Program-made: the position numbers and the translations under genes
The notes under the pieces: model-generated
The model's input: only the letters and a program-made list of their open reading frames with translations
Database searches by the model: none
What the model was told of the DNA's origin: nothing
From: a candidate division WWE3 bacterium
GTDB taxonomy: Bacteria > Patescibacteriota > WWE3 > UBA101185 > UBA10185
Direction: 5' to 3'
DNA length: 64,000 nucleotides
NCBI GenBank assembly: GCA_016182565.1
Contig: JACPGI010000003.1
Span: 5,280-69,279, forward strand
Shown: positions 1 to 64,000 of the stretch, piece by piece
How the letters are laid out: the number at the start of each line of letters is the position of its first letter
How positions within the stretch are numbered: the stretch's first letter is position 1

Positions 1-335
1 CCTTTTTCAAGAAGTTTTTCTAGCCCATATTCCATATCTTTGTCTTCTACATATTTTGTAGGGTAGGGGATTTGTTCTTTTACAATATCTTCTTTTACGT
101 CAAATGCAGTTTCGGTTGTCACCTTGATATCGGAAATTCCAAGCACTTCACCCCCAGACCTTCTTGCGTTTACTTTGTCTATATTCTCCCCATAGTTATT
201 TAATTCATAGCTTAGATTATTTTTACTGTCTGATGCATAGGTTTTGTGTTTTATAATTCCACTTACATCAAATACACCTGAAATCTTAAAAAGACCTAAA
301 AGAAGTATTAAAAGTGAAAAGTAATGTTTGTGCAT
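1..335 (-). CDS. Partial (start only) hypothetical secreted protein, N-terminal signal peptide; continues past window edge
   Basis: The minus-strand ATG at 335 gives MHKHYFSLLILLLGLFKISGVF..., and the frame stays open to position 1. It is absent from the ORF track because it is incomplete. Confidence 0.4.
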   Translation of the reverse strand, partial: MHKHYFSLLILLLGLFKISGVFDVSGIIKHKTYASDSKNNLSYELNNYGENIDKVNARRSGGEVLGISDIKVTTETAFDVKEDIVKEQIPYPTKYVEDKDMEYGLEKLLEK

Positions 336-373
336 ATATCCTAAAAATAAATAAAAGCAGTTTAAAAGTTAAT

Positions 374-2440
374 TTAATCCCAATGAAAATTATTGCGATT
401 ATATTCTAGATCATCCATAAAGCTGTCTGCATTTTTCTGTTTGTTATTATACCCACCACCGTTTCCATAACCACCATTATTTCCAAAGTTACTTCCACTT
501 TTATTTTTACCCATTCTGCCAAACCCCCGACCCCTTTCAAGAAGGTCGCCTTTTTTCTCTATAAAATCTTCAGGAATTTCGCTTAAAAATCTACTTGGTA
601 TATTTGACTGGACATTTCCAAAGTACGTTCTTGATAACGCATTTGTTAAATATACTTTTTCCATAGCTCTTGTAATTGCCACATAGCAAAGCCTTCTTTC
701 TTCCTCCAATTCCGAAATTTCCATAGAGGATTGTGAATGTGGGAAAAGCCCCTCTTCCATACCTATTATAAAAACTGCCGGAAATTCAAGTCCTTTACTT
801 GCATGCACTGTCATTAAAGTAACTACATCTTTTTCTTCCATGTTTGGTTTATCTGAGCTTTCAATCAAAGCAACATTTTCCAAAAATTCAGCAAGATCAG
901 TAAACTGCACAGCAACCGACCCTAGCTCTTTGATATTTTCAATTCTTATTTTATCTTCTTCAGTTCCGGTATCAAGCCACTCAATATATTTTGTATCAGC
1001 CAAGATCTTATCCATTATTTCAAGAGTTCCATGGGTTGCAGTCATTTCCACCCACTTTCTTATAGGAAGTTTTGTTTTTTCTTCAATGTGGTTTAAGTCC
1101 CAATTTGTTGCTTTTACCTCCTCTAGAGTTTTTTTGCCAATTCCCCTTGGGGGAATATTTATAATTCTTTCCCAAGACACCGAGTCATTTTGGTTATGCA
1201 CAATTCTTAAGAACGCTACTATATCTTTGACTTCTTTTCTTGCATAAAATCTTAAGCCCCCTATGATACGATAGGGAATATTGTTTTTGATCAAATGTTC
1301 TTCCATGTTTCGGGACTGCGCATTTGTTCTATATAAAACTGCTAGATCCCTATAAGTTTTTCCAGTGGAAAGTATTACAACCATTTGTTCGGTTACAAAA
1401 GCAGCTTCTGAGTGTTCGTTTGACCCCGTGTATAAGGTAAGTTTTTCGCCATCTCCATTTTTTGTCCAAAGATCAAGCGGTATGTGGGTGGAGTTGTTTT
1501 TTATGACATGTTTTGCGCTATCTAATATGTTTTGAGTCGATCTATAGTTTTGCTCTAGATTGTAAATTTTTGCATTTGGGTAATCCCTTTGAAAATTTAA
1601 AATATTTCTATAATCAGCCCCCCTAAATGAATAAATTGCTTGTGACATATCACCTACCACAAAAATATTTTGATGCCCCTCTGCCAGAAGTTTTGTAAGA
1701 ACATATTGTGATTTATTAGTGTCCTGATATTCATCCACCAAAATATATTGAAAAAGACTCTGAAAGTGCTTTAAGGTCTTGTTATCCTTTTCAAATAAAC
1801 TTACCGTTTCCATCAAAAGATCATCAAAGTCTAAAGCGTTGTTTATTCTTAGCCTTCTTTGATATTCAGGATAAATTTTTGCAACTGTTCGTTGGAAGTA
1901 GCCCTGTGCATATTTTAGATACTCATTTCGTGTAAGAAGTTCTGACTTTGCACTTGAGATTGTACTAAGCGTTGCTTTTGGATTGATTTGTTTTGTATCA
2001 ATCCCAAAGTCTTTCATGATGTTTTTGATTAAAGATTGCTGATCATCAGAATCATAAATAACAAAGGAAGGTTGGATACCTATTTTGTAACCATGTTTAC
2101 GTAAAATTTTTGAGCAGATTGAATGAAATGTACCAGACCAGGCAAGCATTTTTGTACCGCTATCACTTAAAAGTTTTTGAACTCTAGTTTTTATTTCACC
2201 TGCGGCCTTGTTTGTAAAAGTAACACATAAAATATTTGTCTCTGGGACGTCATGCATCTTGATAAGATAAGCAACACGATTTGTAAGAACTCTTGTCTTA
2301 CCACTTCCTGGCCCTGCTACTACAAGAGCCGGTCCGTCTAGATGTTTTATAGCTTCTATCTGTTGTGGATTAAGGCCATCTTCGAGTTTGTTAACATCAT
2401 TTTGTTTTTGATTTGTTTTTTCTTCGGTATTATTTTGCAC
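374..2440 (-). CDS. pcrA: UvrD/PcrA-type ATP-dependent DNA helicase with a Gly/Asn-rich C-terminal tail
   Basis: Walker A AGPGSGKT, FTNKAAGE and the DEYQDTN Walker B box, in a 688-aa superfamily 1A helicase layout. The C-terminus GRGFGRMGKNKSGSNFGNNGGYGNGGGY is low complexity. Confidence 0.9.
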   Translation of the reverse strand: MQNNTEEKTNQKQNDVNKLEDGLNPQQIEAIKHLDGPALVVAGPGSGKTRVLTNRVAYLIKMHDVPETNILCVTFTNKAAGEIKTRVQKLLSDSGTKMLAWSGTFHSICSKILRKHGYKIGIQPSFVIYDSDDQQSLIKNIMKDFGIDTKQINPKATLSTISSAKSELLTRNEYLKYAQGYFQRTVAKIYPEYQRRLRINNALDFDDLLMETVSLFEKDNKTLKHFQSLFQYILVDEYQDTNKSQYVLTKLLAEGHQNIFVVGDMSQAIYSFRGADYRNILNFQRDYPNAKIYNLEQNYRSTQNILDSAKHVIKNNSTHIPLDLWTKNGDGEKLTLYTGSNEHSEAAFVTEQMVVILSTGKTYRDLAVLYRTNAQSRNMEEHLIKNNIPYRIIGGLRFYARKEVKDIVAFLRIVHNQNDSVSWERIINIPPRGIGKKTLEEVKATNWDLNHIEEKTKLPIRKWVEMTATHGTLEIMDKILADTKYIEWLDTGTEEDKIRIENIKELGSVAVQFTDLAEFLENVALIESSDKPNMEEKDVVTLMTVHASKGLEFPAVFIIGMEEGLFPHSQSSMEISELEEERRLCYVAITRAMEKVYLTNALSRTYFGNVQSNIPSRFLSEIPEDFIEKKGDLLERGRGFGRMGKNKSGSNFGNNGGYGNGGGYNNKQKNADSFMDDLEYNRNNFHWD

Positions 2441-2476
2441 TTTTCTTATGATAGCATACGATAATTGACTTATAGT

Positions 2477-3451
2477 CTACCAAAGGTTGTGCACAACATT
2501 TACTCCAAGTGTATTAAACCCATGATCAAGCATTAAAATCATATCTCCCTTACGATCCCCACTTCCAAGTACAGCTCCTACTAGTTCTTTTCCATCATTT
2601 GATGCGTAAGTTACAAGGCAAAGTCCTGCAACTTCCGTGTACCCAGTTTTAACTCCGGCAACCCCAGGGTAACTGCTCAGTAAATTAGTTTGATTTTCCA
2701 GATAAATATACTTATGGTCATTTGTATCTGAGATTTCGTACTGCAAAGTAGCAACAATTTTTCTGAAGGTCGGATTTTTTAAGGCATATCTTGTTAATTT
2801 TGTAAGATCTGCAACCGAACTCATGTTCCCATCATCGAGTCCACTTGGATCAGTAAACACAGAATCGGTAAGCCCTAGCTCTTTTGCTTTTATATTCATC
2901 CAGTCTACAAATCTAGATTTATCCCCAGCGACCCCTATTGCGATAGCATATGCAGCATCGTTTCCGGAGTTTAATATCAAGCCATACATAAGTTCTTCCA
3001 GTGAGTAAATCTCACCGTAATCAAGATTCATACTATTCTCGCCAACCTCATCTGCTTCCTGACTAACGTATATCTTTTCTCCAAGTTTTTTGTGTTCCAA
3101 GGCTACAACGGCCGTCATTATTTTGGTAAGACTGGCAATCGGCAGCTTCTCGTTTGGATTCTTTGAAAATACTATATTTCCCGAGTTTATATCGATAAGA
3201 AACCCAGCAGTGCCTGAAATAAAAGGTTCATTTGCGGTACCAATCTCTTCTTGTGGTTGCCAATTTGGCTCAGGATCATAAGTATCAACAATCGTTTGGT
3301 CATATAACTTCTTGGAATCTATTTGCTGCTCTTTTACAAGCCCGGTTATAAAAAATTTTGTTGTAGTATCGCTGGTTTTGAAAACAAGAACAGCTAGAAG
3401 AATTAAAATTATTGTGAGTCCGATGTTTAATAGTATTTTATTTCTATTCAT
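2477..3451 (-). CDS. D-alanyl-D-alanine carboxypeptidase (serine peptidase S11, PBP5-like), N-terminal membrane anchor
   Basis: SxxK (SLTKIMTA), SGN (NSGND) and KTG (KTGYT) motifs, plus an N-terminal TM segment. Confidence 0.8.
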   Translation of the reverse strand: MNRNKILLNIGLTIILILLAVLVFKTSDTTTKFFITGLVKEQQIDSKKLYDQTIVDTYDPEPNWQPQEEIGTANEPFISGTAGFLIDINSGNIVFSKNPNEKLPIASLTKIMTAVVALEHKKLGEKIYVSQEADEVGENSMNLDYGEIYSLEELMYGLILNSGNDAAYAIAIGVAGDKSRFVDWMNIKAKELGLTDSVFTDPSGLDDGNMSSVADLTKLTRYALKNPTFRKIVATLQYEISDTNDHKYIYLENQTNLLSSYPGVAGVKTGYTEVAGLCLVTYASNDGKELVGAVLGSGDRKGDMILMLDHGFNTLGVNVVHNLW

Positions 3452-3520
3452 AACGCGGATTAGTGTATGTTATCATAGTTGCATTACGCTTTTGTAATTA
3501 ATTATAGAACGGAAAACTTT

Positions 3521-3787
3521 ATGTACGAATTATTAGACTTTTATGCAGATTGGTGTGGTCCATGTCAGATTATGAAACCAATTTTTGCAGAAGTTGAACC
3601 CGCATTTGAAGGAAAAATTTCTTTCAAGACAGTTGATGTTGAAGCTGATCCTGATAAAGCTGTGAAATTTGGTGTTATGGGTATCCCTACTTTTGTTGTA
3701 TTAAAAGACGGCAAAGAAGTTGATCGCAAAACCGGTGCCATGCCAAAAGAATCCTTGGTAACTTGGCTTAAAACACATGTAAATTAA
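3521..3787 (+). CDS. trxA: Thioredoxin
   Basis: WCGPC active site. The start was reassigned to the ATG at 3521 (MYELLDFYADWCGPC); the track ORF begins upstream at 3479. Confidence 0.9.
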   Translation: MYELLDFYADWCGPCQIMKPIFAEVEPAFEGKISFKTVDVEADPDKAVKFGVMGIPTFVVLKDGKEVDRKTGAMPKESLVTWLKTHVN

Positions 3788-3821
3788 GTAGTTTAGTTTT
3801 GGTTTGTTTGAAAGGAAAAAA

Positions 3822-4910
3822 ATGTCTGCCCGCATTGCAATTAACGGTTTCGGAAGAATAGGTCGAGCCGCCTTTCGTATAATTTTGGAAAAAAATTTGG
3901 CTGATGTTGTTGTGATTAATGATCTTACAAACGCCAGAATTCTCGCTCATTTATTAAAATATGATACGGCATACGGCATTTATCCAGCTCAAATTTCTGT
4001 TGAAGAAGATGGGGTGGTTGTAGAGACGGAGGGTAATTCAAAGATGGAAGAGCATTTTGTAGAAGTTACTCCGAAAGAGTCCTACCTTGTTGTAAATGGG
4101 AAAAAAACTAAAGTAATTTCTGAAAAAGATCCAGCAAATCTTCCATGGAAAGATATGGGTATAGATGTGGTTTTAGAATGCACAGGTAGATTTACAAAAG
4201 ATGGCTCTGCAAAAGCACATATCACAGCAGGAGCAAAAAAAGTTGTGGTTTCTGCACCAACTTCAGGAGATAACGACGATGTAATGACTTTTTTGAAGGG
4301 TGTTAACCACGAAAGTTATTTAGGTCAAAATGTTATATCAAATGCTTCGTGTACTACAAACTGTATAGCGCCCGTTGCATCCGTAATACATGCCAATTTT
4401 AAAATCTTAAAGTCTTTGATGACGACAGTGCATAGTATTACCGCCGAACAAAGCATAGTAGATGGACCTCCTCCCGGGCTTCATCCGGACTTAAGAAGAG
4501 CAAGAGCTGCAGGACACAACATAATCCCAACTACCACAGGTGCTGCAAAAGCTATTGGTAAAGTAATTCCGGAATTAAATGGAAAATTTGATGGGATTGC
4601 TTTGAGAGTGCCTACATTAGTTGGCTCTCTGTCAGATATTACATTTGTGGTAGAGAAACAAACTACGGTTGAAGAGGTTAATAAAGCATTTATCAAAGCA
4701 AAAGAAAACCCATTTTATAAAGGAGTACTAGATACTACATGGGAGCCTTTAGTATCAAGCGATATTGTGGGAAGTCCATTTTCTACGATTGTGGATCTTT
4801 CCATGACAAAAGTTGTAGGGGGAGACCTTGTAAAAGTTTTAGCTTGGTATGATAACGAGTGGGGTTATGCTAATAGACTTGTTGAAATGGCACTTCTCGC
4901 GGTTTCGTAG
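3822..4910 (+). CDS. gap: Glyceraldehyde-3-phosphate dehydrogenase
   Basis: NGFGRIGR NAD-binding motif and the SNASCTTNC catalytic Cys region. The AAAGGAAAAAA RBS favours the ATG at 3822 over the track start at 3804. Confidence 0.9.
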   Translation: MSARIAINGFGRIGRAAFRIILEKNLADVVVINDLTNARILAHLLKYDTAYGIYPAQISVEEDGVVVETEGNSKMEEHFVEVTPKESYLVVNGKKTKVISEKDPANLPWKDMGIDVVLECTGRFTKDGSAKAHITAGAKKVVVSAPTSGDNDDVMTFLKGVNHESYLGQNVISNASCTTNCIAPVASVIHANFKILKSLMTTVHSITAEQSIVDGPPPGLHPDLRRARAAGHNIIPTTTGAAKAIGKVIPELNGKFDGIALRVPTLVGSLSDITFVVEKQTTVEEVNKAFIKAKENPFYKGVLDTTWEPLVSSDIVGSPFSTIVDLSMTKVVGGDLVKVLAWYDNEWGYANRLVEMALLAVS

Positions 4911-4996
4911 GTTTGTTATCTGTTGTAATTTCTCAGACAAAATTCAAAATTTAAATATTACTGGGTAGATTAGAAGATTAAACTTCTGTAAATGCT

Positions 4997-5044
4997 AAAA
5001 CAGCCAGAGGATAAGCAAGTGCTTTTTCCATCTGGCTGTTTTTA
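4997..5044. terminator. Bidirectional intrinsic terminator hairpin between gap (+) and a small minus-strand gene
   Basis: Stem AAAACAGCCAGA/TCTGGCTGTTTT with an internal loop, followed by TTTTTAGG on the plus strand. Confidence 0.5.
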
Positions 5045-5051
5045 GGTTAAG

Positions 5052-5294
5052 TTACGGTTGCCCCCATTTGTGACATGTGTCTTCAATTCCCCTCATCGAA
5101 GTTATTGAAAAGACACAAGGGTGCCCCTCCACCTCATAGAAAAGATGGAACATCGGGCTCCCGTCCATGCTTTCACTGAGGGAGTATGAACCGCCATCTT
5201 CCATTCCGTAATACAGGAAAACGGGGCCTGCACAGCATGCAATACACGCAACTATGCATAAAAGCGTGAAAAGCAAGTTCAAAAATTTTTTCAT
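5052..5294 (-). CDS. Hypothetical small Cys-rich membrane protein (80 aa) in a GC-rich insert
   Basis: N-terminal TM MKKFLNLLFTLLCIVACIACC. Local GC is clearly above the flanking genes. Confidence 0.4.
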   Translation of the reverse strand: MKKFLNLLFTLLCIVACIACCAGPVFLYYGMEDGGSYSLSESMDGSPMFHLFYEVEGHPCVFSITSMRGIEDTCHKWGQP

Positions 5295-5501
5295 GGCTGA
5301 TGAGCCTCCTACGTGCTATTATACCGCCAAACCCCCATTCTGGCAATGACTATAGGTTGCCGAATTGTCCGAATTATGCACCATAAAGGACTTTCTGCCC
5401 AAGGCAATCCTTGATTTTGCCATTGGTATTTACCTCGTTAATACTTTAAATTCACCTCTAACCCATCCCAAACCAACCTCAAAACCTGTTATCATTACCT
5501 T

Positions 5502-6476
5502 GTGGAGTCACTCAAATCTGCCCCAATTCAAAAAGGAACTCGTGTTTTTGTTCGATGTGATCTTGATGTCCCTGTGTCAGAGGGTAAAGTTAATGAGGTA
5601 TTTAGGCTTTCAAACCTTATACCAACCCTAAAACTAATAATACAAAAAGGAGGACGCCCTATAATTGTAGGACACATGGGAAGGCCCGAAGGAATTTTTA
5701 GAGAGGCCTTATCGACAATGCAGCTTAGACCATTTTTTGATTCTACCCTTGGCGAAAGTAATTATGAACTTCTTCAAAATTTAAGATTTGATTCCCGTGA
5801 AGAAAAAAATGACATAGAGTTTGCCAAAGAACTTATCGAAAAAACAAAATGCACTTTATACGTAAACGAATCTTTTGCAAATTCTCATAGAAAACACACC
5901 TCAATGATCGAACTACCTAAACTTCTTCCTCATTTTGCTGGACTTCGTTTGTGTGAAGAGCTAAGTATTTTAAGTAAGGTGCTAAAAAATCCCAAAAGAC
6001 CACTTATTGCAGTTATTGGTGGGGTAAAATTAGATTCAAAAAAACCTGCAATAAAAAAGTTTCTTGAAATTGCGGATGGTGTTTTAGTTGGTGGTAGGAT
6101 TGGTTTAGACTGGGACGAATTAATACCACCAAACCTTTTTCTGCCAGTTGACTATGCAGAAGGCAACAAAGACCTCGGCGAAAAAACTCTCGCCCACTTC
6201 TCAAAAATACTTCAAAGTGCAAGGACCATAGTTTGGGCAGGCCCAATGGGACTTTTTGAAGATCAAAACTACAGACATGGTACAAAAGTAATTGCTCAAA
6301 ATGTAGCACTAAGCTCTTCTTTTACTATTGTAGGCGGGGGTGATACTATCGCAGCACTGAAAAAAGTTGGTTACTTGGAAAAAATGGATTTTGTTTCTAC
6401 AGGTGGTGGAGCAATGCTTGAATTTTTAATACAAGGCAATCTCCCAGCTTTAGAAGCACTTGGTTATCATGGGTAA
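5502..6476 (+). CDS. pgk: Phosphoglycerate kinase (compact, 324 aa)
   Basis: RVFVRCDLDVPV N-terminal motif, VWAGPMGLFE and STGGGAMLEFL C-domain motifs. Shorter than the typical ~390 aa. Confidence 0.85.
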   Translation: MESLKSAPIQKGTRVFVRCDLDVPVSEGKVNEVFRLSNLIPTLKLIIQKGGRPIIVGHMGRPEGIFREALSTMQLRPFFDSTLGESNYELLQNLRFDSREEKNDIEFAKELIEKTKCTLYVNESFANSHRKHTSMIELPKLLPHFAGLRLCEELSILSKVLKNPKRPLIAVIGGVKLDSKKPAIKKFLEIADGVLVGGRIGLDWDELIPPNLFLPVDYAEGNKDLGEKTLAHFSKILQSARTIVWAGPMGLFEDQNYRHGTKVIAQNVALSSSFTIVGGGDTIAALKKVGYLEKMDFVSTGGGAMLEFLIQGNLPALEALGYHG

Positions 6477-6741
6477 AATTTTAAAAGCAACATTTAAAAA
6501 AAACTGTATAGGTTGTGAGCTTTGTGTATTTGAAGTTCAGCGGCAGCTTGGAAAAATCGGACTTGAAGGGTCTCCCATCAGGGTATTTCGTGAAAAGGGT
6601 GAGAAAGAAAAAATTGTTTATACAATAGGTATTGACCCATCTGTAAACAAACTTGATGTCGAAAAAATAGAGGGCGTTTGTCCCACAATGGTTTTTACTA
6701 TTGAGGATGAATCAAAGGAAGCAAATGACTACATTGAATAA
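6469..6741 (+). CDS. Small single-cluster [4Fe-4S] ferredoxin
   Basis: CIGCELC...CP pattern (CxxCxxC...CP). The ATG at 6469 overlaps the pgk stop by 8 nt (ATGGGTAA). Confidence 0.6.
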   Translation: MGKILKATFKKNCIGCELCVFEVQRQLGKIGLEGSPIRVFREKGEKEKIVYTIGIDPSVNKLDVEKIEGVCPTMVFTIEDESKEANDYIE

Positions 6742-7591
6742 AAAAATCTTATACATCAATCTTGCAAACCAAACTTATGAAACAAAGCTGCATGACAATT
6801 ACGGTAAGTATATTGGAGGTGTGGGTTTGGGGGCTAAGATTCTAAACACAATAGAAAAGTCTGAAGAGGCCTCAGTAAGTTCGGAACCCATCATATTTTC
6901 CATCGGGCCATTAAACGGCTATTTTCCATATGCATCTAAAACCTCCGTCTTGTTTCGCCACCACAATGAGCTAAAAGATCACTATTTAGGTGGTAATCTT
7001 TCTACAAGAATCAAATTCTCTTCTCTAGATGCGATTGTAATTTATGGGCGCTCCAAAGAACCAGTGACTTTTGATATTTTAGACGAAACAGTCATCTTTC
7101 ATACAGGCGGTGTAGATTTAGGCTCTCTTGGTCTTCCGGGAAAAAGATCTCAAATTTCAAAAAAAGGTGAAAAATATTTATTAGGTGACTATTTTGCGAC
7201 AGTAGATGATTCTTTAAGTCAACTTCTTACTAACAAAAACCTACAAGGTTTTGTAATTACCGGAACTCATACTTATGATCTTCCAAAATCCGAAAGATAT
7301 CTTGAACTTTATAATATGATGCTTTCACGCATCGAGGAAATTTCAGTTCGAAAAAGTGGTAGCCCATCATGTTCAGGATGTCCTGTAGGATGTTTTGAGT
7401 CAAGTAAAGGTGAAGAGGGTGGTAATCTTTTGGCGCATAGCCTAGTTGCATGCACATTTGCTCAAAAGATTTACGGTGATACAAGTATAGTTTTTTCTTG
7501 TCTTGATGTTTTAGGAAGTGGTTACACTCATGAAGATATAGAAAACTTTCCTAAGCTTGTATATGATTTGCTAGAAGAATTAAAAAAATAA
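6725..7591 (+). CDS. Truncated aldehyde:ferredoxin oxidoreductase (AOR)-family protein: N-terminal AFOR domain plus the CxxCxxxC cluster motif, lacking the pterin-binding C-terminal domain
   Basis: YIGGVGLGAKIL, IGPLNG and IKFSSLDAIVIYGRSKEPV align with the Pyrococcus AOR N-domain, and CSGCPVGC matches the AOR Fe-S ligand motif. AAAGGAAG RBS before the ATG at 6725. 288 aa against ~600 for a full AOR. Confidence 0.6.
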   Translation: MTTLNKKILYINLANQTYETKLHDNYGKYIGGVGLGAKILNTIEKSEEASVSSEPIIFSIGPLNGYFPYASKTSVLFRHHNELKDHYLGGNLSTRIKFSSLDAIVIYGRSKEPVTFDILDETVIFHTGGVDLGSLGLPGKRSQISKKGEKYLLGDYFATVDDSLSQLLTNKNLQGFVITGTHTYDLPKSERYLELYNMMLSRIEEISVRKSGSPSCSGCPVGCFESSKGEEGGNLLAHSLVACTFAQKIYGDTSIVFSCLDVLGSGYTHEDIENFPKLVYDLLEELKK

Positions 7592-7595
7592 ATTT

Positions 7596-8276
7596 ATGAA
7601 TAAATTAGTAGTTGGCAATTGGAAGCAAAATAAAACATTAAGTGAGGTAAAGGTGTGGATTAACGAGTTTAAAAAACTACTCAATGATAACCCAGAAATT
7701 ACAGGTCCCCTAGCAAAAGTGGATATGGTAGTTGCGCCGTCATTTCCTTTTTTGCACCATTTCCAAGGCTTGCGTACAAATGTAAGTAACTTTTATTTAG
7801 CTTCCCAAGATGTTTCTGTTTTTGAATCGGGGCGTCATACAGGCGACGTTGGTGCCAATCAGTTAAAAGATTATGTTGAATATTCTTTAATAGGTCACAG
7901 TGAAAGAAAGGAAGACAGAGCTTTAGTACTACAAAAAGGTACAAGACTTTTTGAGGCTTGTATCACCCCCATTATGTGCTTTAGTGAATTTGACCCAAAG
8001 ATGTACGTGGAGGGGACAGTTTTAGTTTGGGAAGACCCGGACAATATTTCAAATGATAGTGGTTATAGAGAGAAAGATATGAATGATATTGTGGAAGGCA
8101 TGAAAAAAATTAAGTCTCAGTTACCAAAAAGTGCTCGTGTTTTATATGGTGGGTCAGTTAATAGACAAAACGCTGCAAAATTAAGTACTATTAGTGAGCT
8201 GGATGGGGTTTTACCAGGTAATGCGAGTCTTGACCCAGCCCATTTTTTTGAGATAGTTAAAGCCTTCAACAAATGA
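7596..8276 (+). CDS. tpiA: Triosephosphate isomerase
   Basis: VVGNWKQNKT and GHSERK catalytic motifs. Confidence 0.9.
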   Translation: MNKLVVGNWKQNKTLSEVKVWINEFKKLLNDNPEITGPLAKVDMVVAPSFPFLHHFQGLRTNVSNFYLASQDVSVFESGRHTGDVGANQLKDYVEYSLIGHSERKEDRALVLQKGTRLFEACITPIMCFSEFDPKMYVEGTVLVWEDPDNISNDSGYREKDMNDIVEGMKKIKSQLPKSARVLYGGSVNRQNAAKLSTISELDGVLPGNASLDPAHFFEIVKAFNK

Positions 8277-9412
8277 GTTATGTAGATTTAGGTAAAACTG
8301 TTGAGCAACATCAGCAGAGAAAAGAAATTGCCAAAAAAAGGGAAATTAACTCTTCTAAAAAAGGTATTTTTGTAGCCTTGTTTTTGCTCGCACTTCTAAT
8401 TGGATTTATAACTTTGTTTGGTAAAAATGTTGTGGCATTATTTGATCCTGTATCTATTGTGGGTGATGTATCAGCTCCAAAAATAAAAGAGGTTGATGGC
8501 AGAACCAATGTTTTGATAATCGGTGTTGATAGAAGATCAACTGGTCCTGAGACCTCAGTACTTACCGACACTCTACTTTTTGCCTCAATTGGAAGAACTG
8601 ACGGGAAAGTTTCAATGATTTCACTACCACGAGATCTTTGGGTTGAAGCCGATTCTGGAAAAGGTCCCCATTTTATGAAAATAAATTCGGTGTATGCAAT
8701 AGATGGGTTGACTGAGCTTAAAAAAGTTACCGAAAATGTTTTAGGAATGCCTGTTCACTACTATATTGTGGTAGATTTTAATTTATTTAGAAAAGTTATA
8801 GATATACTAGGTGGTATTGATGTAAATGTTGAAAATGCCTTTATAGACTATGAGTATCCAAAAGAAGGACACGAAGCTGACTATTGCGGAAGATCCAATG
8901 AGGATGTAGTTAGGCTTGATGGCCAGCCATTGTATGTAATATTTCCTTGTAGATACGATAAAGTTGAGTTCAAGGCCGGCATGCAAACAATGAACGGTGA
9001 TTCGGCTTTAAAATTTGCTAGATCGCGCCATGGTAATAATAATGAAGGTACCGACTTTGCACGTGCTCATCGTCAGCAAAAAGTTATTATGGCAGTGAAA
9101 GATAAAGCATTTTCTCTTAACACAATTATGGATATAAGTAAGATAAAAGAACTATATGATTCCTACGCAAAAAGCGTGGAAACTAATGTTTCACTTGATG
9201 ATATTCAGGGATTTCTTGCATTGTCCCGAAAAACAGATATAAGCACAGTACGCTCAATTGTTCTTGATGATAGAAGTGGTGCTGATGCGGGGGGACTCTT
9301 ATATCATCCAAGTGATAGCAGCCTGTATGGTGGGGCGTATGTCCTTATTCCAAAAGCGAATGATTACGCTCAAATAAGAGCTTACGTGCAAAGATATATT
9401 TTTGGTGAATAA
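8273..9412 (+). CDS. LytR-CpsA-Psr (LCP) family cell-wall polymer transferase
   Basis: N-terminal TM, LIIGVDRR and an LCP-domain layout. Confidence 0.8.
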   Translation: MSYVDLGKTVEQHQQRKEIAKKREINSSKKGIFVALFLLALLIGFITLFGKNVVALFDPVSIVGDVSAPKIKEVDGRTNVLIIGVDRRSTGPETSVLTDTLLFASIGRTDGKVSMISLPRDLWVEADSGKGPHFMKINSVYAIDGLTELKKVTENVLGMPVHYYIVVDFNLFRKVIDILGGIDVNVENAFIDYEYPKEGHEADYCGRSNEDVVRLDGQPLYVIFPCRYDKVEFKAGMQTMNGDSALKFARSRHGNNNEGTDFARAHRQQKVIMAVKDKAFSLNTIMDISKIKELYDSYAKSVETNVSLDDIQGFLALSRKTDISTVRSIVLDDRSGADAGGLLYHPSDSSLYGGAYVLIPKANDYAQIRAYVQRYIFGE

Positions 9413-10124
9413 TATAAGTATGATTTATATACTGCATGGTGATGATGCTTCGTCTTCTAGAGATTTTATACTTAGCCTCCAAGATCAAAATAAAGTAACA
9501 AAAAAAACTGAAGTAACCTTTGATGGGATAGATTTAACAGCCTTAAAGATTGAGTTGAGTGCCCTAGATATGTTTAGCGAGTCCAGGATGTTGGTTTTGG
9601 ACATGTCTAAAGTCGGAAAAAGTAATGTCGATAGTTTAATTGAGGTCTTGGAGAACGTGCCTTGCGATTTACTTCTTGTGATTTTTACAAACAAAGAACT
9701 TTCAAAGGTTAATCCTTTTATAAAAGCAGCACTCAAACTAAAAGCAAAAGTTATGGAGTTTAAGAAAAGGCCTTCTGCAAATATTTTTGCGTTTGTAGAT
9801 GCTGTGTTTGATAAAAACAGGCCCCAAGCCTTCAAAGAGTTACAAAAATTACTTCTTATGGGTGAGGATGCAGTGTATCTTATTACCATGTTGTCGTATG
9901 GGCTAAGAAATGTAGCTTATGCTAAGTTTAATTCCCCGTTATTTGAAAAGATTCCACCTTTTAATAAAGGAAAAGTTAGAGCTCAGGCTGCAAAGTTTTC
10001 AGAGAGTGGCGTTGTAAGTTTAATCGAGCAGTTTTATGAAATGGATCGAGGAGTTAAATTTGGTGATTTTGATCCTAATGTAGTTATTCCAATGGCACTA
10101 GAAAAGGTAATGGCTTCCCGGTGA
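9402..10124 (+). CDS. holA: DNA polymerase III delta subunit-like (clamp-loader delta)
   Basis: N-terminal IYILHGDD... pattern typical of HolA and a size of 240 aa. Moderate similarity only. Confidence 0.5.
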   Translation: MVNNISMIYILHGDDASSSRDFILSLQDQNKVTKKTEVTFDGIDLTALKIELSALDMFSESRMLVLDMSKVGKSNVDSLIEVLENVPCDLLLVIFTNKELSKVNPFIKAALKLKAKVMEFKKRPSANIFAFVDAVFDKNRPQAFKELQKLLLMGEDAVYLITMLSYGLRNVAYAKFNSPLFEKIPPFNKGKVRAQAAKFSESGVVSLIEQFYEMDRGVKFGDFDPNVVIPMALEKVMASR

Positions 10125-10148
10125 TATAAAGGTGCTAACATATATTTA

Positions 10149-11006
10149 ATGACTTACTTCTCACCGACTAAATATATAAAAGATGAATCAAGGGACCCAA
10201 TATATTCAGTGATGAACAAGAGATTCTTTTTCGCCTCGTCAGTCTACCCATTTGTATTTGTGATTTTGGGCATATTCTTTACGGTAACTCAGATCGTGAT
10301 ACCAATTGTTGCTTTGGAAACAACTGATGAAACCTCGAAGTCCGTTTCCAAGTCAGTTTTAGGTATAGTGAGCGGATTTAGAAAATTTGAGTTCAATGAA
10401 CTTTCTTTTAAGTACGACAAAAGTAGAGACACTAACAAACTTTTGAATGGCTCTGGGGCGAAAGATTTAGAAAAATTGTTTGGCAAATCTACCTCAAACA
10501 TAGTTGCCAATATAAATTCTATAAATGATGTCTCAAGTGTTTTGGGCGCTTCTAATACCGGAATTGATATAAATGCCCCTGAGTTTTACTACCTAACTAT
10601 TCCAAAACTTGGAATCTCAAAAGCAAGAGTTGAGAGTAAACCTGCCAACTTGGATCCTGACAAAGCCCTTGGGCATTATGTGGGATCTGCTTTTCCCGGA
10701 GAGGTTGGAAATGCGTTTATTTATGGCCATTCTGTACTACCAGCTTTTTATAACCCCAAAAATTATAAATCAATATTCTCGACTTTAAGCAGTTTAGATG
10801 TTGGGGATAAGTTTACAATTGACTATAACAATAAAACATATACATATTCTGTGGAAGGTAAAAAGACATTAAAACCGGAGCAGGTTGACCCATTAGCTAC
10901 TTTTAAGCCTGGGTATTTAAGTGAATCTACAGTTACACTGATGACTTGTTCACCGGCAGGTACAAAGCTAAAAAGACTTTTAGTATATGCGAGCTTGGTG
11001 GAGTAG
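10149..11006 (+). CDS. Sortase (transpeptidase) with N-terminal membrane anchor
   Basis: Catalytic TLMTCSP (TLxTC), conserved His (IYGHSVL), C-terminal Arg, and an N-terminal TM. Confidence 0.8.
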   Translation: MTYFSPTKYIKDESRDPIYSVMNKRFFFASSVYPFVFVILGIFFTVTQIVIPIVALETTDETSKSVSKSVLGIVSGFRKFEFNELSFKYDKSRDTNKLLNGSGAKDLEKLFGKSTSNIVANINSINDVSSVLGASNTGIDINAPEFYYLTIPKLGISKARVESKPANLDPDKALGHYVGSAFPGEVGNAFIYGHSVLPAFYNPKNYKSIFSTLSSLDVGDKFTIDYNNKTYTYSVEGKKTLKPEQVDPLATFKPGYLSESTVTLMTCSPAGTKLKRLLVYASLVE

Positions 11007-11015
11007 TTTGAAATT

Positions 11016-11480
11016 TTAACTTTTCTTGAGTATTTCGTTCTCAAAGCCCTCTATAGCAAGTTTTCTCGGACCTACCATCAAAAGGTAAAGCGCAATTGCA
11101 AAAAACCCACCTGCTAACAAAGCTCCGGAAAGTGTTTCGGAGCCGGTGTCAGGTACGCTAGATTGAGTTGACTCAGAAGCAGCACCCAAAACCCCAACAA
11201 CGGCAGTTTTAGCATTTACTGGTTTTTGAGATATTTCACTGAAAACACTTGGCTGAGTATCTAAAGCTAACTTGCCACCAGCCATATCCTGTGATGATGT
11301 AGTTCCTGCAACTTCCTGTTTTGGAGTTTGTACTACTACGGCTTTTTCGCTATTCTCTATATCTACATTTCCTGAAACATCAGAAATTAGATAATATATG
11401 GCACTAAATGCGACAAGTGAAATACTCAAAGTTATTACAAAAGTCTTAAATCCGTTTTGTGCTTGTGTTTCATAATTCAT
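11016..11480 (-). CDS. Small predicted sortase substrate (signal peptide, Ser/Thr/Gln-rich stalk, VPDTG sorting signal, hydrophobic segment, basic tail)
   Basis: C-terminus SSVPDTGSETLSGALLAGGFFAIALYLLMVGPRK is an LPXTG-like cell-wall sorting signal. The gene is convergent with the sortase. Confidence 0.6.
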   Translation of the reverse strand: MNYETQAQNGFKTFVITLSISLVAFSAIYYLISDVSGNVDIENSEKAVVVQTPKQEVAGTTSSQDMAGGKLALDTQPSVFSEISQKPVNAKTAVVGVLGAASESTQSSVPDTGSETLSGALLAGGFFAIALYLLMVGPRKLAIEGFENEILKKS

Positions 11481-11659
11481 GGCAGGTTATTTACTTTCTA
11501 AATTACTTAAAAACTCTACGTCTATTCTACCACTAATGGGTAGGGATATTTCAAGTAGATTCTTTGAGATGTATGTCTTTTCTAAAACTACCTTGGTTTG
11601 TAATACAATCCAGGAGGTTAACGCCAATATTGTAACTAAAACAACTAACATTACTTGTT

Positions 11660-12223
11660 TCATAAAATGTATGTTTGTACTTTCATTTGCAAAATAGATG
11701 CATCCTTCGTTTTATTTTTTTCTGTTCTTATCCAGTCTATTTTAGTAAAACGTTCCATTTGTTCTACTGCTTCCACCATCTCAGGAAGTTGTAATAACGA
11801 TCCCACTAACTCCACACTTATTGATATTTCCCCTTTTTCCACACCAATTAGATTTACACGATTTACAATAAACCCGGATTTAGATGTGGCCATAATAAAT
11901 TCTTCTAAAAATTTATCAAAATCTACTTTGAACGGTAATTTTTTATTTAAAACAAAAACCCCCTCCCCATTGTCCCTAAGAAGTATTTCCCCCCCCTCAG
12001 TCTTTCTATTTTTCTCAAGCATAATTCTTTCTATGTTTAATAATTCTTTTTTGTACTTGATGTTTTTGGCTAAATTCTCTGACGCAGGTTTTATCCCAAA
12101 AAGTAAAGATACAAAAATAAGAATTGTGGCAAGTGCAGAAGTAAAGATTACGTTGTTTAAGGGTTTATTTTCTATTTCTCGTTCGTATGTTGCTAAAAAT
12201 TTTGACCCTAAAATAAAACTCAT
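11660..12223 (-). CDS. PilO-like bitopic membrane protein (TM, coiled coil, alpha/beta domain)
   Basis: The layout (single TM, coiled coil, C-terminal globular domain) matches type IV pilus PilO. Sequence similarity is weak. Confidence 0.35.
   Translation of the reverse strand: MSFILGSKFLATYEREIENKPLNNVIFTSALATILIFVSLLFGIKPASENLAKNIKYKKELLNIERIMLEKNRKTEGGEILLRDNGEGVFVLNKKLPFKVDFDKFLEEFIMATSKSGFIVNRVNLIGVEKGEISISVELVGSLLQLPEMVEAVEQMERFTKIDWIRTEKNKTKDASILQMKVQTYIL
11989..11996. repeat. Homopolymeric C8/G8 tract inside the coding sequence of the PilO-like gene
   Basis: CCCCCCCC on the plus strand is GGGGGGGG on the coding strand (TEGGEIL). It is unusual in this AT-rich genome and is a candidate slipped-strand site. 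Confidence 0.5.
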
Positions 12224-12810
12224 TTTAGTGTTAACTCCAATGTTGAAATAAATTTTTTGTTTGCAATGCTTAAATAGGCCGTTTTTATACTAATTTCTTG
12301 GGCTATATTATTTTCTAAAAGGGAACTAATTATTGCAGAGACTTCCAGAGGATTTTCAGTCTCAGTTGATATTTGAATCACACTTGGCCTTATATCTAGC
12401 TTTGAAAGCACTTCCGGATTTGGCGTGTACTTAAATAATTTAAATACGGTATCTGCAAGTCGTGGCGAAGTTTTTTCCAGTTTTTTTAATTTAGTAATTT
12501 TGTCTATTACGATTTGAATTTCTTGGCTCTGTTTACTCCTTATTGTAAGACTTGTTTCCAACGCTCTTACATTTTTTTCAAGAACGGAAACATCGGCTGC
12601 TATTCTTGAATTTATAGCAATAAAGACCAGAAAGACTACTTGAATAATCACTACTAGTATTTTTACTACTGTGGCAAATTTAATATGATACCGTTCAATT
12701 ATTGGAATCACCGAGTTTGTAGAAAGAGAGTGGAGTAGATTAGGACTTCTTGTTGGTTGAAGCTTTTGATTTTCTTGCTGGTTTTGATTCTTTGATTGGT
12801 TTTGATCCAT
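12220..12810 (-). CDS. PilN-like or FtsL-like bitopic membrane protein (short cytoplasmic N-terminus, TM, long coiled coil)
   Basis: Called from the layout only. The annotated N-terminus overlaps the rpsT 3' end, so the real start is probably downstream. Confidence 0.3.
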   Translation of the reverse strand: MDQNQSKNQNQQENQKLQPTRSPNLLHSLSTNSVIPIIERYHIKFATVVKILVVIIQVVFLVFIAINSRIAADVSVLEKNVRALETSLTIRSKQSQEIQIVIDKITKLKKLEKTSPRLADTVFKLFKYTPNPEVLSKLDIRPSVIQISTETENPLEVSAIISSLLENNIAQEISIKTAYLSIANKKFISTLELTLK

Positions 12811-13069
12811 TGGCAGTTATCTTTTTTGCATAATTAGATTTGACTCTATTTGCTTTATTTCTGTGAATTATTTGCTCTTTGACAGCTTTATCAAGTATTT
12901 TTTGAAGAACTGATAATTCTTTGATAATTATATCAGCATTACCCCCATCTTTAATAATATTGACTAGGTTTTTTTCTGCAGACGCAATCCTTCTTTTCCA
13001 GAACAGATTATGCTCTTTTTTCTTGCTGCTGCTTCGTATTGCTTTTTTTGCTGATGCTGTGTTTGCCAC
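12740..13069 (-). CDS. rpsT: 30S ribosomal protein S20 with C-terminal basic extension
   Basis: MANTASAKKAIRSSSKKKEHN N-terminus typical of S20. Confidence 0.85.
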   Translation of the reverse strand: MANTASAKKAIRSSSKKKEHNLFWKRRIASAEKNLVNIIKDGGNADIIIKELSVLQKILDKAVKEQIIHRNKANRVKSNYAKKITANGSKPIKESKPARKSKASTNKKS

Positions 13070-13222
13070 GGCGTAAATATACAGGCGGGACAGGGGTTTG
13101 TAAAGGTGGAGTTCAATCCCTTATTCTACATTACCGTAAAAGCTACAAAATGCTTTGGGGGTTTAGCTTTTGTAAGTTCTGGGGGTTGCTTTTAACTTCT
13201 GGAGCCATTATCTTGTAGTAGC

Positions 13223-14875
13223 ATGGTCGGACAAGCTTTAGAAAATGGAAAAAAATTTCTTATGAGTACACAAAAAAGCATATTATCGGCGGCTTTTATC
13301 ATAAGTATTACTTATGGACTTTCTGCAATTTTAAGCCTTTTTAGATCTAGGCTTCTTGCCTCCCACTTTGGTATTTCTGATGATTTAACTATCTTTTATA
13401 CTGCGGATAAGATTCCAAGTCTTATTTATTCTTTGATTGTTCTTGGCACGATTTCCACAGTTTTTATTCCGGTGTTTACCGAACTCTTAGTCAAAGATAA
13501 AGAGGATGCATGGCGTACGGCGTCATCAATTGTGAATTTAGCGCTGGTTGTATTTTTTCTATTAGGTAGTATTGTTGCGATATTTGCTCCAGAAATTATT
13601 CAACTACTCTCTGTTGGACGATTTACTACCTCCCAAAATCAACTTGGTGCTGGGCTTATGCGCGTCATGATTTCAGCGCAGTTTATTTTGGTGATAAGTA
13701 GTTTTGTGACAAGTTTATTACAGTCGTTTAAACACTTTGTACTTCCAGCCCTAGCTCCGATTTTTTATAACGTAGGAATGATTTTAGGTATTGTTTTATT
13801 AACACCGTTTTATGGTATTTATGGTCCGGCTTACGGGGTTTTTATTGGGGCACTACTCCATCTTTTAATTCAACTCCCACTTCTCCCAAAAATAAAACTA
13901 AAATACGCTTTCATTTTTGATTTTAAAGAAAAAGGGGCAAAAGAGATTTTTAGTTTGATCCCCTCAAGACTGCTTGGTTCTGTATTAATCCAATTTTCCG
14001 GAATTTTGACAAATACTTTAGCAATATTAATTTCAAATTCTGCTGTGGTTGTATATAAATTTGCAGATCAATTACAGTCTTTTCCAGTAAATTTATTTGG
14101 TGCATCAATGGCACTTGCGGCTCTTCCCACACTTTCTACAGAAGCTGCTTCAAAAAATAAGCAAGAATTTAAGAAAACTTTTCTCACGTCGTTTCATCAA
14201 ATGATGTATCTTGTAATACCGGCAAGTGTGATTTTGTTGGTTTTACGAGTACCTGTTGTTCGTATTGTTTTTGGGGCTAGAGAATTTCCTTGGGACGCCA
14301 CACTTGAAACTGCTGCAACTCTTGGTTTATTTAGTATTTCTATTTTTGCTCAAAGTGCCGTGTTTTTGGTAACCCGTGCTTTTTATGCATTGAAAGACAT
14401 GTCTACTCCAGTAAAAGTCAATGCCCTCACTGTATTTTTAAGTTTTACATTGTCATTGTTTTTTGTAAAAAGTATGGGGCTTGGTGTTTGGTCTCTGGCT
14501 ATTTCCTACACAGTAGGATCACTTCTCGACTTACTTTTACTTATGCATATATTGGATAAAAAGGTCGAACATTTTGCAAGAAAAGATCTTTTTGTACCAC
14601 TCGCGAAAATTTCGCTAGCTACGTTATTAATGGGTGTGTTTTTATATCTACCTATGAAGGCATTAGATGCATTTGTTTTTGATACTACAAGAACACTTCC
14701 CCTTGTTGCCTTGACTTTAATTGTCACTTTAGTTGGTGGTAGTGTATATCTGCTGTTAACTAAATTGCTAAAAGTCGAGGAGATTCAATTGTTTTATAAG
14801 CTACTCGCAAAGTTTGAGATAAAAAGGCTTAAAATTGACCCGATTTTAAGCGGTACTCAAAGAAACCCCTTATAG
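13223..14875 (+). CDS. murJ: Lipid II flippase MurJ (MviN)
   Basis: 550-aa polytopic membrane protein with a MurJ-like TM layout and conserved Arg and Pro positions. Confidence 0.8.
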   Translation: MVGQALENGKKFLMSTQKSILSAAFIISITYGLSAILSLFRSRLLASHFGISDDLTIFYTADKIPSLIYSLIVLGTISTVFIPVFTELLVKDKEDAWRTASSIVNLALVVFFLLGSIVAIFAPEIIQLLSVGRFTTSQNQLGAGLMRVMISAQFILVISSFVTSLLQSFKHFVLPALAPIFYNVGMILGIVLLTPFYGIYGPAYGVFIGALLHLLIQLPLLPKIKLKYAFIFDFKEKGAKEIFSLIPSRLLGSVLIQFSGILTNTLAILISNSAVVVYKFADQLQSFPVNLFGASMALAALPTLSTEAASKNKQEFKKTFLTSFHQMMYLVIPASVILLVLRVPVVRIVFGAREFPWDATLETAATLGLFSISIFAQSAVFLVTRAFYALKDMSTPVKVNALTVFLSFTLSLFFVKSMGLGVWSLAISYTVGSLLDLLLLMHILDKKVEHFARKDLFVPLAKISLATLLMGVFLYLPMKALDAFVFDTTRTLPLVALTLIVTLVGGSVYLLLTKLLKVEEIQLFYKLLAKFEIKRLKIDPILSGTQRNPL

Positions 14876-14895
14876 ATTCAGTTATCCTATAGTAT

Positions 14896-14924
14896 TTGAC
14901 TGGACGCTTCTTCTGCGATAAAAT
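14896..14924 (+). promoter_or_regulatory. Sigma70-like promoter TTGACT-N17-TAAAAT
   Basis: Perfect -35 and near-consensus -10 with a 17-nt spacer, followed by the RBS GAAGGAGAT and the ATG at 14942. Confidence 0.5.
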
Positions 14925-14941
14925 GACCTGAAGGAGATATC

Positions 14942-15247
14942 ATGAAAATCAAAATGTTACTAATTGGACTGGTTTTGTTTGCTGTGCTGGTTTCCGTTGG
15001 AGGATACATCGCTCTCCACAGAACAGAATCAGTTCTTTGGGCTGGGTGTTATACATACACTCAGAATGACCTGGAAACTGGGGAGTTCGGAAGGGCAGTT
15101 TTCACGTGCTCTTCAACCCTTTTAAATAAGGATGGAATTGTCTGGAATTCACCGGATTTCAACCTGGTGACGTTGAAGACAAATGAATTTCATGAGGTAT
15201 GGATTGGGGGAAATGAGGATCCTCGGATCCCCTTAAACGAAAAATAA
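14942..15247 (+). CDS. Hypothetical small secreted protein (101 aa), GC-shifted
   Basis: Signal peptide MKIKMLLIGLVLFAVLVSVGG. It has a strong promoter and RBS, a terminator hairpin downstream, and higher GC than its neighbours. Confidence 0.55.
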   Translation: MKIKMLLIGLVLFAVLVSVGGYIALHRTESVLWAGCYTYTQNDLETGEFGRAVFTCSSTLLNKDGIVWNSPDFNLVTLKTNEFHEVWIGGNEDPRIPLNEK

Positions 15248-15269
15248 AAAATAAATGAGCACAAAACTC

Positions 15270-15312
15270 GGGACGATTCTCCAAAAAAGAAGCGTCCCTT
15301 GTGTATTTATTC
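15270..15312 (+). terminator. Intrinsic terminator after the small secreted-protein gene
   Basis: GGGACG/CGTCCC stem with a 17-nt loop, followed by TTGTGTATTTATT. Confidence 0.4.
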
Positions 15313-15358
15313 CTAATTCTTTGACTATTTAGCCATATAACCGTGCTAAAATCCCATC

Positions 15359-17164
15359 ATGCAAAAATCTCATATAAGAAACTTCTGTATCATTGCACAT
15401 ATTGATCATGGTAAATCAACACTAGCTGATCGTTTTTTAGAAGTTACTGGAACAATTGACGCAAGACACCAAAAAGCCCAGATATTAGATAGCATGGAAC
15501 TTGAGCAAGAAAAGGGTATCACTATAAAACTAAAAGCTGTCCGCATGGCTTACAAAAAAGATAATCAAGAGTATCAGCTAAATTTAATAGACACTCCAGG
15601 GCACGTTGATTTTTCATATGAGGTTTCAAGATCACTCGCCGCTTGTGAGGGGGCTTTGTTAGTAGTCGATGCAACTCAAGGTATACAAGCACAAACTGTT
15701 TCAAATATTTATAAAGCACTTGATGCAAACCTAACTATCATTCCTGTAGTAAACAAAGTTGACCTCCCAAGTTCTGATGTCGAAAAAGTTATGAATGATA
15801 TGTGTGCTACTTTTGGTTTTGCAAAAGAAGAAATCATGAAAGTTTCTGCAAAAACCGGTGAAGGTGTAAGAGAACTTTTAGATCTTGTTGTAGATAAGGT
15901 TCCAGCTCCAGATGGTGATGAAGCGGCTAATCCAAGAGCTCTTATCTTTGATACTTTTTATGATGAATATCTTGGAGTTGTCGCAATTATAAAAGTAGAA
16001 GATGGGGCTTTTCCATATGATCTTATTGCAACAAGAAAAAGAATTAAATTTTTAGCTACTTCATCTGAATCAGTGCCTGAAGATATAGGGATACTCATAC
16101 CTACCAGAAAATCAATTGACGTTTTGTATACAGGTGAAGTGGGCTACATAGCAACTGGTTTTAAAGACATAAAGCAGGTTAAGGTAGGTGACACGGTTAC
16201 GATGGCAAGCGCTAAAAATGTAGAGTCACTTCCCGGATACAAAGAAATAAAGCCTTTTGTGTTTGTAAGCATTTTTCCCATAGATAATGATAGGTTTCCT
16301 GATTTGCGTGAAGCTTTGGATAAGTTGTCTTTGTCAGATGCATCTTTATCTTATGAACCAGAAAGCAGTAGTGCACTTGGTTTTGGTTTTAGATGTGGCT
16401 TTCTGGGATTGTTACATGCTGATATTATCCAGGAAAGATTAGAGCGTGAATATAACCTTCAACTTATTTCTACAATTCCATCAGTTGAATATGACCTAAC
16501 ATTAAATAATGGTGACAAGCTTGCTGTAAAAACTGCAAGCGATTTTCCTGATAGATCAAGAATCAAAGAGGTACGGGAACCAATAATTCTTTTGACAATT
16601 GTAACTCCAGCTTCTTATGTGGGTGGGGTTATAAAGCTTTGTGAGGGTCGAAGGGGAATCCAAAGAAAGATGGAATATCCAACACCAGAAAGAGTAATTT
16701 TTGAATATGAACTTCCGTTGATTGAGCTTGTTTATAATTTTTTTGACGAGTTAAAGACAGTGTCGTCCGGATTTGCAAGTTTGGATTATGAATTTTTGGA
16801 GTACTGCTTAGTAGATGTAGTTAAGCTTGATATCTTGGTACACAACGAAATAATAGATCCTTTGTCGAGGTTAGTTTTAAGAAGTAGGTCTGTTGAAAGT
16901 GGTAGAGAAATTTTGAAGAAATTAAAAGAAATATTGCCAAAACAACAATTTAAAGTTTCTTTGCAGGCTTCAATTGGCGGAAAAATTATAGCTCGTGAAG
17001 ATATATCCTCAGTTGGTAAAAATGTGTTGGCTAAGATGTCAGGAGGTCATAGAGAAAGAAAAGATAAGCTTCTTGAAAAGCAGGCCAAAGGTAAAGAAAG
17101 ACTTAAAAAGGTAGGTAAGGTGGATATACCACAAGAGGCGTTTAGACATATATTGGAGGCTTAA
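15359..17164 (+). CDS. lepA: Elongation factor 4 (LepA)
   Basis: AHIDHGKSTL G1 and DTPGHVDF G3 motifs in a 601-aa LepA layout. Confidence 0.95.
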   Translation: MQKSHIRNFCIIAHIDHGKSTLADRFLEVTGTIDARHQKAQILDSMELEQEKGITIKLKAVRMAYKKDNQEYQLNLIDTPGHVDFSYEVSRSLAACEGALLVVDATQGIQAQTVSNIYKALDANLTIIPVVNKVDLPSSDVEKVMNDMCATFGFAKEEIMKVSAKTGEGVRELLDLVVDKVPAPDGDEAANPRALIFDTFYDEYLGVVAIIKVEDGAFPYDLIATRKRIKFLATSSESVPEDIGILIPTRKSIDVLYTGEVGYIATGFKDIKQVKVGDTVTMASAKNVESLPGYKEIKPFVFVSIFPIDNDRFPDLREALDKLSLSDASLSYEPESSSALGFGFRCGFLGLLHADIIQERLEREYNLQLISTIPSVEYDLTLNNGDKLAVKTASDFPDRSRIKEVREPIILLTIVTPASYVGGVIKLCEGRRGIQRKMEYPTPERVIFEYELPLIELVYNFFDELKTVSSGFASLDYEFLEYCLVDVVKLDILVHNEIIDPLSRLVLRSRSVESGREILKKLKEILPKQQFKVSLQASIGGKIIAREDISSVGKNVLAKMSGGHRERKDKLLEKQAKGKERLKKVGKVDIPQEAFRHILEA

Positions 17165-17236
17165 AATTCTGTAATTTATATAATTTGGGTAACTAAGGTT
17201 TGATGTGGTGTGGAGTCATAGGATAGGTTTTAGTAC

Positions 17237-17272
17237 CATCCATCCCAAATCTTTTCAAGTTTGGGATGGATG
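17237..17272. terminator. 13-bp perfect hairpin, bidirectional terminator between lepA (+) and a zinc-ribbon gene (-)
   Basis: CATCCATCCCAAA / TTTGGGATGGATG arms with a 10-nt loop. Confidence 0.55.
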
Positions 17273-17297
17273 TGAAACAAGAACATATCGTTGAGGT

Positions 17298-17528
17298 TTA
17301 GGTCGGCTGTGAATCGGGAAGATCGTGAAGTGGATGGCCGCATTCGATGCAGAATTGGGCATCCGATTCGTTGGGGGTATCGCACTCTTCCCCGTTGACG
17401 GTGTGTCGGCAGATAACACTACCATGCTGTGTTCCAGATGCAAGAATGGCCGATTTGGATGCAAGAAGGGAGTTAGGATCCCCCGTTTGTAAACCTCTGG
17501 GTGGCCGAGCTATAGGAATGGTTGACAT
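17298..17528 (-). CDS. Double zinc-ribbon protein (76 aa), GC-rich
   Basis: CxxC...CxxC pairs (CRHTVNGEEC... and FCIECGH). There is a strong AAAGGAG RBS 9 nt before the ATG. GC is markedly above the genome background. Confidence 0.55.
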   Translation of the reverse strand: MSTIPIARPPRGLQTGDPNSLLASKSAILASGTQHGSVICRHTVNGEECDTPNESDAQFCIECGHPLHDLPDSQPT

Positions 17529-17724
17529 CTTCAGTTGCTCCTTTCGTTGGATTCACCTTCATCTTGTTAGATGAAAATTTGGTCGGATTATCTTCCTATT
17601 TTTTTGAATTGTAAATACACAAAACTTTCATGTTATTAACTATTGCTTATCAGTCCAATATTTGTTATAGGTTATTCAAGCTTTTTTTGTCCCATACGGT
17701 AAGAAACTAAAGGAGATGAGTCTC

Positions 17725-18462
17725 ATGACAAAAAAGATCAAAGGAAGGCGAATCAATTGGCTTTTGCTTTTTGGGGCTGCCGGTGCCGGAAAGGGCACAC
17801 AGGCAGCGAGGATTCGTGAAATTCTCGAAAAACATGGATTACGTGTGGCTTTGCTTGCTACTGGTGATCTGTTTCGTAATCCTCCTGGAACGCTGGATCG
17901 CGGTGTTGTATCACAAATCAGTGAGAACATGAAAAAAGGTGTGTTGGTAGACGATGCAGTTACCATGGTCATTGCTGGTGAGGCACTTAACGCCAAACTT
18001 GAGGAGGACCCTGACTGGGTGATATTGGATGGTTTGCCAAGAAATGTTTTTCAGCTTGCTGCGGTTTTGTTCGCCATGACCTCAATCGGACTGGCACATT
18101 TTTTCACATTTGAACTTGCAGTGGCCGACAGTCTTCTTATCCCACGTCTTCAAGGTCGAAAGACTTGTAAAAGTTGTGGTAAAGTCCATCCGGCCTCCAC
18201 TGATTTAGCAGGTGCATGTCCAAAATGTGGGAAGGTCACCTTGTTTATTCGCGATGACGATAGCAACCCAAAGTCAATCCGGAATCGCTTAGGTGACTAC
18301 AGGAAAACGATCTCAAGTGTTTTGGATGCGCTCAGAAAACTTATCTCAACACTTGAACTGAAAGATCGGTTCAGTGTGGAGACTGTTGATGGGTCGCTTC
18401 CGGAAGACTCTGTTACTGACCGCATTATCAAGCACCTTGATCTTCAAGACCAACCCGCTTAA
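17725..18462 (+). CDS. adk: Adenylate kinase with Cys4 zinc lid, GC-shifted
   Basis: GAAGAGKGTQA P-loop, LATGDLFR, ILDGLPR, the lid CKSCG...CPKCG, and RDDD. The second ATG at 17725 was chosen for its RBS spacing. Confidence 0.85.
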   Translation: MTKKIKGRRINWLLLFGAAGAGKGTQAARIREILEKHGLRVALLATGDLFRNPPGTLDRGVVSQISENMKKGVLVDDAVTMVIAGEALNAKLEEDPDWVILDGLPRNVFQLAAVLFAMTSIGLAHFFTFELAVADSLLIPRLQGRKTCKSCGKVHPASTDLAGACPKCGKVTLFIRDDDSNPKSIRNRLGDYRKTISSVLDALRKLISTLELKDRFSVETVDGSLPEDSVTDRIIKHLDLQDQPA

Positions 18463-18466
18463 ACAA

Positions 18467-18506
18467 GCGAAGTTCACCAGTGGCTTTCCCTGCTGGTGAA
18501 CTTTCG
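18467..18506 (+). terminator. Stem-loop after adk (14-bp stem, no clear U-tract)
   Basis: GCGAAGTTCACCAG / CTGGTGAACTTTCG arms. Confidence 0.35.
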
Positions 18507-18547
18507 ATACATCCCACTTCCATTTAATTTTTGGATATAAATCCCCA

Positions 18548-18583
18548 TTGACACTTTTAGCACTCGTGTGATAATAGTGATAT
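18548..18583 (+). promoter_or_regulatory. Promoter (TTGACA-N17-ATAATA) overlapping a CIRCE-like HrcA operator (TTAGCACTC-N9-TAGTGATAT)
   Basis: The left half is a perfect CIRCE half-site and the right half matches 6 of 9. It lies immediately upstream of the hrcA ATG. Confidence 0.5.
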
Positions 18584-18584
18584 T

Positions 18585-19316
18585 ATGGAATTTGGACTTA
18601 CTGATCGTCAAATAAAACTTCTAGAATCAATCATCAGAGAATATTCTGAGTCCAGTGAGCCTGTTGGTTCTAAGACTATAGTCAAGAAATACTCTCTCAA
18701 AGTTTCCCCCGCTACCGTACGAAATGAAATGGCAGCCCTTCTTGAGGATGGCTTTCTAGAAATGATGCACACCTCCTCCGGTAGAATTCCTACTTCCCAA
18801 GCTTTCAGATATTTTATTGAAGAACTAATGCATGAGGATGATTTACCAGTTTTACAAGAGGTTGCTTATAAACAGCGTCTTTGGCCACACCGTTTTGAAT
18901 TTGAAAAAATGCTTCGCCAAGCAGTACTTTCACTTGCCGATTCTACTGGCTATATGTCTTTAGCTTTGACCGACGAGGGTTTTATTACATACGCCGGTGC
19001 TCACTCACTTCTTGAAAGTTCAGAATTCTGGGACATTGAAGTCATGAAATCAACCCTTGCCCTTATGGACAAATTTGATATGTTGGATAAAATCTTTAAA
19101 GATTTAACAAAAAGTAATGATGTGAATGTAATTATTGGTGAAGAACTGGCATTACCGAAACTTAACCATTGTTCTTTAGTTTTTGCACCATTCCGTACTC
19201 AAAAGAAATCCGGATATATCTCTATGTTTGGACCCTCAAGGATGAATTACCAGCTAGTAGTACCCGCCATAAGGTACTCTAGAAATCTTATTGAAGAACT
19301 CTCCGGTTCTTGGTAA
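18585..19316 (+). CDS. hrcA: Heat-inducible transcription repressor HrcA (compact)
   Basis: EPVGSKT...SPATVRNEMAALLE...HTSSGRIPT N-terminal winged-helix motifs. Confidence 0.85.
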   Translation: MEFGLTDRQIKLLESIIREYSESSEPVGSKTIVKKYSLKVSPATVRNEMAALLEDGFLEMMHTSSGRIPTSQAFRYFIEELMHEDDLPVLQEVAYKQRLWPHRFEFEKMLRQAVLSLADSTGYMSLALTDEGFITYAGAHSLLESSEFWDIEVMKSTLALMDKFDMLDKIFKDLTKSNDVNVIIGEELALPKLNHCSLVFAPFRTQKKSGYISMFGPSRMNYQLVVPAIRYSRNLIEELSGSW

Positions 19317-19375
19317 TTCACAAATATATGCAAAATATAGATAGTAAAAAGTTTAAATAAAACGGACCAAAAAAT

Positions 19376-19828
19376 ATGAAAACGAAAAAACAAGATGACC
19401 AAAACGATCAAGATAGAATCACTGATCTGGAAAATAATTGGAAGCGCGCTCTTGCCGATTATAAAAATTTGGAAAAAAGAACATTTGAAGAAAAAGAAGC
19501 AATTATTACATTTGCAAACTCGGTTTTGATTTTAAGAATTTTGCCGGTTCTTGATAATCTTAAAACTTTGCAGAAACACTTTGATGATCCAAGCCTTAAA
19601 ATGATAATCAAAGAATTTGAAAAGATATTAAAAGAAGAACAAATCGAGGAAATAAATGCACTTGGCCAAACATTTGATCACACTACAATGGATGCAATAG
19701 AAAGTATTGAGTGTGAGGCAGATGACGAGGGCAAAGTAGTAGAAGTTCTTCAAACAGGTTATACGTTAAAAAATAAAGTTCTCCGACCAGCTCGTGTAAA
19801 AGTTGGCGGACAAAGAAAGGTAAATTAA
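19376..19828 (+). CDS. grpE: Nucleotide exchange factor GrpE
   Basis: Size, coiled-coil N-terminus and position between hrcA and dnaK. Confidence 0.8.
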
Positions 19829-19829
19829 T

Positions 19830-21773
19830 ATGGGTAAAATCATAGGTATAGATTTAGGTACTACAAATAGTTGTGTTGCTGTCATGGAAAGTGGTCAGCC
19901 AAAAGTAATTCCAAATTTGGAGGGTGCAAACACCACCCCATCAATTGTTGCTTTTAATACAAGTGGCGATTCTGTGGGAGTTTCTGCAAAAAGACAACAA
20001 GTAGTAAATCCAAAAAACACAGTATTTTCTGTAAAAAGGCTTATTGGAATGAGATTTGATTCACCTGAAGTTCAAAAACTTAAAAAAGATTATCCATACA
20101 CTATTGTTGAGGGTAAAAATGGAATGGCCGGCGTAGAAATAGATGGTAAAGTTTTAACTGCACAAGAAATCTCCGCAAAAATACTGCAAAAGCTAAAAGC
20201 TGATGCCGAAAAATTTTTAGGCCAAACTATAACTGAGGCTGTTATCACTGTTCCTGCCTATTTTAATGATTCACAAAGAACAGCCACAAAAGAAGCGGGT
20301 CAAATAGCAGGCCTCGATGTCAAAAGAATTATTAATGAACCTACAGCTGCAGCGCTTGCATACGGTCTTGATAAAAAGAAAAACGAAAAAATAGTAGTTT
20401 ATGATCTTGGCGGAGGTACATTTGATGTTTCAGTTCTTGAAATAGGAGACGGGGTTTTTGAAGTGAAATCTACAAATGGGGACACTCACTTAGGCGGAGA
20501 TGATTTTGATCAAGCGGTTATAAATTGGCTGGTTGATACTTTTAAGGCTGAACAGGGAATTGATCTTAAAAATGATCGACAAGCAATGCAAAGACTCAAA
20601 GACGCTGCTGAAAAAGCAAAGATCGAACTTTCAAGTACAGCAGAAACCGAAATAAGCATCCCATTTATTACAGCTGATCAATCTGGACCAAAGCATTTAA
20701 ATATTCATCTAAGTCGTGCAAAGCTTGAGCAACTTACTGATGATTTATTGCAAAGAACAATAAAACCCATCGAAAATGCGCTAAAAGATGCAGGTCTTAC
20801 CAAAACCGACATAAACGAAATAATTATGGTTGGTGGTATGACTCGTATGCCAAAGGTAAATGAACTTGTAAAAGAATACTTTGGTAAAGATCTCCACAAA
20901 GGTATAAATCCTGATGAGGTAGTCGCTGTAGGTGCTGCTATTCAGGGTGGAGTATTGGGCGGTGACGTCAAAGATGTACTTCTTCTTGATGTGACACCAT
21001 TGACACTTGGTCTTGAGACTTTAGGTGGCGTAAGTACCCCACTTATTAAAAGAAATACAACTATCCCAACATCAGCTTCTCAGGTATTTAGTACCGCTGC
21101 TGATAATCAGACAATGGTTGAAATAAATGTTTTGCAGGGTGAGAGAGAAATGGCAGCTGATAACAAATCTTTAGGAAGGTTTGTTTTAGATAGTATTGCA
21201 CCAGCTCCAAGAGGTGTTCCGCAGGTTGAAGTTAAATTTGATATAGATGCAAACGGGATAATTCATGTGTCAGCAAAAGATAAAGCAAGTAACAAAGAGC
21301 AAAAAATAACAATTCAAGGTGGTACCGGACTTGCCAAAGAGGAAGTCGAAAAGATGGTACGTGATGCTGAGGCAAGTGCAAGCGAGGATAAGAAGAAAAA
21401 GGAAGCTGCTGAAATCAAAAACGGTGCTGATACCATGTGCTATACCGCTGAAAAAGCTTTAAGAGATGGTGGTGATAAAGTACCAGCAGATGTGAAAACT
21501 GAGGTTGAGGCAAAAGTTAAGGCGGTAAAAGATATTTTACAGACGGCAACTGTTGATGAGCTAAAACAAAAAACTCAAGATTTAAGTGTAGCAATGCAAA
21601 AAATAGGTACTGCTATGTATGGCCAAGCTGGAGCAACAGGTGCAGATGGTGCACAAGCTGCTGGACCTGAAGGTGGAAGCGCAAACAATGGTACTGATGG
21701 CAATCCAGATGATAAAGATGGCAAAGAGAAACCAGGCAAAGATGCTGTTGAAGGTGAAGTTGTAGAGAACTAA
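19830..21773 (+). CDS. dnaK: Chaperone DnaK (Hsp70)
   Basis: [18 protein letters not shown] and the rest of the Hsp70 signature set. Confidence 0.95.
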
Positions 21774-21798
21774 AGAAAAAACTAGTTAGAGAATTGAT

Positions 21799-22758
21799 GT
21801 GGACAACAAAAGAGATTATTACGACATTTTGGGCTTAAATAAAACTTCCTCCGCCGATGAAATAAAATCGGCGTATAGGAAGATGGCAAGAGAACATCAT
21901 CCTGACATGGTGAACGAAAAAGAAAAACCTGGGGCCGAAAAAAGGTTCAAAGAGTTAAATGAAGCCTACCAAGTTTTAAGTGATCCTGATAAAAGGAGAA
22001 TGTATGATCAATTTGGTCATGCTTCTTTTGGTGGTGGTGCCGGAGGTGGCTCTGGAGGACAAAATCCTTTTGGAGGGGGTTTTGGTGGTGGGAATACCGG
22101 CCAATGGGGCCCATTTAGTTATTCTTATAGTTCAAGCGATGGTGGAGCAAGTGGAGCTGGCTTTGATTTTGATCCCTTTGATATTTTTGAGAGTGCTTTT
22201 GGCTTTAGAGGTTTTGGAGGTGCAAGAAAACCTAAAAAAGGTAAAAATCTCTATTACGAGATGGCAATAGATTTTGTGGATGCTGTAAAAGGAAGCGAAA
22301 AAGAAGTAAATGTGGAAGGTGGTAAGCTAACTATAAAAATTCCAGCAGGTGCAAGAGACGGCATAGAACTAAGATATCCAGAAAAAGGTGCCAAAGGGCC
22401 TGATGGTGTGCCAAACGGCGATTTATATATAAGTTTACGCGTGAAAACTCCCAAACAATTTGAAAGATATGGTGATGATTTAGCTACTCGCGTAGAAGTG
22501 AGTTTTGCACAAGCAGCTTTAGGCGATGTAATAGATGTAGAAGTTATTGATATAAATTCCCTGGATGGACTAGGTAAAGTAAAAATGAAAGTTCCAGCGG
22601 GAACTCAGCCAGCCTCTTACATAAAATTAAAAGGCAAAGGTATGCCAAGACTTCAAAGGTCAGGTCAAGGGGACGTAATTGTAAAAGTTGATATCAAAAT
22701 ACCCACAAGACTAAATAGAACCCAAAAAGATTTACTGGAAAAATATCAGAAGGCTTAA
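21799..22758 (+). CDS. dnaJ: DnaJ-family co-chaperone (J domain + G/F region + C-terminal domains, no CxxCxGxG zinc finger)
   Basis: DYYDILGL, HPD and a G/F-rich linker. It starts with GTG and resembles type II (CbpA-like) J-proteins. Confidence 0.8.
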   Translation: MDNKRDYYDILGLNKTSSADEIKSAYRKMAREHHPDMVNEKEKPGAEKRFKELNEAYQVLSDPDKRRMYDQFGHASFGGGAGGGSGGQNPFGGGFGGGNTGQWGPFSYSYSSSDGGASGAGFDFDPFDIFESAFGFRGFGGARKPKKGKNLYYEMAIDFVDAVKGSEKEVNVEGGKLTIKIPAGARDGIELRYPEKGAKGPDGVPNGDLYISLRVKTPKQFERYGDDLATRVEVSFAQAALGDVIDVEVIDINSLDGLGKVKMKVPAGTQPASYIKLKGKGMPRLQRSGQGDVIVKVDIKIPTRLNRTQKDLLEKYQKA

Positions 22759-22767
22759 AAACTTCAA

Positions 22768-22810
22768 AAGGTCATCTAAGCTTAGCCAAGACGACCTTCG
22801 ATTTGTTTTT
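22768..22810. terminator. Bidirectional terminator between dnaJ (+) and a minus-strand gene
   Basis: AAGGTC/GACCTT stem around a CTAAGCTTAG palindrome, with T-runs on both sides. Confidence 0.45.
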
Positions 22811-22820
22811 AATTTAGTTT

Positions 22821-23069
22821 TTAACAAACGCTTATTGTTTCGAATGCTTTCATTAATCGCATGTATCTAATTAATTCATCTTCTACACGTTTTTTATCTG
22901 GCGCTTTTACAAAAAGCTGCATTTCGTGAACTTTCAAGAATGAATCATTTCCATTTATTGTCACCAATCCAGAGTCTGAATGAAAGTTTCTGACCAGGTT
23001 TTCATGTAAAGCATGGCAGGAAAACCCGTCTTTTAAGACTGCAATAACCTTGAACCTTTCCATGCTCAC
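22821..23069 (-). CDS. Hypothetical small protein (about 80 aa)
   Basis: An ORF with no recognisable motif. It lies between dnaJ and nusA on the opposite strand. Confidence 0.35.
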   Translation of the reverse strand: MSMERFKVIAVLKDGFSCHALHENLVRNFHSDSGLVTINGNDSFLKVHEMQLFVKAPDKKRVEDELIRYMRLMKAFETISVC

Positions 23070-23217
23070 CTTCTTTTGATTTGTTTTGGTGGGATTTTAG
23101 CACACTAAGGCTTTAAAGTTTTATTTTTATGCTTAAGCTAGGTGCAAATCACTTTCTTGACCCCACGTTTTGCCTGTGGTAACCTAACGTTGTTAGTTTA
23201 TATAGTTATAAGTATTT

Positions 23218-23241
23218 GGTGGGTTTTGGCCCACCTTTTTT
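23218..23241 (+). terminator. Intrinsic terminator-like hairpin (GGTGGG-ttttgg-CCCACC + T6) in the nusA leader
   Basis: GC stem followed by TTTTTT, 15 nt upstream of the nusA ATG and abutting its RBS GAAGGAAAA. Confidence 0.5.
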
Positions 23242-23255
23242 GAAGGAAAACAAAA

Positions 23256-24398
23256 ATGGCCGTATCTGAATTTAGTGCTGCATTAAAACAGGTTGCCGTA
23301 GAAAGAGGCATTCCTGAGGAAAGTATATTAGAAACAATAAGAGTTGCTATTGCATCTGCATATCGTAAAGATTATGGAACAGATGTTGATAGTGTCGAGG
23401 TTATTTTAAATCCAGAAACCGGTGAGACAAGGATTTTTAATGAAGCTAAAAAAGATGTTACTCCCCCAGGTTTTGGAAGAATTGCGGCCCAAACAGCGAA
23501 GCAAGTTATATTACAAAAAATAAGAGAAACAGAAAAAGAGGTTATTTTAGATGAATATAAAGGTAAAGTTGGGCAAATAGTTCTTGGCACTATTTTTAGA
23601 GTTGAAAATGGTGTTGTCGTTTTGGACTTAGGTCGTGCTCAAGGAGTGTTACCACAATCAGAACAAGTAGATAATGATGATTACAGATCCGGTCAGAAAT
23701 TAAAAGTATTAGTCAAAGATATTAGAGAAAATTCAAGGGGAACAGAGATTATAGTAAGTCGTGCCGATTCCAAATTTTTGACAAGACTTTTTGAACAAGA
23801 GGTACCAGAAATAGCCTCAGGTGTAGTAACTATCGAAGCTATTGCAAGAGAGGCTGGTTCTAGGACTAAAATGGCTGTTTTATCAACTGATGACAAAATC
23901 GATCCAGTAGGAAGTTGTGTTGGTCAAAAGGGTGTAAGGGTCCAAGCTATAATTTCAGAGATTCATGGTGAAAAAATAGATATTGTTCCTTTTTCAACAA
24001 GTATCGATAAATTTATTGCTGCATCTCTCTCACCTGCAAAAGTTACTGAAGTTGAAATAAATACTGAGGCTAAAGAGGCAAAAGTTTCCGTACCTGAAGA
24101 TCAATTAAGTTTAGCAATAGGTAAAGATGGACAAAACGTGAGACTTGCCGCAAAACTTACACGTTGGAGAATAGACATCAAAGGTGCCACTGGAGTATTT
24201 GCTTCTGATGGCGCCGGATTTGCTACAAGTGGAAGATCAGAAGAGGCGGTTGTTGGGGTATGGGACGCTGCTATTAAAGCTGCAAAGAAAATGGAAGATG
24301 AAGCCAAGCAGGTTAAGATTGATGCTGAGAATGAAGAAAAAACTGAAGAAGCTCCTGAAGTTACCACTGTAGAATCAACTGATTCGCAGGTAAACTAA
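23256..24398 (+). CDS. nusA: Transcription termination/antitermination factor NusA
   Basis: N-terminal domain, S1 and KH domain layout. Confidence 0.9.
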   Translation: MAVSEFSAALKQVAVERGIPEESILETIRVAIASAYRKDYGTDVDSVEVILNPETGETRIFNEAKKDVTPPGFGRIAAQTAKQVILQKIRETEKEVILDEYKGKVGQIVLGTIFRVENGVVVLDLGRAQGVLPQSEQVDNDDYRSGQKLKVLVKDIRENSRGTEIIVSRADSKFLTRLFEQEVPEIASGVVTIEAIAREAGSRTKMAVLSTDDKIDPVGSCVGQKGVRVQAIISEIHGEKIDIVPFSTSIDKFIAASLSPAKVTEVEINTEAKEAKVSVPEDQLSLAIGKDGQNVRLAAKLTRWRIDIKGATGVFASDGAGFATSGRSEEAVVGVWDAAIKAAKKMEDEAKQVKIDAENEEKTEEAPEVTTVESTDSQVN

Positions 24399-24419
24399 TA
24401 TGCGAGGAAAGAATAGTGA

Positions 24420-25916
24420 ATGCCAAGTAAAAAAACAGAAACACATGAATCAAAAAAGCTTTCTCGTGCACCCATTGTCACAATCATGGGTCACGTTGAC
24501 CATGGCAAAACTAGTCTTCTTGATGCAATAAGAAAAACAAATGTACAGAGTCGTGAGTATGGTGGAATTACTCAACATATCGGTGCATACCAGATAATTC
24601 ATAAAGGAAATCCTATTACATTTATAGATACACCGGGGCATGCGGCGTTCACTCAGATGCGTGCACGCGGTGGAAGAGTTGCTGACATTGTAGTCTTAGT
24701 TGTCGCGGCAGATGATGGAGTTCAACCTCAAACAGTTGAAGCTATTTCACACGCAAAAGCGGCATCAACTCCAATGATTGTTGCTATTAATAAAATAGAT
24801 AGTGATGGTGCTGATATTAATAAAGTTAAACAAATGCTTTCTCAAGAAAACGTGCTTGTAGAAGATTGGGGTGGCGAAGTTATTGTTGTTGAAACTTCTG
24901 CTATAAAAGGAACAGGTCTTGAAAAACTTCTCGATGCAATTTTGGCACTTGCTGAAGTTTTGGATATTAAGGGTGATAGCTCTCAAGAACTAGAGGCTAT
25001 GATTATTGAAGCTAAAAAAGATAGCAAAAGGGGAGTTTCAGTTTCTGCAATTATTAGAAATGGGACTTTAAAGATAGGGGACGAGGTAAATGCTGGGGGA
25101 CTTAATGCAAAAATTAAATCTATGGTAAATGATAAAGGTGAGGCGCTTAAAACAGCTTTGCCTTCAACACCAATTGAAATCCTTGGTTTTAGTGAAGTTC
25201 CTCATGTGGGTGATTTGATAGTAGAAAAGGGAAGTGAACTAGCAGAGTTATCAAAGGATGAGTTTAGGGTAGAAACTGTAGGCAGAAATACAAAAAGGAC
25301 TGTAGGAATTATTATCCGAGCTGATACCCAAGGAACTCTGGAGGCAGTAAAGGCAAGTCTTGCAAAGCTTGTGAGTGAAAATGTAAATGCAGAATTTTCT
25401 TTGAAATTTTTGCTCGAGTCCACCGGAAGCCCTACTGATTCTGACGTTTTGTTAGCTTCAAGTGCAAAAGGTTTGATTGTCGGTTTTAACGTAAAAATTC
25501 CCACCTCTGTTGAAGAACTTGCCCTTGAGAAAAAAGTATCAGTAAAAGCTTACCGCACAATTTATGACTTGATTGATGAGGTTAAGGATGTATTGATTGA
25601 TGCTGCATTCGATGAGGAAGCAAAGATAAAAGGTAGAGCCAAAGTTAATAAGATTTTTAAACTTCCATCTGGCGATATTATTGCAGGTTGTTTAGTTTTA
25701 GCCGGTGCTTTAAAAGATACTTCAAGAGTTTCTATTTATGAAAAAGATCCAGCTGATTTATTAAAGACGGATGTTGCTTTGTACAATGGCAATATCAAAA
25801 AACTAAAAAAACAAAAAGATGAGGTGGCAATAGTCGGTAAAGATAATGAGTGTGGTGTGTTACTAAAACCACAATTTGATGATATTGCAGAAGGTATGTT
25901 TATTGAGGTTAGATAG
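24420..25916 (+). CDS. infB: Translation initiation factor IF-2 (compact, lacks long N-terminal region)
   Basis: GHVDHGKT and DTPGH. It is 498 aa. Confidence 0.9.
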   Translation: MPSKKTETHESKKLSRAPIVTIMGHVDHGKTSLLDAIRKTNVQSREYGGITQHIGAYQIIHKGNPITFIDTPGHAAFTQMRARGGRVADIVVLVVAADDGVQPQTVEAISHAKAASTPMIVAINKIDSDGADINKVKQMLSQENVLVEDWGGEVIVVETSAIKGTGLEKLLDAILALAEVLDIKGDSSQELEAMIIEAKKDSKRGVSVSAIIRNGTLKIGDEVNAGGLNAKIKSMVNDKGEALKTALPSTPIEILGFSEVPHVGDLIVEKGSELAELSKDEFRVETVGRNTKRTVGIIIRADTQGTLEAVKASLAKLVSENVNAEFSLKFLLESTGSPTDSDVLLASSAKGLIVGFNVKIPTSVEELALEKKVSVKAYRTIYDLIDEVKDVLIDAAFDEEAKIKGRAKVNKIFKLPSGDIIAGCLVLAGALKDTSRVSIYEKDPADLLKTDVALYNGNIKKLKKQKDEVAIVGKDNECGVLLKPQFDDIAEGMFIEVR

Positions 25917-25968
25917 AATTATTAACTTATATTAACGATCTTTTCCGCCTCTAGAACCTAGCAAAACT

Positions 25969-27324
25969 CTATTTTAATTTGTTTCTTATACTACTTATCT
26001 GTTTTTTTATACTCTCCTCCGATTTTCCTATAAATAACACTGCCAAAATGTTACAAGCTAATAAATCTGGATTCGCAAGTATCATTCCGTAACCTTTTTG
26101 TTTTGTGTAAAGTTCTTTATCAAAAAGTTTATAAGCTTGTGCTGGCGTTAACTTTTTTGAGCCCTCAAGTTTAATGTCTTGAATGTTTACAAAATATTTT
26201 GTCGAGTAGTTTTTACCAAGAAGTGCTTTGCAAAATTCATGGGCGTGAGTGCCACCGGTACGTCTTAAATTTGCCTCTATCGCATAAAGTTTGTTTGTTT
26301 TTGACACTACAAGATCCATATCAAATACGCCTTTATACCCATATTCTGCAAGTTTTTTGCCTATTTTTTTTGCAGCAGCAAAAGCTATTTTGATGTGTTT
26401 ACTCTTGTCCACATTTTTGTTCATACCTACACCCATAAACGTTTTTTTGTCCTCGGCTATGATTTGTTCACACGCATACTCATTTATGACTTTTCCGTTT
26501 TCATCAATTCGCATCTCTACATTCGGAGATCCCCCCAGTTTTGTGGTATCGGTATCTACCTTTTCTTCTACCACAAGACATGCTGAATGCCACATTTCCC
26601 CATCTAAGTCTTTTCTAATTTGTTTGGAAAATGCCTCCTTGTTTTTTGGTAATTTACTTTGAGACATAAAGATAACCCCTATGCCCTGAACACCACGGTT
26701 ATATTTGATAACAAAGTTTTTCTTTTGTCCCATAAACCACCAAGCTGCCTCAATTGCTTCCTCTAAGTTTTCAACAATAAATCCTTCAGGAAGATGAATT
26801 GGAAGTTTTGGATCTTTTACCATTTCCCATAAGTGTCTAAAACCTCTTTTAGAGTGAAAGTAAGTTTCGATAAATTTTTTACCTTTTGGAAAAGTTTCAG
26901 GCAAGGTAAATTTAAGCTTTTTACTCTTTAGAAAATCAACTAGATCATAAAATTCATCTGTCTGGCGGTAAGGGATAATTTGTATATTTGGATTATTTTT
27001 TATTATTTCTATGAATTTTGTACTAAGTGTCTTATCTTTGATTAAATCTAGTGAAATTGTATTTCCTAATTTCTTTGGAAAAAGGTTTATAACATTTTTC
27101 CAACCTGCTAGTTTTTTTAGAGTTTCAAAGTGTTTAGAGTCTATTTCTATAGGTGTAATAATTACTTTATCATCGCCGCCGTATAAGATAGATCTGTTGT
27201 TATCTAGAGCATCATATTTGGTCCAGAATTCCATTTCATCTTTGGGAAGTTTTTGATGACCCTTGTAATAAGACTCTAAGATATTTCCAATATAGATTTG
27301 CTTTAACTTTATAGTTTTTGCCAT
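25969..27324 (-). CDS. ATP-grasp fold enzyme (carboxylate-amine ligase-like), function unknown
   Basis: C-terminal GVFDMDLVVSKTNKLYAIEANLRRTGGTH ATP-grasp motif with a pre-ATP-grasp N-domain. It is an orphan gene convergent with infB. Confidence 0.55.
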   Translation of the reverse strand: MAKTIKLKQIYIGNILESYYKGHQKLPKDEMEFWTKYDALDNNRSILYGGDDKVIITPIEIDSKHFETLKKLAGWKNVINLFPKKLGNTISLDLIKDKTLSTKFIEIIKNNPNIQIIPYRQTDEFYDLVDFLKSKKLKFTLPETFPKGKKFIETYFHSKRGFRHLWEMVKDPKLPIHLPEGFIVENLEEAIEAAWWFMGQKKNFVIKYNRGVQGIGVIFMSQSKLPKNKEAFSKQIRKDLDGEMWHSACLVVEEKVDTDTTKLGGSPNVEMRIDENGKVINEYACEQIIAEDKKTFMGVGMNKNVDKSKHIKIAFAAAKKIGKKLAEYGYKGVFDMDLVVSKTNKLYAIEANLRRTGGTHAHEFCKALLGKNYSTKYFVNIQDIKLEGSKKLTPAQAYKLFDKELYTKQKGYGMILANPDLLACNILAVLFIGKSEESIKKQISSIRNKLK

Positions 27325-27451
27325 TAGGAGAATTTAGCATAGATTCGGGGCTTGGTCAGTAGGATTAGTGGATTGTGCGTGTTATTTATAGATAATAAGC
27401 AAATTTCGAGATTTTAAACATACCTATAGTATAATGAGATTGGAGGTAACA

Positions 27452-27895
27452 ATGAAAAAAATCCCAAGAAGACCATTGTTGACGTTGACTGTTTTAATTA
27501 TCCTGCTATCAGGAGCGTTCCTGATCCACCCCTTTAATCCCGGATACCATGGGGCAAAAGCTGTTGGACCTGCCGAGAGCTGGCAGGAGTTGGTTACAAG
27601 AAGCACCGGGCGGATTGTGCTTCAGAGCCTGCAGAGCAGCCTGCTTGGACCTTCCGGTCGTCAAGATGAAGATGGCTGGATTGTTGTATCATCAGATCTC
27701 TCTGAGGTTCTTGCCGCAATTCCACATGATGTTTTGACCCTACACCTGTCCTGCTTTGGGATAGATGCGAGTAATATTGAAATGAGTGGGGATATTCAGT
27801 TGCTTCAGGCCTTTGCCTCTCTCTGCAGCGAACATTTTTATGTGCTGTATGAGCGACTTCCAGCAAATGAGCGAGTTTCACCAGAACAGGGTTAA
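27452..27895 (+). CDS. Hypothetical secreted protein, strongly GC-rich
   Basis: Signal peptide MKKIPRRPLLTLTVLIILLSGAFLI and GGAGG RBS. GC is far above the genome background. Confidence 0.5.
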   Translation: MKKIPRRPLLTLTVLIILLSGAFLIHPFNPGYHGAKAVGPAESWQELVTRSTGRIVLQSLQSSLLGPSGRQDEDGWIVVSSDLSEVLAAIPHDVLTLHLSCFGIDASNIEMSGDIQLLQAFASLCSEHFYVLYERLPANERVSPEQG

Positions 27896-27900
27896 AGCTA

Positions 27901-27939
27901 TTTAGAGCGAAAGCAATGAAATTCTGCTTTCGCTCTAAA
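27901..27939. terminator. 15-bp perfect hairpin after the GC-rich ORF
   Basis: TTTAGAGCGAAAGCA / TGCTTTCGCTCTAAA arms with a 9-nt loop. Confidence 0.45.
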
Positions 27940-27992
27940 ATTCTAAGAATAAGAACTCCCCTAAGACTTTAAATTATTACCCTATTTCCAAT

Positions 27993-28021
27993 TTGACTTT
28001 CCGATACATATATCCTATAGT
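27993..28021 (+). promoter_or_regulatory. Sigma70-like promoter TTGACT-N17-TATAGT placed for a leaderless transcript
   Basis: Consensus -35, 17-nt spacer and a good -10. The ATG at 28028 lies about 7 nt downstream and there is no RBS. Confidence 0.4.
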
Positions 28022-28027
28022 TACAAT

Positions 28028-28261
28028 ATGCATAGCATGGTTGTGATGATCTCATACAGCCCCGGCCCTGAATCTCAGGAAACCCCTCGGAACAGGCCAA
28101 ATTGCTGGCTAGTGGACGGGATACAAACCCGCCCATCGTTTATTTTATTTCTGCTTACCTTTTTTGCGTGTATTACAGGCGTTAGCGCAGGAGAACAGAT
28201 CCTGGCAGCCCCGGTTGGTAACTCCGGTTGTCGCCAATTATGCGCTCTAGGAGCAGATTGA
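28028..28261 (+). CDS. Hypothetical small membrane protein (77 aa), GC-rich
   Basis: An ORF with a hydrophobic core (SFILFLLTFFACITGVSAG) directly after a promoter-like motif. Confidence 0.3.
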   Translation: MHSMVVMISYSPGPESQETPRNRPNCWLVDGIQTRPSFILFLLTFFACITGVSAGEQILAAPVGNSGCRQLCALGAD

Positions 28262-28499
28262 AATGGCCGATGAAAAGAGCCAGATGTATTAAATCATTTT
28301 AAGTGGCCGGACTTCGTGTCTGCCCCAATGGTTTGAACCGACTGTGATGATGTCTCCCCCTGAGACATTAGAAGAGGTCGATGAGTATCTTAGAGCAATT
28401 AATCCACTCTGGGGATTAATTTTTTCTAATAAATATTGTGTTTGAGAACGACACATACTCGGACTTTCGGAAAACACAGTCGGTCACCACACAAATTAA

Positions 28500-28542
28500 C
28501 GAGTCTCTTTTTGTTTACACGAAAGAGACTCGATTTGTTTTT
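28500..28542 (+). terminator. Strong intrinsic terminator closing the GC-rich islet
   Basis: CGAGTCTCTTT / AAAGAGACTCG 11-bp stem followed by ATTTGTTTTT. Confidence 0.6.
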
Positions 28543-28582
28543 ACCCTGTTTTAGCCGATTCCCATCTGTTATCATTCTGACT

Positions 28583-29449
28583 ATGGAAACTCTAACAATG
28601 TGTGATTTATGTGGTAGCGTAAAAATCCACTCAATTGATGGGGACGCTTTACTGTACAAGTGTTCTGACTGTAATTATATTTTTGACAACCCACGCCCAA
28701 CGATACAAGAAATAATTAACTTTTATTCAAAGCCAGCAAAATACGATCTTTGGCTCTCGGAGCTTTCTTTAAGAGATGGGCTTTGGAAGCGCCGTGCAAC
28801 TAAACTTGCAAGATATATTAGAGGTGGTGCACTTTTGGATGTTGGAGCCGGCATTGGTCAATTTTTACAATTTGCAAAGCCGTATTTTACAGAGCTTGTA
28901 GGTACTGAAGTTTCAAGTTCGGCTGTTGAACTTGCCAAGTCTAAATATAATTTGGAAATCTTACATGGTGAGGTCGAAAAAATAGATTTTGGTACCAAAA
29001 AGTTTCAAGTTATTACCCTTTTTCATGTTTTAGAGCATGTTCATTCACCAAGAAATCTAATTCAAAAATGTTATGACTTACTTTCTTCTAGCGGGATGTT
29101 ATTTATTGCTGTTCCAAATGATATCGAAAGCATCAAAATGCGAATAAAAAAATTGCTTAACACAAAATTAAATAACAGATATGAGGGCACAAAAATGGCC
29201 TTAAAACGCATAGTTTTAGATGGCACAACCCAAGAGATTCATCTATCACATTTTACGCCTCATGTGCTGGCTAAGTTTCTAATGTCTTACGGGTTTGAGA
29301 TAGTTGACAATACAATTGACTCTTATTATGTGGCAAGTGGTAAGAGAAAAGTTCTCAAAGATATTTACTATGGGATTCACTGGTTAATAAATCGACTTTT
29401 TGGCACAAATCTTTATGACACTATTTGGATTGTTGCAAAGAAAATTTAA
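28583..29449 (+). CDS. Class I SAM-dependent methyltransferase with N-terminal zinc ribbon
   Basis: CDLCG...CSDCNY zinc ribbon and the LDVGAGIGQF motif I. The start was trimmed from the track ORF to the first ATG (28583) or the ATG at 28598. Confidence 0.7.
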   Translation: METLTMCDLCGSVKIHSIDGDALLYKCSDCNYIFDNPRPTIQEIINFYSKPAKYDLWLSELSLRDGLWKRRATKLARYIRGGALLDVGAGIGQFLQFAKPYFTELVGTEVSSSAVELAKSKYNLEILHGEVEKIDFGTKKFQVITLFHVLEHVHSPRNLIQKCYDLLSSSGMLFIAVPNDIESIKMRIKKLLNTKLNNRYEGTKMALKRIVLDGTTQEIHLSHFTPHVLAKFLMSYGFEIVDNTIDSYYVASGKRKVLKDIYYGIHWLINRLFGTNLYDTIWIVAKKI

Positions 29450-29620
29450 GTAATGCTCTTAGTTCCCAAGTTTTTCTGAAAGGTATAAAGTCTTCCCCCA
29501 ATATAGCAGTTAAGCCTTGACAAAGCAACCTATATCATGTACATTTCCATGTTAAAAACTTCTTGTGGCCGCTTTTGAAAAGTTTGGTCTTAAAACAGCA
29601 GGTTCTAACAGAAAGTACAT

Positions 29621-30367
29621 ATGCAGGAGATAAATAATACAAAACAAAATACAGACTCTACAAACCCCACAACTACCTCAAACAAGGTAGCTATAAACAT
29701 GAATGATTTAAATAAAGAAATGGCATTAGAGCTTATAAAAGAATCAAAAACTATCGCGTTAGTGCCATCAAAAATAGCAGGCACTGACTCATTTGGAGCC
29801 GCTGTGGGGCTTTACTTTACGCTCCTTGATATGCAAAAAGACGTATACTTTGTCTACCCTGGAAAAGTTCCAGATGATGCAAAAGGTTTAATAGAAAAAG
29901 ATAGGATCGTTGCAAATGTGGATGAGCGTGAGCTTTTAGTTACTATAGATTATGCCGAAACTCCAGCGGCTTCTGCTCACTATGCTACTGAGGGTGAAGC
30001 GTTAACAATAAAGCTTGGGCCTGTTGCCAAAGACTTTTCTGTCATGGATAGGGTAAAAATTGAGCTTGTAGGTTTTGAGTTTGATCTTATTGTAGTATTT
30101 GGTGCTCAGGAGATAGAAGACCTTGGTGGGACATTTACCCATCTTAGAGAGTCATTTAGCCACGCAAGGGTCATAAATATCGACAATACAGAGAGAAATG
30201 GTGGTTATGGTGATGTAAATCTTATCGATCCTACCGCAATTTCACTTAGTCAGCAGGTCTTTAAATACACGTCAGAGTGGCAAATGGCACCAAGCGAGAA
30301 GTCAGCAAAAGCCTTTTTGACCGGTATGACTTACAGAACGCTAAATAATCCGGTTGCCAATGCTTGA
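29621..30367 (+). CDS. Degenerate DHH-like domain protein (catalytic motifs lost)
   Basis: N-terminal fold matches NrnA/RecJ DHH, but DHH is replaced by NIDN and DxD by GTD, with no DHHA1/GGGH motif. Confidence 0.4.
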   Translation: MQEINNTKQNTDSTNPTTTSNKVAINMNDLNKEMALELIKESKTIALVPSKIAGTDSFGAAVGLYFTLLDMQKDVYFVYPGKVPDDAKGLIEKDRIVANVDERELLVTIDYAETPAASAHYATEGEALTIKLGPVAKDFSVMDRVKIELVGFEFDLIVVFGAQEIEDLGGTFTHLRESFSHARVINIDNTERNGGYGDVNLIDPTAISLSQQVFKYTSEWQMAPSEKSAKAFLTGMTYRTLNNPVANA

Positions 30368-30392
30368 TTAAACTGGTAAAATCACCTCGCAT

Positions 30393-30662
30393 ATGGCGTT
30401 AACTAAACCAAAAAAGCAGGAAATAATGAAAACAAGTCAGTTACATGAAAGTGATACAGGTTCTCCAGAAGTACAAGTAGCACTTCTTTCAGAAAAGATA
30501 GCAAAACTTGCAGCCCACTTAAAACTTCATAAAAAAGATAACCACTCTAGAAGAGGTCTATTACAGATGGTTAATAAAAGAAGAAGACTCCTTGCTTACT
30601 TAAAGAAAAAAAGCGAAGAGAGATATGGATCTTTGATAGAGCGATTAGAGCTCTCTAAGTAA
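30393..30662 (+). CDS. rpsO: 30S ribosomal protein S15
   Basis: [13 protein letters not shown]...[12 protein letters not shown]...RRRLLAYLK. Confidence 0.9.
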
Positions 30663-30819
30663 TTATTAAACATATTTATTGGGAAAATGTGTTGTTTGTA
30701 AAAGATTAGGAAATGGGATTTTTTGCTTGAGACATTTTTTGATTGCTGAGTTTAATTTTTCAAGCTACAAAATCACATCTCTTAATCACAAACCATATAT
30801 TCACCCAGGAAAGTAACAA

Positions 30820-33099
30820 ATGAATAAAATAGTAAAAAAAGAGATAATGTTTGCCGGGCGAAAGCTAGCACTTGAAACTGGCGAACTAGCTATGCAGGCC
30901 AACATGGCTGTAAAAGTTTCTTATGGCGATACAACCGTTTTAGTAACAGTAGTTTCAGCCGCAGCAAATCCTGAAAAAACCGATTTTTTTCCATTGAGTG
31001 TTAATTACATTGAAAGACTTTACGCAAGTGGGACTATCAAAAATTCCAGATTTATGAAAAGAGATGGTCAACCGTCCGATGATGCTGTTATTAAACGCAG
31101 ACTTATCGATCACGCTATAAGACCACTTTTTCCAGCAGAAGAGGGATACATGGACGAGGTACAAGTTGTTGTAACCATTCTTTCTATGGATGAGATGTCT
31201 GATCCTTTAGTTGCAAGTATGATCGCAACTTCTGCCGCGCTTCACGCTTCTGACATCCCTTGGTCAGGGCCAATGGCAACAGCTAGAGTCGGTAGACTTG
31301 AAGGCAAATACATTTTGAATCCAGCTTTAGTTGAGCTCGAAGAACACTCAGATATGGATCTTGTTGTTTCATTTGTAGGTAAAGAAAAAAGATTTTTAGC
31401 TTTGGAAGCAGAAGCTAACCTAGTTCCAGAAGAGGAAGTTTTGGGAGCATTAAAATTTGCTCAGGAAAATATTGATCCTGTTCTTGATTTAATAAATGAG
31501 TTCGCTCGTGAAGTAAATCCAGAAAACAAAAAATATGCTTGGGTTTCATATCTTCCTGCAAAAGAACTTGTAGATGAGGTTTCCAATCTTGTAAAGGCCC
31601 GACTTGTTGCAAGTCTTGAAGTTGGCCATGACAAGGAGACTCAACAGAACTTACAAAAAGAACTTTTAGCAGAAGTTTATACTAAACTTGAGGGTAAATT
31701 TAAAAAAGTTGATATGGAAAAGGCCTTTGAAAAAGTTGTGAAAAAAGCCTTGCAACACCTGATTTTGGAAGAAGGTAAAAGACCAGATGGTAGAGCCGTT
31801 GATGAACTTCGAGAATTAAAAGGTGCAGTTGGAGTACTTCCTAGAGTTCATGGAAGTTCTTTGTTCTCAAGAGGCGAAACCCAGATTTTAGATGTTACAA
31901 CTCTTGGATCTTTAAGTATGGAACAAAATATCCAAGATATGTATGGCGAAAGAAAGAAAAGATATTTGCATTTTTATACTTCCCCTCCTTATGCTGCAGG
32001 TGAAACAGGTAGAGTTGGTGGAGTTGGTGGTAGGGAAATAGGTCATGGACGACTTGCCGAAAAAGCACTAGTTCCTGTGATCCCATCCAGAAAAGAATTT
32101 CCTTACACAATAATTTTGCAGTCTGAAGTTTTATCTTCAAACGGATCTACTTCGATGGCATCTACTTGTGCAAGCTCGTTATCTTTAATGGATGCAGGAG
32201 TACCTATTAAGGCAATGATTGCAGGAATAAGTATCGGACTTGTTGTAAACGAAGACTTTAGTAAATACGTACTTCTTACCGATATTGCTGGTGCTGAGGA
32301 TGGAAATGGTTTTATGGACTTTAAGATGACCGGTTCAAGAGACGGTATTACAGCCATTCAAGTTGATATCAAAGCAAAAGGTTTACCATACGAGATGGTT
32401 CCTTTAATTCTAAAACAGTCCCACGATGCAAGAATGCGAATCCTTGATTTCATGGAAACAATTATTAAAGCCCCACGAGAATCTGTTGGTGAATTTGCAC
32501 CAAAGACAATGACAACTACAATTCATCCCGAACAAATAGGTATGATTATTGGTACCGGTGGTAAGGTCATCAAACAAATACAAGAGGACACTCAAACTGT
32601 AATCGCAATTGATGAGGATGGATCTGTTGCAATTTCTGGCGACAACCTAGATCTTGTCCAAAAAGCTAAAGACATCATAGATGGTATGACAAGGGAAGTT
32701 AAAGCTGGTGAAGTGTTTACGGGAACTGTAGAAGAATTAGCCCCTTATGGAGCTTTTGTAGAAATACTACCTGGAAAGACCGGACTTTTACACATAAGTG
32801 AGATCTCAAACGAATTTGTTGCGCAGATCGAAGATGTTTTACAAGTCGGCCAGCAAGTTGAAGTCAAAGTGCTAGAAGTTACAAGAGATGGTAAATACTC
32901 CCTGTCCATGAAAGCAATGAATCCAGACTATAAATCACCTGCAAGAGGAGATGATAACGGTGGAAATGGAGGAAGTCGTGGTGGATTTAGAGGAAATGGC
33001 GGCGGAGATAGAGGCGGCTTTAGAGGACACGATAACAGAGGCGGTCGAGGTGGAGATGGTGGAAGAGGCCATAGTAACGACCGAGGAAGTAGATACTAA
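30820..33099 (+). CDS. pnp: Polyribonucleotide nucleotidyltransferase (PNPase) with RGG-rich C-terminal tail
   Basis: Two RNase PH domains, KH and S1 domains. The tail is RGGFRGNGGGDRGGFRGHDNRGGRGGDGGRG. Confidence 0.95.
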   Translation: MNKIVKKEIMFAGRKLALETGELAMQANMAVKVSYGDTTVLVTVVSAAANPEKTDFFPLSVNYIERLYASGTIKNSRFMKRDGQPSDDAVIKRRLIDHAIRPLFPAEEGYMDEVQVVVTILSMDEMSDPLVASMIATSAALHASDIPWSGPMATARVGRLEGKYILNPALVELEEHSDMDLVVSFVGKEKRFLALEAEANLVPEEEVLGALKFAQENIDPVLDLINEFAREVNPENKKYAWVSYLPAKELVDEVSNLVKARLVASLEVGHDKETQQNLQKELLAEVYTKLEGKFKKVDMEKAFEKVVKKALQHLILEEGKRPDGRAVDELRELKGAVGVLPRVHGSSLFSRGETQILDVTTLGSLSMEQNIQDMYGERKKRYLHFYTSPPYAAGETGRVGGVGGREIGHGRLAEKALVPVIPSRKEFPYTIILQSEVLSSNGSTSMASTCASSLSLMDAGVPIKAMIAGISIGLVVNEDFSKYVLLTDIAGAEDGNGFMDFKMTGSRDGITAIQVDIKAKGLPYEMVPLILKQSHDARMRILDFMETIIKAPRESVGEFAPKTMTTTIHPEQIGMIIGTGGKVIKQIQEDTQTVIAIDEDGSVAISGDNLDLVQKAKDIIDGMTREVKAGEVFTGTVEELAPYGAFVEILPGKTGLLHISEISNEFVAQIEDVLQVGQQVEVKVLEVTRDGKYSLSMKAMNPDYKSPARGDDNGGNGGSRGGFRGNGGGDRGGFRGHDNRGGRGGDGGRGHSNDRGSRY

Positions 33100-33139
33100 G
33101 GCTATTTCTGATCTCAGTTATCATGCTAGAATTTAACTA

Positions 33140-34048
33140 ATGCACAACAGAACCTGCTCAAATTGCAAAAATGTTCTAGGTGAGTTTGATCACTATTTTT
33201 GCTCATTATGTGGCAACAAACTTTCCAAAGAGGAAATTTTAGAATTTGGAGGTGTGAGAGTACGCACCTTTAAACTGTCATCTGTAACAAGATCTACACT
33301 TTCAGATATTTTCTCAATATTTAAAAGTATCAAGGTATATTATATCTTTGCTTTACTTATCTTTATTGGTTTTATTATTTACGGTATTACACAAACAGGG
33401 CTTGTTGAATTTGCCAATTACGAGTTAAGCAAAACTACCGAATCAGAGGTAAAACTTCCACCAAGGTTAAAAACACCAGAAATAACTTTTGATATTGCTT
33501 CAGCAGATGGCAAATTTACCACAACCAAATTTGCAGAACTAATTCCAGCGAAAGCCTCATTGTATTTTGAAGGAACTGATATTTCACTTATTGCTAAATA
33601 TTTGATACGAGACGAGAACTTAATACCTTTACTTAAAAAGCCTACTATTTTGCTTGATTCTGGTTATGCTGGATTTTACCTTGATGGTAATTGGGGATAT
33701 ATTCTATTGCCAAAAGATGTAGATATTATCCAAACAGTTATGAAAGATGTAAAAGATCCTTATTGGCATTTTAAGATAATAAAAGATAAATTTGTAATGG
33801 TATCAAATCCAAAAGTTTTTGAACAAATTGCTGAAATAGAAAAAGGGACAGCCCCAAGTCTTGCTTTAAATTCGGACTTTGTAAAAAAAGACCAGCTGCT
33901 TAAAACTGAAGGTCGTGGAAAGATGATTTTTATGGACAAGAAAGCATTTACTGTAGTAAGAAATTCGTTGGGCGGGCTAGATCAAACTACAATTGGTAAC
34001 ATCAACAAAGTTTTGGAAGCTGGGTTTGATAGTATAGTTATTAACTAA
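33140..34048 (+). CDS. Hypothetical membrane protein: N-terminal zinc ribbon, one TM, about 210-aa extracytoplasmic domain
   Basis: CSNC...HYFCSLC (CxxC...HxxCxxC) followed by the TM YYIFALLIFIGFIIYGI. Confidence 0.45.
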   Translation: MHNRTCSNCKNVLGEFDHYFCSLCGNKLSKEEILEFGGVRVRTFKLSSVTRSTLSDIFSIFKSIKVYYIFALLIFIGFIIYGITQTGLVEFANYELSKTTESEVKLPPRLKTPEITFDIASADGKFTTTKFAELIPAKASLYFEGTDISLIAKYLIRDENLIPLLKKPTILLDSGYAGFYLDGNWGYILLPKDVDIIQTVMKDVKDPYWHFKIIKDKFVMVSNPKVFEQIAEIEKGTAPSLALNSDFVKKDQLLKTEGRGKMIFMDKKAFTVVRNSLGGLDQTTIGNINKVLEAGFDSIVIN

Positions 34049-34101
34049 GACAAGTAAATGAATAAAGATGTAAATAAGTTACGCCAGAAACTAATTTAAA
34101 A

Positions 34102-35247
34102 ATGACAAAATATACAACAGATACATTAAAACCAGATAAAATAGCATCAAAACATCCTATCAGTGATCGGGATATTCCAACCACAAACCCTGATGGCGGT
34201 TTTCTTTTCGAGGAAATAGCTGAATTACAAGCAAAAGTTGATGCTTCCAAGGACTTGCCTGACGATCTTAAAGTGCGTCTTGAAAAAATGGTAAGACGAC
34301 TCAATACCATGGCAAAAATGGGTACATATTCAGCAGATTTTGACATCGTATCCAAATATATAAATACAGTTATTTCTATTCCATGGACTACCCGAACTGA
34401 AGATAAATTAGATCTCAAAGGCACGCTTGAGATGTTAAATGCTACTCACTACGGTATGCCAAGTGTAAAAGATAGGGTTATGGAATACCTTTCAACCATG
34501 ATCTTGATGAAACGCCATGGTGAAAATGCTATTGCTAAATCCCCAGTTCTTTTGCTCGTTGGACTTCAGGGTGTTGGTAAGACAACAGTTGCTATTTCTT
34601 TGGCAAAAGCGCTAAACCGTAAGTTTGTAAGAGTCTCTATGGGTGCCATTGGTTCTACTACCGAACTTAGAGGTCAGAGTAAATCAATGCCTGAAGCAGA
34701 ACCTGGGCAAATAATAAAAGCACTAATAAAAACAGGTGTGAGAAACCCTGTGATACTTCTTGACGAAATCGAAAAAGCAAGCGGTCAGGCTGGTTTATTA
34801 AGTGAGGTTATGGCTATTTTACTTGAACTATTAGATCCTGCCCAAAATATAAGTTTTAGAGATCACTATGTGGATTATCCGTATGATCTTTCCGAGGTGC
34901 TTTTAATATGTTCTGCAAACAATACAGGCACACTTTCTGCAGCACTTATGGATAGACTTGAAATACTTAAAATGCCTTCTTATTCAAATGCAGAAAAAGT
35001 CGTGATTGCAAGAGATTATGTTTTTCCTAAGGTCTTGGAAAATAGTGGTCTTGAGAAAGATGAGTTGCAAGTAGATCCTAATCTCTGGCCAGATATTATA
35101 CGCCCATTTGGTTTTGATTCGGGTATTAGAAGTATCACACGTACCTTAGAGTCAGTTGCACGAAAAGCAGCTAGAGAGATAGTAGAGGGAAGTGTTGAAA
35201 GTATTCTTATAAATAAAGATAACCTTAAGTACTATCTACCCAAATAA
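34102..35247 (+). CDS. Lon-like AAA+ ATPase module lacking both the LON N-domain and the protease domain
   Basis: It aligns with E. coli Lon residues ~230-585 (IPW...HYGMPSVKDRVMEYL, Walker A GLQGVGKTT, LLDEIEK, ANNTGTL...LMDRLE) and stops exactly where the protease domain would begin. The next gene follows after 4 nt. Confidence 0.7.
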   Translation: MTKYTTDTLKPDKIASKHPISDRDIPTTNPDGGFLFEEIAELQAKVDASKDLPDDLKVRLEKMVRRLNTMAKMGTYSADFDIVSKYINTVISIPWTTRTEDKLDLKGTLEMLNATHYGMPSVKDRVMEYLSTMILMKRHGENAIAKSPVLLLVGLQGVGKTTVAISLAKALNRKFVRVSMGAIGSTTELRGQSKSMPEAEPGQIIKALIKTGVRNPVILLDEIEKASGQAGLLSEVMAILLELLDPAQNISFRDHYVDYPYDLSEVLLICSANNTGTLSAALMDRLEILKMPSYSNAEKVVIARDYVFPKVLENSGLEKDELQVDPNLWPDIIRPFGFDSGIRSITRTLESVARKAAREIVEGSVESILINKDNLKYYLPK

Positions 35248-35251
35248 AAAT

Positions 35252-35761
35252 ATGAGAACAGCACAAGAGGTACGAAAAATGAATTTGAGACCCACAATTA
35301 TATGTTGTCCTGTATATGATAAAAAAATTCTATTGTTTTTTAAAAAAGATTATAAGATGTGGATGCTTCCTCAAGGTGGAATTGACAGTTCTGAAAGCCC
35401 AGCCCAGGCTATATTTAGAGAGCTTACTGAGGAAGTTGGTGCTGATTTTGTAAGTAAATGTTCTCCAGAGGTGATATTTTTAAAAGAAGATGAGATAGAT
35501 TTTAAACCGCGTGTATTAGATGTTGCAAAATTTGTAACTGAGTCGGTAGAAAACAAAAATATAAAGGGTAAATATTATTATGTTTATTTAGTAAATTGTT
35601 TAAATCCCGACTTCTTATTTGAAAAAAAAGAATTTGATGAATATTTCTGGCTTGAATATAAAGGGGCAAAAGGATTAGTAGATAAAATTTACCAGGTAAA
35701 CAAAAGAAAACAGCTTTTGGAGGTTTTGGATATACTAAAAGCACAAAATTATATCGAGTAG
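35252..35761 (+). CDS. NUDIX hydrolase
   Basis: Nudix box GGIDSSESPAQAIFRELTEEVG. Confidence 0.8.
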   Translation: MRTAQEVRKMNLRPTIICCPVYDKKILLFFKKDYKMWMLPQGGIDSSESPAQAIFRELTEEVGADFVSKCSPEVIFLKEDEIDFKPRVLDVAKFVTESVENKNIKGKYYYVYLVNCLNPDFLFEKKEFDEYFWLEYKGAKGLVDKIYQVNKRKQLLEVLDILKAQNYIE

Positions 35762-35832
35762 ATTTTACTTATTTTTTTACTCATGCTTTTTCGAGTAATT
35801 TTATTATTTAATAGTTAAAACATACAAAAAAC

Positions 35833-36408
35833 ATGCAAACCAAGTCCCAACAAATGTTTATAATAGAAAAAAGTATAAGAGAATGTAGAAAATGTAATTT
35901 ATGTAAAACAGCTCTAAATGCAGTTTGCGGGGAGGGTAATATTGATTCATCTGTTGTATTTATAGGAGAAGCTCCCGGTCAAACTGAAGACGAGACCGGA
36001 AGGCCCTTTGTAGGCCGCGCCGGTAAACTGTTGGAAAGTTTATTAAATGAGATAGGTAAGAAAAGAGAGGAAATTTGGATTGGAAATATTATAAAACACC
36101 GACCCCCTCAAAACCGTGACCCACTACCTGAAGAAATAAGTTTGTGCCAGCCTTTTTTGAAAGCCCAACTTGCTACAATTGACCCTAAACTTATCGTTAC
36201 ACTTGGAAGATTTTCTATGAACTATTTTTATCCCGCCGGAAAAATAACAAACGATCACGGTAAACTTAGAAAAGTGGGTAAATATTATGTATATCCTGTT
36301 TATCACCCTGCAGCTGCGCTCCGAAATCCTACCTTCGCCAAAACTTTAAAAGAGGACTTTGTTAAAATTCCAAAGGTGTTAGAATTCATAGATAAAGGTG
36401 CCAAATGA
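35833..36408 (+). CDS. Uracil-DNA glycosylase family 4 (Fe-S type)
   Basis: CRKCNLC...GEAPG...GRPFVGRAGKLL. Confidence 0.85.
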   Translation: MQTKSQQMFIIEKSIRECRKCNLCKTALNAVCGEGNIDSSVVFIGEAPGQTEDETGRPFVGRAGKLLESLLNEIGKKREEIWIGNIIKHRPPQNRDPLPEEISLCQPFLKAQLATIDPKLIVTLGRFSMNYFYPAGKITNDHGKLRKVGKYYVYPVYHPAAALRNPTFAKTLKEDFVKIPKVLEFIDKGAK

Positions 36409-38108
36409 AGATTAGCTTAGATCAAATAAATACTATTAGTAGTGATTTAAAACCCCCGCTCAAGTTTATAGCTGTGGGAGATGGTGTTACAAAAAACCTC
36501 TCAATTTATGAATATGGTAACGACATAATTGCCGTTGATTATGGAATTGGTTTTCCGGGTGTTGATGATGTCGGGGTTGATTTTATTATTCCTGACATGA
36601 CCTACCTTGTAGAAAATGCATCAAGAGTAAAAGGGCTTTTTATTTCCCATGCTCATGCCGACCATTTCGGTGCTGTACCCCATCTTATAAAAGAGTTAAA
36701 TCTGCCCATCTACTGCAGTAAATTAACCCAAGCTTACATAAAAAATATGCTTGACGAAAAGCAATTTAAAAACCTAAAAGATGGCGTGAAATTTCATGAG
36801 TTTGGTGCCAACACTGGAGTTGTTAGCCTCGGTGCTTTTAAAGTCTCAGCTTTTAATGTAAACCACTCAGTTCCTGGGTCATTGGGTATTGTTATTGATA
36901 CACCCGAAGGACGTGTTGTTCATATTGCAGACTTTAAAATTGATGCAACTCCTGTGATTGATCCACCAATGGATCTTGGTAAGCTGGCTGATATTTGTAA
37001 AAACGGTGTTTTATGCTTGGTCTCTGATTCACTGGGCGCAAGAAGTAAAGGAAGTGTTGCATCGGAAAGAACACTTGACGGCACCTTCCCAAAGCTTTTT
37101 TCAAAATACCCAACTAATCAACTTTTTATAACAATAATCTCTTCTAATATTTCAAGGATGTATCAAATAGTAGAAGCCGCTGTAAAGGCCGGCAGACGAG
37201 TTGTTCCAACAGGTAGATCAGTTGATACTTCGGTTAAGATTGCAAGAAACTTAGGATACTTACCTTTTCCTGATAGTGTGTTTGTAGACTTAAGAAAAGC
37301 AAGTGAAATGCCGCAAGAATCCCTTGTTTATTTGGTAGCGGGGTGTTTTGGTCAGTCCGGTTCAGCACTTGATAGAATAAGTCGAGCGGAACATAGAAAT
37401 ATCTCACTTGAAGAAAATGCAATAGTTATTTATTCGGCTGAACCAAATCCACCGGGAGTTGATGTTGATGTTGAAAATGTCAGCTCCAATCTTGTTTTGC
37501 TAGGAGCTGAGGTTTTAGATCATACCAATTTTGATAATCTGCATGTGTCTGGCCACGGTCATAGAGACGAGCTTCTTAAAGTTGCAACAATTGTAAAGCC
37601 AAAATATTTCATACCAAAGGGTGGAACCCCGCTCCAAATGCATGCATATAAGAATATGCTTGCTGAGACCGGTGTAGATAAAAAAAGAATATTTGAGCTT
37701 CAGGAAGGTGAGGTAATCGAATTTATAGATGGCGAGGCAAGACGGGGTAAAAGACTTGAAGTACATGACGTTTATTTTGATGGTTCAAGTGTAAGCCCGA
37801 TTGTCATCGGAGACAGGCGCGTATTATCTCAAGATGGGGTCTTTGTTGTTGTAATACCTGTAAATGAATCTACAAAAGAAATTGGAGCGAGAGCGGACAT
37901 TGTGACTAGGGGATTTGTTTATGTGAAAGAGTCGGGCGAACTTGTTGGTGGGGCAAAAACCTTGATCAACAATCTAATTTTAAAAAATAAAGTCAAGGGT
38001 AATGATTGGGGTGCGTTAAAATCCCTTATAGAAAAGGAAGTTGAAAAATATTTACATAAAGCCACAGGTAGGATGCCAATGGTTATAGTTCATGGTGCTA
38101 AGTTTTAA
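36405..38108 (+). CDS. rnj: Ribonuclease J (metallo-beta-lactamase/beta-CASP)
   Basis: HAHADH motif in a 567-aa beta-CASP layout. Confidence 0.9.
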   Translation: MKISLDQINTISSDLKPPLKFIAVGDGVTKNLSIYEYGNDIIAVDYGIGFPGVDDVGVDFIIPDMTYLVENASRVKGLFISHAHADHFGAVPHLIKELNLPIYCSKLTQAYIKNMLDEKQFKNLKDGVKFHEFGANTGVVSLGAFKVSAFNVNHSVPGSLGIVIDTPEGRVVHIADFKIDATPVIDPPMDLGKLADICKNGVLCLVSDSLGARSKGSVASERTLDGTFPKLFSKYPTNQLFITIISSNISRMYQIVEAAVKAGRRVVPTGRSVDTSVKIARNLGYLPFPDSVFVDLRKASEMPQESLVYLVAGCFGQSGSALDRISRAEHRNISLEENAIVIYSAEPNPPGVDVDVENVSSNLVLLGAEVLDHTNFDNLHVSGHGHRDELLKVATIVKPKYFIPKGGTPLQMHAYKNMLAETGVDKKRIFELQEGEVIEFIDGEARRGKRLEVHDVYFDGSSVSPIVIGDRRVLSQDGVFVVVIPVNESTKEIGARADIVTRGFVYVKESGELVGGAKTLINNLILKNKVKGNDWGALKSLIEKEVEKYLHKATGRMPMVIVHGAKF

Positions 38109-38194
38109 TCTATTTGTAGATCGGCTTTGATTAGTCTAGTTTCACTTTATAATTTTAGTTTTAGTAACCAACTTAATCTGATATCATAAACTCG

Positions 38195-40420
38195 ATGGCA
38201 AAAAGAGGAAGGAAACCAAAAAATAAGGTCAAAGTAAGCCCCGAGACCACAAAATCGGTTTTTGCAATATTTTTATTGATGGCTGCAGTTATTGTGTTAA
38301 TATCCTTTTTTGCTCCTGACTATGCACTCAACAAAAAAATCCAAAAAGTCATCCTTGGACTTTTTGGTTGGGCGGCTATCTTTATCCCATTTATTATGGC
38401 TATTGGGGGGCTACTTTACCTCCATCTTTTTAAATCAAAAATTGTACAATTAAAAACTTTTCTTGGGCTTTTGTTCTTTATGTTTTTTGCAAGCTCTCTT
38501 GCTTCCAGCATAGGAATTAAAAGTGGCAAGGTTGGAAATAGTGTTGATGAATTTTTATCTGATTCTATAAGTTCAGGTGGGTCTTTTGTGATGCTTTTTG
38601 CACTTACTGTTGCGACAGTTTTTTTTATTTTTAATGTTTCGTTTGCTCAGATATCCGAATTTTTTGCATTTATATTAGAAAAGCTTTCTTTTAAAAAAGA
38701 AAAAAAATCTAGGGGATTTTCAGTGGATGATGATATAAAGATATCAACTGGTTCCCCAAACCCTGATAGTGATGAATTTGTGGAAGATGGGGCAAAGGAC
38801 AATTTAGAAGACAATCAAGATATCAGTGAAAATCCTGAAACTCCTGCCACCTTTGAGGTGATACCATCTCTTTCTGAGCCAAAATCTGCAAAACTTGAAA
38901 TAACTCCAGAAGCTATACTTGCAACTGCAAAATCAACAAAACCGGGTTTGCCATATTCAGATCGTGTTTGGGAAAATCCTCCACTTGACTTGCTTTCTGA
39001 TCCATCGACAGTCCCAATTGACAGGGGAGATGTTATGGAACGCGCTAAGATAATTGTTGCAACACTTAGATCTTTTGGTATAGATTCCAAAGTCTCGGAA
39101 ATTAATTTTGGTCCATCTGTAACACAATATGCACTTGAAGCAGGATCCGGGGTTCGTATTGCAAAGGTTGCTAACTTACAAAATGATATAGCCTTAGCTC
39201 TAGCCTCACCGACCGGATCAGTTAGAATTGAAGCCCCAATACCCGGTAAGTCTCTTATTGGAATTGAAGTCCCAAATAATACAAGAGTACCTGTCTGTTT
39301 CAAAGAAATTTTTAATTCCGATGCAATGCGGGGTATGAAGTCCAAGAGGGGCATTGTTTTAGGTAAAGATGTATCAGGAGCTCACGTTGTTTATGATATT
39401 GCTAAGATGCCCCACCTTTTAGTGGCCGGATCAACAGGATCAGGCAAATCAGTGTTTCTCCACTCATTAATATTTAGTATTTTGTACAGATGCAGTCCAC
39501 AAGAATGCAAATTTTTATTTATTGATCCAAAGAGAGTTGAGCTTGTACATTATTCCGGTATACCACATTTACTTGCTCCTGTTGTGACAGAGACAGATAA
39601 AGCCCCCGCACTTTTTAGGTGGCTTGTAAGTGAGATGGAAAAAAGGTACAAACTTTTAGAACAAGCTAAAGTAAGAAATATAGATGGATATAACGAGAAA
39701 ACAGGTTTTCAGGTAATGCCATATATTGTTGTAGTTGTTGATGAGCTAGCAGAAATTATGATTTCTGATCCGCAGGCAGTAGAAAAAAGTATCGTTAGAT
39801 TAGCGCAGCTTGCAAGGGCAGTCGGAATACATTTGGTGCTTACTATTCAAAGACCAAGTGCTGATGTTTTAACTGGGCTAATTAAAGCAAATATCCCATG
39901 CAGAATTGCATTTGGAGTCACAAGTCAGGTGGATTCTAGGGTCATTATTGATCAACCGGGTGCCGAAAAACTTCTTGGAAAGGGTGACATGCTTTTTGTT
40001 CCACCCGATGCCGCAAAACCAGTAAGGATTCAAGGTGCTTTCGTATCCGAAAAGGAGATTGCAAATGTAGTTGCGTACCTTAAACAATCGGGTTTTGAAC
40101 CAGAACTCAATCATGAGATTTTTGAAAATAAAGACCAGGGTAGAAGTTTAGCGGCAGGTGGCGAGGGAAAAGATCCGCTATTTGATGAGGCAATTGAGAC
40201 AATTCTTAGTGCTCAAAAAGCTTCAGCCTCCCTTCTTCAAAGAAGATTGCAGATAGGCTATGCACGTGCCGCAAGAATTTTGGATGAACTTGAAGCATCC
40301 GGTGTTATTGGTTCCGCCCAAGGAAGTAAACCCAGGGATATTTTAGTAAGTCAAAAAGGACAGTCAACACATCAAGAATTTGATAACTTAGCCCCTCAGG
40401 AAGAACATGTGATTTATTAA
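38195..40420 (+). CDS. ftsK: DNA translocase FtsK/SpoIIIE
   Basis: N-terminal TMs, a linker, GSTGSGKS Walker A and a C-terminal gamma winged-helix domain. Confidence 0.9.
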   Translation: MAKRGRKPKNKVKVSPETTKSVFAIFLLMAAVIVLISFFAPDYALNKKIQKVILGLFGWAAIFIPFIMAIGGLLYLHLFKSKIVQLKTFLGLLFFMFFASSLASSIGIKSGKVGNSVDEFLSDSISSGGSFVMLFALTVATVFFIFNVSFAQISEFFAFILEKLSFKKEKKSRGFSVDDDIKISTGSPNPDSDEFVEDGAKDNLEDNQDISENPETPATFEVIPSLSEPKSAKLEITPEAILATAKSTKPGLPYSDRVWENPPLDLLSDPSTVPIDRGDVMERAKIIVATLRSFGIDSKVSEINFGPSVTQYALEAGSGVRIAKVANLQNDIALALASPTGSVRIEAPIPGKSLIGIEVPNNTRVPVCFKEIFNSDAMRGMKSKRGIVLGKDVSGAHVVYDIAKMPHLLVAGSTGSGKSVFLHSLIFSILYRCSPQECKFLFIDPKRVELVHYSGIPHLLAPVVTETDKAPALFRWLVSEMEKRYKLLEQAKVRNIDGYNEKTGFQVMPYIVVVVDELAEIMISDPQAVEKSIVRLAQLARAVGIHLVLTIQRPSADVLTGLIKANIPCRIAFGVTSQVDSRVIIDQPGAEKLLGKGDMLFVPPDAAKPVRIQGAFVSEKEIANVVAYLKQSGFEPELNHEIFENKDQGRSLAAGGEGKDPLFDEAIETILSAQKASASLLQRRLQIGYARAARILDELEASGVIGSAQGSKPRDILVSQKGQSTHQEFDNLAPQEEHVIY

Positions 40421-40429
40421 TCCTGCCCA

Positions 40430-41239
40430 TTGAACTATTATAAAAATATGAAAACTGTCGGACAGATTTTAAAGACTGCACGTGAGCAGAAAAAATTTAC
40501 GCTTGAGGATGTACATAAATTTATAAAAATACACCCCAAGTTTTTAATTGCCCTTGAGGAGGGTGAATATCAGATATTTTCAAATAAAATTCATGCCAAA
40601 GGATTTCTTAAGATTTATTCTGAATTTTTAGGACTTGATGTGCCCCAAGTGCTTGCCTTTTGGCGACGTGAGTACGAGGCAATGTTTGAAAAAAGGGAAA
40701 GTTTACTCCCCAAATTTAAAGTTAATCATTTACAAAAAGTTGGGGTGGTTTTAACTCCAAGTTTGGTTTTGATCACCCTTTCCGTTTTTCTTACACTTAG
40801 TTTTTTTAGTTACTTATTTTATCAATACCACACATATTCAGGTGCTCCAAAACTAGACATCTATAACCCTCAAAATAATGTAGTAATAAACTATGAAATA
40901 TTGGATGTGACAGGAAAAACTGATATTGATGCAAATCTTATGATAAATAATCAAAAAATTAATTTGGATAAAGATGGGGGTTTTGCTACTTCAATTAGAT
41001 TACAACCGGGTTTAAATACTCTTAGCTTTCTTTCTGTAAATAAACTTCAGAAGGAAACCGAAGAAATAAGAACAATAATTTATCGAAATCCTGAACAGGA
41101 AAATGTATCTTCTATACTTCCTGTGGTTGAGTCTACACAGTCTACAAGGGAAACCCCAGGGAAGTTTGAGCCTGATACTAAGCCAAGTATTAGAGAGGGA
41201 GGGGGTTTGGAGTTTGTAGAAGAATTTCAGTTACCTTAA
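40430..41239 (+). CDS. RodZ-like HTH (XRE-type) bitopic membrane protein
   Basis: N-terminal HTH_25-like domain (GQILKTAREQKKFTLEDVHK), a TM and a C-terminal domain. Confidence 0.55.
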   Translation: MNYYKNMKTVGQILKTAREQKKFTLEDVHKFIKIHPKFLIALEEGEYQIFSNKIHAKGFLKIYSEFLGLDVPQVLAFWRREYEAMFEKRESLLPKFKVNHLQKVGVVLTPSLVLITLSVFLTLSFFSYLFYQYHTYSGAPKLDIYNPQNNVVINYEILDVTGKTDIDANLMINNQKINLDKDGGFATSIRLQPGLNTLSFLSVNKLQKETEEIRTIIYRNPEQENVSSILPVVESTQSTRETPGKFEPDTKPSIREGGGLEFVEEFQLP

Positions 41240-41308
41240 GTAAGTCATAGATCTAGCTTTTAAGTACACGTTTGAGCTTATGATATAGCCCCAAAAATAT
41301 TTTTAGTA

Positions 41309-41336
41309 TTGACTTAATATATATATGAAATAACAT
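41309..41336 (+). promoter_or_regulatory. Promoter-like TTGACT-N16-TAACAT directly upstream of the giant surface-protein gene
   Basis: Same -35 hexamer as the other putative promoters. The ATG lies within about 7 nt of the -10, which suggests a short or absent leader. Confidence 0.35.
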
Positions 41337-41339
41337 AGA

Positions 41340-44300
41340 ATGTGTATGAAAACTTTGATTAAGGTTCTAACCCTACTTTTTTTGTTTCTTATTACTTTAA
41401 TGTCTAACACCAGATTTTCTTTTGCTGTTGATCTAGATGTTTATACTGAGCCGACTAGTTACGTCTATGATGCCACTGATAACGCCTCCCTTGTGATTGA
41501 AGATGTTTCGGGGGATGGGGCAGACGATATGCTGTATTTTTCAGGTGACAACAGTGGAACGATGTATGTGTACCTAAATGGTAACTTACCCCAAACCGGT
41601 GAAGTTCTTAGCACTGCGCTTACAGGATATAATGTTAGGTATACTAATTTGGGCACTAATTTGTACGGACAACATCGTATCGCCACTGGAGATATTGATA
41701 ATGATGGCTCTACTGATATTTTGGTTTCAACAGAATCCGCTCTTTACGGGTTTTTAGCAGATGATATTGCTGCATATCAGAATCAGACGCTACAGACGGT
41801 GAATGTTTCAACAACCCCCGCTGCCTACCTGTTTAAAATGTACAGAGCCGGTCTTCAAATTGGATATAGTCACGGCCAGGCTTTTTACTTGACTGATATT
41901 TCAGGGGATGGGGCAAATGACATTGTACTAAGCGACGACAATAATTTTTGGATTTATTATGTTAATAACAGCATCTTTGGTAGTGTGAGCCACGGTACTC
42001 AACTAAACCTTGCCACTTCATCAAACTACAATGTTTTGATGACTTCAGGATTTAGTGGGATTATGGAAGATGGTGATGGGTTTACTGTGGGAGATTTTAC
42101 AGGCGATGGTAAATCTGATGTCGTGGCTCTTATTAGTAATCTATCTTACGGAACAATAAATGTTGTACTTGGATCTCAGTTGAGTGCAATTGCGGGGACA
42201 GGAAATTCCTTAGACCTCACTAGTGCTGCAAACTCATCAATAAGAATTAAAGGCACTAGTACACTTGCTTTCTACGAGAATTACACTGGTTTGGGGATAT
42301 ACGATGTGACTGGGGACGGTGATCCAGATTTGGAAGTTGCCTTAGGTGGGACTAGTGGATCAGGTCCAGGTTATTTGTATGTGTTTTCAAATGAATTAGC
42401 TCAAACTTGGGAGGGGGTCACTGGAACAGACGTTTTGCTTAGTACAAATACCGTTTATTCCTACTCGATTTCTGGTGAAGGGTTTAGTGGTGGCAATTAT
42501 GGTTTCGCTGCAAATAATGGGTTTCATGTGGCTGATATAAATGAGAACGGTATAAACGACCTTGTGATCGGAGATGATTACTACAGCACCGGTTGTACTA
42601 ATTGTGGTGTTGCCTATGTTATATTGGATAACTTGTTAGCTGATTTTGCTGTATCATCTGCGCCTAGTAATACATTTTCCTTAGGAAATTCTGCATATTT
42701 TACTCTTAAGATAAAAGGAGCAGCCAATAGTGCACGGGCCACAAGCACTAGTAGCCAGGGCAATGGTGGTATTTTCTTAGGCGATGTGAATAGTGATGGT
42801 TATAACGACCTAGTTGTTACATATAGTGATGGTTGGAGCTTATATTTGAGTGATAGGTTTGTAGATTTAGGAATAACTACAGGAACTTCTTGGACAACTG
42901 CTACCAATGTAGATCGTAGGTATACGGGCTCTTGGTGTGGTGCTTGTCGGCTTTCAGTGGGTGATTTAAATGACAACGGGGCCAACGACCTAGCAATTAG
43001 TAACTCGGGGCGTGATGAGAGCTATTTTTTCCTTGGAGGTTCAACAATAAATTCCCTAGGGGCAAGTTTAGGGGCTGAGGTGCAGTCTAATGGTGATGAT
43101 GCAACTAGCGACCCGCAAGGGGGCACAAAAAGCGTCATTTTAACAAAATCCAGTATTCCAGTCGCCTTAGTTACAACATCCTTTACTGCTATTGATGGTT
43201 TAGATTGGTCTGTTATCACTGCTGATGTAGATTCGGATGCCGGTAAAAGCGTGGCAACAAATATTGAAAGTGCTGATGGAACAGGAGCTTCTCATAGCCT
43301 GTACGTACCAAAGCTTGCGGGGGCTCTAGGTGTGTATGTTTGTCCTGATGCCACAAATCTTGCAGGAGTAACTGATTCATGTACAAACGGCTATGAACTT
43401 TCCGAAGGCGAAAGCGGTCTTACCGAGGTAACCATTGACTCAGTAGATTACTGGAGAATTTCAGGACTAACTGGAACAGGTGCTCAAAATGTATTGGACA
43501 CAGATCCTCCAGTAAATGGTAATTTCGTGATAAATGGTGGTGCTGCTTATACTACTTCAACCAGTGTTACTTTAACAATCTCAGCTACTGATGAGCTATC
43601 TGATGTTTCTCAGATGGAGATCTCCGAAGACTCTAGTTTTACTGGTGCCTCGTGGGAAGCTTATTCGACTAGTAAGAGTTTTACCTTATCATCAACCTCT
43701 GGTACCAAAACCGTCTACATAAAATACAAAGACAGTAATGATAACGAGTCATCATCCTATTCAGATAGTATTATTTTAGACAGTAACTCTCCTGGGAAAC
43801 TTCGCATAGGTCTAAAGGAAGATAAACTATTTACCGTAGGCGAAGCTCACTTTGAGCTTAAGGATAGGAAATTCAAGCTATATGTAGATACATTTGATAG
43901 TACAACAGATGTAGACCAAATTAAGGTATCAGAACATAGTGATTTTGAAGAGGATGACTATGAAGACTATGATGGTGATCTTAACATCAAGTTGTCAAAC
44001 GGTGCTGAAAAGAAGTATCTCTACTTTAGATTAAAAGATAGTGCAGGAAACACCTCGAAAGTTTATAAACAACTCGTCAAATACAATCCAAACTATACTA
44101 AAAACTTAATCCAAGAAGACGATGATGACATGGAAGAAAACCCAATTTTAAATGGTATGACAGAAGATACAGATGTAGTTCTTGAAAAGATCGGAACTAT
44201 TCAATATTCTACAGATCACAAAAACTATTTCTATACAGAAAATTTCTTGACCCTTTTAGGTAAATCCAGTGGAATTGTATCAATATCAGTAGACGGAGAT

Positions 44301-44639
44301 TTCAGTGATTCTACATACTCTAATGATACTAATGTCTTCTCACTTTCATTAAACCTTACAGACGGTAAACACGATATTGTAGTAGGTAATACAAGCTTTT
44401 CTATAACAATAGACCCATCAGGTAACTCCTTTCCTACTTCATTGAAAACTGTGCTTGGCATACAAACGTCTTCTGAGCAGATATCCGGGGACGGTGATGA
44501 AAAAAGAGTTGAAACCCCAGATAATAAAGAGTTGATCCAAGCTGATGGAGCTTCACCGGAAGTGACTGATGGTACACAACAAACAGGCGGAACATTTTTT
44601 GGGAATACATGGCAGTGGGTCAAATCTTTGTTTGATTAG
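41340..44639 (+). CDS. Large secreted/surface protein (1099 aa) with about 7 FG-GAP (integrin-alpha-like, Ca-binding DxDxDG) repeats and a long Ser/Thr-rich C-terminal region
   Basis: Signal peptide, then repeats TGDIDNDGSTDIL, DISGDGANDIV, GDFTGDGKSDVV, YDVTGDGDPDLE, ADINENGINDLV, GDVNSDGYNDLV and GDLNDNGANDLA. Confidence 0.7.
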   Translation: MCMKTLIKVLTLLFLFLITLMSNTRFSFAVDLDVYTEPTSYVYDATDNASLVIEDVSGDGADDMLYFSGDNSGTMYVYLNGNLPQTGEVLSTALTGYNVRYTNLGTNLYGQHRIATGDIDNDGSTDILVSTESALYGFLADDIAAYQNQTLQTVNVSTTPAAYLFKMYRAGLQIGYSHGQAFYLTDISGDGANDIVLSDDNNFWIYYVNNSIFGSVSHGTQLNLATSSNYNVLMTSGFSGIMEDGDGFTVGDFTGDGKSDVVALISNLSYGTINVVLGSQLSAIAGTGNSLDLTSAANSSIRIKGTSTLAFYENYTGLGIYDVTGDGDPDLEVALGGTSGSGPGYLYVFSNELAQTWEGVTGTDVLLSTNTVYSYSISGEGFSGGNYGFAANNGFHVADINENGINDLVIGDDYYSTGCTNCGVAYVILDNLLADFAVSSAPSNTFSLGNSAYFTLKIKGAANSARATSTSSQGNGGIFLGDVNSDGYNDLVVTYSDGWSLYLSDRFVDLGITTGTSWTTATNVDRRYTGSWCGACRLSVGDLNDNGANDLAISNSGRDESYFFLGGSTINSLGASLGAEVQSNGDDATSDPQGGTKSVILTKSSIPVALVTTSFTAIDGLDWSVITADVDSDAGKSVATNIESADGTGASHSLYVPKLAGALGVYVCPDATNLAGVTDSCTNGYELSEGESGLTEVTIDSVDYWRISGLTGTGAQNVLDTDPPVNGNFVINGGAAYTTSTSVTLTISATDELSDVSQMEISEDSSFTGASWEAYSTSKSFTLSSTSGTKTVYIKYKDSNDNESSSYSDSIILDSNSPGKLRIGLKEDKLFTVGEAHFELKDRKFKLYVDTFDSTTDVDQIKVSEHSDFEEDDYEDYDGDLNIKLSNGAEKKYLYFRLKDSAGNTSKVYKQLVKYNPNYTKNLIQEDDDDMEENPILNGMTEDTDVVLEKIGTIQYSTDHKNYFYTENFLTLLGKSSGIVSISVDGDFSDSTYSNDTNVFSLSLNLTDGKHDIVVGNTSFSITIDPSGNSFPTSLKTVLGIQTSSEQISGDGDEKRVETPDNKELIQADGASPEVTDGTQQTGGTFFGNTWQWVKSLFD

Positions 44640-44699
44640 ATCTAACTGTGATTTTCACATATTTTATTTTTTACATTCATCCTGAAGATCTAAATTACA

Positions 44700-45020
44700 T
44701 TGTGGGACTTGCTCAAACTTCTTACTCATGAAATACTTAATGCACAAAGGAATCTGCCCAATATGGATATACAAGCAATTTTAGTTCTAATACTTTCAAT
44801 TCTCACAATAAATTTAGTAGTAGTAGGTGTTTATGTAATTTTAGTTTTAAGGGAACTGCGCGAAACTATTAAGAAAGCTAATGAGGTCATGGATACGGTG
44901 ACTTCTGTAAGTTCTTTAGTATCAAATCCGTTTGGAACAATAAGTAGTTTTATTACTGCTTTAATTGATGGTTATAAAGCAGTAAAGGAAGTTAGGACTA
45001 TAAGAAGTCTAAAAGATTAA
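44700..45020 (+). CDS. Small bitopic membrane protein, DUF948-like (TM + coiled coil)
   Basis: 106 aa with an N-terminal TM and a helical C-terminus. It is first in a four-gene overlapping operon. Confidence 0.35.
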   Translation: MWDLLKLLTHEILNAQRNLPNMDIQAILVLILSILTINLVVVGVYVILVLRELRETIKKANEVMDTVTSVSSLVSNPFGTISSFITALIDGYKAVKEVRTIRSLKD

Positions 45021-45023
45021 GTT

Positions 45024-45464
45024 ATGGAATGTAAGCATTGTGGTAAAAATCATACAGATGCCGGAAGTTTTGTCCACGGAGCTATGTGGGGAGCTTTAGC
45101 CGGGGCTATTCTTGGCATGCTTTATGCTCCTGAAAAAGGTGAGGATAACAGGGCAAAATTAAAGGAAGCATTTGACGGTGCAGAGGCCAAGGGAAAAGAA
45201 TTAGGTGGAAAAGTACGTGATGAATTAAAAGATCTTACCGGAGATATAAAAAAGACCACAAAGGAGATAGCGGAGGCAGCTAAGCCTTTTATATCTGAAC
45301 TTGAAAAAAGTATTAAACCGGTTTTAGATAAAGCTAGATCCTCAAGCCAAGATGTACAACTGCAGGTCATGGAGAAAATAGAACAGCTTGTTGAAGATGC
45401 TTCTTCAGGATATGATGACGACAGGAATATGAAGAAGTTTTTCAAGGGCACCAAAAGAAAATGA
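45024..45464 (+). CDS. YtxH-like stress-associated membrane protein
   Basis: GAMWGALAGAILGMLYAPEKGEDNRAKLKE matches the YtxH N-terminal signature and is followed by a charged coiled coil. Confidence 0.45.
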   Translation: MECKHCGKNHTDAGSFVHGAMWGALAGAILGMLYAPEKGEDNRAKLKEAFDGAEAKGKELGGKVRDELKDLTGDIKKTTKEIAEAAKPFISELEKSIKPVLDKARSSSQDVQLQVMEKIEQLVEDASSGYDDDRNMKKFFKGTKRK

Positions 45465-46708
45465 ACTCGTTTAAAATAATCCTCGCAATAAAAGACTCTT
45501 TAAAAATTGCCTACAAGAATAAAATTTTGTGGGTTTTTGCTCTAATGCTTGCGGGTACTTCTGCTGGGTCAAATTTTAATACCGCAAGAAATCTTGATCC
45601 AAACAAGGACAATACAAAAACCTCCGATAAAATCATATCCATGACCGACCGAGGCAGAAAAAATGAAAGCAAGCTTTTAGCAGTAGGCGAAGGTATAACT
45701 TCAGAAGAAAATAAGTTACTTAACGATTTAGATTTGGTAATTCCAGAAAAAGACTTTGCCCAAGACGAATTTGAGCCTACTGTAAATGCAGAAAACAGTG
45801 GTGAAACACTTGATGTGACTTCTAAAAATTTTATATTTATGCAGGCGCTACAAATACTCTACCTAACCCCACCTCAAGAATATCTTCAAATATTTAAAAC
45901 AAACTTAATCACTTTAGGTTTTGTCGCAGTTGTTGGTATTACAGTTGCAATTGTGGTCGGGTTAATAATTCATGCTTGGGGTTATTTAGCTATTTTAGTT
46001 GGTTCAAAAGATGCAGTAGATGGGCAGGACATTAATTTAAAAAAACTCTCGGATAAAGGAATGACAAATTATCTAAGAATGGTAAGGTTTAAAATTCTTA
46101 TGTTTTTGACTTTTCTTATTACAATATTTGTATTTATGATAATAGGTGTTGCTCCGTTTATATTTTTTGAAAAAAATATAATTACGACTCTAATCTACAT
46201 ACCACTTGCTGCTATTTATATAACAATATTTATATCCCTTATCTATATCACAAAAATTGGCCCATATTTTATAACTTTTGAGGATTCTAAGGCCAGAGAG
46301 GCATTTTATTTAGGATGGGACTTTTTTAAGAAAAACTTTAAGCTTGCTATTTTGACAGATTTGGCAAGTTTTGTACTTGTTGGCTTAATAACATGTGTGG
46401 TGATTTTGTTTCTTGGCGTTTTGTTTTTTGGAGGTGTTTTTATCTACCCAAGCGTTGTTTCCCTTTTACAAGAGCATTTTGCGCTAATACTTCCTGTTTC
46501 ACTATTTTTGAGTATTTTGCTTATCAGTGTAGTGTTCTCATTCATGGCGTTTACGGGCTTTATACTTACATTTAGATATATATTATGGACAAAGTTATTT
46601 TTTGCATTAAAAGATAAGGACAATGATCAATACCGAGATCACTTCCCATTAAAAACTGATTTAGATTTAACAAATAGTAACAAAATGGAGGTGACAAGTG
46701 TTGCCTAA
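45461..46708 (+). CDS. Polytopic membrane protein (415 aa; signal/anchor, hydrophilic loop, about 6 TM), function unknown
   Basis: Hydropathy by eye. ATGA overlap with the upstream gene. Confidence 0.45.
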   Translation: MNSFKIILAIKDSLKIAYKNKILWVFALMLAGTSAGSNFNTARNLDPNKDNTKTSDKIISMTDRGRKNESKLLAVGEGITSEENKLLNDLDLVIPEKDFAQDEFEPTVNAENSGETLDVTSKNFIFMQALQILYLTPPQEYLQIFKTNLITLGFVAVVGITVAIVVGLIIHAWGYLAILVGSKDAVDGQDINLKKLSDKGMTNYLRMVRFKILMFLTFLITIFVFMIIGVAPFIFFEKNIITTLIYIPLAAIYITIFISLIYITKIGPYFITFEDSKAREAFYLGWDFFKKNFKLAILTDLASFVLVGLITCVVILFLGVLFFGGVFIYPSVVSLLQEHFALILPVSLFLSILLISVVFSFMAFTGFILTFRYILWTKLFFALKDKDNDQYRDHFPLKTDLDLTNSNKMEVTSVA

Positions 46709-47282
46709 TTCTAATTCGAGTATGAACGCGGGTTTTTTGATAAGAGCCTTAGCTTATTTATTAGATAAGCTTTTAGGTCTAATTTTGCTTCTTTCTATAA
46801 TTTTAATATATTCATATTTTGTAACTCTTGAGGACGGTATGGAGTTTATAAAAATATTTGGAAATATCACAACAATAGTAATCTCACTACTGCTTTTGGC
46901 AACACTTATAAACCTTATCTATTACACCTACTTTTTATCAAGGTTCGGCGGGACACTGGGTAAACTACTTCTTGGAATACAAGTTTTTGACAAGGAAACC
47001 GGCAGATTTCTTGATACAAAAAAAGCGTTTTTTCGAAGTTTTGCGGGATACAGCTTTTCAGGTCAGTTTATGGGATTAGGATTTCTTGCAATAAATAAAA
47101 AGAGGAATAATCTTGCTTGGCATGATGAATTATTTAACACTGAGGTAAAAGCTGTGGGGTCGGTTTGGCCTGGAGTTATACTAACCCTTCTCTTTTTAGC
47201 CATTAACGCATTCGTTGTTATACCGGTTATTTTTTCTCTAGTATCCAAAACGTTTTCTGCATTTGGTACCCCATCTTTATGA
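46698..47282 (+). CDS. RDD-family membrane protein
   Basis: RFGGTLGKLLLGIQVFDKETGRFLD core with flanking TMs. Confidence 0.6.
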   Translation: MLPNSNSSMNAGFLIRALAYLLDKLLGLILLLSIILIYSYFVTLEDGMEFIKIFGNITTIVISLLLLATLINLIYYTYFLSRFGGTLGKLLLGIQVFDKETGRFLDTKKAFFRSFAGYSFSGQFMGLGFLAINKKRNNLAWHDELFNTEVKAVGSVWPGVILTLLFLAINAFVVIPVIFSLVSKTFSAFGTPSL

Positions 47283-47373
47283 CTTTTAAAATGCTAAGTT
47301 TTATATGTCTTAGTACTCCCAGTCACACTAAATAGTATTTTTTAGCTTAGATAATTGATGCTACAATTCATGC

Positions 47374-47793
47374 ATGAGTGATTTACTGTCCCAACAAAAT
47401 TCACAGAACGATCAGAATTTATCCGGAGTTCAAAATACTTCACCTACCCCATTTATCCCATCGACCCAATCTTATAGTCTTGGTGCCGAAAACCCACAGA
47501 TTGTTGAGACACCAACTCCAGTTGAGTTAAATCCGGAAAGTAAAGAACTTTTGCGAAAACCAGAAATACCAGTGCCAGCTGCACTTAAAGAAGAATCCAA
47601 TCAAGCAGAAAAAAATAACCCAGTTTTTACAATTGTTCCAGACCTAGCAGTAAAAGTAGCTATTCCAAAAGTTGAACCAAAAAAAGCAACCCTACATCAT
47701 ATTGAAACTCCCGGGAATGACCTTACAAAAAAAGCAGACGAAGAAGAAGAGGATTTTATAAAGCATGTTGAGGAAATCCACACTATTGTATGA
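47374..47793 (+). CDS. Hypothetical Pro/Gln-rich low-complexity protein, translationally coupled (ATGA) to the downstream ATPase
   Basis: The ORF has no TM. Its stop overlaps the ATPase start. Confidence 0.4.
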   Translation: MSDLLSQQNSQNDQNLSGVQNTSPTPFIPSTQSYSLGAENPQIVETPTPVELNPESKELLRKPEIPVPAALKEESNQAEKNNPVFTIVPDLAVKVAIPKVEPKKATLHHIETPGNDLTKKADEEEEDFIKHVEEIHTIV

Positions 47794-50195
47794 GTAGCCT
47801 AATGGACACACTTTACACAGGATTTTGGATTGTTTTTTATATTGTGTTTCTCATCACTTTTTTTTGGGTTATTTTTCTTGCAGTTTCAAGAAGATTTAGA
47901 AACAAAAGAGAACATGAAGAAAGATACAGCCTTACTTTCATGCAAATAAAACTACCGCGTGAGAATGAGGTTGAGATAAAAGCTGCTGAGCAGATGTTTT
48001 CTGGACTCATTGGTATTAAAAAACCGTTTTGGGGAGCTCTATTTACAGGGCAGCATAGGGTTTCATTTGAGATAGTGTCTAAGGCTGAAGGAATAGGCTT
48101 TTATGTTGTAACGCCGGATTCACTTGCCGGTCTTGTTGAAAAGCAAATAAATGGAGCATACCCGGATGCTGAAATTGATATTGTTGATCCAAGCGAGGTC
48201 TGGGATCGTGGGGCGTACACGTCAGTCATGGAACTACGTCTTGCAGGGCCTTCTTATTACCCTATTAAAGTTTATGAAAATATGGGTAGTGATACCATGA
48301 GTGGCATCACTTCTGTCATGAGTAAGCTTGAGGCAGATGAGGCTCTTGCAATCCAGCTTGTAATAAGCCCATCAGGAGAGGCTTGGAGAAATCATGGTTA
48401 TAGATTTATAGGAAATGTTAAAGCCGCTCAAGCAAATCCCGAAAAGTCTTCTAAGGTCGACGCTACTTTTATCGAGGGGGTTGAAAAAGAAGTTGCTAAA
48501 CCTGGTTTTGATGTTGCAATAAGAGTAATCTCCTTAGCTAAAGATAAAATTACCGCCGACTCTCATTTACAAAATGTCCACTCGGCCTTCGAACAATTTA
48601 CAAATCCAAAATACAATAAATTTAAACAAGTTAGCTTCATGAGTTCTCAAAGAATTGTTGACGACTTCATTTTTAGAAGGCTAGATGCCCTGGAAGTTTC
48701 AATTCCGGCTTTTGACATCCCGCTTTATAGAAATACTTCCCTTTTAAATATTGAAGAATTAGCAACAGTGTTTCATTTCCCAAATAAAAATGTCCAGACC
48801 CCAAAGATTATGTGGCTGCAGTCAAGAAAAAGCGCAGCCCCATCAAATGCACCAAAGGAAGGTATGTACCTCGGGAAAAATATATTTAGAGGTGTGGAGA
48901 CTAAAATCCACTTAAAACCGGATGATAGAAGGAGACATACTTATATTATTGGCCAGACCGGTACAGGAAAGTCACAACTTTTGATGTATATGGCAGTGCA
49001 AGACATTGTTGCAGGTCACGGAGTATGTGTTATTGATCCACACGGAACTGATATAGATGATATTTTGAAAAAGATTCCACCGGAAAGAATGGACGATGTT
49101 ATTTTGTTTGATGTGTCGGATACTACAAGGCCTCTTGGTTTAAATATTTTAGAGGCGGAAGATGATGATCAAAGAAATATGATCATAAATTCGTTTATAG
49201 GGCTTTTATATAAACTTTATGATCCAAACCATTCAGGTATTATCGGCCCACAGTTAGAGCGCGCTGTTCGAAACATAATGCTTACAGCAATGGTTGACCC
49301 TGAAAGCACCATGATTGATGTATTACGGCTTGTAATCGACGGTGAGTATATCAAAAAGTTTCTGCCAAAAATAAAAGATCCGCTTGTGAAAAGGTATTGG
49401 ACAGACGAAATGGCAAAAACTTCTGATTTTCATAAAAGCGAAAAAGTAGGCTATTTTGTTTCGAAGTTTGACCGTTTTGTTACCGAAAAAGTAATGCGTA
49501 ATATCATAGGGCAGCCAAAATCCGCTCTAAATTTTCCTAAAATTATGGCAGAAAAGAAGATACTTCTTGTTGATTTATCAAAAGGTAAGATCGGGGAAGA
49601 AAATTCAAATTTCTTAGGTCTTATTTTAGTTCCAAGAATATTATCAGCCGCTATGGCAAGACATACTTTAATAGGCAAAGAAGATTTTCCGGACTTTTAT
49701 CTATATGTCGATGAGTTTCAAAATTTTGCAACTCCGGACTTTGCGACTATTTTATCGGAAGCTCGTAAGTACAAGTTAAACTTAATTGTTGCCAACCAAT
49801 TTATAGCTCAGCTTACAGATGACATTAAAAATGCAGTATTTGGCAACGTTGGTACTACTATGGCATTTAGAGTAGGCGCGGATGATGCAGAGTATCTTGA
49901 AACTCAGTTTGCACCGTTTACTAAGGCTGATCTTATAAATAATACTGTCGGTAATTACTACATGAAGCTTCTTGTGAATGGCCAGCCAACCCCACCATTT
50001 TCTGTAAATATAAATTGGGAGGAAATACAGGCCGTAAAAAAATATCCAGGTGTTGACGAGAGGCTTAGAGAAATGTCTAGGATGAAATACGGCGTACCTG
50101 TAGAAGAGGTTGATAAATATATAAATCTTCGTGCCGGCTTTGGTGATGAGTTTGAAACCAAAGATCCAAGAGATATTATAAAAGAGTTGTTTTAA
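47790..50195 (+). CDS. VirB4/VirD4-superfamily (TraG/TraD-like type IV secretion/conjugation) P-loop ATPase, N-terminal TM anchor
   Basis: N-terminal TM, an approximately 350-aa N-domain, Walker A GQTGTGKS, Walker B LYVDEFQNFA and the conserved ARKYKLNLIVANQFIAQL motif typical of T4SS VirB4/coupling-protein ATPases. It is 801 aa. Confidence 0.6.
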   Translation: MSSLMDTLYTGFWIVFYIVFLITFFWVIFLAVSRRFRNKREHEERYSLTFMQIKLPRENEVEIKAAEQMFSGLIGIKKPFWGALFTGQHRVSFEIVSKAEGIGFYVVTPDSLAGLVEKQINGAYPDAEIDIVDPSEVWDRGAYTSVMELRLAGPSYYPIKVYENMGSDTMSGITSVMSKLEADEALAIQLVISPSGEAWRNHGYRFIGNVKAAQANPEKSSKVDATFIEGVEKEVAKPGFDVAIRVISLAKDKITADSHLQNVHSAFEQFTNPKYNKFKQVSFMSSQRIVDDFIFRRLDALEVSIPAFDIPLYRNTSLLNIEELATVFHFPNKNVQTPKIMWLQSRKSAAPSNAPKEGMYLGKNIFRGVETKIHLKPDDRRRHTYIIGQTGTGKSQLLMYMAVQDIVAGHGVCVIDPHGTDIDDILKKIPPERMDDVILFDVSDTTRPLGLNILEAEDDDQRNMIINSFIGLLYKLYDPNHSGIIGPQLERAVRNIMLTAMVDPESTMIDVLRLVIDGEYIKKFLPKIKDPLVKRYWTDEMAKTSDFHKSEKVGYFVSKFDRFVTEKVMRNIIGQPKSALNFPKIMAEKKILLVDLSKGKIGEENSNFLGLILVPRILSAAMARHTLIGKEDFPDFYLYVDEFQNFATPDFATILSEARKYKLNLIVANQFIAQLTDDIKNAVFGNVGTTMAFRVGADDAEYLETQFAPFTKADLINNTVGNYYMKLLVNGQPTPPFSVNINWEEIQAVKKYPGVDERLREMSRMKYGVPVEEVDKYINLRAGFGDEFETKDPRDIIKELF

Positions 50196-50255
50196 TACCA
50201 TTTTCAAGCTAAATTCCTTTCCACCAAGGCCAAAAAATGCTATATACTTTATCCT

Positions 50256-52127
50256 ATGGCAACTTTAACTACAAATGATATTCGAACAAGATTTCTTGAA
50301 TACTACAAAAATCGTGGGCACGAGGTTGTTCCATCTTCAGCCATAATTCCAGAAAATGACCCTACAACCCTTTTTACCGGTTCTGGGATGCAACCTATGC
50401 TTCAATACTTGCTTGGTGCACCTTATCCCTCAGGAAGTTCAAGAGTAGTTGACTCACAAAAATGTTTTAGAGCCATGGATATAGAAGAGGTGGGTGACAA
50501 CAGACACACTACTTTTTTTGAAATGCTTGGTAACTGGTCGTTTGGTGATTATTGGAAAAAAGAACAATTAAAATGGATTTTCGAGTTTTTAACTACAGAA
50601 CTTGGTCTTGATCCAAATAAACTTTATGTGACAGTTTTTATAGGTGATGAAAAAAACGGTCTTACAAAAGATGATGATTCAGTTGCGATTTGGCAAGAAT
50701 TATTTAAAGAAAAGAACATAGAGGCAAAAGCCATCGAGATCGGTAGCGAGGAAAATGGGGCTAAGATTGGTATGAGTGATGGCCGAATTTTTTATTATGA
50801 AGCTAAGAAAAACTGGTGGAGTAGAGCTGGAGTTCCAGATGCCATGCCTATTGGTGAACCGGGGGGACCAGACTCTGAAATATTTTATGATTTTGGTACA
50901 ACCCACGACCCTAAATTTGGGGAAAAATGCCACCCAAACTGTGACTGCGGCAGATTTTTAGAGATTGCAAACTCAGTGTTTATGGCCTTTAAGAAGGTCG
51001 GTGATGGTAAATTTGAAAACTTGCCCAAAAGAAATGTGGATTTTGGTGGTGGACTGGAAAGAATTTCAGCTGCATTAAACGACAACCCAGATATGTTTAA
51101 AATAGATATTTTTGCCAAAATAATTGCGGTGATTGAAGAAGAATCGGGCAAAAAGTATATGGGTGAAAATATGGCTCCAATGCGAGTAGTGGCTGACCAT
51201 TTGCGAGGCGCAGCTTTTATGATTAAAGAGGGTGTGATTCCCGCCAACAAACTTCAAGGTTATGCTCTTAGGCGTCTTATTCGAAGATCAGTTGTAAAAA
51301 TGTATCAGTTATCTGGTACAACTGACAGTTCTGAGTTGTTTATTAAAATTATTTCCGAATACATAAAATTTTTTAAGGACCTATATTTTGACGAGCTTGC
51401 AGACACCAAAAAAATAAGTACCGTTTTGGTAGATGAAGTAAAAAAGTTTGGAAGGTCGCTTGATAAAGGTATTAAAGAAATTGAAAACATAAACCCCAAA
51501 GATATAAGTCCAAAATTTGCGTTTGATCTGTATCAGACCTATGGTTTTCCGGTTGAAATCACCCAGGAAATTTTAGCTGAAAAAGGGATAAAACTTGATT
51601 TGGCTAAAGTTCAAGACGAAAAGTCTAAACATCAAAGCGCCTCTCGTACAGCCTCAGCTGGAGAATTTAAAGGAGGACTTGGCGGTACCTCAGAAAAAGA
51701 TATCTGGTACCACACACTTACTCATTTATTACACAAAGCTTTACGTGATGTACTCGGCAATCATGTCCATCAAGCTGGAAGTAATATAACGCCAGAAAGA
51801 CTAAGGTTTGACTTTACACATACTGAAGCGTTAACTTCGGACGAAATAGAACAGGTGGAACGCATAGTAAATTCAAAAAAAGACGAAGCATTAACCGTAA
51901 GTTTTATAAATATGTCTTTGGATGATGCTTTAGCCTCCGGTGCACTAGCCTTTTTTACTGAAAAATATGGAGATGTTGTAACGGTGTATTCTATAGGCGA
52001 TTTTTCTAAAGAAATTTGTGGGGGGCCACATGTTGCAAATACATCTAAAATCAAGGGAGTGTTTAAGATTGTTTCCGAAAAATCTTCCGGAGCTGGGGTA
52101 AGAAGAATAAAAGCGGTTGTGGAGTAA
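50256..52127 (+). CDS. alaS: Alanine--tRNA ligase (catalytic + tRNA-recognition + editing domains; no C-Ala domain)
   Basis: N-terminal FLEYYKNRGHEVVPSS...DPTTLFTGSGMQP, editing-domain HTLTHLLH and CGGPHV. It is 623 aa. Confidence 0.85.
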   Translation: MATLTTNDIRTRFLEYYKNRGHEVVPSSAIIPENDPTTLFTGSGMQPMLQYLLGAPYPSGSSRVVDSQKCFRAMDIEEVGDNRHTTFFEMLGNWSFGDYWKKEQLKWIFEFLTTELGLDPNKLYVTVFIGDEKNGLTKDDDSVAIWQELFKEKNIEAKAIEIGSEENGAKIGMSDGRIFYYEAKKNWWSRAGVPDAMPIGEPGGPDSEIFYDFGTTHDPKFGEKCHPNCDCGRFLEIANSVFMAFKKVGDGKFENLPKRNVDFGGGLERISAALNDNPDMFKIDIFAKIIAVIEEESGKKYMGENMAPMRVVADHLRGAAFMIKEGVIPANKLQGYALRRLIRRSVVKMYQLSGTTDSSELFIKIISEYIKFFKDLYFDELADTKKISTVLVDEVKKFGRSLDKGIKEIENINPKDISPKFAFDLYQTYGFPVEITQEILAEKGIKLDLAKVQDEKSKHQSASRTASAGEFKGGLGGTSEKDIWYHTLTHLLHKALRDVLGNHVHQAGSNITPERLRFDFTHTEALTSDEIEQVERIVNSKKDEALTVSFINMSLDDALASGALAFFTEKYGDVVTVYSIGDFSKEICGGPHVANTSKIKGVFKIVSEKSSGAGVRRIKAVVE

Positions 52128-52170
52128 TTTCAAGCCCATATTTTCATAAATTCCCCATAAATCACTATTA

Positions 52171-52180
52171 ACCCCCCCCC
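52171..52180. repeat. Homopolymeric C10 tract in the intergenic/promoter region upstream of the FtsA-like gene, flanked by CCCCATAAAT direct repeats
   Basis: Ten consecutive C about 58 bp upstream of the ATG at 52239 in an otherwise AT-rich intergenic region. Confidence 0.6.
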
Positions 52181-52238
52181 ATAAATACTAGGGATATAAA
52201 AGTTGTTGCAGATTCGTTCTTAATCTATACTCATATTA

Positions 52239-53462
52239 ATGTTTCAACTGCCATTTAATTTCAAACAGCAAAAAAAACCTTCAAAATTTTTAACCATTGA
52301 TATAGGTTCCAATGAAGTTAAAGTGATAGCTTTTAATGTTGTTACACAGGATGGCCATCTTACTCCCAAAGCTTCGGTTCTTGGTATTGCAAAGAAGGAA
52401 ATCTTGCCCGAGACAACAAGATCGGGCTCAATCACAGACTCAAACGATGTAATTCAAGCCTTGAAAACTGCTATTACCCAAGCTTCACCCGAGGACGAAA
52501 CCATTAAAGATGCAGTTTTTGGTGTTAGCGGAATTTTGGGAACTGGATTTATGATTACAGTTAAGGTGGGGCGCAAAAGCACATCCCAGATCTCTAAAAA
52601 AGAACTCCAAAATAATTTTGAAAAGATTCATGAGGAAGCTTACGATATAGCTCAAGGGATCTTTAGGGATATGACCGGCCTTGAAGACCTCGACCTTAAG
52701 ATGATTACTTCTTCTGTAGTTTATGCAAAGTTGGATGGCCATCTTATGGACGATTTGGAAGGAAAGACTGGTAGAAAACTTGAGATTGCGGTTTATACTG
52801 CGTTTACCCCAACATACCATTTTAATACAATTCACGATATCGCAAGTAAATTAGGTTTAAACCTTATTGCGATTGCTCCTACCACATATTCTCTTGCAAA
52901 AGCTCTGTCGTACTCAAAAGGTGCCGACTATGATGCAGTGCTAATTGATGTTGGTGGGGACATAACAGATGTAGCTGTAGTCTTTGGGGGAGGTATTGTT
53001 GCAAGTAGGAGTATTGAGATAGGTGGCAACCATTTCACACGTGCTATAGAAAAAGGGATGCTATTACCACCACGAGAAGCTGAACTTCGCAAGATTTCTT
53101 ATTCATTTGAGAGACTAAATGAGTCCGATGAGATGCTTGTCCAAGGTCACATTGATAATTTGCTAGATATTTGGCTCCACGGCCTTGATGTTGTGTTTTC
53201 CGACTTTACCGGAGTTAAGATGTTTTCTTCCAATGTATATGTTGCGGGTGGTGGGATAATACTTCCTGATCTTTTTGAGGTTTTAAGTAAAGAGCCTTGG
53301 GCAAAATCTGTACCATTTAAATCTCCCCCAGAGTTTAGTAAACTGTCAATTGACGATTTAAAGCTTGTCGAAGATATGAGCGGAAATTCCTATTCTTTGG
53401 AGTATATTATCCCGGCTGCCCTATCAATTGTTTATCTTGAAGCGAAAGGTTTAATAGATTAA
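52239..53462 (+). CDS. Actin-like ATPase, FtsA-like (or PilM-like)
   Basis: IDIGSNEVKV phosphate-1, and LIDVGGDITDVAVVFGGG...SIEIGGNHFT phosphate-2/adenosine motifs. Size 407 aa is closer to FtsA. Confidence 0.55.
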   Translation: MFQLPFNFKQQKKPSKFLTIDIGSNEVKVIAFNVVTQDGHLTPKASVLGIAKKEILPETTRSGSITDSNDVIQALKTAITQASPEDETIKDAVFGVSGILGTGFMITVKVGRKSTSQISKKELQNNFEKIHEEAYDIAQGIFRDMTGLEDLDLKMITSSVVYAKLDGHLMDDLEGKTGRKLEIAVYTAFTPTYHFNTIHDIASKLGLNLIAIAPTTYSLAKALSYSKGADYDAVLIDVGGDITDVAVVFGGGIVASRSIEIGGNHFTRAIEKGMLLPPREAELRKISYSFERLNESDEMLVQGHIDNLLDIWLHGLDVVFSDFTGVKMFSSNVYVAGGGIILPDLFEVLSKEPWAKSVPFKSPPEFSKLSIDDLKLVEDMSGNSYSLEYIIPAALSIVYLEAKGLID

Positions 53463-55055
53463 ATGGAAAAACTTGAATTTTTAATACATGACGATGTAAT
53501 TGCAATAATAGATAAGATCAGAAATTTTTCGGGTTCTAATATAGAACTTTTTTTTCCAGATGGCTCCGTAGTTTTTGATAATGGATTAAACTTGCGTCTT
53601 ATAAAAAAAGAATGTGACAAACTAAATAAAACTGTTTTATTTTCTACCAATGATCCTGAAGGTAAATACCTTGTTTCTTTAGTCGATGATGTCACAAGGG
53701 AAGTTTCTGGAGATAGCAATTCCGACTTTGTTTCAAGAGAGGTTTCTTTGGATGAAGTAACAGGTATAACAACTAAAAACTCTATTAAATCCTCAAAATT
53801 TACTATGTCGACTGTGTTACCAAACCTTTCTCGTATACGAGGTATAAAAACTCCACTAATCAAGTTTCCAAAACTTGGGTTAAACTTTGGATTAATAGTG
53901 ATGGGGATTTTATTTGCTGGGTTAATTGCTGGTTTTGCGTATTGGTATTTTTGGACTATTCCTAAGGCAGATGTAAATATAGTTTTAAAATCAGAACCTC
54001 TTGTAAAAAGTCTTCAGATAACAGTTGAAAACGGTGGTAAAAATAGTGCGTCCCTAAGGACTTTAGAGGGGCGTATCTTTTCCTCTACACTCACCGAGAC
54101 TGTAAAAACAGATGCGACAGGTTCAAAACTTATTGGTGAAAAAGCAGGGGGCAAAATAAAAGTTATCAATAGAACAACAACCGCTAAAACTTTTAAAAAA
54201 GGCGAAAAACTGCATTATAAAGAAGATGATGATTTATTGTTTAGTATCGATGATGATTTGACGGTACCCGGAGCACAGTTACAGGATCCACTTGATGTAA
54301 ATTCTGCCTTGGTACCAGGAAATGCTGAGGTTTCTACAACTGCCACAGAGTTTGGCAAGAGCTACAACATATCAAAAGGCAAAACGTTTGAGTTTGAAAA
54401 ATATAGCACCACTGACTACATTGCCGAAGTCACGACAAGTTTTTCTGGAGGCTCAAGTGAGCAAGTTAAGGTAGTAACTCAGGTGGACTTAGACAAACTT
54501 GCAACAGATATTGCACTTGTTTTTAAGGAAAAAGGTCCCCAAGCAGTAAAATCTGGTGTACAGCAAGGTTGGGTTTTAATAAACGGTTCAGAGACAAGCA
54601 CGAGTATAAGTAAAAAATATAATAAAAAAGTTGATGACGTTTCTAATGAAGTCGAACTGGTCGAGACAGTAAACTACCAGGGGCTTGGATACAGTAGTAA
54701 TGGTTTAAATTCCCTTCTTAACGATCTTTTGGCCGAGTTTATTACAAAAGACTATGAACTTTCTAAGGAAAGTAGAGACATCAAGGCCGAAGTTTTAGGT
54801 AATACTGATAAAACAGTTTTGACTACGTCAAAAGCAGATCTTCAAGTGACCGTGAAGGCTTTCATTGTTCCAGTTTTAAATGCCGATAATATAAAAAATA
54901 GTCTTCTAGGAGTTTCTTTTACGGAGGCCGAGCGACTTTTAAATGAAATAAAAAATATTAAGACATATGGTATAAACATGACACCAAAAGTCTCACTATT
55001 AAAACGAATTCCAAAAAATATCGCTAACGTAAATTTAAACATTACCTTGGAATAA
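53463..55055 (+). CDS. Hypothetical bitopic membrane protein (130-aa cytoplasmic domain, TM, about 370-aa Thr/Lys-rich extracytoplasmic domain), coupled to the FtsA-like gene
   Basis: TAA-ATG adjacency with the upstream gene and a TM LIVMGILFAGLIAGFAYWYFW. Confidence 0.45.
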   Translation: MEKLEFLIHDDVIAIIDKIRNFSGSNIELFFPDGSVVFDNGLNLRLIKKECDKLNKTVLFSTNDPEGKYLVSLVDDVTREVSGDSNSDFVSREVSLDEVTGITTKNSIKSSKFTMSTVLPNLSRIRGIKTPLIKFPKLGLNFGLIVMGILFAGLIAGFAYWYFWTIPKADVNIVLKSEPLVKSLQITVENGGKNSASLRTLEGRIFSSTLTETVKTDATGSKLIGEKAGGKIKVINRTTTAKTFKKGEKLHYKEDDDLLFSIDDDLTVPGAQLQDPLDVNSALVPGNAEVSTTATEFGKSYNISKGKTFEFEKYSTTDYIAEVTTSFSGGSSEQVKVVTQVDLDKLATDIALVFKEKGPQAVKSGVQQGWVLINGSETSTSISKKYNKKVDDVSNEVELVETVNYQGLGYSSNGLNSLLNDLLAEFITKDYELSKESRDIKAEVLGNTDKTVLTTSKADLQVTVKAFIVPVLNADNIKNSLLGVSFTEAERLLNEIKNIKTYGINMTPKVSLLKRIPKNIANVNLNITLE

Positions 55056-55057
55056 AA

Positions 55058-55477
55058 ATGACAAATGTCACAAAATCAGAGGAAATTCTACTTGGAATAG
55101 ACTATGGTGCTTCAAATACCGGTATTGCTTTTGGTAGATCAGGACTTGCGGCTCCACTTGAGGTTCTTCCCAGTAAAAATATTGAAGGGTTAATTGGGCA
55201 TATTGGTAGAACAGTTATTGAGAATAAAGTTACAAAACTTATTGTCGGTTTACCACTTGATTGGGAAGGTAAAGAGACCAGTCAGTCATTGAAAGTCCGT
55301 CAATTTGTGAAGCTTCTAAAGATAAGATTAAAACGACCTGTTGAATTTATAAGCGAACATGGTACTACAAAGGAGGCGATCGATGGGGCAATAAAATCTG
55401 GAATTTCCATGAAAGCCAGAAGATCAAATGATTCTTTGTCTGCAGCAATTATCGTTAAAAGATATTACGCGCAATAA
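55058..55477 (+). CDS. ruvX: YqgF/RuvX RNase H-fold putative pre-16S rRNA nuclease / Holliday junction resolvase-like
   Basis: LLGIDYGASNTGIAFG N-terminal motif and a size of 139 aa. Confidence 0.75.
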   Translation: MTNVTKSEEILLGIDYGASNTGIAFGRSGLAAPLEVLPSKNIEGLIGHIGRTVIENKVTKLIVGLPLDWEGKETSQSLKVRQFVKLLKIRLKRPVEFISEHGTTKEAIDGAIKSGISMKARRSNDSLSAAIIVKRYYAQ

Positions 55478-55480
55478 AGA

Positions 55481-55723
55481 TTATTTATTTTCTTTTTTCA
55501 CCATTCTTACTTCTTTAGATTCACAAATCATACATTCAAAGTTTTCACCAGGATTTAAACAAGCTGGGCACATGTATATGCCATCTTTATAAACAACCTC
55601 TTCTCTTGAGCAGGTATTGCACAAAAAAACCACGTCATCCCTTGCTATAGTTCCGCATTTTGGACAAATAAATTCAACCTCTTCTGGAGTACTTGTATTA
55701 GTTTTTACTTCTTGATCTAGCAT
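55481..55723 (-). CDS. Small zinc-ribbon protein (four CxxC pairs)
   Basis: CPKCG, CNTCS, CPAC and CMIC. Confidence 0.45.
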   Translation of the reverse strand: MLDQEVKTNTSTPEEVEFICPKCGTIARDDVVFLCNTCSREEVVYKDGIYMCPACLNPGENFECMICESKEVRMVKKENK

Positions 55724-55777
55724 ACTTAAAATTTATCACGACTTGTTAGAGGGTACAAGCAATGTTAACCTTATATT

Positions 55778-56701
55778 ATGGAATTGACGTCTGGTTTAAA
55801 CATGTTTCTAATCTTCTATTTGGCAGTTGGCTTTATTTACGCCTCCTATATTTTACTTTTTGCGGGGGACCTTTGGTACGCATTTCCTATAAATATGCTT
55901 TTTGGCCCTGTTTACATTGTTCAAGTCATATTTAAATATAGAAAACTCCATCCTAACCCAAGTTACAAAGATGTATTTTATGGTAAAAAGGTGGCAATAT
56001 TTGATCTTGATGGGACGCTGATTGACTCGTCTCCAATATGGCTAGATGCTTTTTCGAACGTGAAGTTTGAGGTCGGTTTAGAAGCATTAATAATAGATTT
56101 TCCACCCGGGGTTGGAATACTGGATTGTTGGAAAAATTTATTGAAAAGTCCTGATTTTGATAAAAATATGAAATTTGAGTTTACTCCGGAACAACTGGCA
56201 GAAAAAACGGAAGTGGAGTATTTAAGTTTGTTTGAGGATGTGGCGTTGACAGAGGGATTTTGGTCTGTTGCAGCTGATTTGAAAGAAAATGGTTTTAGGT
56301 TAGCACTTGCAAGTAATACAAATAAGCATGTTGTTACCGAAGTGTTAAAAAGACTTGGAATAGAAAATGTTTTTGAGCAAATAATCTGTGGAGACGATGT
56401 GAAAAAGAAAAAACCAAACCCGGAGATGTACAAGACCTTAGCAAAAAATATGGGTGTAAAACCTAAAGAGTGTGTTGTGTTTGAAGACGCTGTGGTTGGA
56501 GCCAAGGCTTCGGTTGCTGCGGGGATGGAAACCGTAGTTATTTGGAATGGGGAGTATGATCAGGATGTATACCCAAAAGGTATTAAATTTTTCTTACCGG
56601 ATTTTACTGACCTTCCAGGAAACCTTTTTAAAACTAATAAAGAAAGAGTGCTTGAGGCGGCTAAGGAGTATGAAGAAGAAATTTCTTTAGCTAATCAATA
56701 G
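55778..56701 (+). CDS. HAD-superfamily hydrolase (subfamily IA, beta-phosphoglucomutase-like) with N-terminal membrane extension
   Basis: Motif I FDLDGTL, a motif IV DD and an N-terminal TM pair. Confidence 0.7.
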   Translation: MELTSGLNMFLIFYLAVGFIYASYILLFAGDLWYAFPINMLFGPVYIVQVIFKYRKLHPNPSYKDVFYGKKVAIFDLDGTLIDSSPIWLDAFSNVKFEVGLEALIIDFPPGVGILDCWKNLLKSPDFDKNMKFEFTPEQLAEKTEVEYLSLFEDVALTEGFWSVAADLKENGFRLALASNTNKHVVTEVLKRLGIENVFEQIICGDDVKKKKPNPEMYKTLAKNMGVKPKECVVFEDAVVGAKASVAAGMETVVIWNGEYDQDVYPKGIKFFLPDFTDLPGNLFKTNKERVLEAAKEYEEEISLANQ

Positions 56702-56729
56702 AAAACCCCCGATAGTATATAATATCCAA

Positions 56730-57722
56730 ATGGCCATCAATGATTCTGCTAGATTAATATTGGAAAATATAAGTAATGCTTCCAATATTTTAATCAATGT
56801 AGATACTAGGACTGATTATGATGCCTTATGCAGCGCCACTGTATTGAACAGGTTCATCAAAACTTTAGACATTAAGACTAAAGTAATCCATACAAATAGT
56901 ATTAATCAGACATACACTAGATTTTTTACTTTCAATGATATATTGCAACAAACCGATATTAGTTCATTAGACATCTCTGAATTTGATTTAATAATATTCT
57001 TAGACTCCGGTTTAAAACAACATATTTCTTTGGATGACAAATTCCAGATTCCTCATGGCATAAAAACACTAAATATTGATCACCATATAACAAATGATAT
57101 GTTTGGCACATTTAATTATGTACATCACTTTGGTTCATGTTGTTCAGTTTTATATATGCTATCCGATGATTTAGGTGTGGAATTACCACAAGAAAGCTTA
57201 AATATGTTAACAGTAGGAATCTTAACAGATACAGGATTTTTCAAGTTTGATTCTGTTACACCATACGATTTTAAAGTTGCGTCTTTGCTTCTTGAAAAGG
57301 GGGTAAAAGTATACGAATTTATATCTAAGCTGACTAGTTTTGAATACATTGACCAACTTCGATTTAAGGAATTAATTTTTAGAAATTTAAGAGCTAACTT
57401 TGACAAAAAATATGCGTATTCGACATGCACTTTAAAAGAATTAGTTGATTCTAATATAGATCTCAACAAAGTTTTTGTGCGTCATTCAGACCTATTAAAA
57501 TATATAGAGGGGATAGACTTATCATTTGTAATCTCCGAAACTGATAGTGATCCAAAATATTATGAATTAAGTTTTAGGTCAAAAGATCCGACAATGGATG
57601 TTAGCAAGATTGCTGAAAAGTTCGGTGGAGGTGGTCATAAAACAGGTGCTGGAGCTAAACTTTACAATATTTCTTCAATCCAAGAATGTTTAAATTTAGT
57701 CTTAAAAACTTTAGGCTATTAG
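56730..57722 (+). CDS. nrnA: DHH/DHHA1 phosphoesterase (NrnA-like oligoribonuclease/pAp phosphatase)
   Basis: DHH (NIDHH) and DHHA1 (FGGGGH) motifs. Confidence 0.75.
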   Translation: MAINDSARLILENISNASNILINVDTRTDYDALCSATVLNRFIKTLDIKTKVIHTNSINQTYTRFFTFNDILQQTDISSLDISEFDLIIFLDSGLKQHISLDDKFQIPHGIKTLNIDHHITNDMFGTFNYVHHFGSCCSVLYMLSDDLGVELPQESLNMLTVGILTDTGFFKFDSVTPYDFKVASLLLEKGVKVYEFISKLTSFEYIDQLRFKELIFRNLRANFDKKYAYSTCTLKELVDSNIDLNKVFVRHSDLLKYIEGIDLSFVISETDSDPKYYELSFRSKDPTMDVSKIAEKFGGGGHKTGAGAKLYNISSIQECLNLVLKTLGY

Positions 57723-57769
57723 ATTCTCAAATTTGACTATAAATTGTAACCATCTGATAAAATCTAGCA

Positions 57770-58114
57770 ATGCAGGAAATTAAACCCACAATTAAATATG
57801 ACGACTTTGCCAAAATTGATGTACGCGTAGTTAAAGTTTTAGAGGCATCATTTATAGAGGGTTCTGAAAAACTTCTGAAGCTAGAAGTTGAAATGGCGGG
57901 CGAAAAAAGACAAATTTTGTCCGGTATTAAGAAGTGGTATAACCCAGAAGATCTGGTTGGAAGAAAAGTTTTGATAGTTGCAAACCTTGAAACTCGTAAA
58001 ATGATGGGTCTTGAATCAAGGGGTATGATTTTGGCAGTTGAATCTTCCGCACAAGAAAAACCAGTTTTATTGGAATTGGGGGAGGAGGTAAATACAGGAG
58101 ATTTTTTGAGATAA
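57770..58114 (+). CDS. tRNA-binding domain protein (CsaA/Trbp111-like OB fold)
   Basis: DFAKIDVRVVKV...ANLETRKMMGLESRGMILA. Confidence 0.75.
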   Translation: MQEIKPTIKYDDFAKIDVRVVKVLEASFIEGSEKLLKLEVEMAGEKRQILSGIKKWYNPEDLVGRKVLIVANLETRKMMGLESRGMILAVESSAQEKPVLLELGEEVNTGDFLR

Positions 58115-58178
58115 ACTTTTACGATAAATTTTCCCTTTTAATTGTGACAACGTGCAGTAATTGGCAAAAAACTAGATT

Positions 58179-59369
58179 ATGGAAGATATAAAACACTACA
58201 AAGAACTTAAATATTGCATCACAACTTTTGGTTGCCAAGCAAATATTGCAGATAGCAGTATGATGGCTGGGATTCTAGAAGCGCTTGGATTTGAAAAAAC
58301 TGAGGATTTTACAGAAAGTAATGTTTTTATAATTAATACCTGTTCCGTCAGACAAAAAAGTGAAGATAAGGTTTATGGCATTGCTAAGAAATTAAAAGGT
58401 TTAGTTAAAAAACCGTTTGTGATAATGGCTGGCTGTATGGTAGGTTCTGTGACCGGAGAACGTCAAAGATATGAATTCGAAGAATTACAAAAAAGAACTC
58501 CATGGGTAGATGAATATATAAATCCAACCCAACTCAGAAATATCCCAAATATTCTGATGAATCGTGGTTTGATAGGTGAGTGGGCAATGCAAAAGTTTAG
58601 TTCTACAGATGTAAACCAAGTTTACAAGACTAAAGAGATTGGTTATGTAAACATATCCTACGGTTGTGATAATTTTTGCACTTTTTGTGTTGTCCCCTAT
58701 GCCCGTGGGGGTGAGGTGTCACGAAGTGAGCGTGAGATATTAAGAGAAGTAAAACACCTTTTAGCTACAGGATTTAAACATATTATGCTTTGTGGGCAAA
58801 ATGTAAACTCTTGGGGGATTGGGATGAATGAAAAATTTAAGATAAGAACGGGCAGTGAGCAAAACCTACCTTTTGCAAATCTTTTAAGAACTGTACATGA
58901 TATGGAAGGACTTGAGAAATTAAGCTTTTTATCTTCTAATCCATTTGATTTTACACAGGACCTGATTGATGCGATAAAGCTTCCTAAAATCGATAATTTT
59001 CTACATATTGCGGTACAGTCCGGAAATGATGAAATTCTAAAAAAGATGAATCGAAGGCACAGTATAAATGATTTTCTAAATCTAATTGAAAAAATTAAAA
59101 AAGAAAAACCGGATGTTGAGTTTGGGACAGATGTAATTGTCGGATTTCCCAGTGAAACTAGGGAACAGTTTATGGATACAGTAAAGCTTTTTGAGACTGT
59201 GCCATTTAATGTTGCTTTTATAAGTATATATTCGCCAAGAAAAGGAACACCTGCAGAAAGATTCTATAAAGACGATGTGCCTTTAGCCGAGAAAAAATGG
59301 AGGCATAAACATTTAAATGATGTTTGGAAGAGAAATAGGCCGGTTGGTGGGAGTAGGGTGAGAGTTTAA
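58179..59369 (+). CDS. Radical-SAM methylthiotransferase (MiaB/RimO family), compact
   Basis: MTTase N-domain Cys residues and the radical SAM CDNFCTFC (Cx3Cx2C). Confidence 0.7.
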   Translation: MEDIKHYKELKYCITTFGCQANIADSSMMAGILEALGFEKTEDFTESNVFIINTCSVRQKSEDKVYGIAKKLKGLVKKPFVIMAGCMVGSVTGERQRYEFEELQKRTPWVDEYINPTQLRNIPNILMNRGLIGEWAMQKFSSTDVNQVYKTKEIGYVNISYGCDNFCTFCVVPYARGGEVSRSEREILREVKHLLATGFKHIMLCGQNVNSWGIGMNEKFKIRTGSEQNLPFANLLRTVHDMEGLEKLSFLSSNPFDFTQDLIDAIKLPKIDNFLHIAVQSGNDEILKKMNRRHSINDFLNLIEKIKKEKPDVEFGTDVIVGFPSETREQFMDTVKLFETVPFNVAFISIYSPRKGTPAERFYKDDVPLAEKKWRHKHLNDVWKRNRPVGGSRVRV

Positions 59370-59402
59370 CTCTACCACCTTAATTGCCTACATGAATTGA
59401 AA

Positions 59403-59447
59403 GTGCCTGTATATTCTCAGATAATACAGGCACCTATACCAATTTTT
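59403..59447 (+). terminator. Terminator-like hairpin after the methylthiotransferase gene
   Basis: GTGCCTGTAT / ATACAGGCAC stem with a T-run 8 nt downstream. Confidence 0.4.
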
Positions 59448-59470
59448 GGATTTTCAAAGTGGGATGGACT

Positions 59471-59809
59471 TTAGATAATCTCGATTTTTCCATGCCCACT
59501 TTGAAACATCGCGCACAGATCGTCGAGCATGTCTTCTTTTCTCACACTTTTTTTCAAAATAATAGTAAAGGAAGTTTCCTTTGGCCAGCTTTCAAATGGC
59601 ATTTCTATCAGGGCTAAAAGCCAATCTGTTATTCTTGAGTCTTCTGAACGAAAATATCCAAAACGGGCTTCGATATCTCCGAACAAGATTGCTGCAAATT
59701 CCTTTCCAAGCGGCGAACAGTTTACAGATGTCCTGATTTTCAACCCCCTTTTTGCATTTTTGAAAATATCACACGGCTGTTTCTGGTTTTGAGGAATACT
59801 AACCATCAT
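59471..59809 (-). CDS. Hypothetical protein (112 aa), moderately GC-shifted
   Basis: An ORF with an imperfect hairpin at its 3' end and no recognisable motif. Confidence 0.35.
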   Translation of the reverse strand: MMVSIPQNQKQPCDIFKNAKRGLKIRTSVNCSPLGKEFAAILFGDIEARFGYFRSEDSRITDWLLALIEMPFESWPKETSFTIILKKSVRKEDMLDDLCAMFQSGHGKIEII

Positions 59810-59898
59810 TATCTCCTTTTTTGATGATTCCCGGTGTAACTAATGCTTGAAGCATCAAGCCTTAGTTTACTAAGATTAAATTTTGATTTGAAATTCTT

Positions 59899-60426
59899 TT
59901 AGCCCAGAAATTCTACCACAAGCTGTCTAATCTCTTTGTAATTGTCGTAAGCGTGGTTATCTCCTGGTATTTCTATGAGTTCATAGTTTTTTACACCATT
60001 TTCATCAATAAAAGTTTCTAGTTCAAGATAGCTAAAAAATGGATCGTTTGTTTGTTGAATAAAAAGTGTGTATATATCGTATTTTTTAAACCACTCTTTA
60101 AATTCTGGTATTTCACTAGCAAATTCACCGAATGGACACCCCACAAAAATACAAGCTTTTGGAGTAATCCCTTTTTCGACTATCGTTTTAATAGCAGTTA
60201 TAACCCCAACTGATTTTGCATAAATTATGTAATCATCTTTATTTTTTGTTTCTGCAATTAATCTTTCACTTTCAAAATCTAAATTAATCTTTTCATTTTC
60301 GTTTTGCCAGTGTTTGAAAATGTGAGTTGTTACCACGTCAAACATATCTGTAAAAGTTTTTGCCGAGTCATAAAGCCATTTTTCATTAAATTGTTTTGAG
60401 TTTCCCGGAAGAATTATTAAGTCCAT
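59899..60426 (-). CDS. Small alpha/beta-hydrolase (YdeN/RBBP9-like serine hydrolase)
   Basis: Nucleophile elbow AKSVG, and D/H candidates (GDNHAY). It is 175 aa. Confidence 0.45.
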   Translation of the reverse strand: MDLIILPGNSKQFNEKWLYDSAKTFTDMFDVVTTHIFKHWQNENEKINLDFESERLIAETKNKDDYIIYAKSVGVITAIKTIVEKGITPKACIFVGCPFGEFASEIPEFKEWFKKYDIYTLFIQQTNDPFFSYLELETFIDENGVKNYELIEIPGDNHAYDNYKEIRQLVVEFLG

Positions 60427-60475
60427 AAGTCGATTTTAGCACCTGTATACCACTTTTATAATATATAATCCAAAC

Positions 60476-61441
60476 ATGAGAAAAATTCCAGTTATTTTAG
60501 GTCCAACCTCATCAGGTAAAACTTCCATTGCGGTAGAACTCTCCAAGAAATTTAGCGGCAGGATAGTTTCTGCAGATTCAAGGCAAGTATTTAAGAACAT
60601 GGATGTAGGTACAGGCAAAACACCAATTGGATCTGCTTTTGAAGTACAGAATCTCAGTACTTACTGGACTTTGGATGATGTTCCTGTTTTTGGATATGAT
60701 TTAGCCTTTGCAGGTGAATATTTTTCAGCTAATGATTACTTACTTTGGGCAAACAATAAACTTTTAGAACTAAGTAGCGAGGATCCATCAAAAAATTTGT
60801 TTATTGTTGGGGGAACCGGATTTTATATAGATTTATTAACTGGTCGAATAAAAACTGCGCTAGTACCTCCTAATTTTGTGTTACGAGAAGAGTTAAAATC
60901 CATATCTCTAGAAGAACTTTTGGTTAGGCTAAAAAATTTTTCCCCAGAAAAATACAATCAGGTAGATAAACAAAATAAAGTAAGGGTTATGCGCGCTATT
61001 GAAATTGCAGAAAATTTACAGGTTGATAATAGTGTTTTAACCAACCATACAGAGGACTCTGCATCCAATTTAGAAAATAAATTTGAATTTTACTATATTG
61101 GCCTCACTGGAAGAAGAGAAGTTTTATATACAAGGGTAGACGCATGGGTCGAGAAGGTTTGGGAAAATGGCTTACTTGAAGAAGTGCAAAACTTAAAAAA
61201 CTTAGGGTTGGGTGGGAGTCTTTGCATGAAAGGAATAGTTTATAAAACCGTAAACGACTTTTTAGACGGCAAAATAGTAAAAACTGATGCACAACAAAGG
61301 ATTAAGTATGACCTTCATTCCTACATAAGGCGGCAACAAACTTGGTTTAAGAGAAATCCCGATATTGTTTGGTTTGATATAGAAGAACTCGATTTTTTCC
61401 AAAAAGTCACTAATCATGTACAATCAATATTAGATGGATGA
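60476..61441 (+). CDS. miaA: tRNA dimethylallyltransferase
   Basis: GPTSSGKT P-loop and the SADSRQVFKNMDVGTGK motif. Confidence 0.9.
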   Translation: MRKIPVILGPTSSGKTSIAVELSKKFSGRIVSADSRQVFKNMDVGTGKTPIGSAFEVQNLSTYWTLDDVPVFGYDLAFAGEYFSANDYLLWANNKLLELSSEDPSKNLFIVGGTGFYIDLLTGRIKTALVPPNFVLREELKSISLEELLVRLKNFSPEKYNQVDKQNKVRVMRAIEIAENLQVDNSVLTNHTEDSASNLENKFEFYYIGLTGRREVLYTRVDAWVEKVWENGLLEEVQNLKNLGLGGSLCMKGIVYKTVNDFLDGKIVKTDAQQRIKYDLHSYIRRQQTWFKRNPDIVWFDIEELDFFQKVTNHVQSILDG

Positions 61442-62432
61442 TCACGTTTTAATTACAATAAAAGTAGTTTCCACAGTAGCTGCAATGTTGTCGGTGGTTT
61501 ACATCCTTGTTATGGCAGCCCCTGTGTTTGCCACTCTTTTAATTGCACTTTTTATTTCTCTTGCTGTAGAACCTTCTGTGAAATATTTTCAAAAAGCAGT
61601 AATTCTTAATAAACCCATGCCGCGTGGGGCATCCGTTGCCGTTACATACATTTTATTATTCTTAGTACTTAGCGTTATTACCTCAATTGGACTTCCGCCA
61701 ATTCTTGGACAAGCCCAGAAATTTCTACTTGGCTTAACCGATATTATTGGAAGTTCACCTCTTATTGAGCAGTACAATATAGATTTAGATAGTTTGTTGC
61801 CCGGGATTTCCAAGATTTCCGAAACTGCACTAGACACAACATTATCCGTGTTTTCTAACTTCCTTGGTTTCATAAGTGTTTTTTTCTTATCTCTTTATAT
61901 CTCACTTGATTGGGAAAACTTAAAAAGAAAGTTTATTGAATTATTTAAGGGTAAGTTAAAAAGATATGTTGATGATTCTGTTGGAGAAATTGAGACAAAT
62001 GTGGGTTATTGGATAAAGGGTCAGCTTATTTTGATGTTAGTTGTTGGGCTGTGTAGCTTTTTTGGGCTTTTGGTTCTTGGTATTGATTATCCACTTGCTT
62101 TAGGACTTATATCAGGCCTTTTAGAACTTGTTCCTATGATAGGACCAATATTTTCTGCTGTTCTTGCATCACTTGTCGGATTTTCTGTTTCAAACGGAGA
62201 GGGTATTGCCGCATTAATTTTATTTTTTCTGATCCAACAACTGGAAAATAACTTTTTGGTACCAAAAGTCATGGAGAAAGTATCTGGGTTTAGCCCACTT
62301 GTAGTACTAGTTGCGGTTTTAGTGGGCGGCAACTTTTTTGGAGTTATCGGAGTAATTTTAGCTGTTCCTATTACAATGACTCTTTATATAATTTTGCAAA
62401 AGGTATTGGCATATTCTTCTAGTTCAAAGTAA
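61434..62432 (+). CDS. AI-2E family transporter (PerM/UPF0118)
   Basis: 8-TM topology with the conserved C-terminal Gly-rich segment. Confidence 0.75.
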   Translation: MDDHVLITIKVVSTVAAMLSVVYILVMAAPVFATLLIALFISLAVEPSVKYFQKAVILNKPMPRGASVAVTYILLFLVLSVITSIGLPPILGQAQKFLLGLTDIIGSSPLIEQYNIDLDSLLPGISKISETALDTTLSVFSNFLGFISVFFLSLYISLDWENLKRKFIELFKGKLKRYVDDSVGEIETNVGYWIKGQLILMLVVGLCSFFGLLVLGIDYPLALGLISGLLELVPMIGPIFSAVLASLVGFSVSNGEGIAALILFFLIQQLENNFLVPKVMEKVSGFSPLVVLVAVLVGGNFFGVIGVILAVPITMTLYIILQKVLAYSSSSK

Positions 62433-62499
62433 CTTCATATATTTTTTCTTTTGATTAAAACAATTCTTGTTAAGGAATTAAGGTTACCTGCCCAAAGAA

Positions 62500-62525
62500 A
62501 AACGCAGCTTTTTAAAGCTGCGTTT
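62500..62525. terminator. 12-bp perfect hairpin (AAACGCAGCTTT tt AAAGCTGCGTTT); terminator for minus-strand rnpB (U-tract on the minus strand) and a weak terminator for the plus-strand transporter gene
   Basis: Perfect inverted repeat. The minus-strand reading is followed by UUUCUUUGG. Confidence 0.6.
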
Positions 62526-62530
62526 CTCGT

Positions 62531-62886
62531 ATCGGGAAAATAATAAGCCAGATTCTGTTTCAAGCCAATCATCTATCTAGTGCTCCATCTTTATACCGTT
62601 TGCTTTTTAAAGCAAGTCGGGAAGCGTTCCTCAGACGGTAATTTCGTGGATTGCTGCGGGTGGGATTGCCCGTTTCACTCTTTCTTCATGCTAAGTTACC
62701 CTAGTTTAGAAAAAAGCATCGTCACTGTTGCTCTCAGATCCTGTTAATTCAGAAATCTGTTCTTGGCAGTTTTCACCGCCTAGACACCAGCTGTTGCCAG
62801 TCGGAGCTTACACTCCGTTCCCCCGCTTACTGCAGTCTGGACTTTCCTCCTGTTAAAAACAGGCGATTAGCCTTCTTCCCAAGCGG
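62531..62886 (-). ncRNA. rnpB: RNase P RNA (bacterial type A)
   Basis: Minus-strand RNA carries CR-I AGGAAAGUCC(AGAC), a P3 hairpin CCUGUUUUUAACAGG, GGUGAAA and AGUGAAACGGG loops, AUGA, and CR-V ACAGAAUCUGGCUUA. P2 pairing GCUAAUC/GAUUGGC and a P1 GGGAAGA/UUUUCCC are also present. It is about 356 nt in a 480-bp ORF-free region with elevated GC. Confidence 0.8.
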
Positions 62887-62915
62887 ATTATAACTGATAT
62901 GGTAATATTATTCAC

Positions 62916-63989
62916 ATGGAGCAAGCCGACCCTTCAAAATTTATTGTATTAACCGAACTTCAAAAAAAAGTAGTTATTGGGGCATCTTTATTAATTGTTT
63001 TAGTAGTTTTACCACTCTTTGTACTTTTTTATTACAACTGGGCGATCAATAGACCGGCACAGAGTTTCAAAGACCACACATTTTACATAGAGGACGGCGA
63101 AACGTTGTCTTCCATTGCAAGAAGATTGGGTGAGCAAGGTGTTGTAAACTCTGAATTTTTATTCAAATTTTACTTGTACAAAAATAAACTTCAGTCAAAA
63201 ATTCAAGCTGGAGTGTATACGATTCCTTCCGGTACTTCTGTAAAAAAACTATCAGAAATCTTTCAATTCGGTACAAATGATTTAAAACTTACTTTTCTTG
63301 AAGGTTGGCGTATGGAGGAATATGCAAGACTTGCCTCATCAGTGCTAAAAAAATCTGATTATGGTGAATTTGTAAAACTGGCAAAAAGCAAAGAAGGCAT
63401 GCTTTTTCCTGATACTTATTATTTTAATGTTGATTCTACTGAAAAAGATATTGTTTCACGACTTATCAGTAACTTTGAAGCCAAGACCAATCAGCTTTTT
63501 TTGTCTGATGCATTTAAAAAAACAGGTCTCACAAAAGCGCAGGTTATTACTCTTGCTTCAATTGTAGAGCGTGAGGTAAGCAGGGAAGAAGATAGACCAA
63601 TTGTTGCCGGGGTGCTTATAAAAAGGTTCTTAAATGAGGAGTTAATTGGTGCCGATGCTACAGTACAGTATTTAGTAGCAGAGAAAAACTTTTGCAAAAC
63701 CCAAGATAATATTATGGACTGCCCGGATAAGGATCAGATAAAACTAATTGACTGGTGGCCTCTAAATATAACAAAGGCGGATTTGGAGACGGAAAGTCCG
63801 TTTAATACAAGAAAAAATATAGGTCTTCCGCCAACACCTATATCAAACCCAGGTATTTCTGCAATTGAGTCAGTGATAAATTTTACTCCTACCACATACA
63901 ACTACTACTTAACAGATAAAAATGGAATAACTCACTTTTCAAACACTTTAGAAGAACATAATCAAAATATAGCTTCCTATTTGCAGTAA
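62916..63989 (+). CDS. mltG: Endolytic murein transglycosylase MltG (YceG-like)
   Basis: N-terminal TM, a LysM-like region and the YceG domain with the LEGWR motif. Confidence 0.8.
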   Translation: MEQADPSKFIVLTELQKKVVIGASLLIVLVVLPLFVLFYYNWAINRPAQSFKDHTFYIEDGETLSSIARRLGEQGVVNSEFLFKFYLYKNKLQSKIQAGVYTIPSGTSVKKLSEIFQFGTNDLKLTFLEGWRMEEYARLASSVLKKSDYGEFVKLAKSKEGMLFPDTYYFNVDSTEKDIVSRLISNFEAKTNQLFLSDAFKKTGLTKAQVITLASIVEREVSREEDRPIVAGVLIKRFLNEELIGADATVQYLVAEKNFCKTQDNIMDCPDKDQIKLIDWWPLNITKADLETESPFNTRKNIGLPPTPISNPGISAIESVINFTPTTYNYYLTDKNGITHFSNTLEEHNQNIASYLQ

Positions 63990-64000
63990 GATCTTATTTG

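What the first reader, a model, noticed from the sequence alone, without database searches (positions are those of the whole stretch)
6469..7591. A ferredoxin plus a half-size AOR-family protein sits inside the gap-pgk-tpi glycolytic operon
Two overlapping genes lie between pgk and tpiA: a 90-aa single-cluster ferredoxin (CIGCELC...CP) and a 288-aa protein. The N-terminal ~200 aa of the larger protein align motif-for-motif with the N-domain of tungsten aldehyde:ferredoxin oxidoreductases (YIGGVGLGAKIL, IGPLNG, IKFSSLDAIVIYGRSKEPV). It keeps the AOR CxxCxxxC Fe-S ligand motif (CSGCPVGC) but lacks the ~380-aa pterin-binding domain. The AOR family includes GAPOR, which bypasses GAPDH and PGK in archaeal glycolysis, so the position between pgk and tpiA suggests either a decayed GAPOR-like module or a new minimal redox partner of the glycolytic enzymes. 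I do not know of a described stand-alone AFOR N-domain protein.
Basis: partly seen in the sequence, partly recalled or inferred. Interest (0 to 1): 0.8.

Follow-up and report, generated by a model that had tools for sequence, protein, structure and literature searches.

The report
Pterin-less mini-AOR with partner ferredoxin
Two real, conserved genes between pgk and tpiA in a WWE3 (candidate phyla radiation) bacterium encode a small ferredoxin-like protein and an aldehyde:ferredoxin oxidoreductase that has lost its tungsten-cofactor domains but kept its iron-sulfur site; this form has not been described, it cannot work like the parent enzyme, and its role is unknown.

Summary
Window 6469-6741 encodes a 90-aa CxxCxxC...CP protein. 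Window 6725-7591 encodes a 288-aa protein with a significant AFOR_N match (E 1.8e-21) and no AFOR_C domain.

It is not a pseudogene or an assembly error. In 72 species-level genomes of WWE3/Patescibacteria the order Fd-like -> mini-AOR -> tpi -> lytR is the same. All 71 complete copies are intact ORFs of about 276-310 aa and carry CxxCxxxC, down to about 30% identity.

Sister lineages carry a roughly 550-aa AFOR_N+AFOR_C protein in the same genomic slot, usually behind a homologous Fd-like gene. The short form is therefore a derived ortholog.

There is no GAPOR signal. The most likely role is a two-cluster Fe-S electron-transfer or redox-sensing module co-transcribed with pgk/tpi. The physiological partner is unknown, and the link to glycolysis rests on gene order alone.

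Verdict: a new variant of a known kind, of moderate interest.

The parts
6469..6741 (+). Gene for the 90-aa ferredoxin-like protein. Cys13/16/19 (nt 6505-6525) and Cys71-Pro72 (nt 6679-6684) form a CxxCxxC...CP pattern, as in single-[4Fe-4S] ferredoxins.
   Evidence: ORF. It is 100% identical to the NCBI protein HYV31_00415 of a candidate division WWE3 bacterium. C13, C16, C19 and C71 are invariant in 18- and 22-sequence alignments. CxxCxxC is present in 69 of 72 species loci. Predicted secondary structure is beta-alpha-beta-beta-alpha-beta, but the model is poor (pLDDT 55). No Pfam or PDB hit is significant.
6725..7591 (+). Gene for the 288-aa 'mini-AOR': an AOR-family protein that lacks the pyranopterin-binding core.
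6725..7324 (+). AOR domain 1 (AFOR_N fold), residues about 1-200. Lys72 aligns with PfAOR Arg76. Invariant Phe157 replaces the pterin-phosphate ligand Arg182.
   Evidence: Profile alignment to 1aor residues 9-226. hhalign to full-length AORs gives probability 100 and E 1e-46. Residue mapping was counted from the alignment.
7370..7393 (+). CSGCPVGC (Cys216, Cys219, Cys223), the counterpart of the AOR [4Fe-4S] ligands Cys288/291/295.
   Evidence: Aligned to NKPCYACPIGC of 1aor 285-299. hhalign probability 84, E 7.5e-6. Present in 71 of 71 complete species copies.
7394..7588 (+). Retained piece of AOR domain 3 (residues about 224-288). It contains HSLVAC with Cys243, the counterpart of the fourth cluster ligand Cys494. 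It also contains the family-specific conserved Cys259 (nt 7499-7501) and invariant His269 (nt 7529-7531).
   Evidence: hhalign to P0210 residues 475-547 gives probability 97.3 and E 2e-11. tblastn of P0210 residues 471-539 against window 7382-7588 gives E 6e-6. Cys at +20 and +36 after the motif in about 67 of 71 copies. H269 is invariant among 30 representatives of 50%-identity clusters.
5502..6476 (+). pgk (324 aa, compact). Its stop overlaps the start of the Fd-like gene by 8 nt.
   Evidence: Pfam PGK E 1e-77; junction.
7596..8276 (+). tpiA (226 aa; a small TIM with a WEDPxNIS lid). It begins 4 nt after the mini-AOR stop and is the invariant downstream neighbour of the Cys-containing short form (all loci whose contig extends that far).
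   Evidence: Pfam TIM E 1e-37. Best PDB match is the 216-aa TIM 7r7m_A at E 3e-42. Gene order tallied; spacing mode -4 nt.
8273..9412 (+). lytR/cpsA/psr-family gene. It overlaps tpiA by 4 nt and lies downstream of every variant of the AOR-like gene examined.
   Evidence: Pfam E 1e-36. Contexts.
3804..4910 (+). gap (type I GAPDH), preceded by a thioredoxin gene (about 3521-3787). In this window it is separated from pgk by a 590-nt spacer that ends its transcription unit with a hairpin plus T-run at about 5001-5047.
   Evidence: NCBIfam TIGR01534 at 398 bits, above its cutoff. Hairpin read from the sequence.

Best explanation
The pair is a lineage-specific reduced descendant of an AOR-type enzyme and its ferredoxin-like partner.

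What the larger protein keeps and loses:
- It keeps AOR domain 1 and all four cysteine ligands of the AOR [4Fe-4S] cluster: Cys216/219/223 from the domain-2 knuckle and Cys243 from the domain-3 'xSLxxC' motif, in their native geometry.
- It has lost by internal deletion the parts of domains 2 and 3 that bind the bis-pyranopterin-W/Mo cofactor and carry the catalytic residues.
- It therefore cannot oxidise aldehydes or GAP by AOR/GAPOR chemistry.

What remains is the electron-entry half of an AOR. It is translationally coupled to a dedicated one-cluster ferredoxin-like protein.

The most likely function is a small two-cluster Fe-S module that passes electrons or senses redox, oxygen or iron status. 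It is expressed from the same transcript as pgk, tpi and downstream housekeeping genes.

Shown: homology, architecture, conservation, the syntenic full-length ortholog, and the absence of a GAPOR signal.
Inferred: that both proteins actually bind clusters, that they form a complex, and any physiological partner.
For: Architecture:
- AFOR_N is significant and AFOR_C is absent.
- hhalign maps residues about 224-288 to AOR 475-547, including the fourth Cys (probability 97.3). It maps CSGCPVGC to the AOR CxxCxxxC (probability 84). tblastn confirms the domain-3 piece.

Selection:
- 72 species loci share the same gene order.
- 71 of 71 complete ORFs are 276-310 aa long with CxxCxxxC. The +20 and +36 Cys are present in about 67 of them. 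Fd-like CxxCxxC is present in 69 of 72. The Fd/mini-AOR overlap has a mode of 17 nt.
- The Cys residues and His269 persist among representatives only 27-53% identical to the window protein.
- The most divergent members (27-32% identity) still sit in Fd-mini-tpi order.

Origin:
- The nearest full-length relatives are 538-554-aa AFOR_N+AFOR_C proteins of WWE3/Patescibacteria.
- They occupy the same slot upstream of lytR-holA-sortase. Four of the five such loci examined have a homologous CxxCxxC...CP small ORF in front.
- In an N-domain NJ tree the short clade is monophyletic in 95 of 100 bootstraps, and short plus mid-size proteins separate from canonical AORs in 99 of 100.

Loss of pterin function:
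- Arg182 is replaced by invariant Phe157 and the GRxGxG loop is lost (alignment).
- The 550-aa relatives have already lost the GYHTG (His448) and RHSHLD motifs.

Precedent (from my own knowledge of these entries): AOR-family large subunits with an adjacent Fe-S subunit gene are known, namely AorA/AorB (8c0z), WOR5 (6x1o) and BamBC (4z3w). Those Fe-S subunits were the weak, non-significant PDB matches of the small protein.
Against: - No experiment or coordinate analysis shows that either protein binds a cluster or that they interact. The Fd-like model is of low confidence.
- Cluster-less relatives persist in the same slot. The 550-aa proteins P0203, P0209 and P0212 lack all four Cys. A 260-aa short form, P0228, lacks them and has no Fd or tpi neighbour. 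Whatever keeps this gene in WWE3 may therefore not be redox chemistry.
- A two-cluster relay needs a donor and an acceptor, and none is identified.
- The conserved extra Cys259 and His269 are unexplained by a pure relay.
Confidence: 0.55

Rival explanations
1. A non-redox pseudoenzyme or scaffold. The conserved function lies in domain 1 (binding a protein or ligand). The [4Fe-4S] site is only a structural element. The gene belongs functionally with its constant downstream neighbours (lytR-holA-sortase, cell-envelope and housekeeping genes) rather than with glycolysis.
For: - The AOR-like gene lies upstream of lytR in every variant examined, either directly or with only tpi between them: Fd-AOR550-lytR, pgk-AOR548-lytR, Fd-mini-tpi-lytR and mini-lytR.
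- Variants without any cluster Cys are retained as intact ORFs: P0203, P0209, P0212 and P0228.
- Canonical catalytic motifs had already been lost in the 550-aa relatives.
Against: - In the clade that includes the window, the three motif Cys are present in all 71 complete copies and the +20 and +36 Cys in about 67 of them. The Fd-like partner is always present and translationally coupled. That argues the clusters matter here.
- The Fd-like gene is kept even next to the cluster-less 550-aa proteins.
- Synteny within one class-level lineage is weak evidence of a functional link to lytR as well.
Confidence: 0.2
2. A redox switch or novel Fe-S enzyme acting on the triose-phosphate node. The Fd/mini-AOR pair would couple the ferredoxin pool to TIM, GAPDH, PGK or thioredoxin. 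One form would be a ferredoxin-dependent thiol switch using the cluster plus Cys259/His269. Another would be a pterin-independent oxidoreductase.
For: - Fd-mini-tpi order is invariant in the Cys-containing short form even at 27-32% identity, while the upstream gene varies among trx, gap and pgk.
- Spacing of -4 to +12 nt suggests translational coupling to tpi.
- trx lies at the head of the cluster in many loci.
- There is an extra conserved Cys and an invariant His beside the cluster ligands.
Against: - No GAPOR affinity.
- With four Cys ligands there is no open iron site for substrate.
- TIM here is an ordinary small TIM with a solved close relative.
- TIM, GAPDH and PGK are universal in CPR, whereas this pair is confined to WWE3 (PMC7304191).
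- The operon also holds unrelated genes.
- Sister lineages have the AOR-like gene without tpi or pgk beside it.
Confidence: 0.12
3. A decaying AOR/GAPOR pseudogene, or a frameshift or assembly artefact of a full-length gene.
For: A full-length (roughly 550-aa) AOR-like gene occupies the same slot in sister lineages.
Against: - 71 of 71 complete species-level copies are intact with constant length and conserved motifs, and at least 328 homologs were found in independent assemblies.
- Only 4 nt separate the stop from tpi, which leaves no room for a lost C-terminal half.
- There are no AFOR_C remnants elsewhere in the window.
- The confident AF2 model is a compact single body.
Confidence: 0.01

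Closest known systems
Tungsten/molybdenum aldehyde:ferredoxin oxidoreductase family (AOR, FOR, WOR5, BamB, AorB, YdhV; the 'WorL' large subunits)
   Same: - Domain 1 is homologous over its full length.
- The [4Fe-4S] ligand set is the same: CxxCxxxC plus the distal Cys in the xSLxxC motif.
- An Fe-S partner gene lies next to it.
   Different: - It lacks about 300 residues of domains 2 and 3, so it has no pterin-binding DxxGLD motif and none of the regions that carry Thr243, Glu313, Tyr427 and His448.
- In domain 1, Arg182 is replaced by Phe.
- It is 288 aa long, against 540-700.
- It cannot perform the family's chemistry.
The roughly 540-555-aa AOR-like proteins of WWE3/Patescibacteria (P0202, P0203, P0207, P0209, P0212/P0312, P0215)
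   Same: - They are the closest relatives by profile score and by tree.
- They occupy the same genomic slot upstream of lytR-holA-sortase.
- They usually follow a homologous CxxCxxC...CP small gene.
- They share the His269-type 'SHE/AHE' motif wherever the cluster Cys are kept.
   Different: - They still have an AFOR_C domain, though with the canonical GYHTG and RHSHLD motifs altered.
- Several have lost all four cluster Cys, which the mini-AOR keeps.
- tpi is not adjacent to them.
[quoted passage not shown]
   Same: It belongs to the same superfamily, is ferredoxin-linked and has a thematic link to lower glycolysis.
   Different: - There is no specific sequence affinity: no hit at E<=1.
- GAPOR is a roughly 650-aa tungstopterin enzyme.
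- The organism keeps a normal GAPDH and PGK alongside.
Fe-S subunits of AOR-family complexes (AorA, WOR5 small subunit, BamC, YdhY) and single-cluster ferredoxins (P. furiosus / T. maritima type)
   Same: - The gene is adjacent to, and co-oriented with, an AOR-family gene.
- It has a CxxCxxC...CP ligand pattern.
- Its predicted secondary-structure order is beta-alpha-beta-beta-alpha-beta.
   Different: - It has only one cluster motif, whereas those subunits carry three or four clusters.
- It has no significant sequence or structure match to any known ferredoxin.

Membership tests
AOR/WOR family (WorL) | N-terminal domain (PF02730 / IPR013983) | tested here: met
AOR/WOR family (WorL) | Domains 2 and 3 (PF01314 / IPR001203), which bind the bis-pyranopterin W/Mo cofactor | tested here: not met
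   No AFOR_C hit. Only two short remnants align, the Cys knuckle and residues about 224-288 with AOR 475-547. The 2026 WOR classification requires both domains (PMC13328260).
AOR/WOR family (WorL) | Four Cys ligands of the [4Fe-4S] cluster (PfAOR C288, C291, C295, C494) | tested here: met
   C216, C219, C223 and C243 align to them and are conserved. Actual cluster binding cannot be tested here.
AOR/WOR family (WorL) | Catalytic and pterin-contact residues (Thr243, Glu313, Tyr427, His448; Arg182 in domain 1) | tested here: not met
   The regions that carry them are deleted. Arg182 aligns with invariant Phe157, while Arg76 aligns with Lys72 (alignment).
GAPOR | Match to the archaeal GAPOR equivalog model NF040818 (cutoff 1300 bits) | tested here: not met
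   No hit at E<=1 for the mini-AOR. The 550-aa relatives score 19-30 bits, below their YdhV-type AOR score.
Single-cluster [4Fe-4S] ferredoxin (small protein) | CxxCxxC ... CP ligand pattern | tested here: met
   C13, C16, C19 and C71-P72 are invariant. Present in 67-69 of 72 loci.
Single-cluster [4Fe-4S] ferredoxin (small protein) | Significant match to Fer4-type Pfam families or to solved ferredoxins | tested here: not met
   Fer4_21, Fer4 and Fer4_2 give E 0.05-0.4, below their cutoffs. The best PDB profile hits have E >= 0.13.
Single-cluster [4Fe-4S] ferredoxin (small protein) | (beta-alpha-beta)2 ferredoxin fold | tested here: inconclusive
   The AF2 model has pLDDT 55. Its secondary-structure order fits, and Foldseek finds only generic ferredoxin-fold proteins at E >= 0.06.
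Pseudogene / assembly artefact | Disrupted or variable reading frame, with no purifying selection | tested here: not met
   71 of 71 complete copies are intact and 276-310 aa long, with conserved motifs, in species-level genomes. At least 328 homologs were found.

The most novel reading that the evidence does not exclude
The ferredoxin-like protein and the mini-AOR form a pterin-independent Fe-S device that acts directly on the triose-phosphate node of this minimal fermenter. One possibility is a ferredoxin-driven thiol or redox switch that uses the cluster together with the conserved Cys259 and His269 to control TIM, GAPDH, PGK or thioredoxin. Another is a new Fe-S-only oxidoreductase. Either would be an AOR electron-entry module re-used for a different job.
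Probability: 0.12. Interest if true: 0.8.

Novelty: new variant of a known kind. Interest (0 to 1): 0.55.

Why it matters
- It shows how a complex cofactor enzyme can be cut down to its electron-entry module and still be kept under selection. This happened in bacteria that, from general knowledge of CPR genomes rather than a test here, probably cannot make the tungsten/molybdenum pterin cofactor.
- The family is confined to one CPR class (WWE3/Katanobacteria) and was found in every species-level genome the pattern scan matched. It lies in the most conserved metabolic gene cluster of these organisms, and published classifications of the AOR/WOR family leave it out by design.
- If the pair proves to interact with glycolytic enzymes or thioredoxin, it would be a new kind of redox control in organisms with almost no other metabolism.
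- If it does not, it is a clean example of a pseudoenzyme derived from an AOR.
- It also cautions against calling 'AOR' or 'GAPOR' in metabolic reconstructions of CPR genomes from an AFOR_N hit alone.

Tried and rejected
- **GAPOR descent.** Rejected: no NF040818 signal.
- **Pseudogene or frameshift.** Rejected on conservation and on the 4-nt gap to tpi. tblastn with full-length AORs found no AFOR_C remnant elsewhere in the window.
- **Pterin carrier or chaperone role for domain 1.** Judged unlikely, because the pterin-phosphate ligand Arg182 and the GRxGxG loop are replaced (alignment).
- **A second, independent mini-AOR family outside CPR.**
  - P0262 (295 aa) sits next to a MoCF_biosynth gene.
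  - It turned out to be a singleton with no relatives at E<=1e-10, so it carries no weight.
- **Structure of the Fd-like protein.** The model was too poor (pLDDT 55) for a meaningful fold search.
- **afdb50 fold library.** Not available.
- **Literature searches.** Searches for WWE3 or CPR with AOR, AFOR_N, PF02730 and truncated AOR found nothing that describes this protein.
- **RNA genes.** Rfam and tRNA scans of the window and of the gap-pgk spacer found nothing significant.
- **Distances in the model.** Cys-Cys and Cys-His distances could not be measured because model coordinates are not exposed.
Full report
**1. What is there**

The + strand of window 3479-10124 carries these genes in order:
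- trx (about 3521-3787) and gap (3804-4910)
- a 590-nt spacer
- pgk (5502-6476)
- a 90-aa Cys protein (6469-6741)
- a 288-aa protein (6725-7591)
- tpiA (7596-8276), lytR (8273-9412) and a holA-like gene

The junctions are tight. pgk and fdx overlap by 8 nt. fdx and the 288-aa gene overlap by 17 nt. A 4-nt spacer precedes tpi, and tpi and lytR overlap by 4 nt.

The window belongs to candidate division WWE3 (Katanobacteria, CPR). The small protein is 100% identical to a WWE3 GenBank protein.

**2. The larger protein is an AOR with its cofactor domains deleted**

- Pfam gives AFOR_N at E 1.8e-21 and no AFOR_C.
- A 32-sequence family profile aligns residues 9-194 to P. furiosus AOR residues 9-226 at E 1e-14. 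It weakly aligns NPSCSGCPLGC to AOR 285-299, the Cys288/291/295 cluster knuckle.
- I cut the family alignment at residue 200 and compared it with an alignment of full-length AORs.
  - Residues about 224-288 align with positions 475-547 of a 604-aa AOR (probability 97.3, E 2e-11).
  - That stretch includes HSLVAC against SLHAC, the motif with the fourth cluster ligand (Cys494).
  - CSGCPVGC aligns with CFGCPVGC at probability 84.
  - Plain tblastn confirms the domain-3 piece at E 6e-6.
- The AF2 model is confident (pLDDT 89, pTM 0.90).

The protein is therefore domain 1 plus the complete four-Cys cluster cradle. AOR residues about 226-285 and about 300-475 are removed, and so is the C-terminal tail. 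These segments hold the pterin-binding motifs and the catalytic Thr243, Glu313, Tyr427 and His448 (residue list from PMC13328260). In domain 1, Lys72 stands where Arg76 does, but the pterin-phosphate ligand Arg182 is an invariant Phe (counted from the alignment).

**3. It is under selection, not decaying**

- A word-indexed search found at least 328 homologs, and the 120 listed are about 275-300 aa long with AFOR_N only.
- An exhaustive profile search found about 40 clusters at 50% identity.
- A scan of one genome per GTDB species returned 72 loci titled candidate division WWE3, Patescibacteria group, 'uncultured Candidatus Saccharibacteria' or unclassified bacterium. tblastn shows the order Fd-like, mini-AOR, tpi, lytR wherever the contig extends that far.
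- Tally over those loci:

| Feature | Count |
|---|---|
| Complete ORFs intact, 276-310 aa (two outliers from start-codon choice) | 71 of 71 |
| CxxCxxxC present | 71 of 71 |
| Cys at +20 and +36 after the motif (Cys243, Cys259) | about 67 of 71 |
| Fd-like CxxCxxC present | 69 of 72 |
| Commonest Fd/mini-AOR overlap | 17 nt |
| Commonest mini-AOR to tpi spacing | -4 nt |

- Among cluster representatives only 27-53% identical to the window protein, C216, C219, C243 and His269 are invariant. C223 and C259 are at least 90% conserved.
- The most divergent members still show the same core order: trx-Fd-mini-tpi, pgk-Fd-mini-tpi-lytR, and trx-gap-Fd-mini-tpi-lytR.
- In 12 species loci gap, not pgk, directly precedes the Fd-like gene.

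**4. Where it came from**

- The best full-length hits of the short-family profile are 538-554-aa proteins (E 1e-37 to 1e-26). They have AFOR_N plus AFOR_C and come from WWE3/Patescibacteria.
- Their contexts are revealing.
  - In four loci the order is (gap)...small ORF, AOR550, lytR, holA, sortase...PilO, S20. This is the slot the mini-AOR occupies, but without pgk or tpi.
  - The small ORFs in two of these loci were translated and are homologous CxxCxxC...CP proteins.
  - One locus has pgk, AOR548, lytR and no Fd-like gene.
- Three of these 550-aa lineages have lost all four cluster Cys.
- The whole group has altered the canonical GYHTG (His448) and RHSHLD motifs.
- In an NJ tree of N-domains the short clade is monophyletic in 95 of 100 bootstraps. 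Short plus mid-size proteins split from canonical AORs in 99 of 100.
- The short form is therefore a fixed derived ortholog within a CPR-specific AOR-like clade that was already drifting away from canonical chemistry.
- One 260-aa short variant (P0228) lacks the cluster Cys. It sits directly before lytR with neither an Fd-like gene nor tpi.

**5. The small protein**

- Cys13, Cys16, Cys19 and Cys71-Pro72 are invariant. The predicted secondary structure runs beta-alpha-beta-beta-alpha-beta.
- Homology to known ferredoxins is not significant. Pfam Fer4 families give E 0.05-0.4. PDB profile hits have E >= 0.13, and they include the Fe-S subunits of AorABC and WOR5. The model is poor.
- 'Ferredoxin-like, probably one [4Fe-4S]' is the defensible wording.

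**6. Relation to glycolysis and GAPOR**

- The archaeal GAPOR model gives no hit for the mini-AOR and only 19-30 bits for its full-length relatives, against a cutoff of 1300.
- The organism has a normal type I GAPDH, PGK and TIM. TIM, GAPDH and PGK form the universal core of CPR carbon metabolism (PMC7304191).
- The TIM is a small variant with a WEDPxNIS lid. Its closest solved relative is a 216-aa TIM, 7r7m, at E 3e-42.
- The invariant Fd-mini-tpi order and the tight coupling are real.
- However, the operon runs on into lytR, holA and sortase. WWE3 genomes are broadly syntenic here, and sister lineages keep the AOR-like gene without tpi or pgk beside it.
- Gene order therefore supports co-expression. 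It does not establish a biochemical link.

**7. How it most likely works**

- Without the pterin domains the protein cannot perform AOR or GAPOR chemistry.
- What survives is the part of an AOR that receives or delivers electrons through its [4Fe-4S] cluster. It is coupled to a dedicated one-cluster partner.
- This resembles AOR-family large subunits paired with adjacent Fe-S subunits (AorAB, WOR5, BamBC; from my own knowledge of those entries).
- I therefore favour a two-cluster electron-transfer or redox-sensing module (confidence 0.55).
- Alternatives, in order of weight:
  - A non-redox scaffold whose cluster is structural (0.2). The cluster-less relatives support this.
  - A redox switch or new Fe-S enzyme acting on the triose-phosphate node or thioredoxin (0.12).
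  - A pseudogene (0.01).
- The conserved Cys259 and His269 remain unexplained. Among the mid-size proteins a His at the His269 position occurs only in those that keep the cluster Cys.

**8. Novelty**

- Databases label these proteins 'hypothetical' or 'AFOR N-terminal domain-containing'. I found no paper that discusses them.
- The current WOR-family classification admits only two-domain proteins.
- This is a new variant of a known kind. It is well defined structurally and evolutionarily, and its function is open.

Noticed in passing
window 4911-5501: The gap-pgk spacer is GC-richer than its surroundings (0.44 against about 0.36). It holds a minus-strand 80-aa ORF (5052-5294) with a hydrophobic, Cys-rich N-terminus, an AGGAGG Shine-Dalgarno sequence 7 nt upstream, and an 11/12 promoter-like site at 5346-5318. 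A hairpin plus T-run at about 5001-5047 could terminate both gap and this ORF. Other WWE3 genomes carry non-homologous ORFs or nothing at this position, so it looks like a variable insertion spot.
   Followed up: partly
window 7596-8276: tpiA is a small TIM (226 aa) whose lid loop reads WEDPDNISNDSGY instead of the usual YEPVWAIGTG. It scores below all NCBIfam TIM cutoffs. It matches a solved 216-aa TIM (7r7m_A) at E 3e-42. Jaffe et al. 2020 reported that some Katanobacteria TIMs cluster with archaeal ones.
   Followed up: partly
L086-L088, L090 (gene at 7001-8656): Sister WWE3 lineages carry a roughly 550-aa AFOR_N+AFOR_C protein that has lost all four [4Fe-4S] cysteines. It is still preceded by a small gene that keeps CxxCxxC...CP. 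Neither tpi nor pgk is adjacent.
   Followed up: partly
L095 6001-6783: A 260-aa short form (P0228) lacks CxxCxxxC and the fourth Cys but keeps the Cys259 and His269 positions. It lies directly upstream of lytR, and no small CxxCxxC-type ORF or tpi is called beside it.
   Followed up: no
L094 503-1390: P0262 (295 aa) has the same architecture of N-domain, CxxCxxxC and NSLVMCLFAEKIY, but its sequence resembles canonical AORs. It lies next to a MoCF_biosynth gene, NAD synthase and GSIII on a 3.3-kb contig. It has no relatives at E<=1e-10 and may be a one-off deletion or an assembly artefact.
   Followed up: yes
L092 1-3622: In one divergent lineage a four-gene [NiFe]-hydrogenase cluster lies divergently next to pgk-Fd-mini-tpi. 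Its products carry Fer4_22, an FAD/NAD-binding domain, Oxidored_q6 and NiFeSe_Hases. It is a possible source or sink for ferredoxin-type electrons.
   Followed up: no
L017, L018, L026, L030, L039, L041, L052, L073-L075, L077, L078: In 12 species loci gap is directly followed by the Fd-like gene, with no pgk between them. pgk must lie elsewhere or be missing in those genomes.
   Followed up: no
L007-L078 record titles: Many loci with typical WWE3 synteny come from assemblies titled 'uncultured Candidatus Saccharibacteria bacterium'. This is probably a coarse or wrong taxonomic label. I did not verify it.
   Followed up: no
window 5502-6476: PGK is unusually compact: 324 aa against a 379-position Pfam model, matched in three stretches. 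Both termini look intact.
   Followed up: no
window 41340-44639; 47790-50195; 53463-55055: Three large ORFs stand out among the housekeeping genes. One is a 1099-aa FG-GAP-repeat protein. One is an 801-aa protein with only a weak TraG-D_C (coupling-protein-like) hit. One is a 530-aa ORF with no Pfam match.
   Followed up: no

Follow-up and report, generated by a model that had tools for sequence, protein, structure and literature searches.

A GC-rich patch in a variable WWE3 gene slot: an orphan protein gene next to a candidate large structured RNA

Bacterial non-coding RNAs longer than 400-500 nt with complex folds are rare, and the characterised ones (OLE, GOLLD, ROOL and raiA) showed unexpected biology. 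To our knowledge, none of these four has been described as specific to the candidate phyla radiation (CPR), and a literature search found no such large RNA specific to this radiation. Its genomes are tiny and thought to hold little dispensable sequence. In AT-rich genomes, a long intergenic region of high GC content is an established sign of a structured non-coding RNA gene (PMC11109978); the word 'Patescibacteria' is absent from that study, and the element described here comes from a CPR genome of the WWE3 group. Like OLE, ROOL, GOLLD, raiA and the smtA motif, this candidate element of ~520 nt is a long stretch without genes and rich in GC, set in an AT-rich genome, with its own promoter and intrinsic terminator, a multi-domain predicted fold, no conserved open reading frame (ORF) and no tie to one particular downstream gene. 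It matches none of these families.

The housekeeping RNAs form a second group for comparison. RNase P RNA, tmRNA, SRP RNA and 6S RNA resemble the element in size range, in GC excess, in having their own promoter and terminator and in a location among genes for translation and RNA metabolism. The element differs from tmRNA in that ARAGORN finds none in it, from RNase P, SRP and 6S RNA in having no Rfam match at any threshold, and from RNase P RNA also in lacking the universal motif GGAAAGUCC. Close relatives lack it at the locus; for an essential RNA this would be surprising, unless those genomes carry it at another position.

The surrounding slot is comparable to flexible genomic islets. As in these, the cargo between the core genes infB and DHH-like varies per relative, the cargo genes have an atypical GC3 (0.44-0.66 vs 0.22-0.34 for IF-2) and the similarity of one cargo gene, encoding an ATP-grasp protein, is incongruent with that of the flanking genes. 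The slot differs from such islets in having no integrase, tRNA or att site, in lying inside the classical nusA-infB...rpsO-pnp neighbourhood, and in that one of its cargoes would be an RNA gene and not a protein gene.

We read the GC-rich patch as two unrelated transcription units side by side in a hypervariable WWE3 slot, with a probability of about 0.6. Unit 1 (27406-27939) would be an ordinary small protein gene, and a structured non-coding RNA would be made from a gene of its own, unit 2 (27993-28545).

Composition and gene content of the slot

The window, meaning the whole stretch of 64 kb that was analysed, has a GC content of 36.8%. The patch at 27400-28545 has 43.9% with a peak of 50%, its inner part (27500-28400) has 46.7%, and the GC-richest 400-bp and 900-bp segments of the 64 kb both start near 27500, ~3.5 SD above the mean. 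The original prediction had described the patch as far more GC-rich than the genome, which is right in direction and somewhat overstated, given that the region at 17.3-18.5 kb, with the adenylate kinase gene, is equally GC-rich at the 1.1-kb scale. Two cargo genes flank the patch.

25969 to 27324, minus strand: ATP-grasp ligase-like gene, 451 aa, with weak Pfam ATP-grasp matches; left neighbour
28598 to 29449, plus strand: class I SAM methyltransferase gene, Pfam Methyltransf_23 (3e-20); right neighbour

The slot has the arrangement infB / cargo / DHH-like-rpsO-pnp, and its contents vary across the eight WWE3 loci that we compared. It is empty in L084/L085 and L118, holds only the ATP-grasp gene in L088, the ATP-grasp gene together with an RNA-like element in L082 (GCA_964595135.1), other small membrane proteins in L086 and L087, and a 384-aa protein in L117. 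The IF-2 of the source genome matches an NCBI WWE3 protein at 100% identity. By IF-2, L088 is 81% and L082 78% identical to the source genome; a contig scan with IF-2 was dominated by the universal GTPase motif and gave matches of only about 40% identity. The ATP-grasp gene, divergent in transcription from the patch, has weak NCBIfam matches to the L-amino-acid ligases BesA and LdmS as well as 107 homologues, of which those with a named source are from CPR/WWE3. It is present in L082 (73% identity) and L088 (60%) and absent from L084, L086, L087, L117 and L118. The methyltransferase gene occurs in the source genome only and is missing from all eight related loci. To the right of the slot, downstream of the methyltransferase gene, the DHH-like promoter is conserved (about 29515-29545). 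Judged from these loci, the interval between infB and the DHH-like gene is a truly variable slot, an apparent recombination hot spot within the otherwise conserved WWE3 infB-rpsO-pnp region. A function of either ORF of the patch as a RiPP precursor for the ATP-grasp enzyme was ruled out, because neither is kept beside the ATP-grasp gene in L082, L088 or L261.

The patch had originally been taken as one islet, a horizontally acquired cassette or small mobile remnant of 1.1 kb encoding two small proteins, one of 148 aa and secreted, the other a leaderless hydrophobic peptide of 77 aa. Its atypical composition, the variability of the slot among relatives and the restriction of the longer ORF (ORF1), with its foreign-looking GC3, to the source genome are compatible with this reading, and the promoter geometry would permit leaderless translation of the shorter one (ORF2). 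Against a single cassette stands the relative L082, which lacks ORF1 and has kept the right ~550 bp in the same position and equally enriched in GC (45.1% vs 45.2% for the two copies and 49.7% vs 50.5% for their cores, at a background of 37%). Conservation of the same composition in a relative, which the original prediction had itself named as contrary to its view, is thus what we found for the right half. ORF2 is moreover not conserved and lacks a coding signature. The statement that no recombinase is present was confirmed by six-frame translation, and scans of the slot genes with Pfam, NCBIfam and PADLOC revealed no integrase, transposase or remnant of either. ARAGORN found no tRNA or tmRNA, the patch contains no tandem repeats, and a search for flanking repeats gave no convincing att site or direct repeat. 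Neither blastn nor tblastn against plasmids and phages returned a match; the absence of recognisable homology held across protein, profile, plasmid and phage searches. Atypical composition combined with presence or absence among relatives, as in genomic islands, applies to ORF1 and not to the RNA half, which L082 shares at the same composition. A single mobile cassette is therefore highly improbable; what stands of the proposal is a variable slot and one unique gene within it, and what falls is the unity of the two halves.

The left unit and its orphan reading frame

Unit 1 lies directly to the right of the ATP-grasp gene and consists of the following elements.

27325 to 27412, plus strand: spacer between the start codon of the ATP-grasp gene and the first promoter, homologous to the spacer before the RNA promoter in L082
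27406 to 27435, plus strand: promoter-like TCGAGA-N18-TATAAT of the 147-aa gene, overlapping the motif ATACCTATAGT
27442 to 27447, plus strand: Shine-Dalgarno sequence GGAGGT, read from the sequence, 4 nt 5' of the ATG at 27452
27452 to 27895, plus strand: ORF1, orphan protein of 147 aa with an N-terminal basic and hydrophobic segment and a domain of ~110 aa with two Cys
27901 to 27939, plus strand: perfect 15-bp hairpin (stems 27901-27915/27925-27939) with a 9-nt loop, 5 nt past the ORF1 stop

ORF1 is most likely a real gene, an ordinary orphan. It is open over 147-153 codons, is among the genes called in the Logan assembly and has GC1/2/3 values of 0.58/0.42/0.44, its GC3 being about twice that of core genes (about 0.23; neighbouring genes 0.19-0.29). 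The N-terminus MKKIPRRP-LLTLTVLIILLSGAFLI combines a basic n-region with a hydrophobic segment, with an uncertain cleavage site at SGA|F. The product may be a signal-peptide or a membrane-anchored protein; of the predicted secreted protein of 148 aa, the ORF and its N-terminal hydrophobic segment were found, at a length of 147 aa, and the secreted and anchored forms are alike compatible with it.

Homologues of ORF1 are scarce. In a word-indexed search of 5.8 billion proteins the sole match was the protein itself, Pfam, NCBIfam and PADLOC gave none, and a full HMMER scan yielded only spurious matches (P0002-P0004). The best of these, P0002 (E 4.6e-11), was rejected as an artefact of seven tandem repeats, with a pairwise E of 1.8. 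ORF1 is absent from all eight related loci, and its one weak relative, 156 aa long and of similar architecture, is encoded in the corresponding slot of L087; the two proteins are 22% identical over 141 aa (E 0.017), with a Smith-Waterman z of 4.5, which amounts to marginal homology. AlphaFold run on the single sequence gave an uninformative pLDDT of 46.

Orphan status among 5.8 billion proteins and low structural confidence would also fit a left half that is GC-rich non-coding sequence, for instance part of a longer RNA, and open by chance; the chance of such an ORF in 1.1 kb at 48% GC was estimated at ~0.05, small and not negligible. This is unlikely in view of the Shine-Dalgarno sequence and promoter, the period-3 structure with GC1 above GC2, and the plausible signal or anchor plus domain architecture held in common with the L087 protein. 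The RNA fold z of ORF1 (-0.6) lies within the range of control coding sequences (-1.4 to +0.35), and neither strand has excess structure. The 15-bp hairpin had been predicted correctly; with -21.7 kcal/mol, a z of -5.5 and no U-tract, it presumably forms the 3' end or a stabiliser of the ORF1 transcript.

Unit 1 as a whole would thus comprise a promoter, a Shine-Dalgarno sequence, a 147-aa orphan whose N-terminus is a signal or anchor, and, at the 3' end, a stable hairpin. The spacer 27325-27412, also aligned to L082 by MAFFT, reaches a global alignment score of 14 against it, compared with 6.3 +/- 2.3 for shuffles (7/1000 reach 14). Because unit 1 lies between this old promoter region, homologous to the one before the RNA in L082, and a second promoter, ORF1 would either have been inserted in the source lineage or deleted from the L082 relative. 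The motif ATACCTATAGT recurs as ATATCCTATAGT at 28010-28021, and the promoter motif ATA(T)CCTATAGT, found at 27420-27430 and 28010-28021, is the sole repeat and flanks ORF1. The window contains four copies of the 8-mer CCTATAGT where 1.3 are expected, an excess without significance (7/100 shuffles also reached four).

The right unit as a candidate RNA gene

In unit 2, we annotated a candidate RNA with its signals and internal domains.

27993 to 28021, plus strand: promoter TTGACT-N17-TATAGT of the RNA element, ending 6 nt 5' of the ATG at 28028
28027 to 28545, plus strand: candidate structured non-coding RNA of ~520 nt, with two 5' hairpins, core, middle hairpin, 3' multi-branch domain and terminator
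28028 to 28261, plus strand: ORF2, 77 aa, a frame within the RNA element that is open by chance
28103 to 28285, plus strand: core domain of 183 nt, in which P1 (CUGGCU/AGCCAG) encloses P2, the long irregular stem P3-P5 and a two-hairpin tip
28286 to 28486, plus strand: 3' region, with a T6-tailed hairpin (28397-28421) and, at 28468-28477, the conserved block CGGAAAACAC
28491 to 28543, plus strand: intrinsic terminator with lower stem ACAAAU/AUUUGU, upper stem of 12 bp, then GUUUUU

The one relative found to carry the element is L082, at the same place between the ATP-grasp and DHH-like genes. In nhmmer, 28004-28538 of the window aligns to 9960-10546 of L082 from promoter to terminator (E 1.8e-8). 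The promoter, present as predicted, is a strong one of the sigma-70 type. It reads TTGAC(T/A)...TATAGT across the two genomes, with an identical -10/start block (ATATATCCTATAGTTA...TATGCA) and an alignment score of 39 against 16.5 +/- 2.7 for shuffles.

Three hairpin terminators had been proposed for the patch. The third was found with 12 instead of 11 bp plus a 6-bp lower stem (28491-28538; -19.2 kcal/mol, z -5.7) and is conserved: L082 has it at the corresponding position (10489-10536), compensatory changes affect both stems, and a two-sequence MAFFT alignment of the hairpin gives a structure conservation index of 0.87. Promoter and T-run terminator hairpin thus keep the same relative positions in both genomes. 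The hairpin after ORF1 has no U-run. The remaining one, a 9-bp AAUUAAUCC/GGAUUAAUU stem with T6 (28397-28427; -8.9 kcal/mol, z -2.4), has the form of a terminator; its stem is weak, it lies inside the conserved element and it has no L082 counterpart. None of the three was flagged by a generic terminator scan.

The best-conserved part of the element is the core. A covariance model built from the window core alone (R1) matches L082 at 10054-10249 with 32.4 bits (E 5e-7), compared with 14.8 bits for a sequence-only model (R2), so that structure adds 17.6 bits. On a two-sequence alignment fitted to the model, 11 core pairs are changed on both sides vs 1 per slid control, and several of the changed pairs are G-U pairs specific to the plus strand. 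Fold z-scores against shuffles are -5.8 for the plus and -3.4 for the minus strand of the window and -4.7 for the L082 copy, and the two MFE structures share an architecture (z 4.8 vs 150 dinucleotide shuffles). Evidence of these kinds, from MFE z-scores and from pairs counted on two sequences aligned by way of a model, is weak, following the cautions in PMC11234323. The 3' region shows a similar hairpin order in the two MFE structures; its model (R3, 28335-28486) did not recover L082. Sequence-based RNAalifold on both copies gave a structure conservation index of about 0.2, which is uninformative because the alignment is only ~40% identical. By these comparisons, both core and terminator of unit 2 are conserved in L082.

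No protein-coding function is apparent in the element. From the same ATG as ORF2, L082 has an unrelated 61-aa ORF, the conserved DNA block CCCATCGTTT is read in different frames in the two genomes, and the codon-position GC of ORF2 is flat (0.54/0.51/0.47). Outside the promoter block, tblastx with codes 11 and 4 showed no conserved peptide, also with TGA read as sense; a recoding explanation was dismissed on this ground and on the use of TGA as stop in 5/38 genes. ORF2 shares with type I toxin-antitoxin and leaderless small hydrophobic peptide genes a short hydrophobic frame at the predicted transcription start. It differs from them in that conservation of the DNA does not extend to the peptide, no promoter for an antisense RNA was found and a coding signature is lacking. 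On the comparative evidence, ORF2 is not a gene: the predicted 77-aa hydrophobic peptide exists as an ORF only, and its leaderless translation is left unsupported.

The two copies could alternatively be a decaying remnant, a pseudogene or old insertion inherited by both genomes, with the promoter and terminator as leftovers. That only two copies were found, ~40% identical outside a few blocks, fits such decay, as do the unrecovered 3' domain and the absence of the element at this position in L088, which is nearer by IF-2. Neutral DNA, however, ought not to stay alignable between genomes with 78% IF-2 identity, nor should its GC content remain 8-13 points higher than an AT-biased background in both lineages. 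The -10/start block is identical in the two copies, and selection on pairing is indicated by the structure-driven gain in score and by the double substitutions seen in the core and the terminator. Searches with blastx and tblastx found no trace of a former gene in the element and no likeness to the slot proteins, which also rules out a pseudogene of these. We regard a remnant as quite unlikely.

A long cis-acting 5' leader or attenuator is another reading, in which read-through of the terminator would control the methyltransferase gene here and DHH-like-rpsO-pnp in L082. In other bacteria, rpsO and pnp are leader-regulated. No promoter for the methyltransferase gene was seen between the RNA terminator (28543) and 28598, and the element lies upstream of RNA-metabolism genes (DHH-like, S15, PNPase), both of which would suit a leader. 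Against this, the two genomes have different genes downstream, a conserved promoter lying beyond the element serves the DHH-like gene in both, ~520 nt is far above typical leader length, and relatives with the same DHH-like-rpsO-pnp genes lack the element. A leader is decidedly unlikely on this balance. The RNA of unit 2 would instead act in trans as a folded RNA of the protein-binding or scaffold type, since the genes that follow the element are not the same in the two genomes and are set apart from it by a terminator. The high GC content of unit 2 would then reflect selection for base-paired structure in an AT-rich genome and not foreign origin.

A possible new family of large RNAs

Further members were sought in several ways. 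Rfam 15 (4227 models) gave no match in the 64 kb at gathering thresholds and, at E <= 10, only chance-level miRNA, snoRNA and RNA-OUT matches to the two copies, with no family in common. In JGI metagenomes, the exact promoter pattern had no match and all 26 matches of a two-block core pattern were random coding sequence; two pattern scans of IMG/VR returned random matches. No homologue was detected by nhmmer among 260 loci, and ATP-grasp homologues in other contexts (L089, L090, L261) have no RNA element alongside. The family may be tiny or young. With two representatives, it is a "low-ranking candidate" on the scale of the authors of the GC-rich intergenic region survey (PMC11109978).

Unit 2 is accordingly a low-depth candidate for a new, undescribed large non-coding RNA, which most likely makes a structured RNA. 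Tentatively, and at well below even odds, it might be the first seen member of a new WWE3/CPR-specific class of large (>500 nt) ornate non-coding RNAs, an accessory cargo beside the ATP-grasp ligase gene in the nusA-infB...rpsO-pnp region, with a trans-acting role connected to RNA turnover, such as that of a protein-binding scaffold or decoy.

The locus also shows how an "islet" of high GC content within an AT-rich genome may be mistaken for horizontally transferred DNA if an RNA gene makes up half of it. Because complex RNAs of this length are rare, none is known to be specific to the CPR and tiny genomes keep little dispensable sequence, a 520-nt structured RNA that keeps about 50% GC while its genome has 37% would merit a targeted search. 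If the new-class reading is true, small-genome CPR bacteria would maintain and exchange large structured RNAs as flexible genes.

Composition and transcription units of the islet

Situated between an ATP-grasp gene and a methyltransferase gene, the islet (27400-28545) was originally predicted to be GC-rich, and its GC content is indeed 43.9% compared with 36.8% for the window (46.7% in 27500-28400 and 49.9% in 27500-27900). At the 400-bp and 900-bp scales, the GC maxima of the whole 64 kb begin close to 27500 and exceed the mean by about 3.5 SD. The three hairpins and the TTGACT-N17-TATAGT promoter claimed for the islet were all located; taken together, promoter-like sites show no enrichment within the region. 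By sequence and comparison, the islet resolves into two separate predicted transcription units, arranged as follows.

Features of the islet
27406-27435: second promoter-like site, TCGAGA-N18-TATAAT
27452-27895: ORF1, 147 aa (left half)
27901-27939: hairpin, perfect 15-bp stem without U-run (-21.7 kcal/mol, z -5.5)
27993-28021: promoter TTGACT-N17-TATAGT
28027-28545, + strand: candidate structured non-coding RNA (RNA element), core 28103-28285 (right half)
28028-28261: ORF2, 77 aa
28397-28427: hairpin, weak 9-bp stem with T6 (-8.9 kcal/mol)
28491-28538: hairpin, two-part 18-bp stem followed by GUUUUU (-19.2 kcal/mol, z -5.7)

At the 1.1-kb scale, the adenylate kinase gene region matches the islet in GC. 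This gene, adk, is as GC-rich as the islet both in the window (17716-18462) and in L082, the corresponding locus of GCA_964595135.1 (256-987), with 46.5% and 47.3% GC and a GC3 of 0.41 and 0.42. Its protein is ~39% identical between the two, compared with 70-80% for neighboring core genes, and is either fast-evolving or replaced by a xenologue. The 551-bp intergenic region 5′ of adk (17165-17715) has 41% GC and a fold z of about -1.8. A geneless intergenic region of 483 bp (62433-62915; GC 41.6%, fold z -4.3 on the - and -2.7 on the + strand) holds a T-run hairpin at about 62503-62530 and matches no Rfam family; it may be a further candidate non-coding RNA, the second in the window.

Cargo between infB and the DHH-like gene

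IF-2 of the window is identical to an NCBI protein from a candidate division WWE3 bacterium; WWE3 is a lineage of the Patescibacteria (candidate phyla radiation, CPR). The gene order in the window, a region also assembled in a Logan contig from SRR12113420, is adk-hrcA-grpE-dnaK-dnaJ-nusA-infB, ATP-grasp (- strand), islet, methyltransferase, DHH-like, rpsO, pnp. The comparison of orthologous loci that the original prediction had proposed was carried out, and the contents of the slot between infB and the DHH-like gene vary among eight related WWE3 loci.

Slot contents and IF-2 identity to the window
Window: ATP-grasp, ORF1, RNA element, methyltransferase
L082 (78%): ATP-grasp and RNA element
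L088 (81%): ATP-grasp alone, with 132 bp to the DHH-like gene
L084/L085 (71%): empty
L118 (72%): empty
L086 (70%): two membrane proteins
L087 (73%): three small proteins
L117 (73%): one 384-aa protein

The eight loci, with their differing cargo, show the space from infB to the conserved DHH-like promoter to be hypervariable, and the slot (25917-29620 in the window; L082, L084-L088, L117, L118) constitutes a cargo hot spot of WWE3. Cargo genes generally have a higher GC3 than core genes (0.53-0.66 versus 0.34 in L087, 0.49 versus 0.30 in L117). By IF-2 (81% versus 78%) and the DHH-like protein (82% versus 71%), L088 resembles the window more than L082 does; by the ATP-grasp protein L088 is the less similar of the two (60% versus 73%), and it lacks the RNA element. 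This reversal between flanks and ATP-grasp, together with the missing RNA, suggests that slot cargo is exchanged by recombination. ATP-grasp similarity is incongruent with that of the flanking genes (73% versus 71-78% for the flanks in L082, 60% versus 81-82% in L088). In a more distant genome (L090), two 451-aa genes lie divergently back to back (3402-4757, - strand; 5001-6356, + strand); one is an ATP-grasp homolog and the other, of equal length, may be a paralog.

Three genomes share a conserved promoter and leader of the DHH-like gene, TTGACA-N17-TGTAYAWT and then CCCCTGTYAAAAAC (window ~29515-29570; L082 ~10591-10650; L088 ~650-720, - strand), which could be a conserved regulatory site for the DHH-like-rpsO-pnp genes. 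The methyltransferase gene (28598-29449), missing from all eight related loci and without its own promoter after the RNA terminator, encodes an N-terminal, zinc-ribbon-like CxxC...CxxC motif (MCDLCG...KCSDC); in defence databases it matched PADLOC mad2 only, through a generic methyltransferase domain.

The probable protein gene in the left half

The left half is probably a real orphan gene for a membrane or secreted protein. A GGAGGT site lies 4 nt 5′ of ORF1, its codon-position GC (0.58/0.42/0.44) follows a coding pattern, and its GC3 of 0.44 is about twice that of neighboring core genes (0.19-0.29). The folding energy of the mRNA does not exceed that of shuffles (z -0.6 on the + and +0.8 on the - strand), similar to five control coding segments (z -1.4 to +0.35). 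Among 5.8 billion proteins, a word-indexed search retrieved nothing but ORF1, an exhaustive HMMER scan gave three weak matches, the top one artefactual owing to seven tandem repeats, and nothing matched in Pfam, NCBIfam, PADLOC, or the phage and plasmid databases. The single-sequence AlphaFold model reached a pLDDT of 46.

The single lead on its relatives is a 156-aa protein in the same slot of L087 (GCA_964529125.1, another WWE3 genome), which has the layout of ORF1: an N-terminal hydrophobic anchor, "HP", and a ~110-aa domain with two Cys. The 22% identity across 141 residues (pairwise E 0.017) and a Smith-Waterman score of 46 versus 27 ± 4.3 in shuffles, attained by 7 of 2000, are no more than suggestive of kinship.

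Elsewhere in the window, a 591-bp gap between large ORFs (4911-5501; GC 41%, fold z -3.8 on both strands) contains an 80-aa ORF (5052-5294, - strand) with a GGAGG site, a GC3 of 0.52, and a hairpin downstream. Its start, MKKFLNLLFTLLCIVACIACCAG..., is lipoprotein- or signal-like, and it is a further predicted GC-rich small secreted-protein gene, like ORF1.

Between the ATP-grasp start and the ORF1 promoter, the window has a spacer homologous (z 3.3) to the one that separates the ATP-grasp start and the RNA promoter in L082; the 60 bp directly 5′ of the window's RNA promoter show no homology to that spacer. ORF1 and its hairpin therefore lie with an old promoter region on one side and a second copy of the promoter on the other, and ORF1 would have been either inserted in the window lineage or lost from L082 by deletion between the two promoter copies. 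The proposed check for flanking direct repeats yielded only a short motif common to both promoters, ATA(T)CCTATAGT, which is not significant alone.

A candidate structured RNA in the right half

L082 is the sole relative known with the RNA element (IF-2 78% and ATP-grasp 73% identical to the window). There, the ATP-grasp gene is followed by 822 bp without a called gene and directly afterwards by the DHH-like gene. This stretch contains TTGACA...TATAGT with a block ATATATCCTATAGTTA...TATGCA identical to that in the window; its body is GC-rich, and a terminal hairpin is present. By nhmmer, window 28004-28538 aligns to L082 9960-10546 (E 1.8e-8). The original prediction of an acquired cassette does not hold up for this half, since the same composition is conserved in the relative (GC 45.1% and 45.2%; core 49.7% and 50.5%; background 36.8% and 37.5%).

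The right half is conserved, but not as protein. Reading from the shared ATG, the 77-aa ORF2 and the 61-aa ORF of L082 have only their first three residues (MHS) in common, and the conserved block CCCATCGTTT translates as ...RPSF... or ...SHRF..., depending on the genome. Searching the window element against L082 by tblastx, with code 11 or with TGA as sense, recovered the promoter block only; TGA is a normal stop in the window's genome. Both ORFs of the original prediction are present, but with flat codon-position GC and an unconserved peptide, ORF2 is spurious as judged from its sequence. The element also lacks similarity to proteins found in the slot of other genomes.

We consider the right half to be a structured accessory non-coding RNA with a probability of roughly 60%. 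Both copies are much more stably folded than dinucleotide shuffles, the window copy at -170.2 kcal/mol (z -5.8) and the L082 copy at -186.5 kcal/mol (z -4.7); the - strand of the element folds less well than the + strand (z -3.4). The MFE structure of each copy, predicted separately, shows one common succession of elements, from a pair of 5′ hairpins through a large domain and a middle hairpin to a closed multi-branch 3′ domain and a two-part terminator. The large domain is closed by CUGGCU/AGCCAG in the window and GCUGGC/GCCAGU in L082, with a hairpin immediately inside and then a long irregular stem that begins with CAUCG/CGAUG and finishes in two hairpins. When the two dot-bracket strings were aligned without bases, the score was 398 compared with 276 ± 25 in 150 shuffled-and-refolded controls (maximum 343), with 41 consistently shared pairs versus 10 ± 7.

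A covariance model built from the window's 183-nt core alone, with its own MFE structure, aligned end to end with L082 10054-10249, at 32.4 bits and an E of 5e-7 for L082 alone (5e-6 for 168 kb); its sequence-only counterpart, built from identical input, scored 14.8 bits, so structure adds ~17.6 bits. In this alignment of two sequences, fitted to the model and with one row defining the structure, 97% of cells pair and 11 core pairs changed on both sides, compared with 1 in each of six slid controls. Several core pairs are G-U on the + strand. The terminator shows compensatory changes in its lower (ACAAAU/AUUUGU versus CGAAAC/GUUUCG) and upper stem (GAGUCUCU/AGAGACUC versus GAGCGCCU/AGGCGCUC). 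A covariance model of the 3′ domain (28335-28486) found no match in L082, and sequence-based RNAalifold gave a structure conservation index of only ~0.2 at ~40% identity. The cautions of Gao, Yang and Rivas apply fully to such two-sequence evidence (PMC11234323), and on the scale of the GC-IGR survey the element is a low-ranking candidate because it has too few representatives (PMC11109978). At the level of sequence comparison, promoter, predicted core fold, and terminator are conserved.

Neither copy matches an Rfam family, even with the cutoff relaxed to E ≤ 10, and no tRNA or tmRNA is present. Array-type RNAs were ruled out because tandem repeats are absent. The element would be a stand-alone, trans-acting folded RNA, since its downstream neighbor differs (methyltransferase in the window, DHH-like gene in L082), the DHH-like gene retains its own promoter, and a strong terminator ends the element. 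It could conceivably serve instead as a leader or attenuator of the methyltransferase in the window's genome, because no promoter is visible in 28543-28598.

Structured RNAs from GC-rich intergenic regions of AT-rich genomes are of a kind already known, as are orphan genes in flexible slots. The family of this candidate RNA, with its two known copies, is not described, and an ornate RNA of >500 nt specific to the CPR, if confirmed by a deep search, would raise the interest of the finding.

Follow-up and report, generated by a model that had tools for sequence, protein, structure and literature searches.

A probably Sec-exported FG-GAP/VCBS propeller protein of a candidate division WWE3 bacterium and its apparently incidental position beside a TraD/VirD4-like ATPase gene

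The window analyzed here (64,000 nucleotides of a candidate division WWE3 bacterium) contains a large gene for a protein with FG-GAP repeats, followed by membrane-protein genes and a T4SS-like ATPase gene. This raises the question whether the protein serves in host attachment and, together with the genes behind it, makes up a single surface/secretion locus (41.3-50.2 kb), as a first-pass annotation had proposed. The 1099-aa protein described there is real. It is encoded by a single ORF whose stop codon lies within the coordinates given in Table 1, and the product matches NCBI MBI2414330.1 ('VCBS repeat-containing protein [candidate division WWE3 bacterium]') at 100% identity. The NCBI entry has 1097 aa and starts at the second Met (41346), the longer reading at the ATG 41340. 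Few of 41 genes had a synonymous-usage distance as low as that of this gene (0.053). Its GC3 was 0.31, the raised GC stemming from codon position 2; with this native codon usage a signature of horizontal transfer was ruled out. The gene is genuine but of a rather common sort, and its large product is probably exported.

Table 1. Features of the FG-GAP gene, its product and the adjoining spacers (positions in the window)
Feature	Coordinates	Strand	Basis or remark
Promoter-like TTGACT-16 nt-TAACAT	41309..41336	+	Consensus scan, 9/12 matches
Whole ORF	41340..44639	+	ORF list and identity to MBI2414330.1
Putative Sec-type signal peptide, aa 1-29 (MCMKTLIK / VLTLLFLFLITLM / SNTRFSFA-VD), no lipobox	41340..41426	+	Hydropathy scan and sequence reading, heuristic
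Eight FG-GAP/VCBS-type blade units, aa 30-575	41427..43064	+	Pfam, motif spacing, alignment, AF2, Foldseek
Loops, units 1-4	41502-41528, 41691-41717, 41895-41921, 42093-42119	+	Motif scan
Loops, units 5-8	42303-42329, 42534-42560, 42783-42809, 42963-42989	+	Motif scan
Segment aa 576-717, C-x12-C pair, motif YWRISGLTGTG	43065..43490	+	No family match
Ig-like module 1, aa 718-818, Big_7/Big_13-type beta-sandwich	43491..43793	+	phmmer, AF2, Foldseek
Ig-like module 2, aa 819-914, divergent copy with acidic insertion (EHSDFEEDDYEDYDGD)	43794..44081	+	HHalign, phmmer, BLASTP
Orphan C-terminal region, aa 915-1099	44082..44636	+	Acidic linker, middle part, low-complexity tail, aromatic end TFFGNTWQWVKSLFD
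Extended -10-like box (TGAAATACT) ahead of the DUF948 operon	44729..44737	+	Leader of 25 nt up to ATG 44763

The repeats of the N-terminal half could be assigned to the FG-GAP/VCBS family. The full protein passed the Pfam cut-offs of both FG-GAP_3 (PF13517; 55.3 bits, cut-off 26.9) and FG-GAP (PF01839; 43.5 bits, cut-off 22.1), while the N-terminal 577 aa alone scored 61.7 and 48.5 bits, respectively, either model aligning to 6 stretches. A D-x-[DNST]-x-[DN]-G-x-x-D loop was found in every one of the eight units (starting at aa 55, 118, 186, 252, 322, 399, 482 and 542; spacing 60-83 aa), and its D, G and D positions were invariant across the aligned units. The DxDxDG loops noted earlier are thus present, but they number eight (aa 55 to 542) instead of about seven. 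VCBS-type propellers vary in blade number, carry a DxDxDG cation motif and typically recognise carbohydrates (PMC9218822); judging by their sequence, the loops would bind Ca2+.

The AF2 model of this part was all-beta, with eight sets of ~4 strands (pTM 0.75, mean pLDDT 63.9). It was built from a shallow alignment, since the word-indexed homologue search with the propeller alone gave only weak matches (best E 2.6e-3). According to the model, the ring may close with eight blades. Comparison of the model with the PDB by Foldseek yielded 76 matches (E ≤ 1e-3), with UmbA4, integrin alpha5/alphaIIb, Bap1, a PL11 lyase and the PVL lectin at the top (probability 1.0), so that profiles, model and fold comparison all agree with the FG-GAP beta-propeller first proposed.

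The label 'integrin-alpha-like' fits the propeller repeats and no other part of the protein. FG-GAP repeats with Ca-binding loops are shared with integrin alpha, which accounted for many Foldseek matches, and a weak direct sequence match to the alphaIIb blades was obtained (E ~0.02, aa 477-560). However, integrin alpha has seven blades with loops in some only, whereas all eight units of the WWE3 protein possess them, and the thigh/calf domains, the C-terminal TM, the cytoplasmic tail and the beta-subunit partner are absent. The leg-domain families were not matched and the sole hydrophobic segment is the N-terminal signal; the protein is therefore not an integrin alpha. It belongs with the bacterial FG-GAP/VCBS proteins, with which it shares the matches to the Pfam models, a DxDxDG loop per unit, a secretion signal and the fusion to Ig-like modules, but it is very divergent and its C-terminal architecture is unique. 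Large exported FG-GAP proteins are known in other CPR genomes (PMC4736985).

Three further propellers are relevant for the possible ligand. The top Foldseek match was Streptomyces UmbA4 (PDB 9oee), and fungal PVL (PDB 2bwm) was in the top 10; both have degenerate repeat blades with conserved Ca-type loops, but identities were 14-16% and TM-scores ≤0.45. PVL, a propeller of 7 blades, is a stand-alone lectin, unlike the modular FG-GAP protein. UmbA4, with its 6 blades, belongs to a toxin particle, together with trypsin-like and bulb-lectin domains; its propeller binds teichuronic acid, a cell-wall glycopolymer of the target bacteria (PMC13274773), and such glycopolymer recognition on another bacterium is the function proposed below for the FG-GAP protein. 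The Vibrio cholerae biofilm adhesin Bap1/RbmC (PDB 6mlt) is likewise secreted, its eight-unit propeller belongs to the same superfamily, and Bap1 was among the top Foldseek matches. The WWE3 protein differs from Bap1 in lacking the beta-prism insertion and in its other accessory domains (TM-score 0.29, identity 11%), and it comes from a CPR bacterium and not from a Gram-negative biofilm former.

The C-terminal half had been described as long and Ser/Thr-rich. Its S+T content per 100 aa (15-33%, versus 17-24% in the N-terminal half) is not distinctive, and the half is instead made up of two Ig-like modules, two unmatched segments and acidic stretches. At E ≤ 1e-3, exhaustive phmmer searching retrieved 10,439 representative proteins, almost all via Ig-like module 1, whose relatives occur in up to 50 copies per protein and are labelled Big_7, Big_13 or DUF7743 in Pfam. 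The direct Big_7 match of the module (20.4 bits) stayed below the cut-off of 24.1; it would thus belong to Big_7 (PF17957)/Big_13 (PF19077) by transitive homology and not by Pfam cut-off. Other matches were to an OmpL47-type model (E=0.0023) and to phrog_10898 (E=5.7e-16), the only hit that the whole protein produced in the defence-system and phage libraries. In the AF2 model the module has 7 strands (pLDDT ~90) and resembles FN3, PKD and BIg domains in Foldseek. It is up to 60% identical to modules of giant Big_7/Big_13-type surface proteins; these have up to 50 such modules, whereas the FG-GAP protein has two plus a propeller head. Ig-like module 2 matched the module profile in HHalign (probability 95.7%, E 9.5e-9) and was covered by ~50 two-module matches; BLASTP matches to the proteins P0003 and P0006 span aa 725-910. 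AF2 confidence was low there.

The remaining segments, aa 576-717 and 915-1099, account for ~30% of the protein and are without relatives. Neither matched Pfam or found a homologue in the word-indexed search, and the two joined gave nothing at E ≤ 10. The first segment was reached only by weak extensions of matches to neighbouring modules, and none of the 1,870 domain matches extended beyond ~aa 920 except one weak match. Both were considered as degenerate Ig modules and rejected, as their HHalign probabilities against the Ig-module profile (0.2% for aa 576-717, ≤1.8% for aa 915-1099) were at the level of the negative control. In the AF2 model of the C-terminal half, Ig-like module 1 alone was confident and the remainder, both segments included, had pLDDT <50; Foldseek was accordingly informative for that module only. 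The relative-less segments could hold the real activity of the protein.

In a hydropathy scan the N-terminus displayed a hydrophobic core of 13 residues behind a K-containing n-region, followed by the junction SFA-VD. Judged by eye, the protein is probably exported by Sec and cleaved around Ala29; all of the nearest propeller relatives have signal-like N-termini as well, and the description of the protein as secreted thus agrees with this heuristic reading. The same scan revealed no further TM-like segment in the 1099 aa, and no C-terminal LPXTG, TM, SLH or PG-binding anchor was found. The sole LPxTG is LPQTG at aa 83-87, which cannot be a sorting signal given its position inside blade 1, so that the reported lack of LPXTG is correct for the C-terminus. 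A sortase-anchor layout (LPXTG, hydrophobic stretch and positive tail) was also missing, the C-terminus ending in TFFGNTWQWVKSLFD without a TM-like stretch. Since all of these anchors are lacking, the protein may be released and not displayed. The suggestion of an S-layer-like factor found no support: no SLH or other anchoring family was matched, the gene is not conserved in relatives, and orthologues were absent from the protein collections. S-layer proteins being diverse, this falls short of a strict exclusion.

The best non-self relative was 26% identical, over the propeller only, and no orthologue was detected among 5.8 billion clusters. At the same site the gene was absent from all sampled relatives; it is native in codon usage, yet lineage-specific. 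The nearest propeller relative, P0004, with apparently ~seven units versus eight here, contains Glucodextran_B and PG_binding_1 C-terminal to its propeller and is encoded beside mreB. These domains would fit a wall-attached, outward-facing propeller in P0004. Downstream of the FG-GAP gene are those for DUF948, YtxH, a 415-aa multi-TM protein (TM415), RDD, p139 and the TraD/VirD4-like ATPase. In WWE3-type relatives (those with an ATPase ~60% identical and a contig reaching upstream of it), the array is (RNase J-FtsK-RodZ or DnaK)-DUF948-YtxH-p139-ATPase, and none of the FG-GAP, TM415 and RDD genes was found in it upstream of the ATPase. From this comparison, the FG-GAP gene appears to have been inserted, between rodZ and the DUF948 operon, into a housekeeping array that is conserved in other respects. 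The gene is flanked on both sides by a palindromic octamer, TAGATCTA (at 41248 and 44637), which was considered as an insertion scar. It was taken as chance: there were 3 occurrences in the window against 1.24 expected, at least 3 in 10/100 shuffles, and it was not at the empty sites of relatives. A variable surface-protein hotspot 5' of DUF948 was ruled out too, the gene there being dnaK in L004, L009 and L010.

On balance, and with moderate confidence, we regard the protein as a Sec-exported modular propeller binding protein (lectin or adhesin) of this WWE3 lineage that is not part of the ATPase locus. The N-terminal 545 residues left after cleavage would form an eight-bladed FG-GAP/VCBS propeller as the ligand-binding head, the two Ig-like (Big_7/Big_13-type) modules behind the segment aa 576-717 would serve as spacer, and the 185-residue orphan C-terminal region may keep the protein attached to the cell envelope. 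Going by the propellers of PVL lectin, UmbA4 and Bap1/RbmC, the head would most likely bind a carbohydrate polymer or, with lower probability, a protein, present on another cell or on a matrix. In this picture the ORF, the domain architecture, the number of repeats in the sequence and the absence of orthologues and of synteny are shown, while export, Ca2+ binding, closure of an eight-bladed ring, the class of ligand and retention on the cell are inferred. Of the proposed host-attachment factor, the extracytoplasmic binding or adhesin role survives, being fitted by the propeller and the Sec-type signal, but the link to the neighbouring genes does not.

Alternatively, the propeller could bind the cell's own wall, S-layer or exopolysaccharide and organise or cross-link its own envelope. 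Bap1, one of the top structural matches, has an eight-bladed propeller (PMC8295476) that binds its own VPS (PMC10102183), and P0004 with its peptidoglycan-binding domains is encoded beside mreB as the window gene is beside rodZ. However, an absence from sampled relatives at the site and from 5.8 billion clusters is unexpected for a core envelope component, and no SLH or PG-binding domain was found in the protein; we consider this role unlikely. A catalytic propeller is more doubtful again. The protein would then be a secreted carbohydrate degrader, such as a PL11-like rhamnogalacturonan lyase with accessory Ig-like modules. The PL11 lyase 4cag was Foldseek rank 6, the VCBS-linked hub that contains this family also includes the RGL11 propellers (PMC9218822), and FN3/Ig-like spacers are typical of secreted glycosidases, but no lyase or glycosidase family of Pfam or NCBIfam was matched and the fold match to 4cag was weak (TM 0.25, 12% identity), which does not place the protein in PL11.

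That the FG-GAP protein, the membrane proteins and the ATPase are one surface/secretion system, with the ATPase exporting or assembling the propeller protein or acting alongside it at host contact, is now very improbable and largely refuted by synteny. The gene order is as first described: the genes are adjacent on the same strand, with the FG-GAP gene upstream of the membrane-protein genes and the T4SS-like ATPase gene, and the stretch from the FG-GAP stop to the DUF948 gene showed no terminator-like site. The ATPase also scores above cut-off with the Pfam models TraG-D_C, DUF87 and TrwB_AAD_bind. However, it is the only TraD/VirD4-like ATPase present, it scored far under every NCBIfam T4SS cut-off, no VirB4, VirB6 or other T4SS component was detected near it, and the rest of the window consists of housekeeping genes. 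In the relatives DUF948-YtxH-p139-ATPase follow rodZ/ftsK or dnaK, and an FG-GAP-type ORF within ±10 kb was present in 0/25 related loci. The large ORFs directly 3' of the ATPase in L005, L008 and L022 encode neither a signal nor a TM segment and have no counterpart in the window. Nor would a dedicated exporter be needed, given the Sec-type signal.

The transcriptional signals point in the same direction. The arrangement ahead of DUF948 in the window, with a TGCTATACT box, a leader of ~23-32 nt and then ctgcctATG, recurs between rodZ and DUF948 in L007, L008 and L022, where the FG-GAP gene is absent. This conserved geometry suggests that the DUF948 operon is transcribed separately from the FG-GAP gene, and the p139-ATPase pair is likewise preceded by its own promoter-like box. 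The FG-GAP gene had itself been assigned a promoter, and the box TTGACT-16-TAACAT does exist, inside the 100-nt spacer between rodZ and the FG-GAP gene. However, promoter-like matches in the region (34 versus 31.7 in shuffles) are not enriched, and the TAACAT box ends 9 nt ahead of the annotated ATG 41346 and 3 nt ahead of ATG 41340, versus the 6-7 nt before the start at which TAnnnT ends in 14/42 genes of the window, the typical leaderless geometry of this genome. No Shine-Dalgarno motif was present upstream of the FG-GAP start. The box is a plausible, unproven promoter of the gene. Since the FG-GAP gene appears inserted into an otherwise conserved array, its position beside the ATPase gene would be incidental, and the proposed secretion locus, with separate promoter-like boxes and without T4SS parts, is not upheld.

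Least probable of all is a polymorphic-toxin-like protein in which propeller and Ig modules target a C-terminal variable effector or toxin domain of 185 residues: VCBS-type propellers do occur in toxins (PMC9218822), one is the targeting lectin of the umbrella toxin system (PMC13274773) and the C-terminal region lacks relatives, but the next gene is the conserved DUF948 and not a lineage-specific immunity candidate, toxin families were unmatched, and the C-terminal region is partly low-complexity and acidic.

The class of protein found here, a secreted FG-GAP/VCBS propeller with Ig-like modules, is well known and already annotated as such in NCBI. The more useful outcome is negative, namely that the link to the ATPase seems to be a positional accident; the region 41.3-50.2 kb should therefore not be treated as a secretion locus. 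To our knowledge, neither the host nor the means of attachment is known for the great majority of CPR/Patescibacteria, WWE3 included. Exported binding proteins restricted to one lineage are natural candidates for recognising a host, and the FG-GAP protein could be used as bait for a ligand or host. Going further, the eight-bladed propeller with a Ca-type loop in every unit might be a host- or partner-recognition lectin that this WWE3 lineage acquired or evolved recently enough to leave sister genomes without an orthologue, with an undescribed CPR envelope-retention domain among the relative-less segments; we offer this as a speculation of low probability. If true, it would offer a way to find out on which host an uncultivated WWE3 bacterium depends.

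The FG-GAP gene forms one long ORF encoding 1099 aa, and the NCBI record MBI2414330.1, named 'VCBS repeat-containing protein [candidate division WWE3 bacterium]', is 100% identical to its product. This record is located on a 166,874-bp contig and begins at the second Met (41346), giving 1097 aa. Large exported FG-GAP proteins were reported earlier from CPR genomes (PMC4736985). No full-length orthologue was detected in the collections searched; the best non-self match of the propeller showed 26% identity, and the whole C-terminal half was matched by the protein itself only. The FG-GAP protein is a divergent member of a well-known kind of protein and is already annotated as such in NCBI. Its gene displayed native codon usage (distance 0.053, GC3 0.31), with a raised GC stemming from codon position 2, and no codon-usage signature of recent transfer was seen. 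Elsewhere in the window, a 248-aa ORF had the highest GC (0.465; GC3 0.41) and was among the two most deviant in synonymous codon usage (0.122). The coordinates of all features are collected in the table.

Features of the FG-GAP protein, its gene neighborhood and related loci
Feature	Position	Remark
FG-GAP gene	41340..44639 (+)	
Ca-type loops, D-x-[DNST]-x-[DN]-G-x-x-D	aa 55, 118, 186, 252, 322, 399, 482, 542	spacing 60-83 aa
Segment without domain assignment	aa 576-717	
Ig-like module 1	aa 718-818	Big_7/Big_13 relatives; AF2 sandwich
Ig-like module 2	aa 819-914	divergent, acidic insertion; HHalign probability 95.7%, E 9.5e-9
Orphan segment without domain assignment	aa 915-1099	
RodZ-like gene	40430-41239	HTH_25 + TM segment; Glucodextran_B, E 1.5e-10
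Promoter-like TTGACT-16-TAACAT	41309-41336	
DUF948 operon box	44729-44737	
DUF948-YtxH-p139-ATPase	44700-45464, 47374-50195; L002-L010, L022 (related loci)	conserved WWE3-type set after rodZ/ftsK or dnaK
TM415 + RDD genes	45461-47282	415 aa, multi-TM, without family match; RDD family, 194 aa
TAnnnT box genes (examples)	p139 47359-47367; 15359; 33140; 10149; 25969-27324(-); 374-2440(-); 50256; 52239; 56730; 60476	
Octamer TAGATCTA	41248-41255; 44637-44644	just past rodZ stop; overlapping FG-GAP stop
248-aa ORF	17716-18462	
451-aa ORF	25969-27324 (-)	no Pfam family at E<=1e-3
530-aa ORF	53463-55055 (+)	no Pfam family at E<=1e-3; after FtsA/PilM-like gene 52239-53462
Large post-ATPase ORFs in related loci	L005:12428-15973, L008:12420-14582, L022:9072-11429	
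P0004, nearest propeller relative	L026:8001-10751	directly after mreB

The FG-GAP repeats proposed in the first-pass annotation were borne out by Pfam, since the whole protein exceeded the cut-offs of both FG-GAP_3 (55.3 vs. 26.9 bits) and FG-GAP (43.5 vs. 22.1 bits). The N-terminal 577 aa alone scored 61.7 and 48.5 bits, respectively, with six matched stretches per model. The proposed count of about seven Ca-binding repeats did not stand, as eight loops were read from the sequence, and the D, G and D positions of the loop were invariant in the alignment of all eight units. An AF2 model of aa 29-580, whose shallow input alignment comprised 24 weak relatives, was all-beta (pTM 0.75, mean pLDDT 63.9) and displayed eight sets of ~4 strands, each with a Ca-type loop flanked by two strands. 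Foldseek searches of the PDB with this model returned 76 matches at E<=1e-3, the top ones including the UmbA4 lectin (9oee), integrin alpha5/alphaIIb and V. cholerae Bap1 (6mlt). Bap1 is a precedent for an eight-bladed propeller in the same superfamily (PMC8295476), and the FG-GAP protein likewise has eight units by sequence. The number of propeller blades varies even inside lineages (PMC9218822).

The C-terminal half had been described as long and Ser/Thr-rich, which was not upheld by its composition (15-33% S+T per 100 aa vs. 17-24% N-terminally); acidic residues make up 25% of aa 801-900. A total of 10,439 representative proteins were matched at E<=1e-3, nearly all via Ig-like module 1, and these relatives carry up to 50 copies per protein with up to 60% identity, assigned by Pfam to Big_7, Big_13 or DUF7743. 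The direct Big_7 match of the FG-GAP protein was slightly under the cut-off (20.4 vs. 24.1 bits). AF2 modeled module 1 as a seven-strand sandwich (pLDDT ~90), and the closest solved folds were FN3, PKD and BIg. The two unassigned segments had neither a Pfam nor a word-indexed match and were essentially uncovered by 1,870 domain matches in 149 giant proteins. Their HHalign comparison with the Ig-module profile was at negative-control level, and their AF2 pLDDT was <50.

The N-terminus (MCMKTLIK-VLTLLFLFLITLM-SNTRFSFA|VD) has, as judged by eye, the tripartite n/h/c layout of a Sec signal peptide, and all of the nearest propeller relatives have a signal-like start. The signal region contains no lipobox, and no further TM-like segment was found beyond it. 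A C-terminal LPXTG is absent, as had been noted before, the single LPQTG (aa 83-87) lying inside blade 1, and family profile searches gave no match to SLH, PG-binding or other anchoring families.

We propose that the protein would be exported by the Sec pathway with cleavage of its signal, and that it would present an eight-bladed propeller head, presumably stabilized by Ca2+ bound at the observed loop motifs. The Ig-like modules form the spacer; the orphan C-terminal region may, speculatively, retain the protein. The head probably recognizes a carbohydrate polymer of a matrix or of another cell, by analogy with VCBS-type propellers, which are typically carbohydrate-recognising (PMC9218822), with the UmbA4 propeller binding teichuronic acid of target bacteria (PMC13274773) and with the Bap1/RbmC propeller binding VPS (PMC10102183). 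Binding to the cell's own envelope or matrix is an unlikely alternative that still deserves some weight. In P0004, the nearest propeller relative, Glucodextran_B and PG_binding_1 are present and the gene adjoins mreB, showing that wall attachment is possible for this group of propellers. Glucodextran_B is also found in the RodZ-like protein encoded in the window, which could be a coincidence or hint at a link with the cell-wall elongation machinery. The PL11 rhamnogalacturonan lyase (4cag) and the fungal lectin PVL (2bwm) were also leading in the Foldseek search; that the propeller is enzymatic is improbable, and a carbohydrate-binding head remains our preferred reading.

Using the downstream TraD/VirD4-like ATPase as anchor, 25 related loci were obtained from WWE3 and Dojkabacteria MAGs, and gene order was read in WWE3-type loci with an ATPase ~60% identical and a contig extending upstream. 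The genes were arranged either as PNPase ... RNase J-FtsK-(RodZ)-DUF948-YtxH-(p139)-ATPase, tightly packed, or as DnaK-DUF948-YtxH-p139-ATPase. The FG-GAP, TM415 and RDD genes were absent from those loci, and within +-10 kb neither an ORF with at least three Ca-loop motifs nor any tblastn match with the FG-GAP protein, in whole or in part, was detected (0/25 loci each). Missing from the sites of its relatives, the FG-GAP gene is therefore a lineage-specific insertion between rodZ and the DUF948 operon. TM415 and RDD are a second, separate insertion in the array; neither gene occurs in any of the 25 related loci. Their reading frames overlap with one another and with ytxH, which suggests translational coupling. 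Otherwise the window consists of core-chromosome genes (UvrD, D-Ala-D-Ala carboxypeptidase, GAPDH, MurJ, LepA, DnaK, PNPase, RNase J, FtsK, RodZ-like protein, AlaRS, RuvX, MiaA and YceG). From the origin of the related loci, the organism is placed in the CPR/Patescibacteria.

The palindromic octamer bordering the FG-GAP gene was considered as an insertion mark and rejected. With three copies against 1.24 expected in the window, and at least three in 10/100 shuffles, it is statistically weak; it is missing from the empty sites of relatives, and it is probably due to chance. Directly after the ATPase, L005, L008 and L022 encode a large ORF (720-1181 aa) without Pfam match, signal or TM segment, those of L008 and L022 being 29% identical; AlaRS holds that place in the window. 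The loci from MAGs titled 'uncultured Candidatus Saccharibacteria bacterium' (L001, L003, L005, L008 and L022) displayed WWE3-type synteny and ATPases ~60% identical, and it is probable that the title is a generic one or an error.

In 14 of the 42 window genes, a TAnnnT box, in many cases with a TGn extension, ended exactly 6-7 nt before the start codon, all 14 lacking a Shine-Dalgarno sequence; other spacings occurred in ~1-2 genes each. The extension was often TGC (TGCTAnAAT). This arrangement suggests that leaderless mRNAs are widespread in this WWE3 genome. The p139 gene, which overlaps that of the ATPase, has the canonical box TGCTACAAT, followed after 6 nt by ATG. Ahead of the DUF948 operon, a TGAAATACT box precedes a 25-nt leader, a geometry kept in the rodZ-DUF948 spacers of relatives. 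An own promoter for the FG-GAP gene is plausible from its TTGACT-16-TAACAT, ending 9 nt before the annotated ATG; such promoter-like matches showed no enrichment vs. shuffles. Read-through from this gene is possible because no terminator-like site was found 3' of it. Most likely there are three units, namely the FG-GAP gene, DUF948-YtxH-TM415-RDD and p139-ATPase.

The 801-aa ATPase is ~60% identical in WWE3-type MAGs and ~40% in Dojkabacteria. It passes Pfam TraG-D_C, DUF87 and TrwB_AAD_bind, and was far under every cut-off of the curated NCBIfam T4SS models. Its PDB sequence matches, TrwB and DotL, covered the P-loop region only (E ~0.004), while phrog_5156 was matched strongly (E 1.7e-80) and PADLOC mad8 at E 7.8e-17. 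No other T4SS component is present near the ATPase, which is a conserved lone HerA/FtsK/TraD-superfamily protein and is not evidence of a T4SS. A surface/secretion locus uniting the FG-GAP gene, the membrane-protein operon and this ATPase had been suggested; in none of the 25 related loci was the FG-GAP gene beside the ATPase, and its membership of such a locus is very improbable. That the FG-GAP protein is a polymorphic toxin is the least credible reading. It is of modest value as a candidate for host recognition, owing to its restriction to one lineage and its orphan C-terminal parts.
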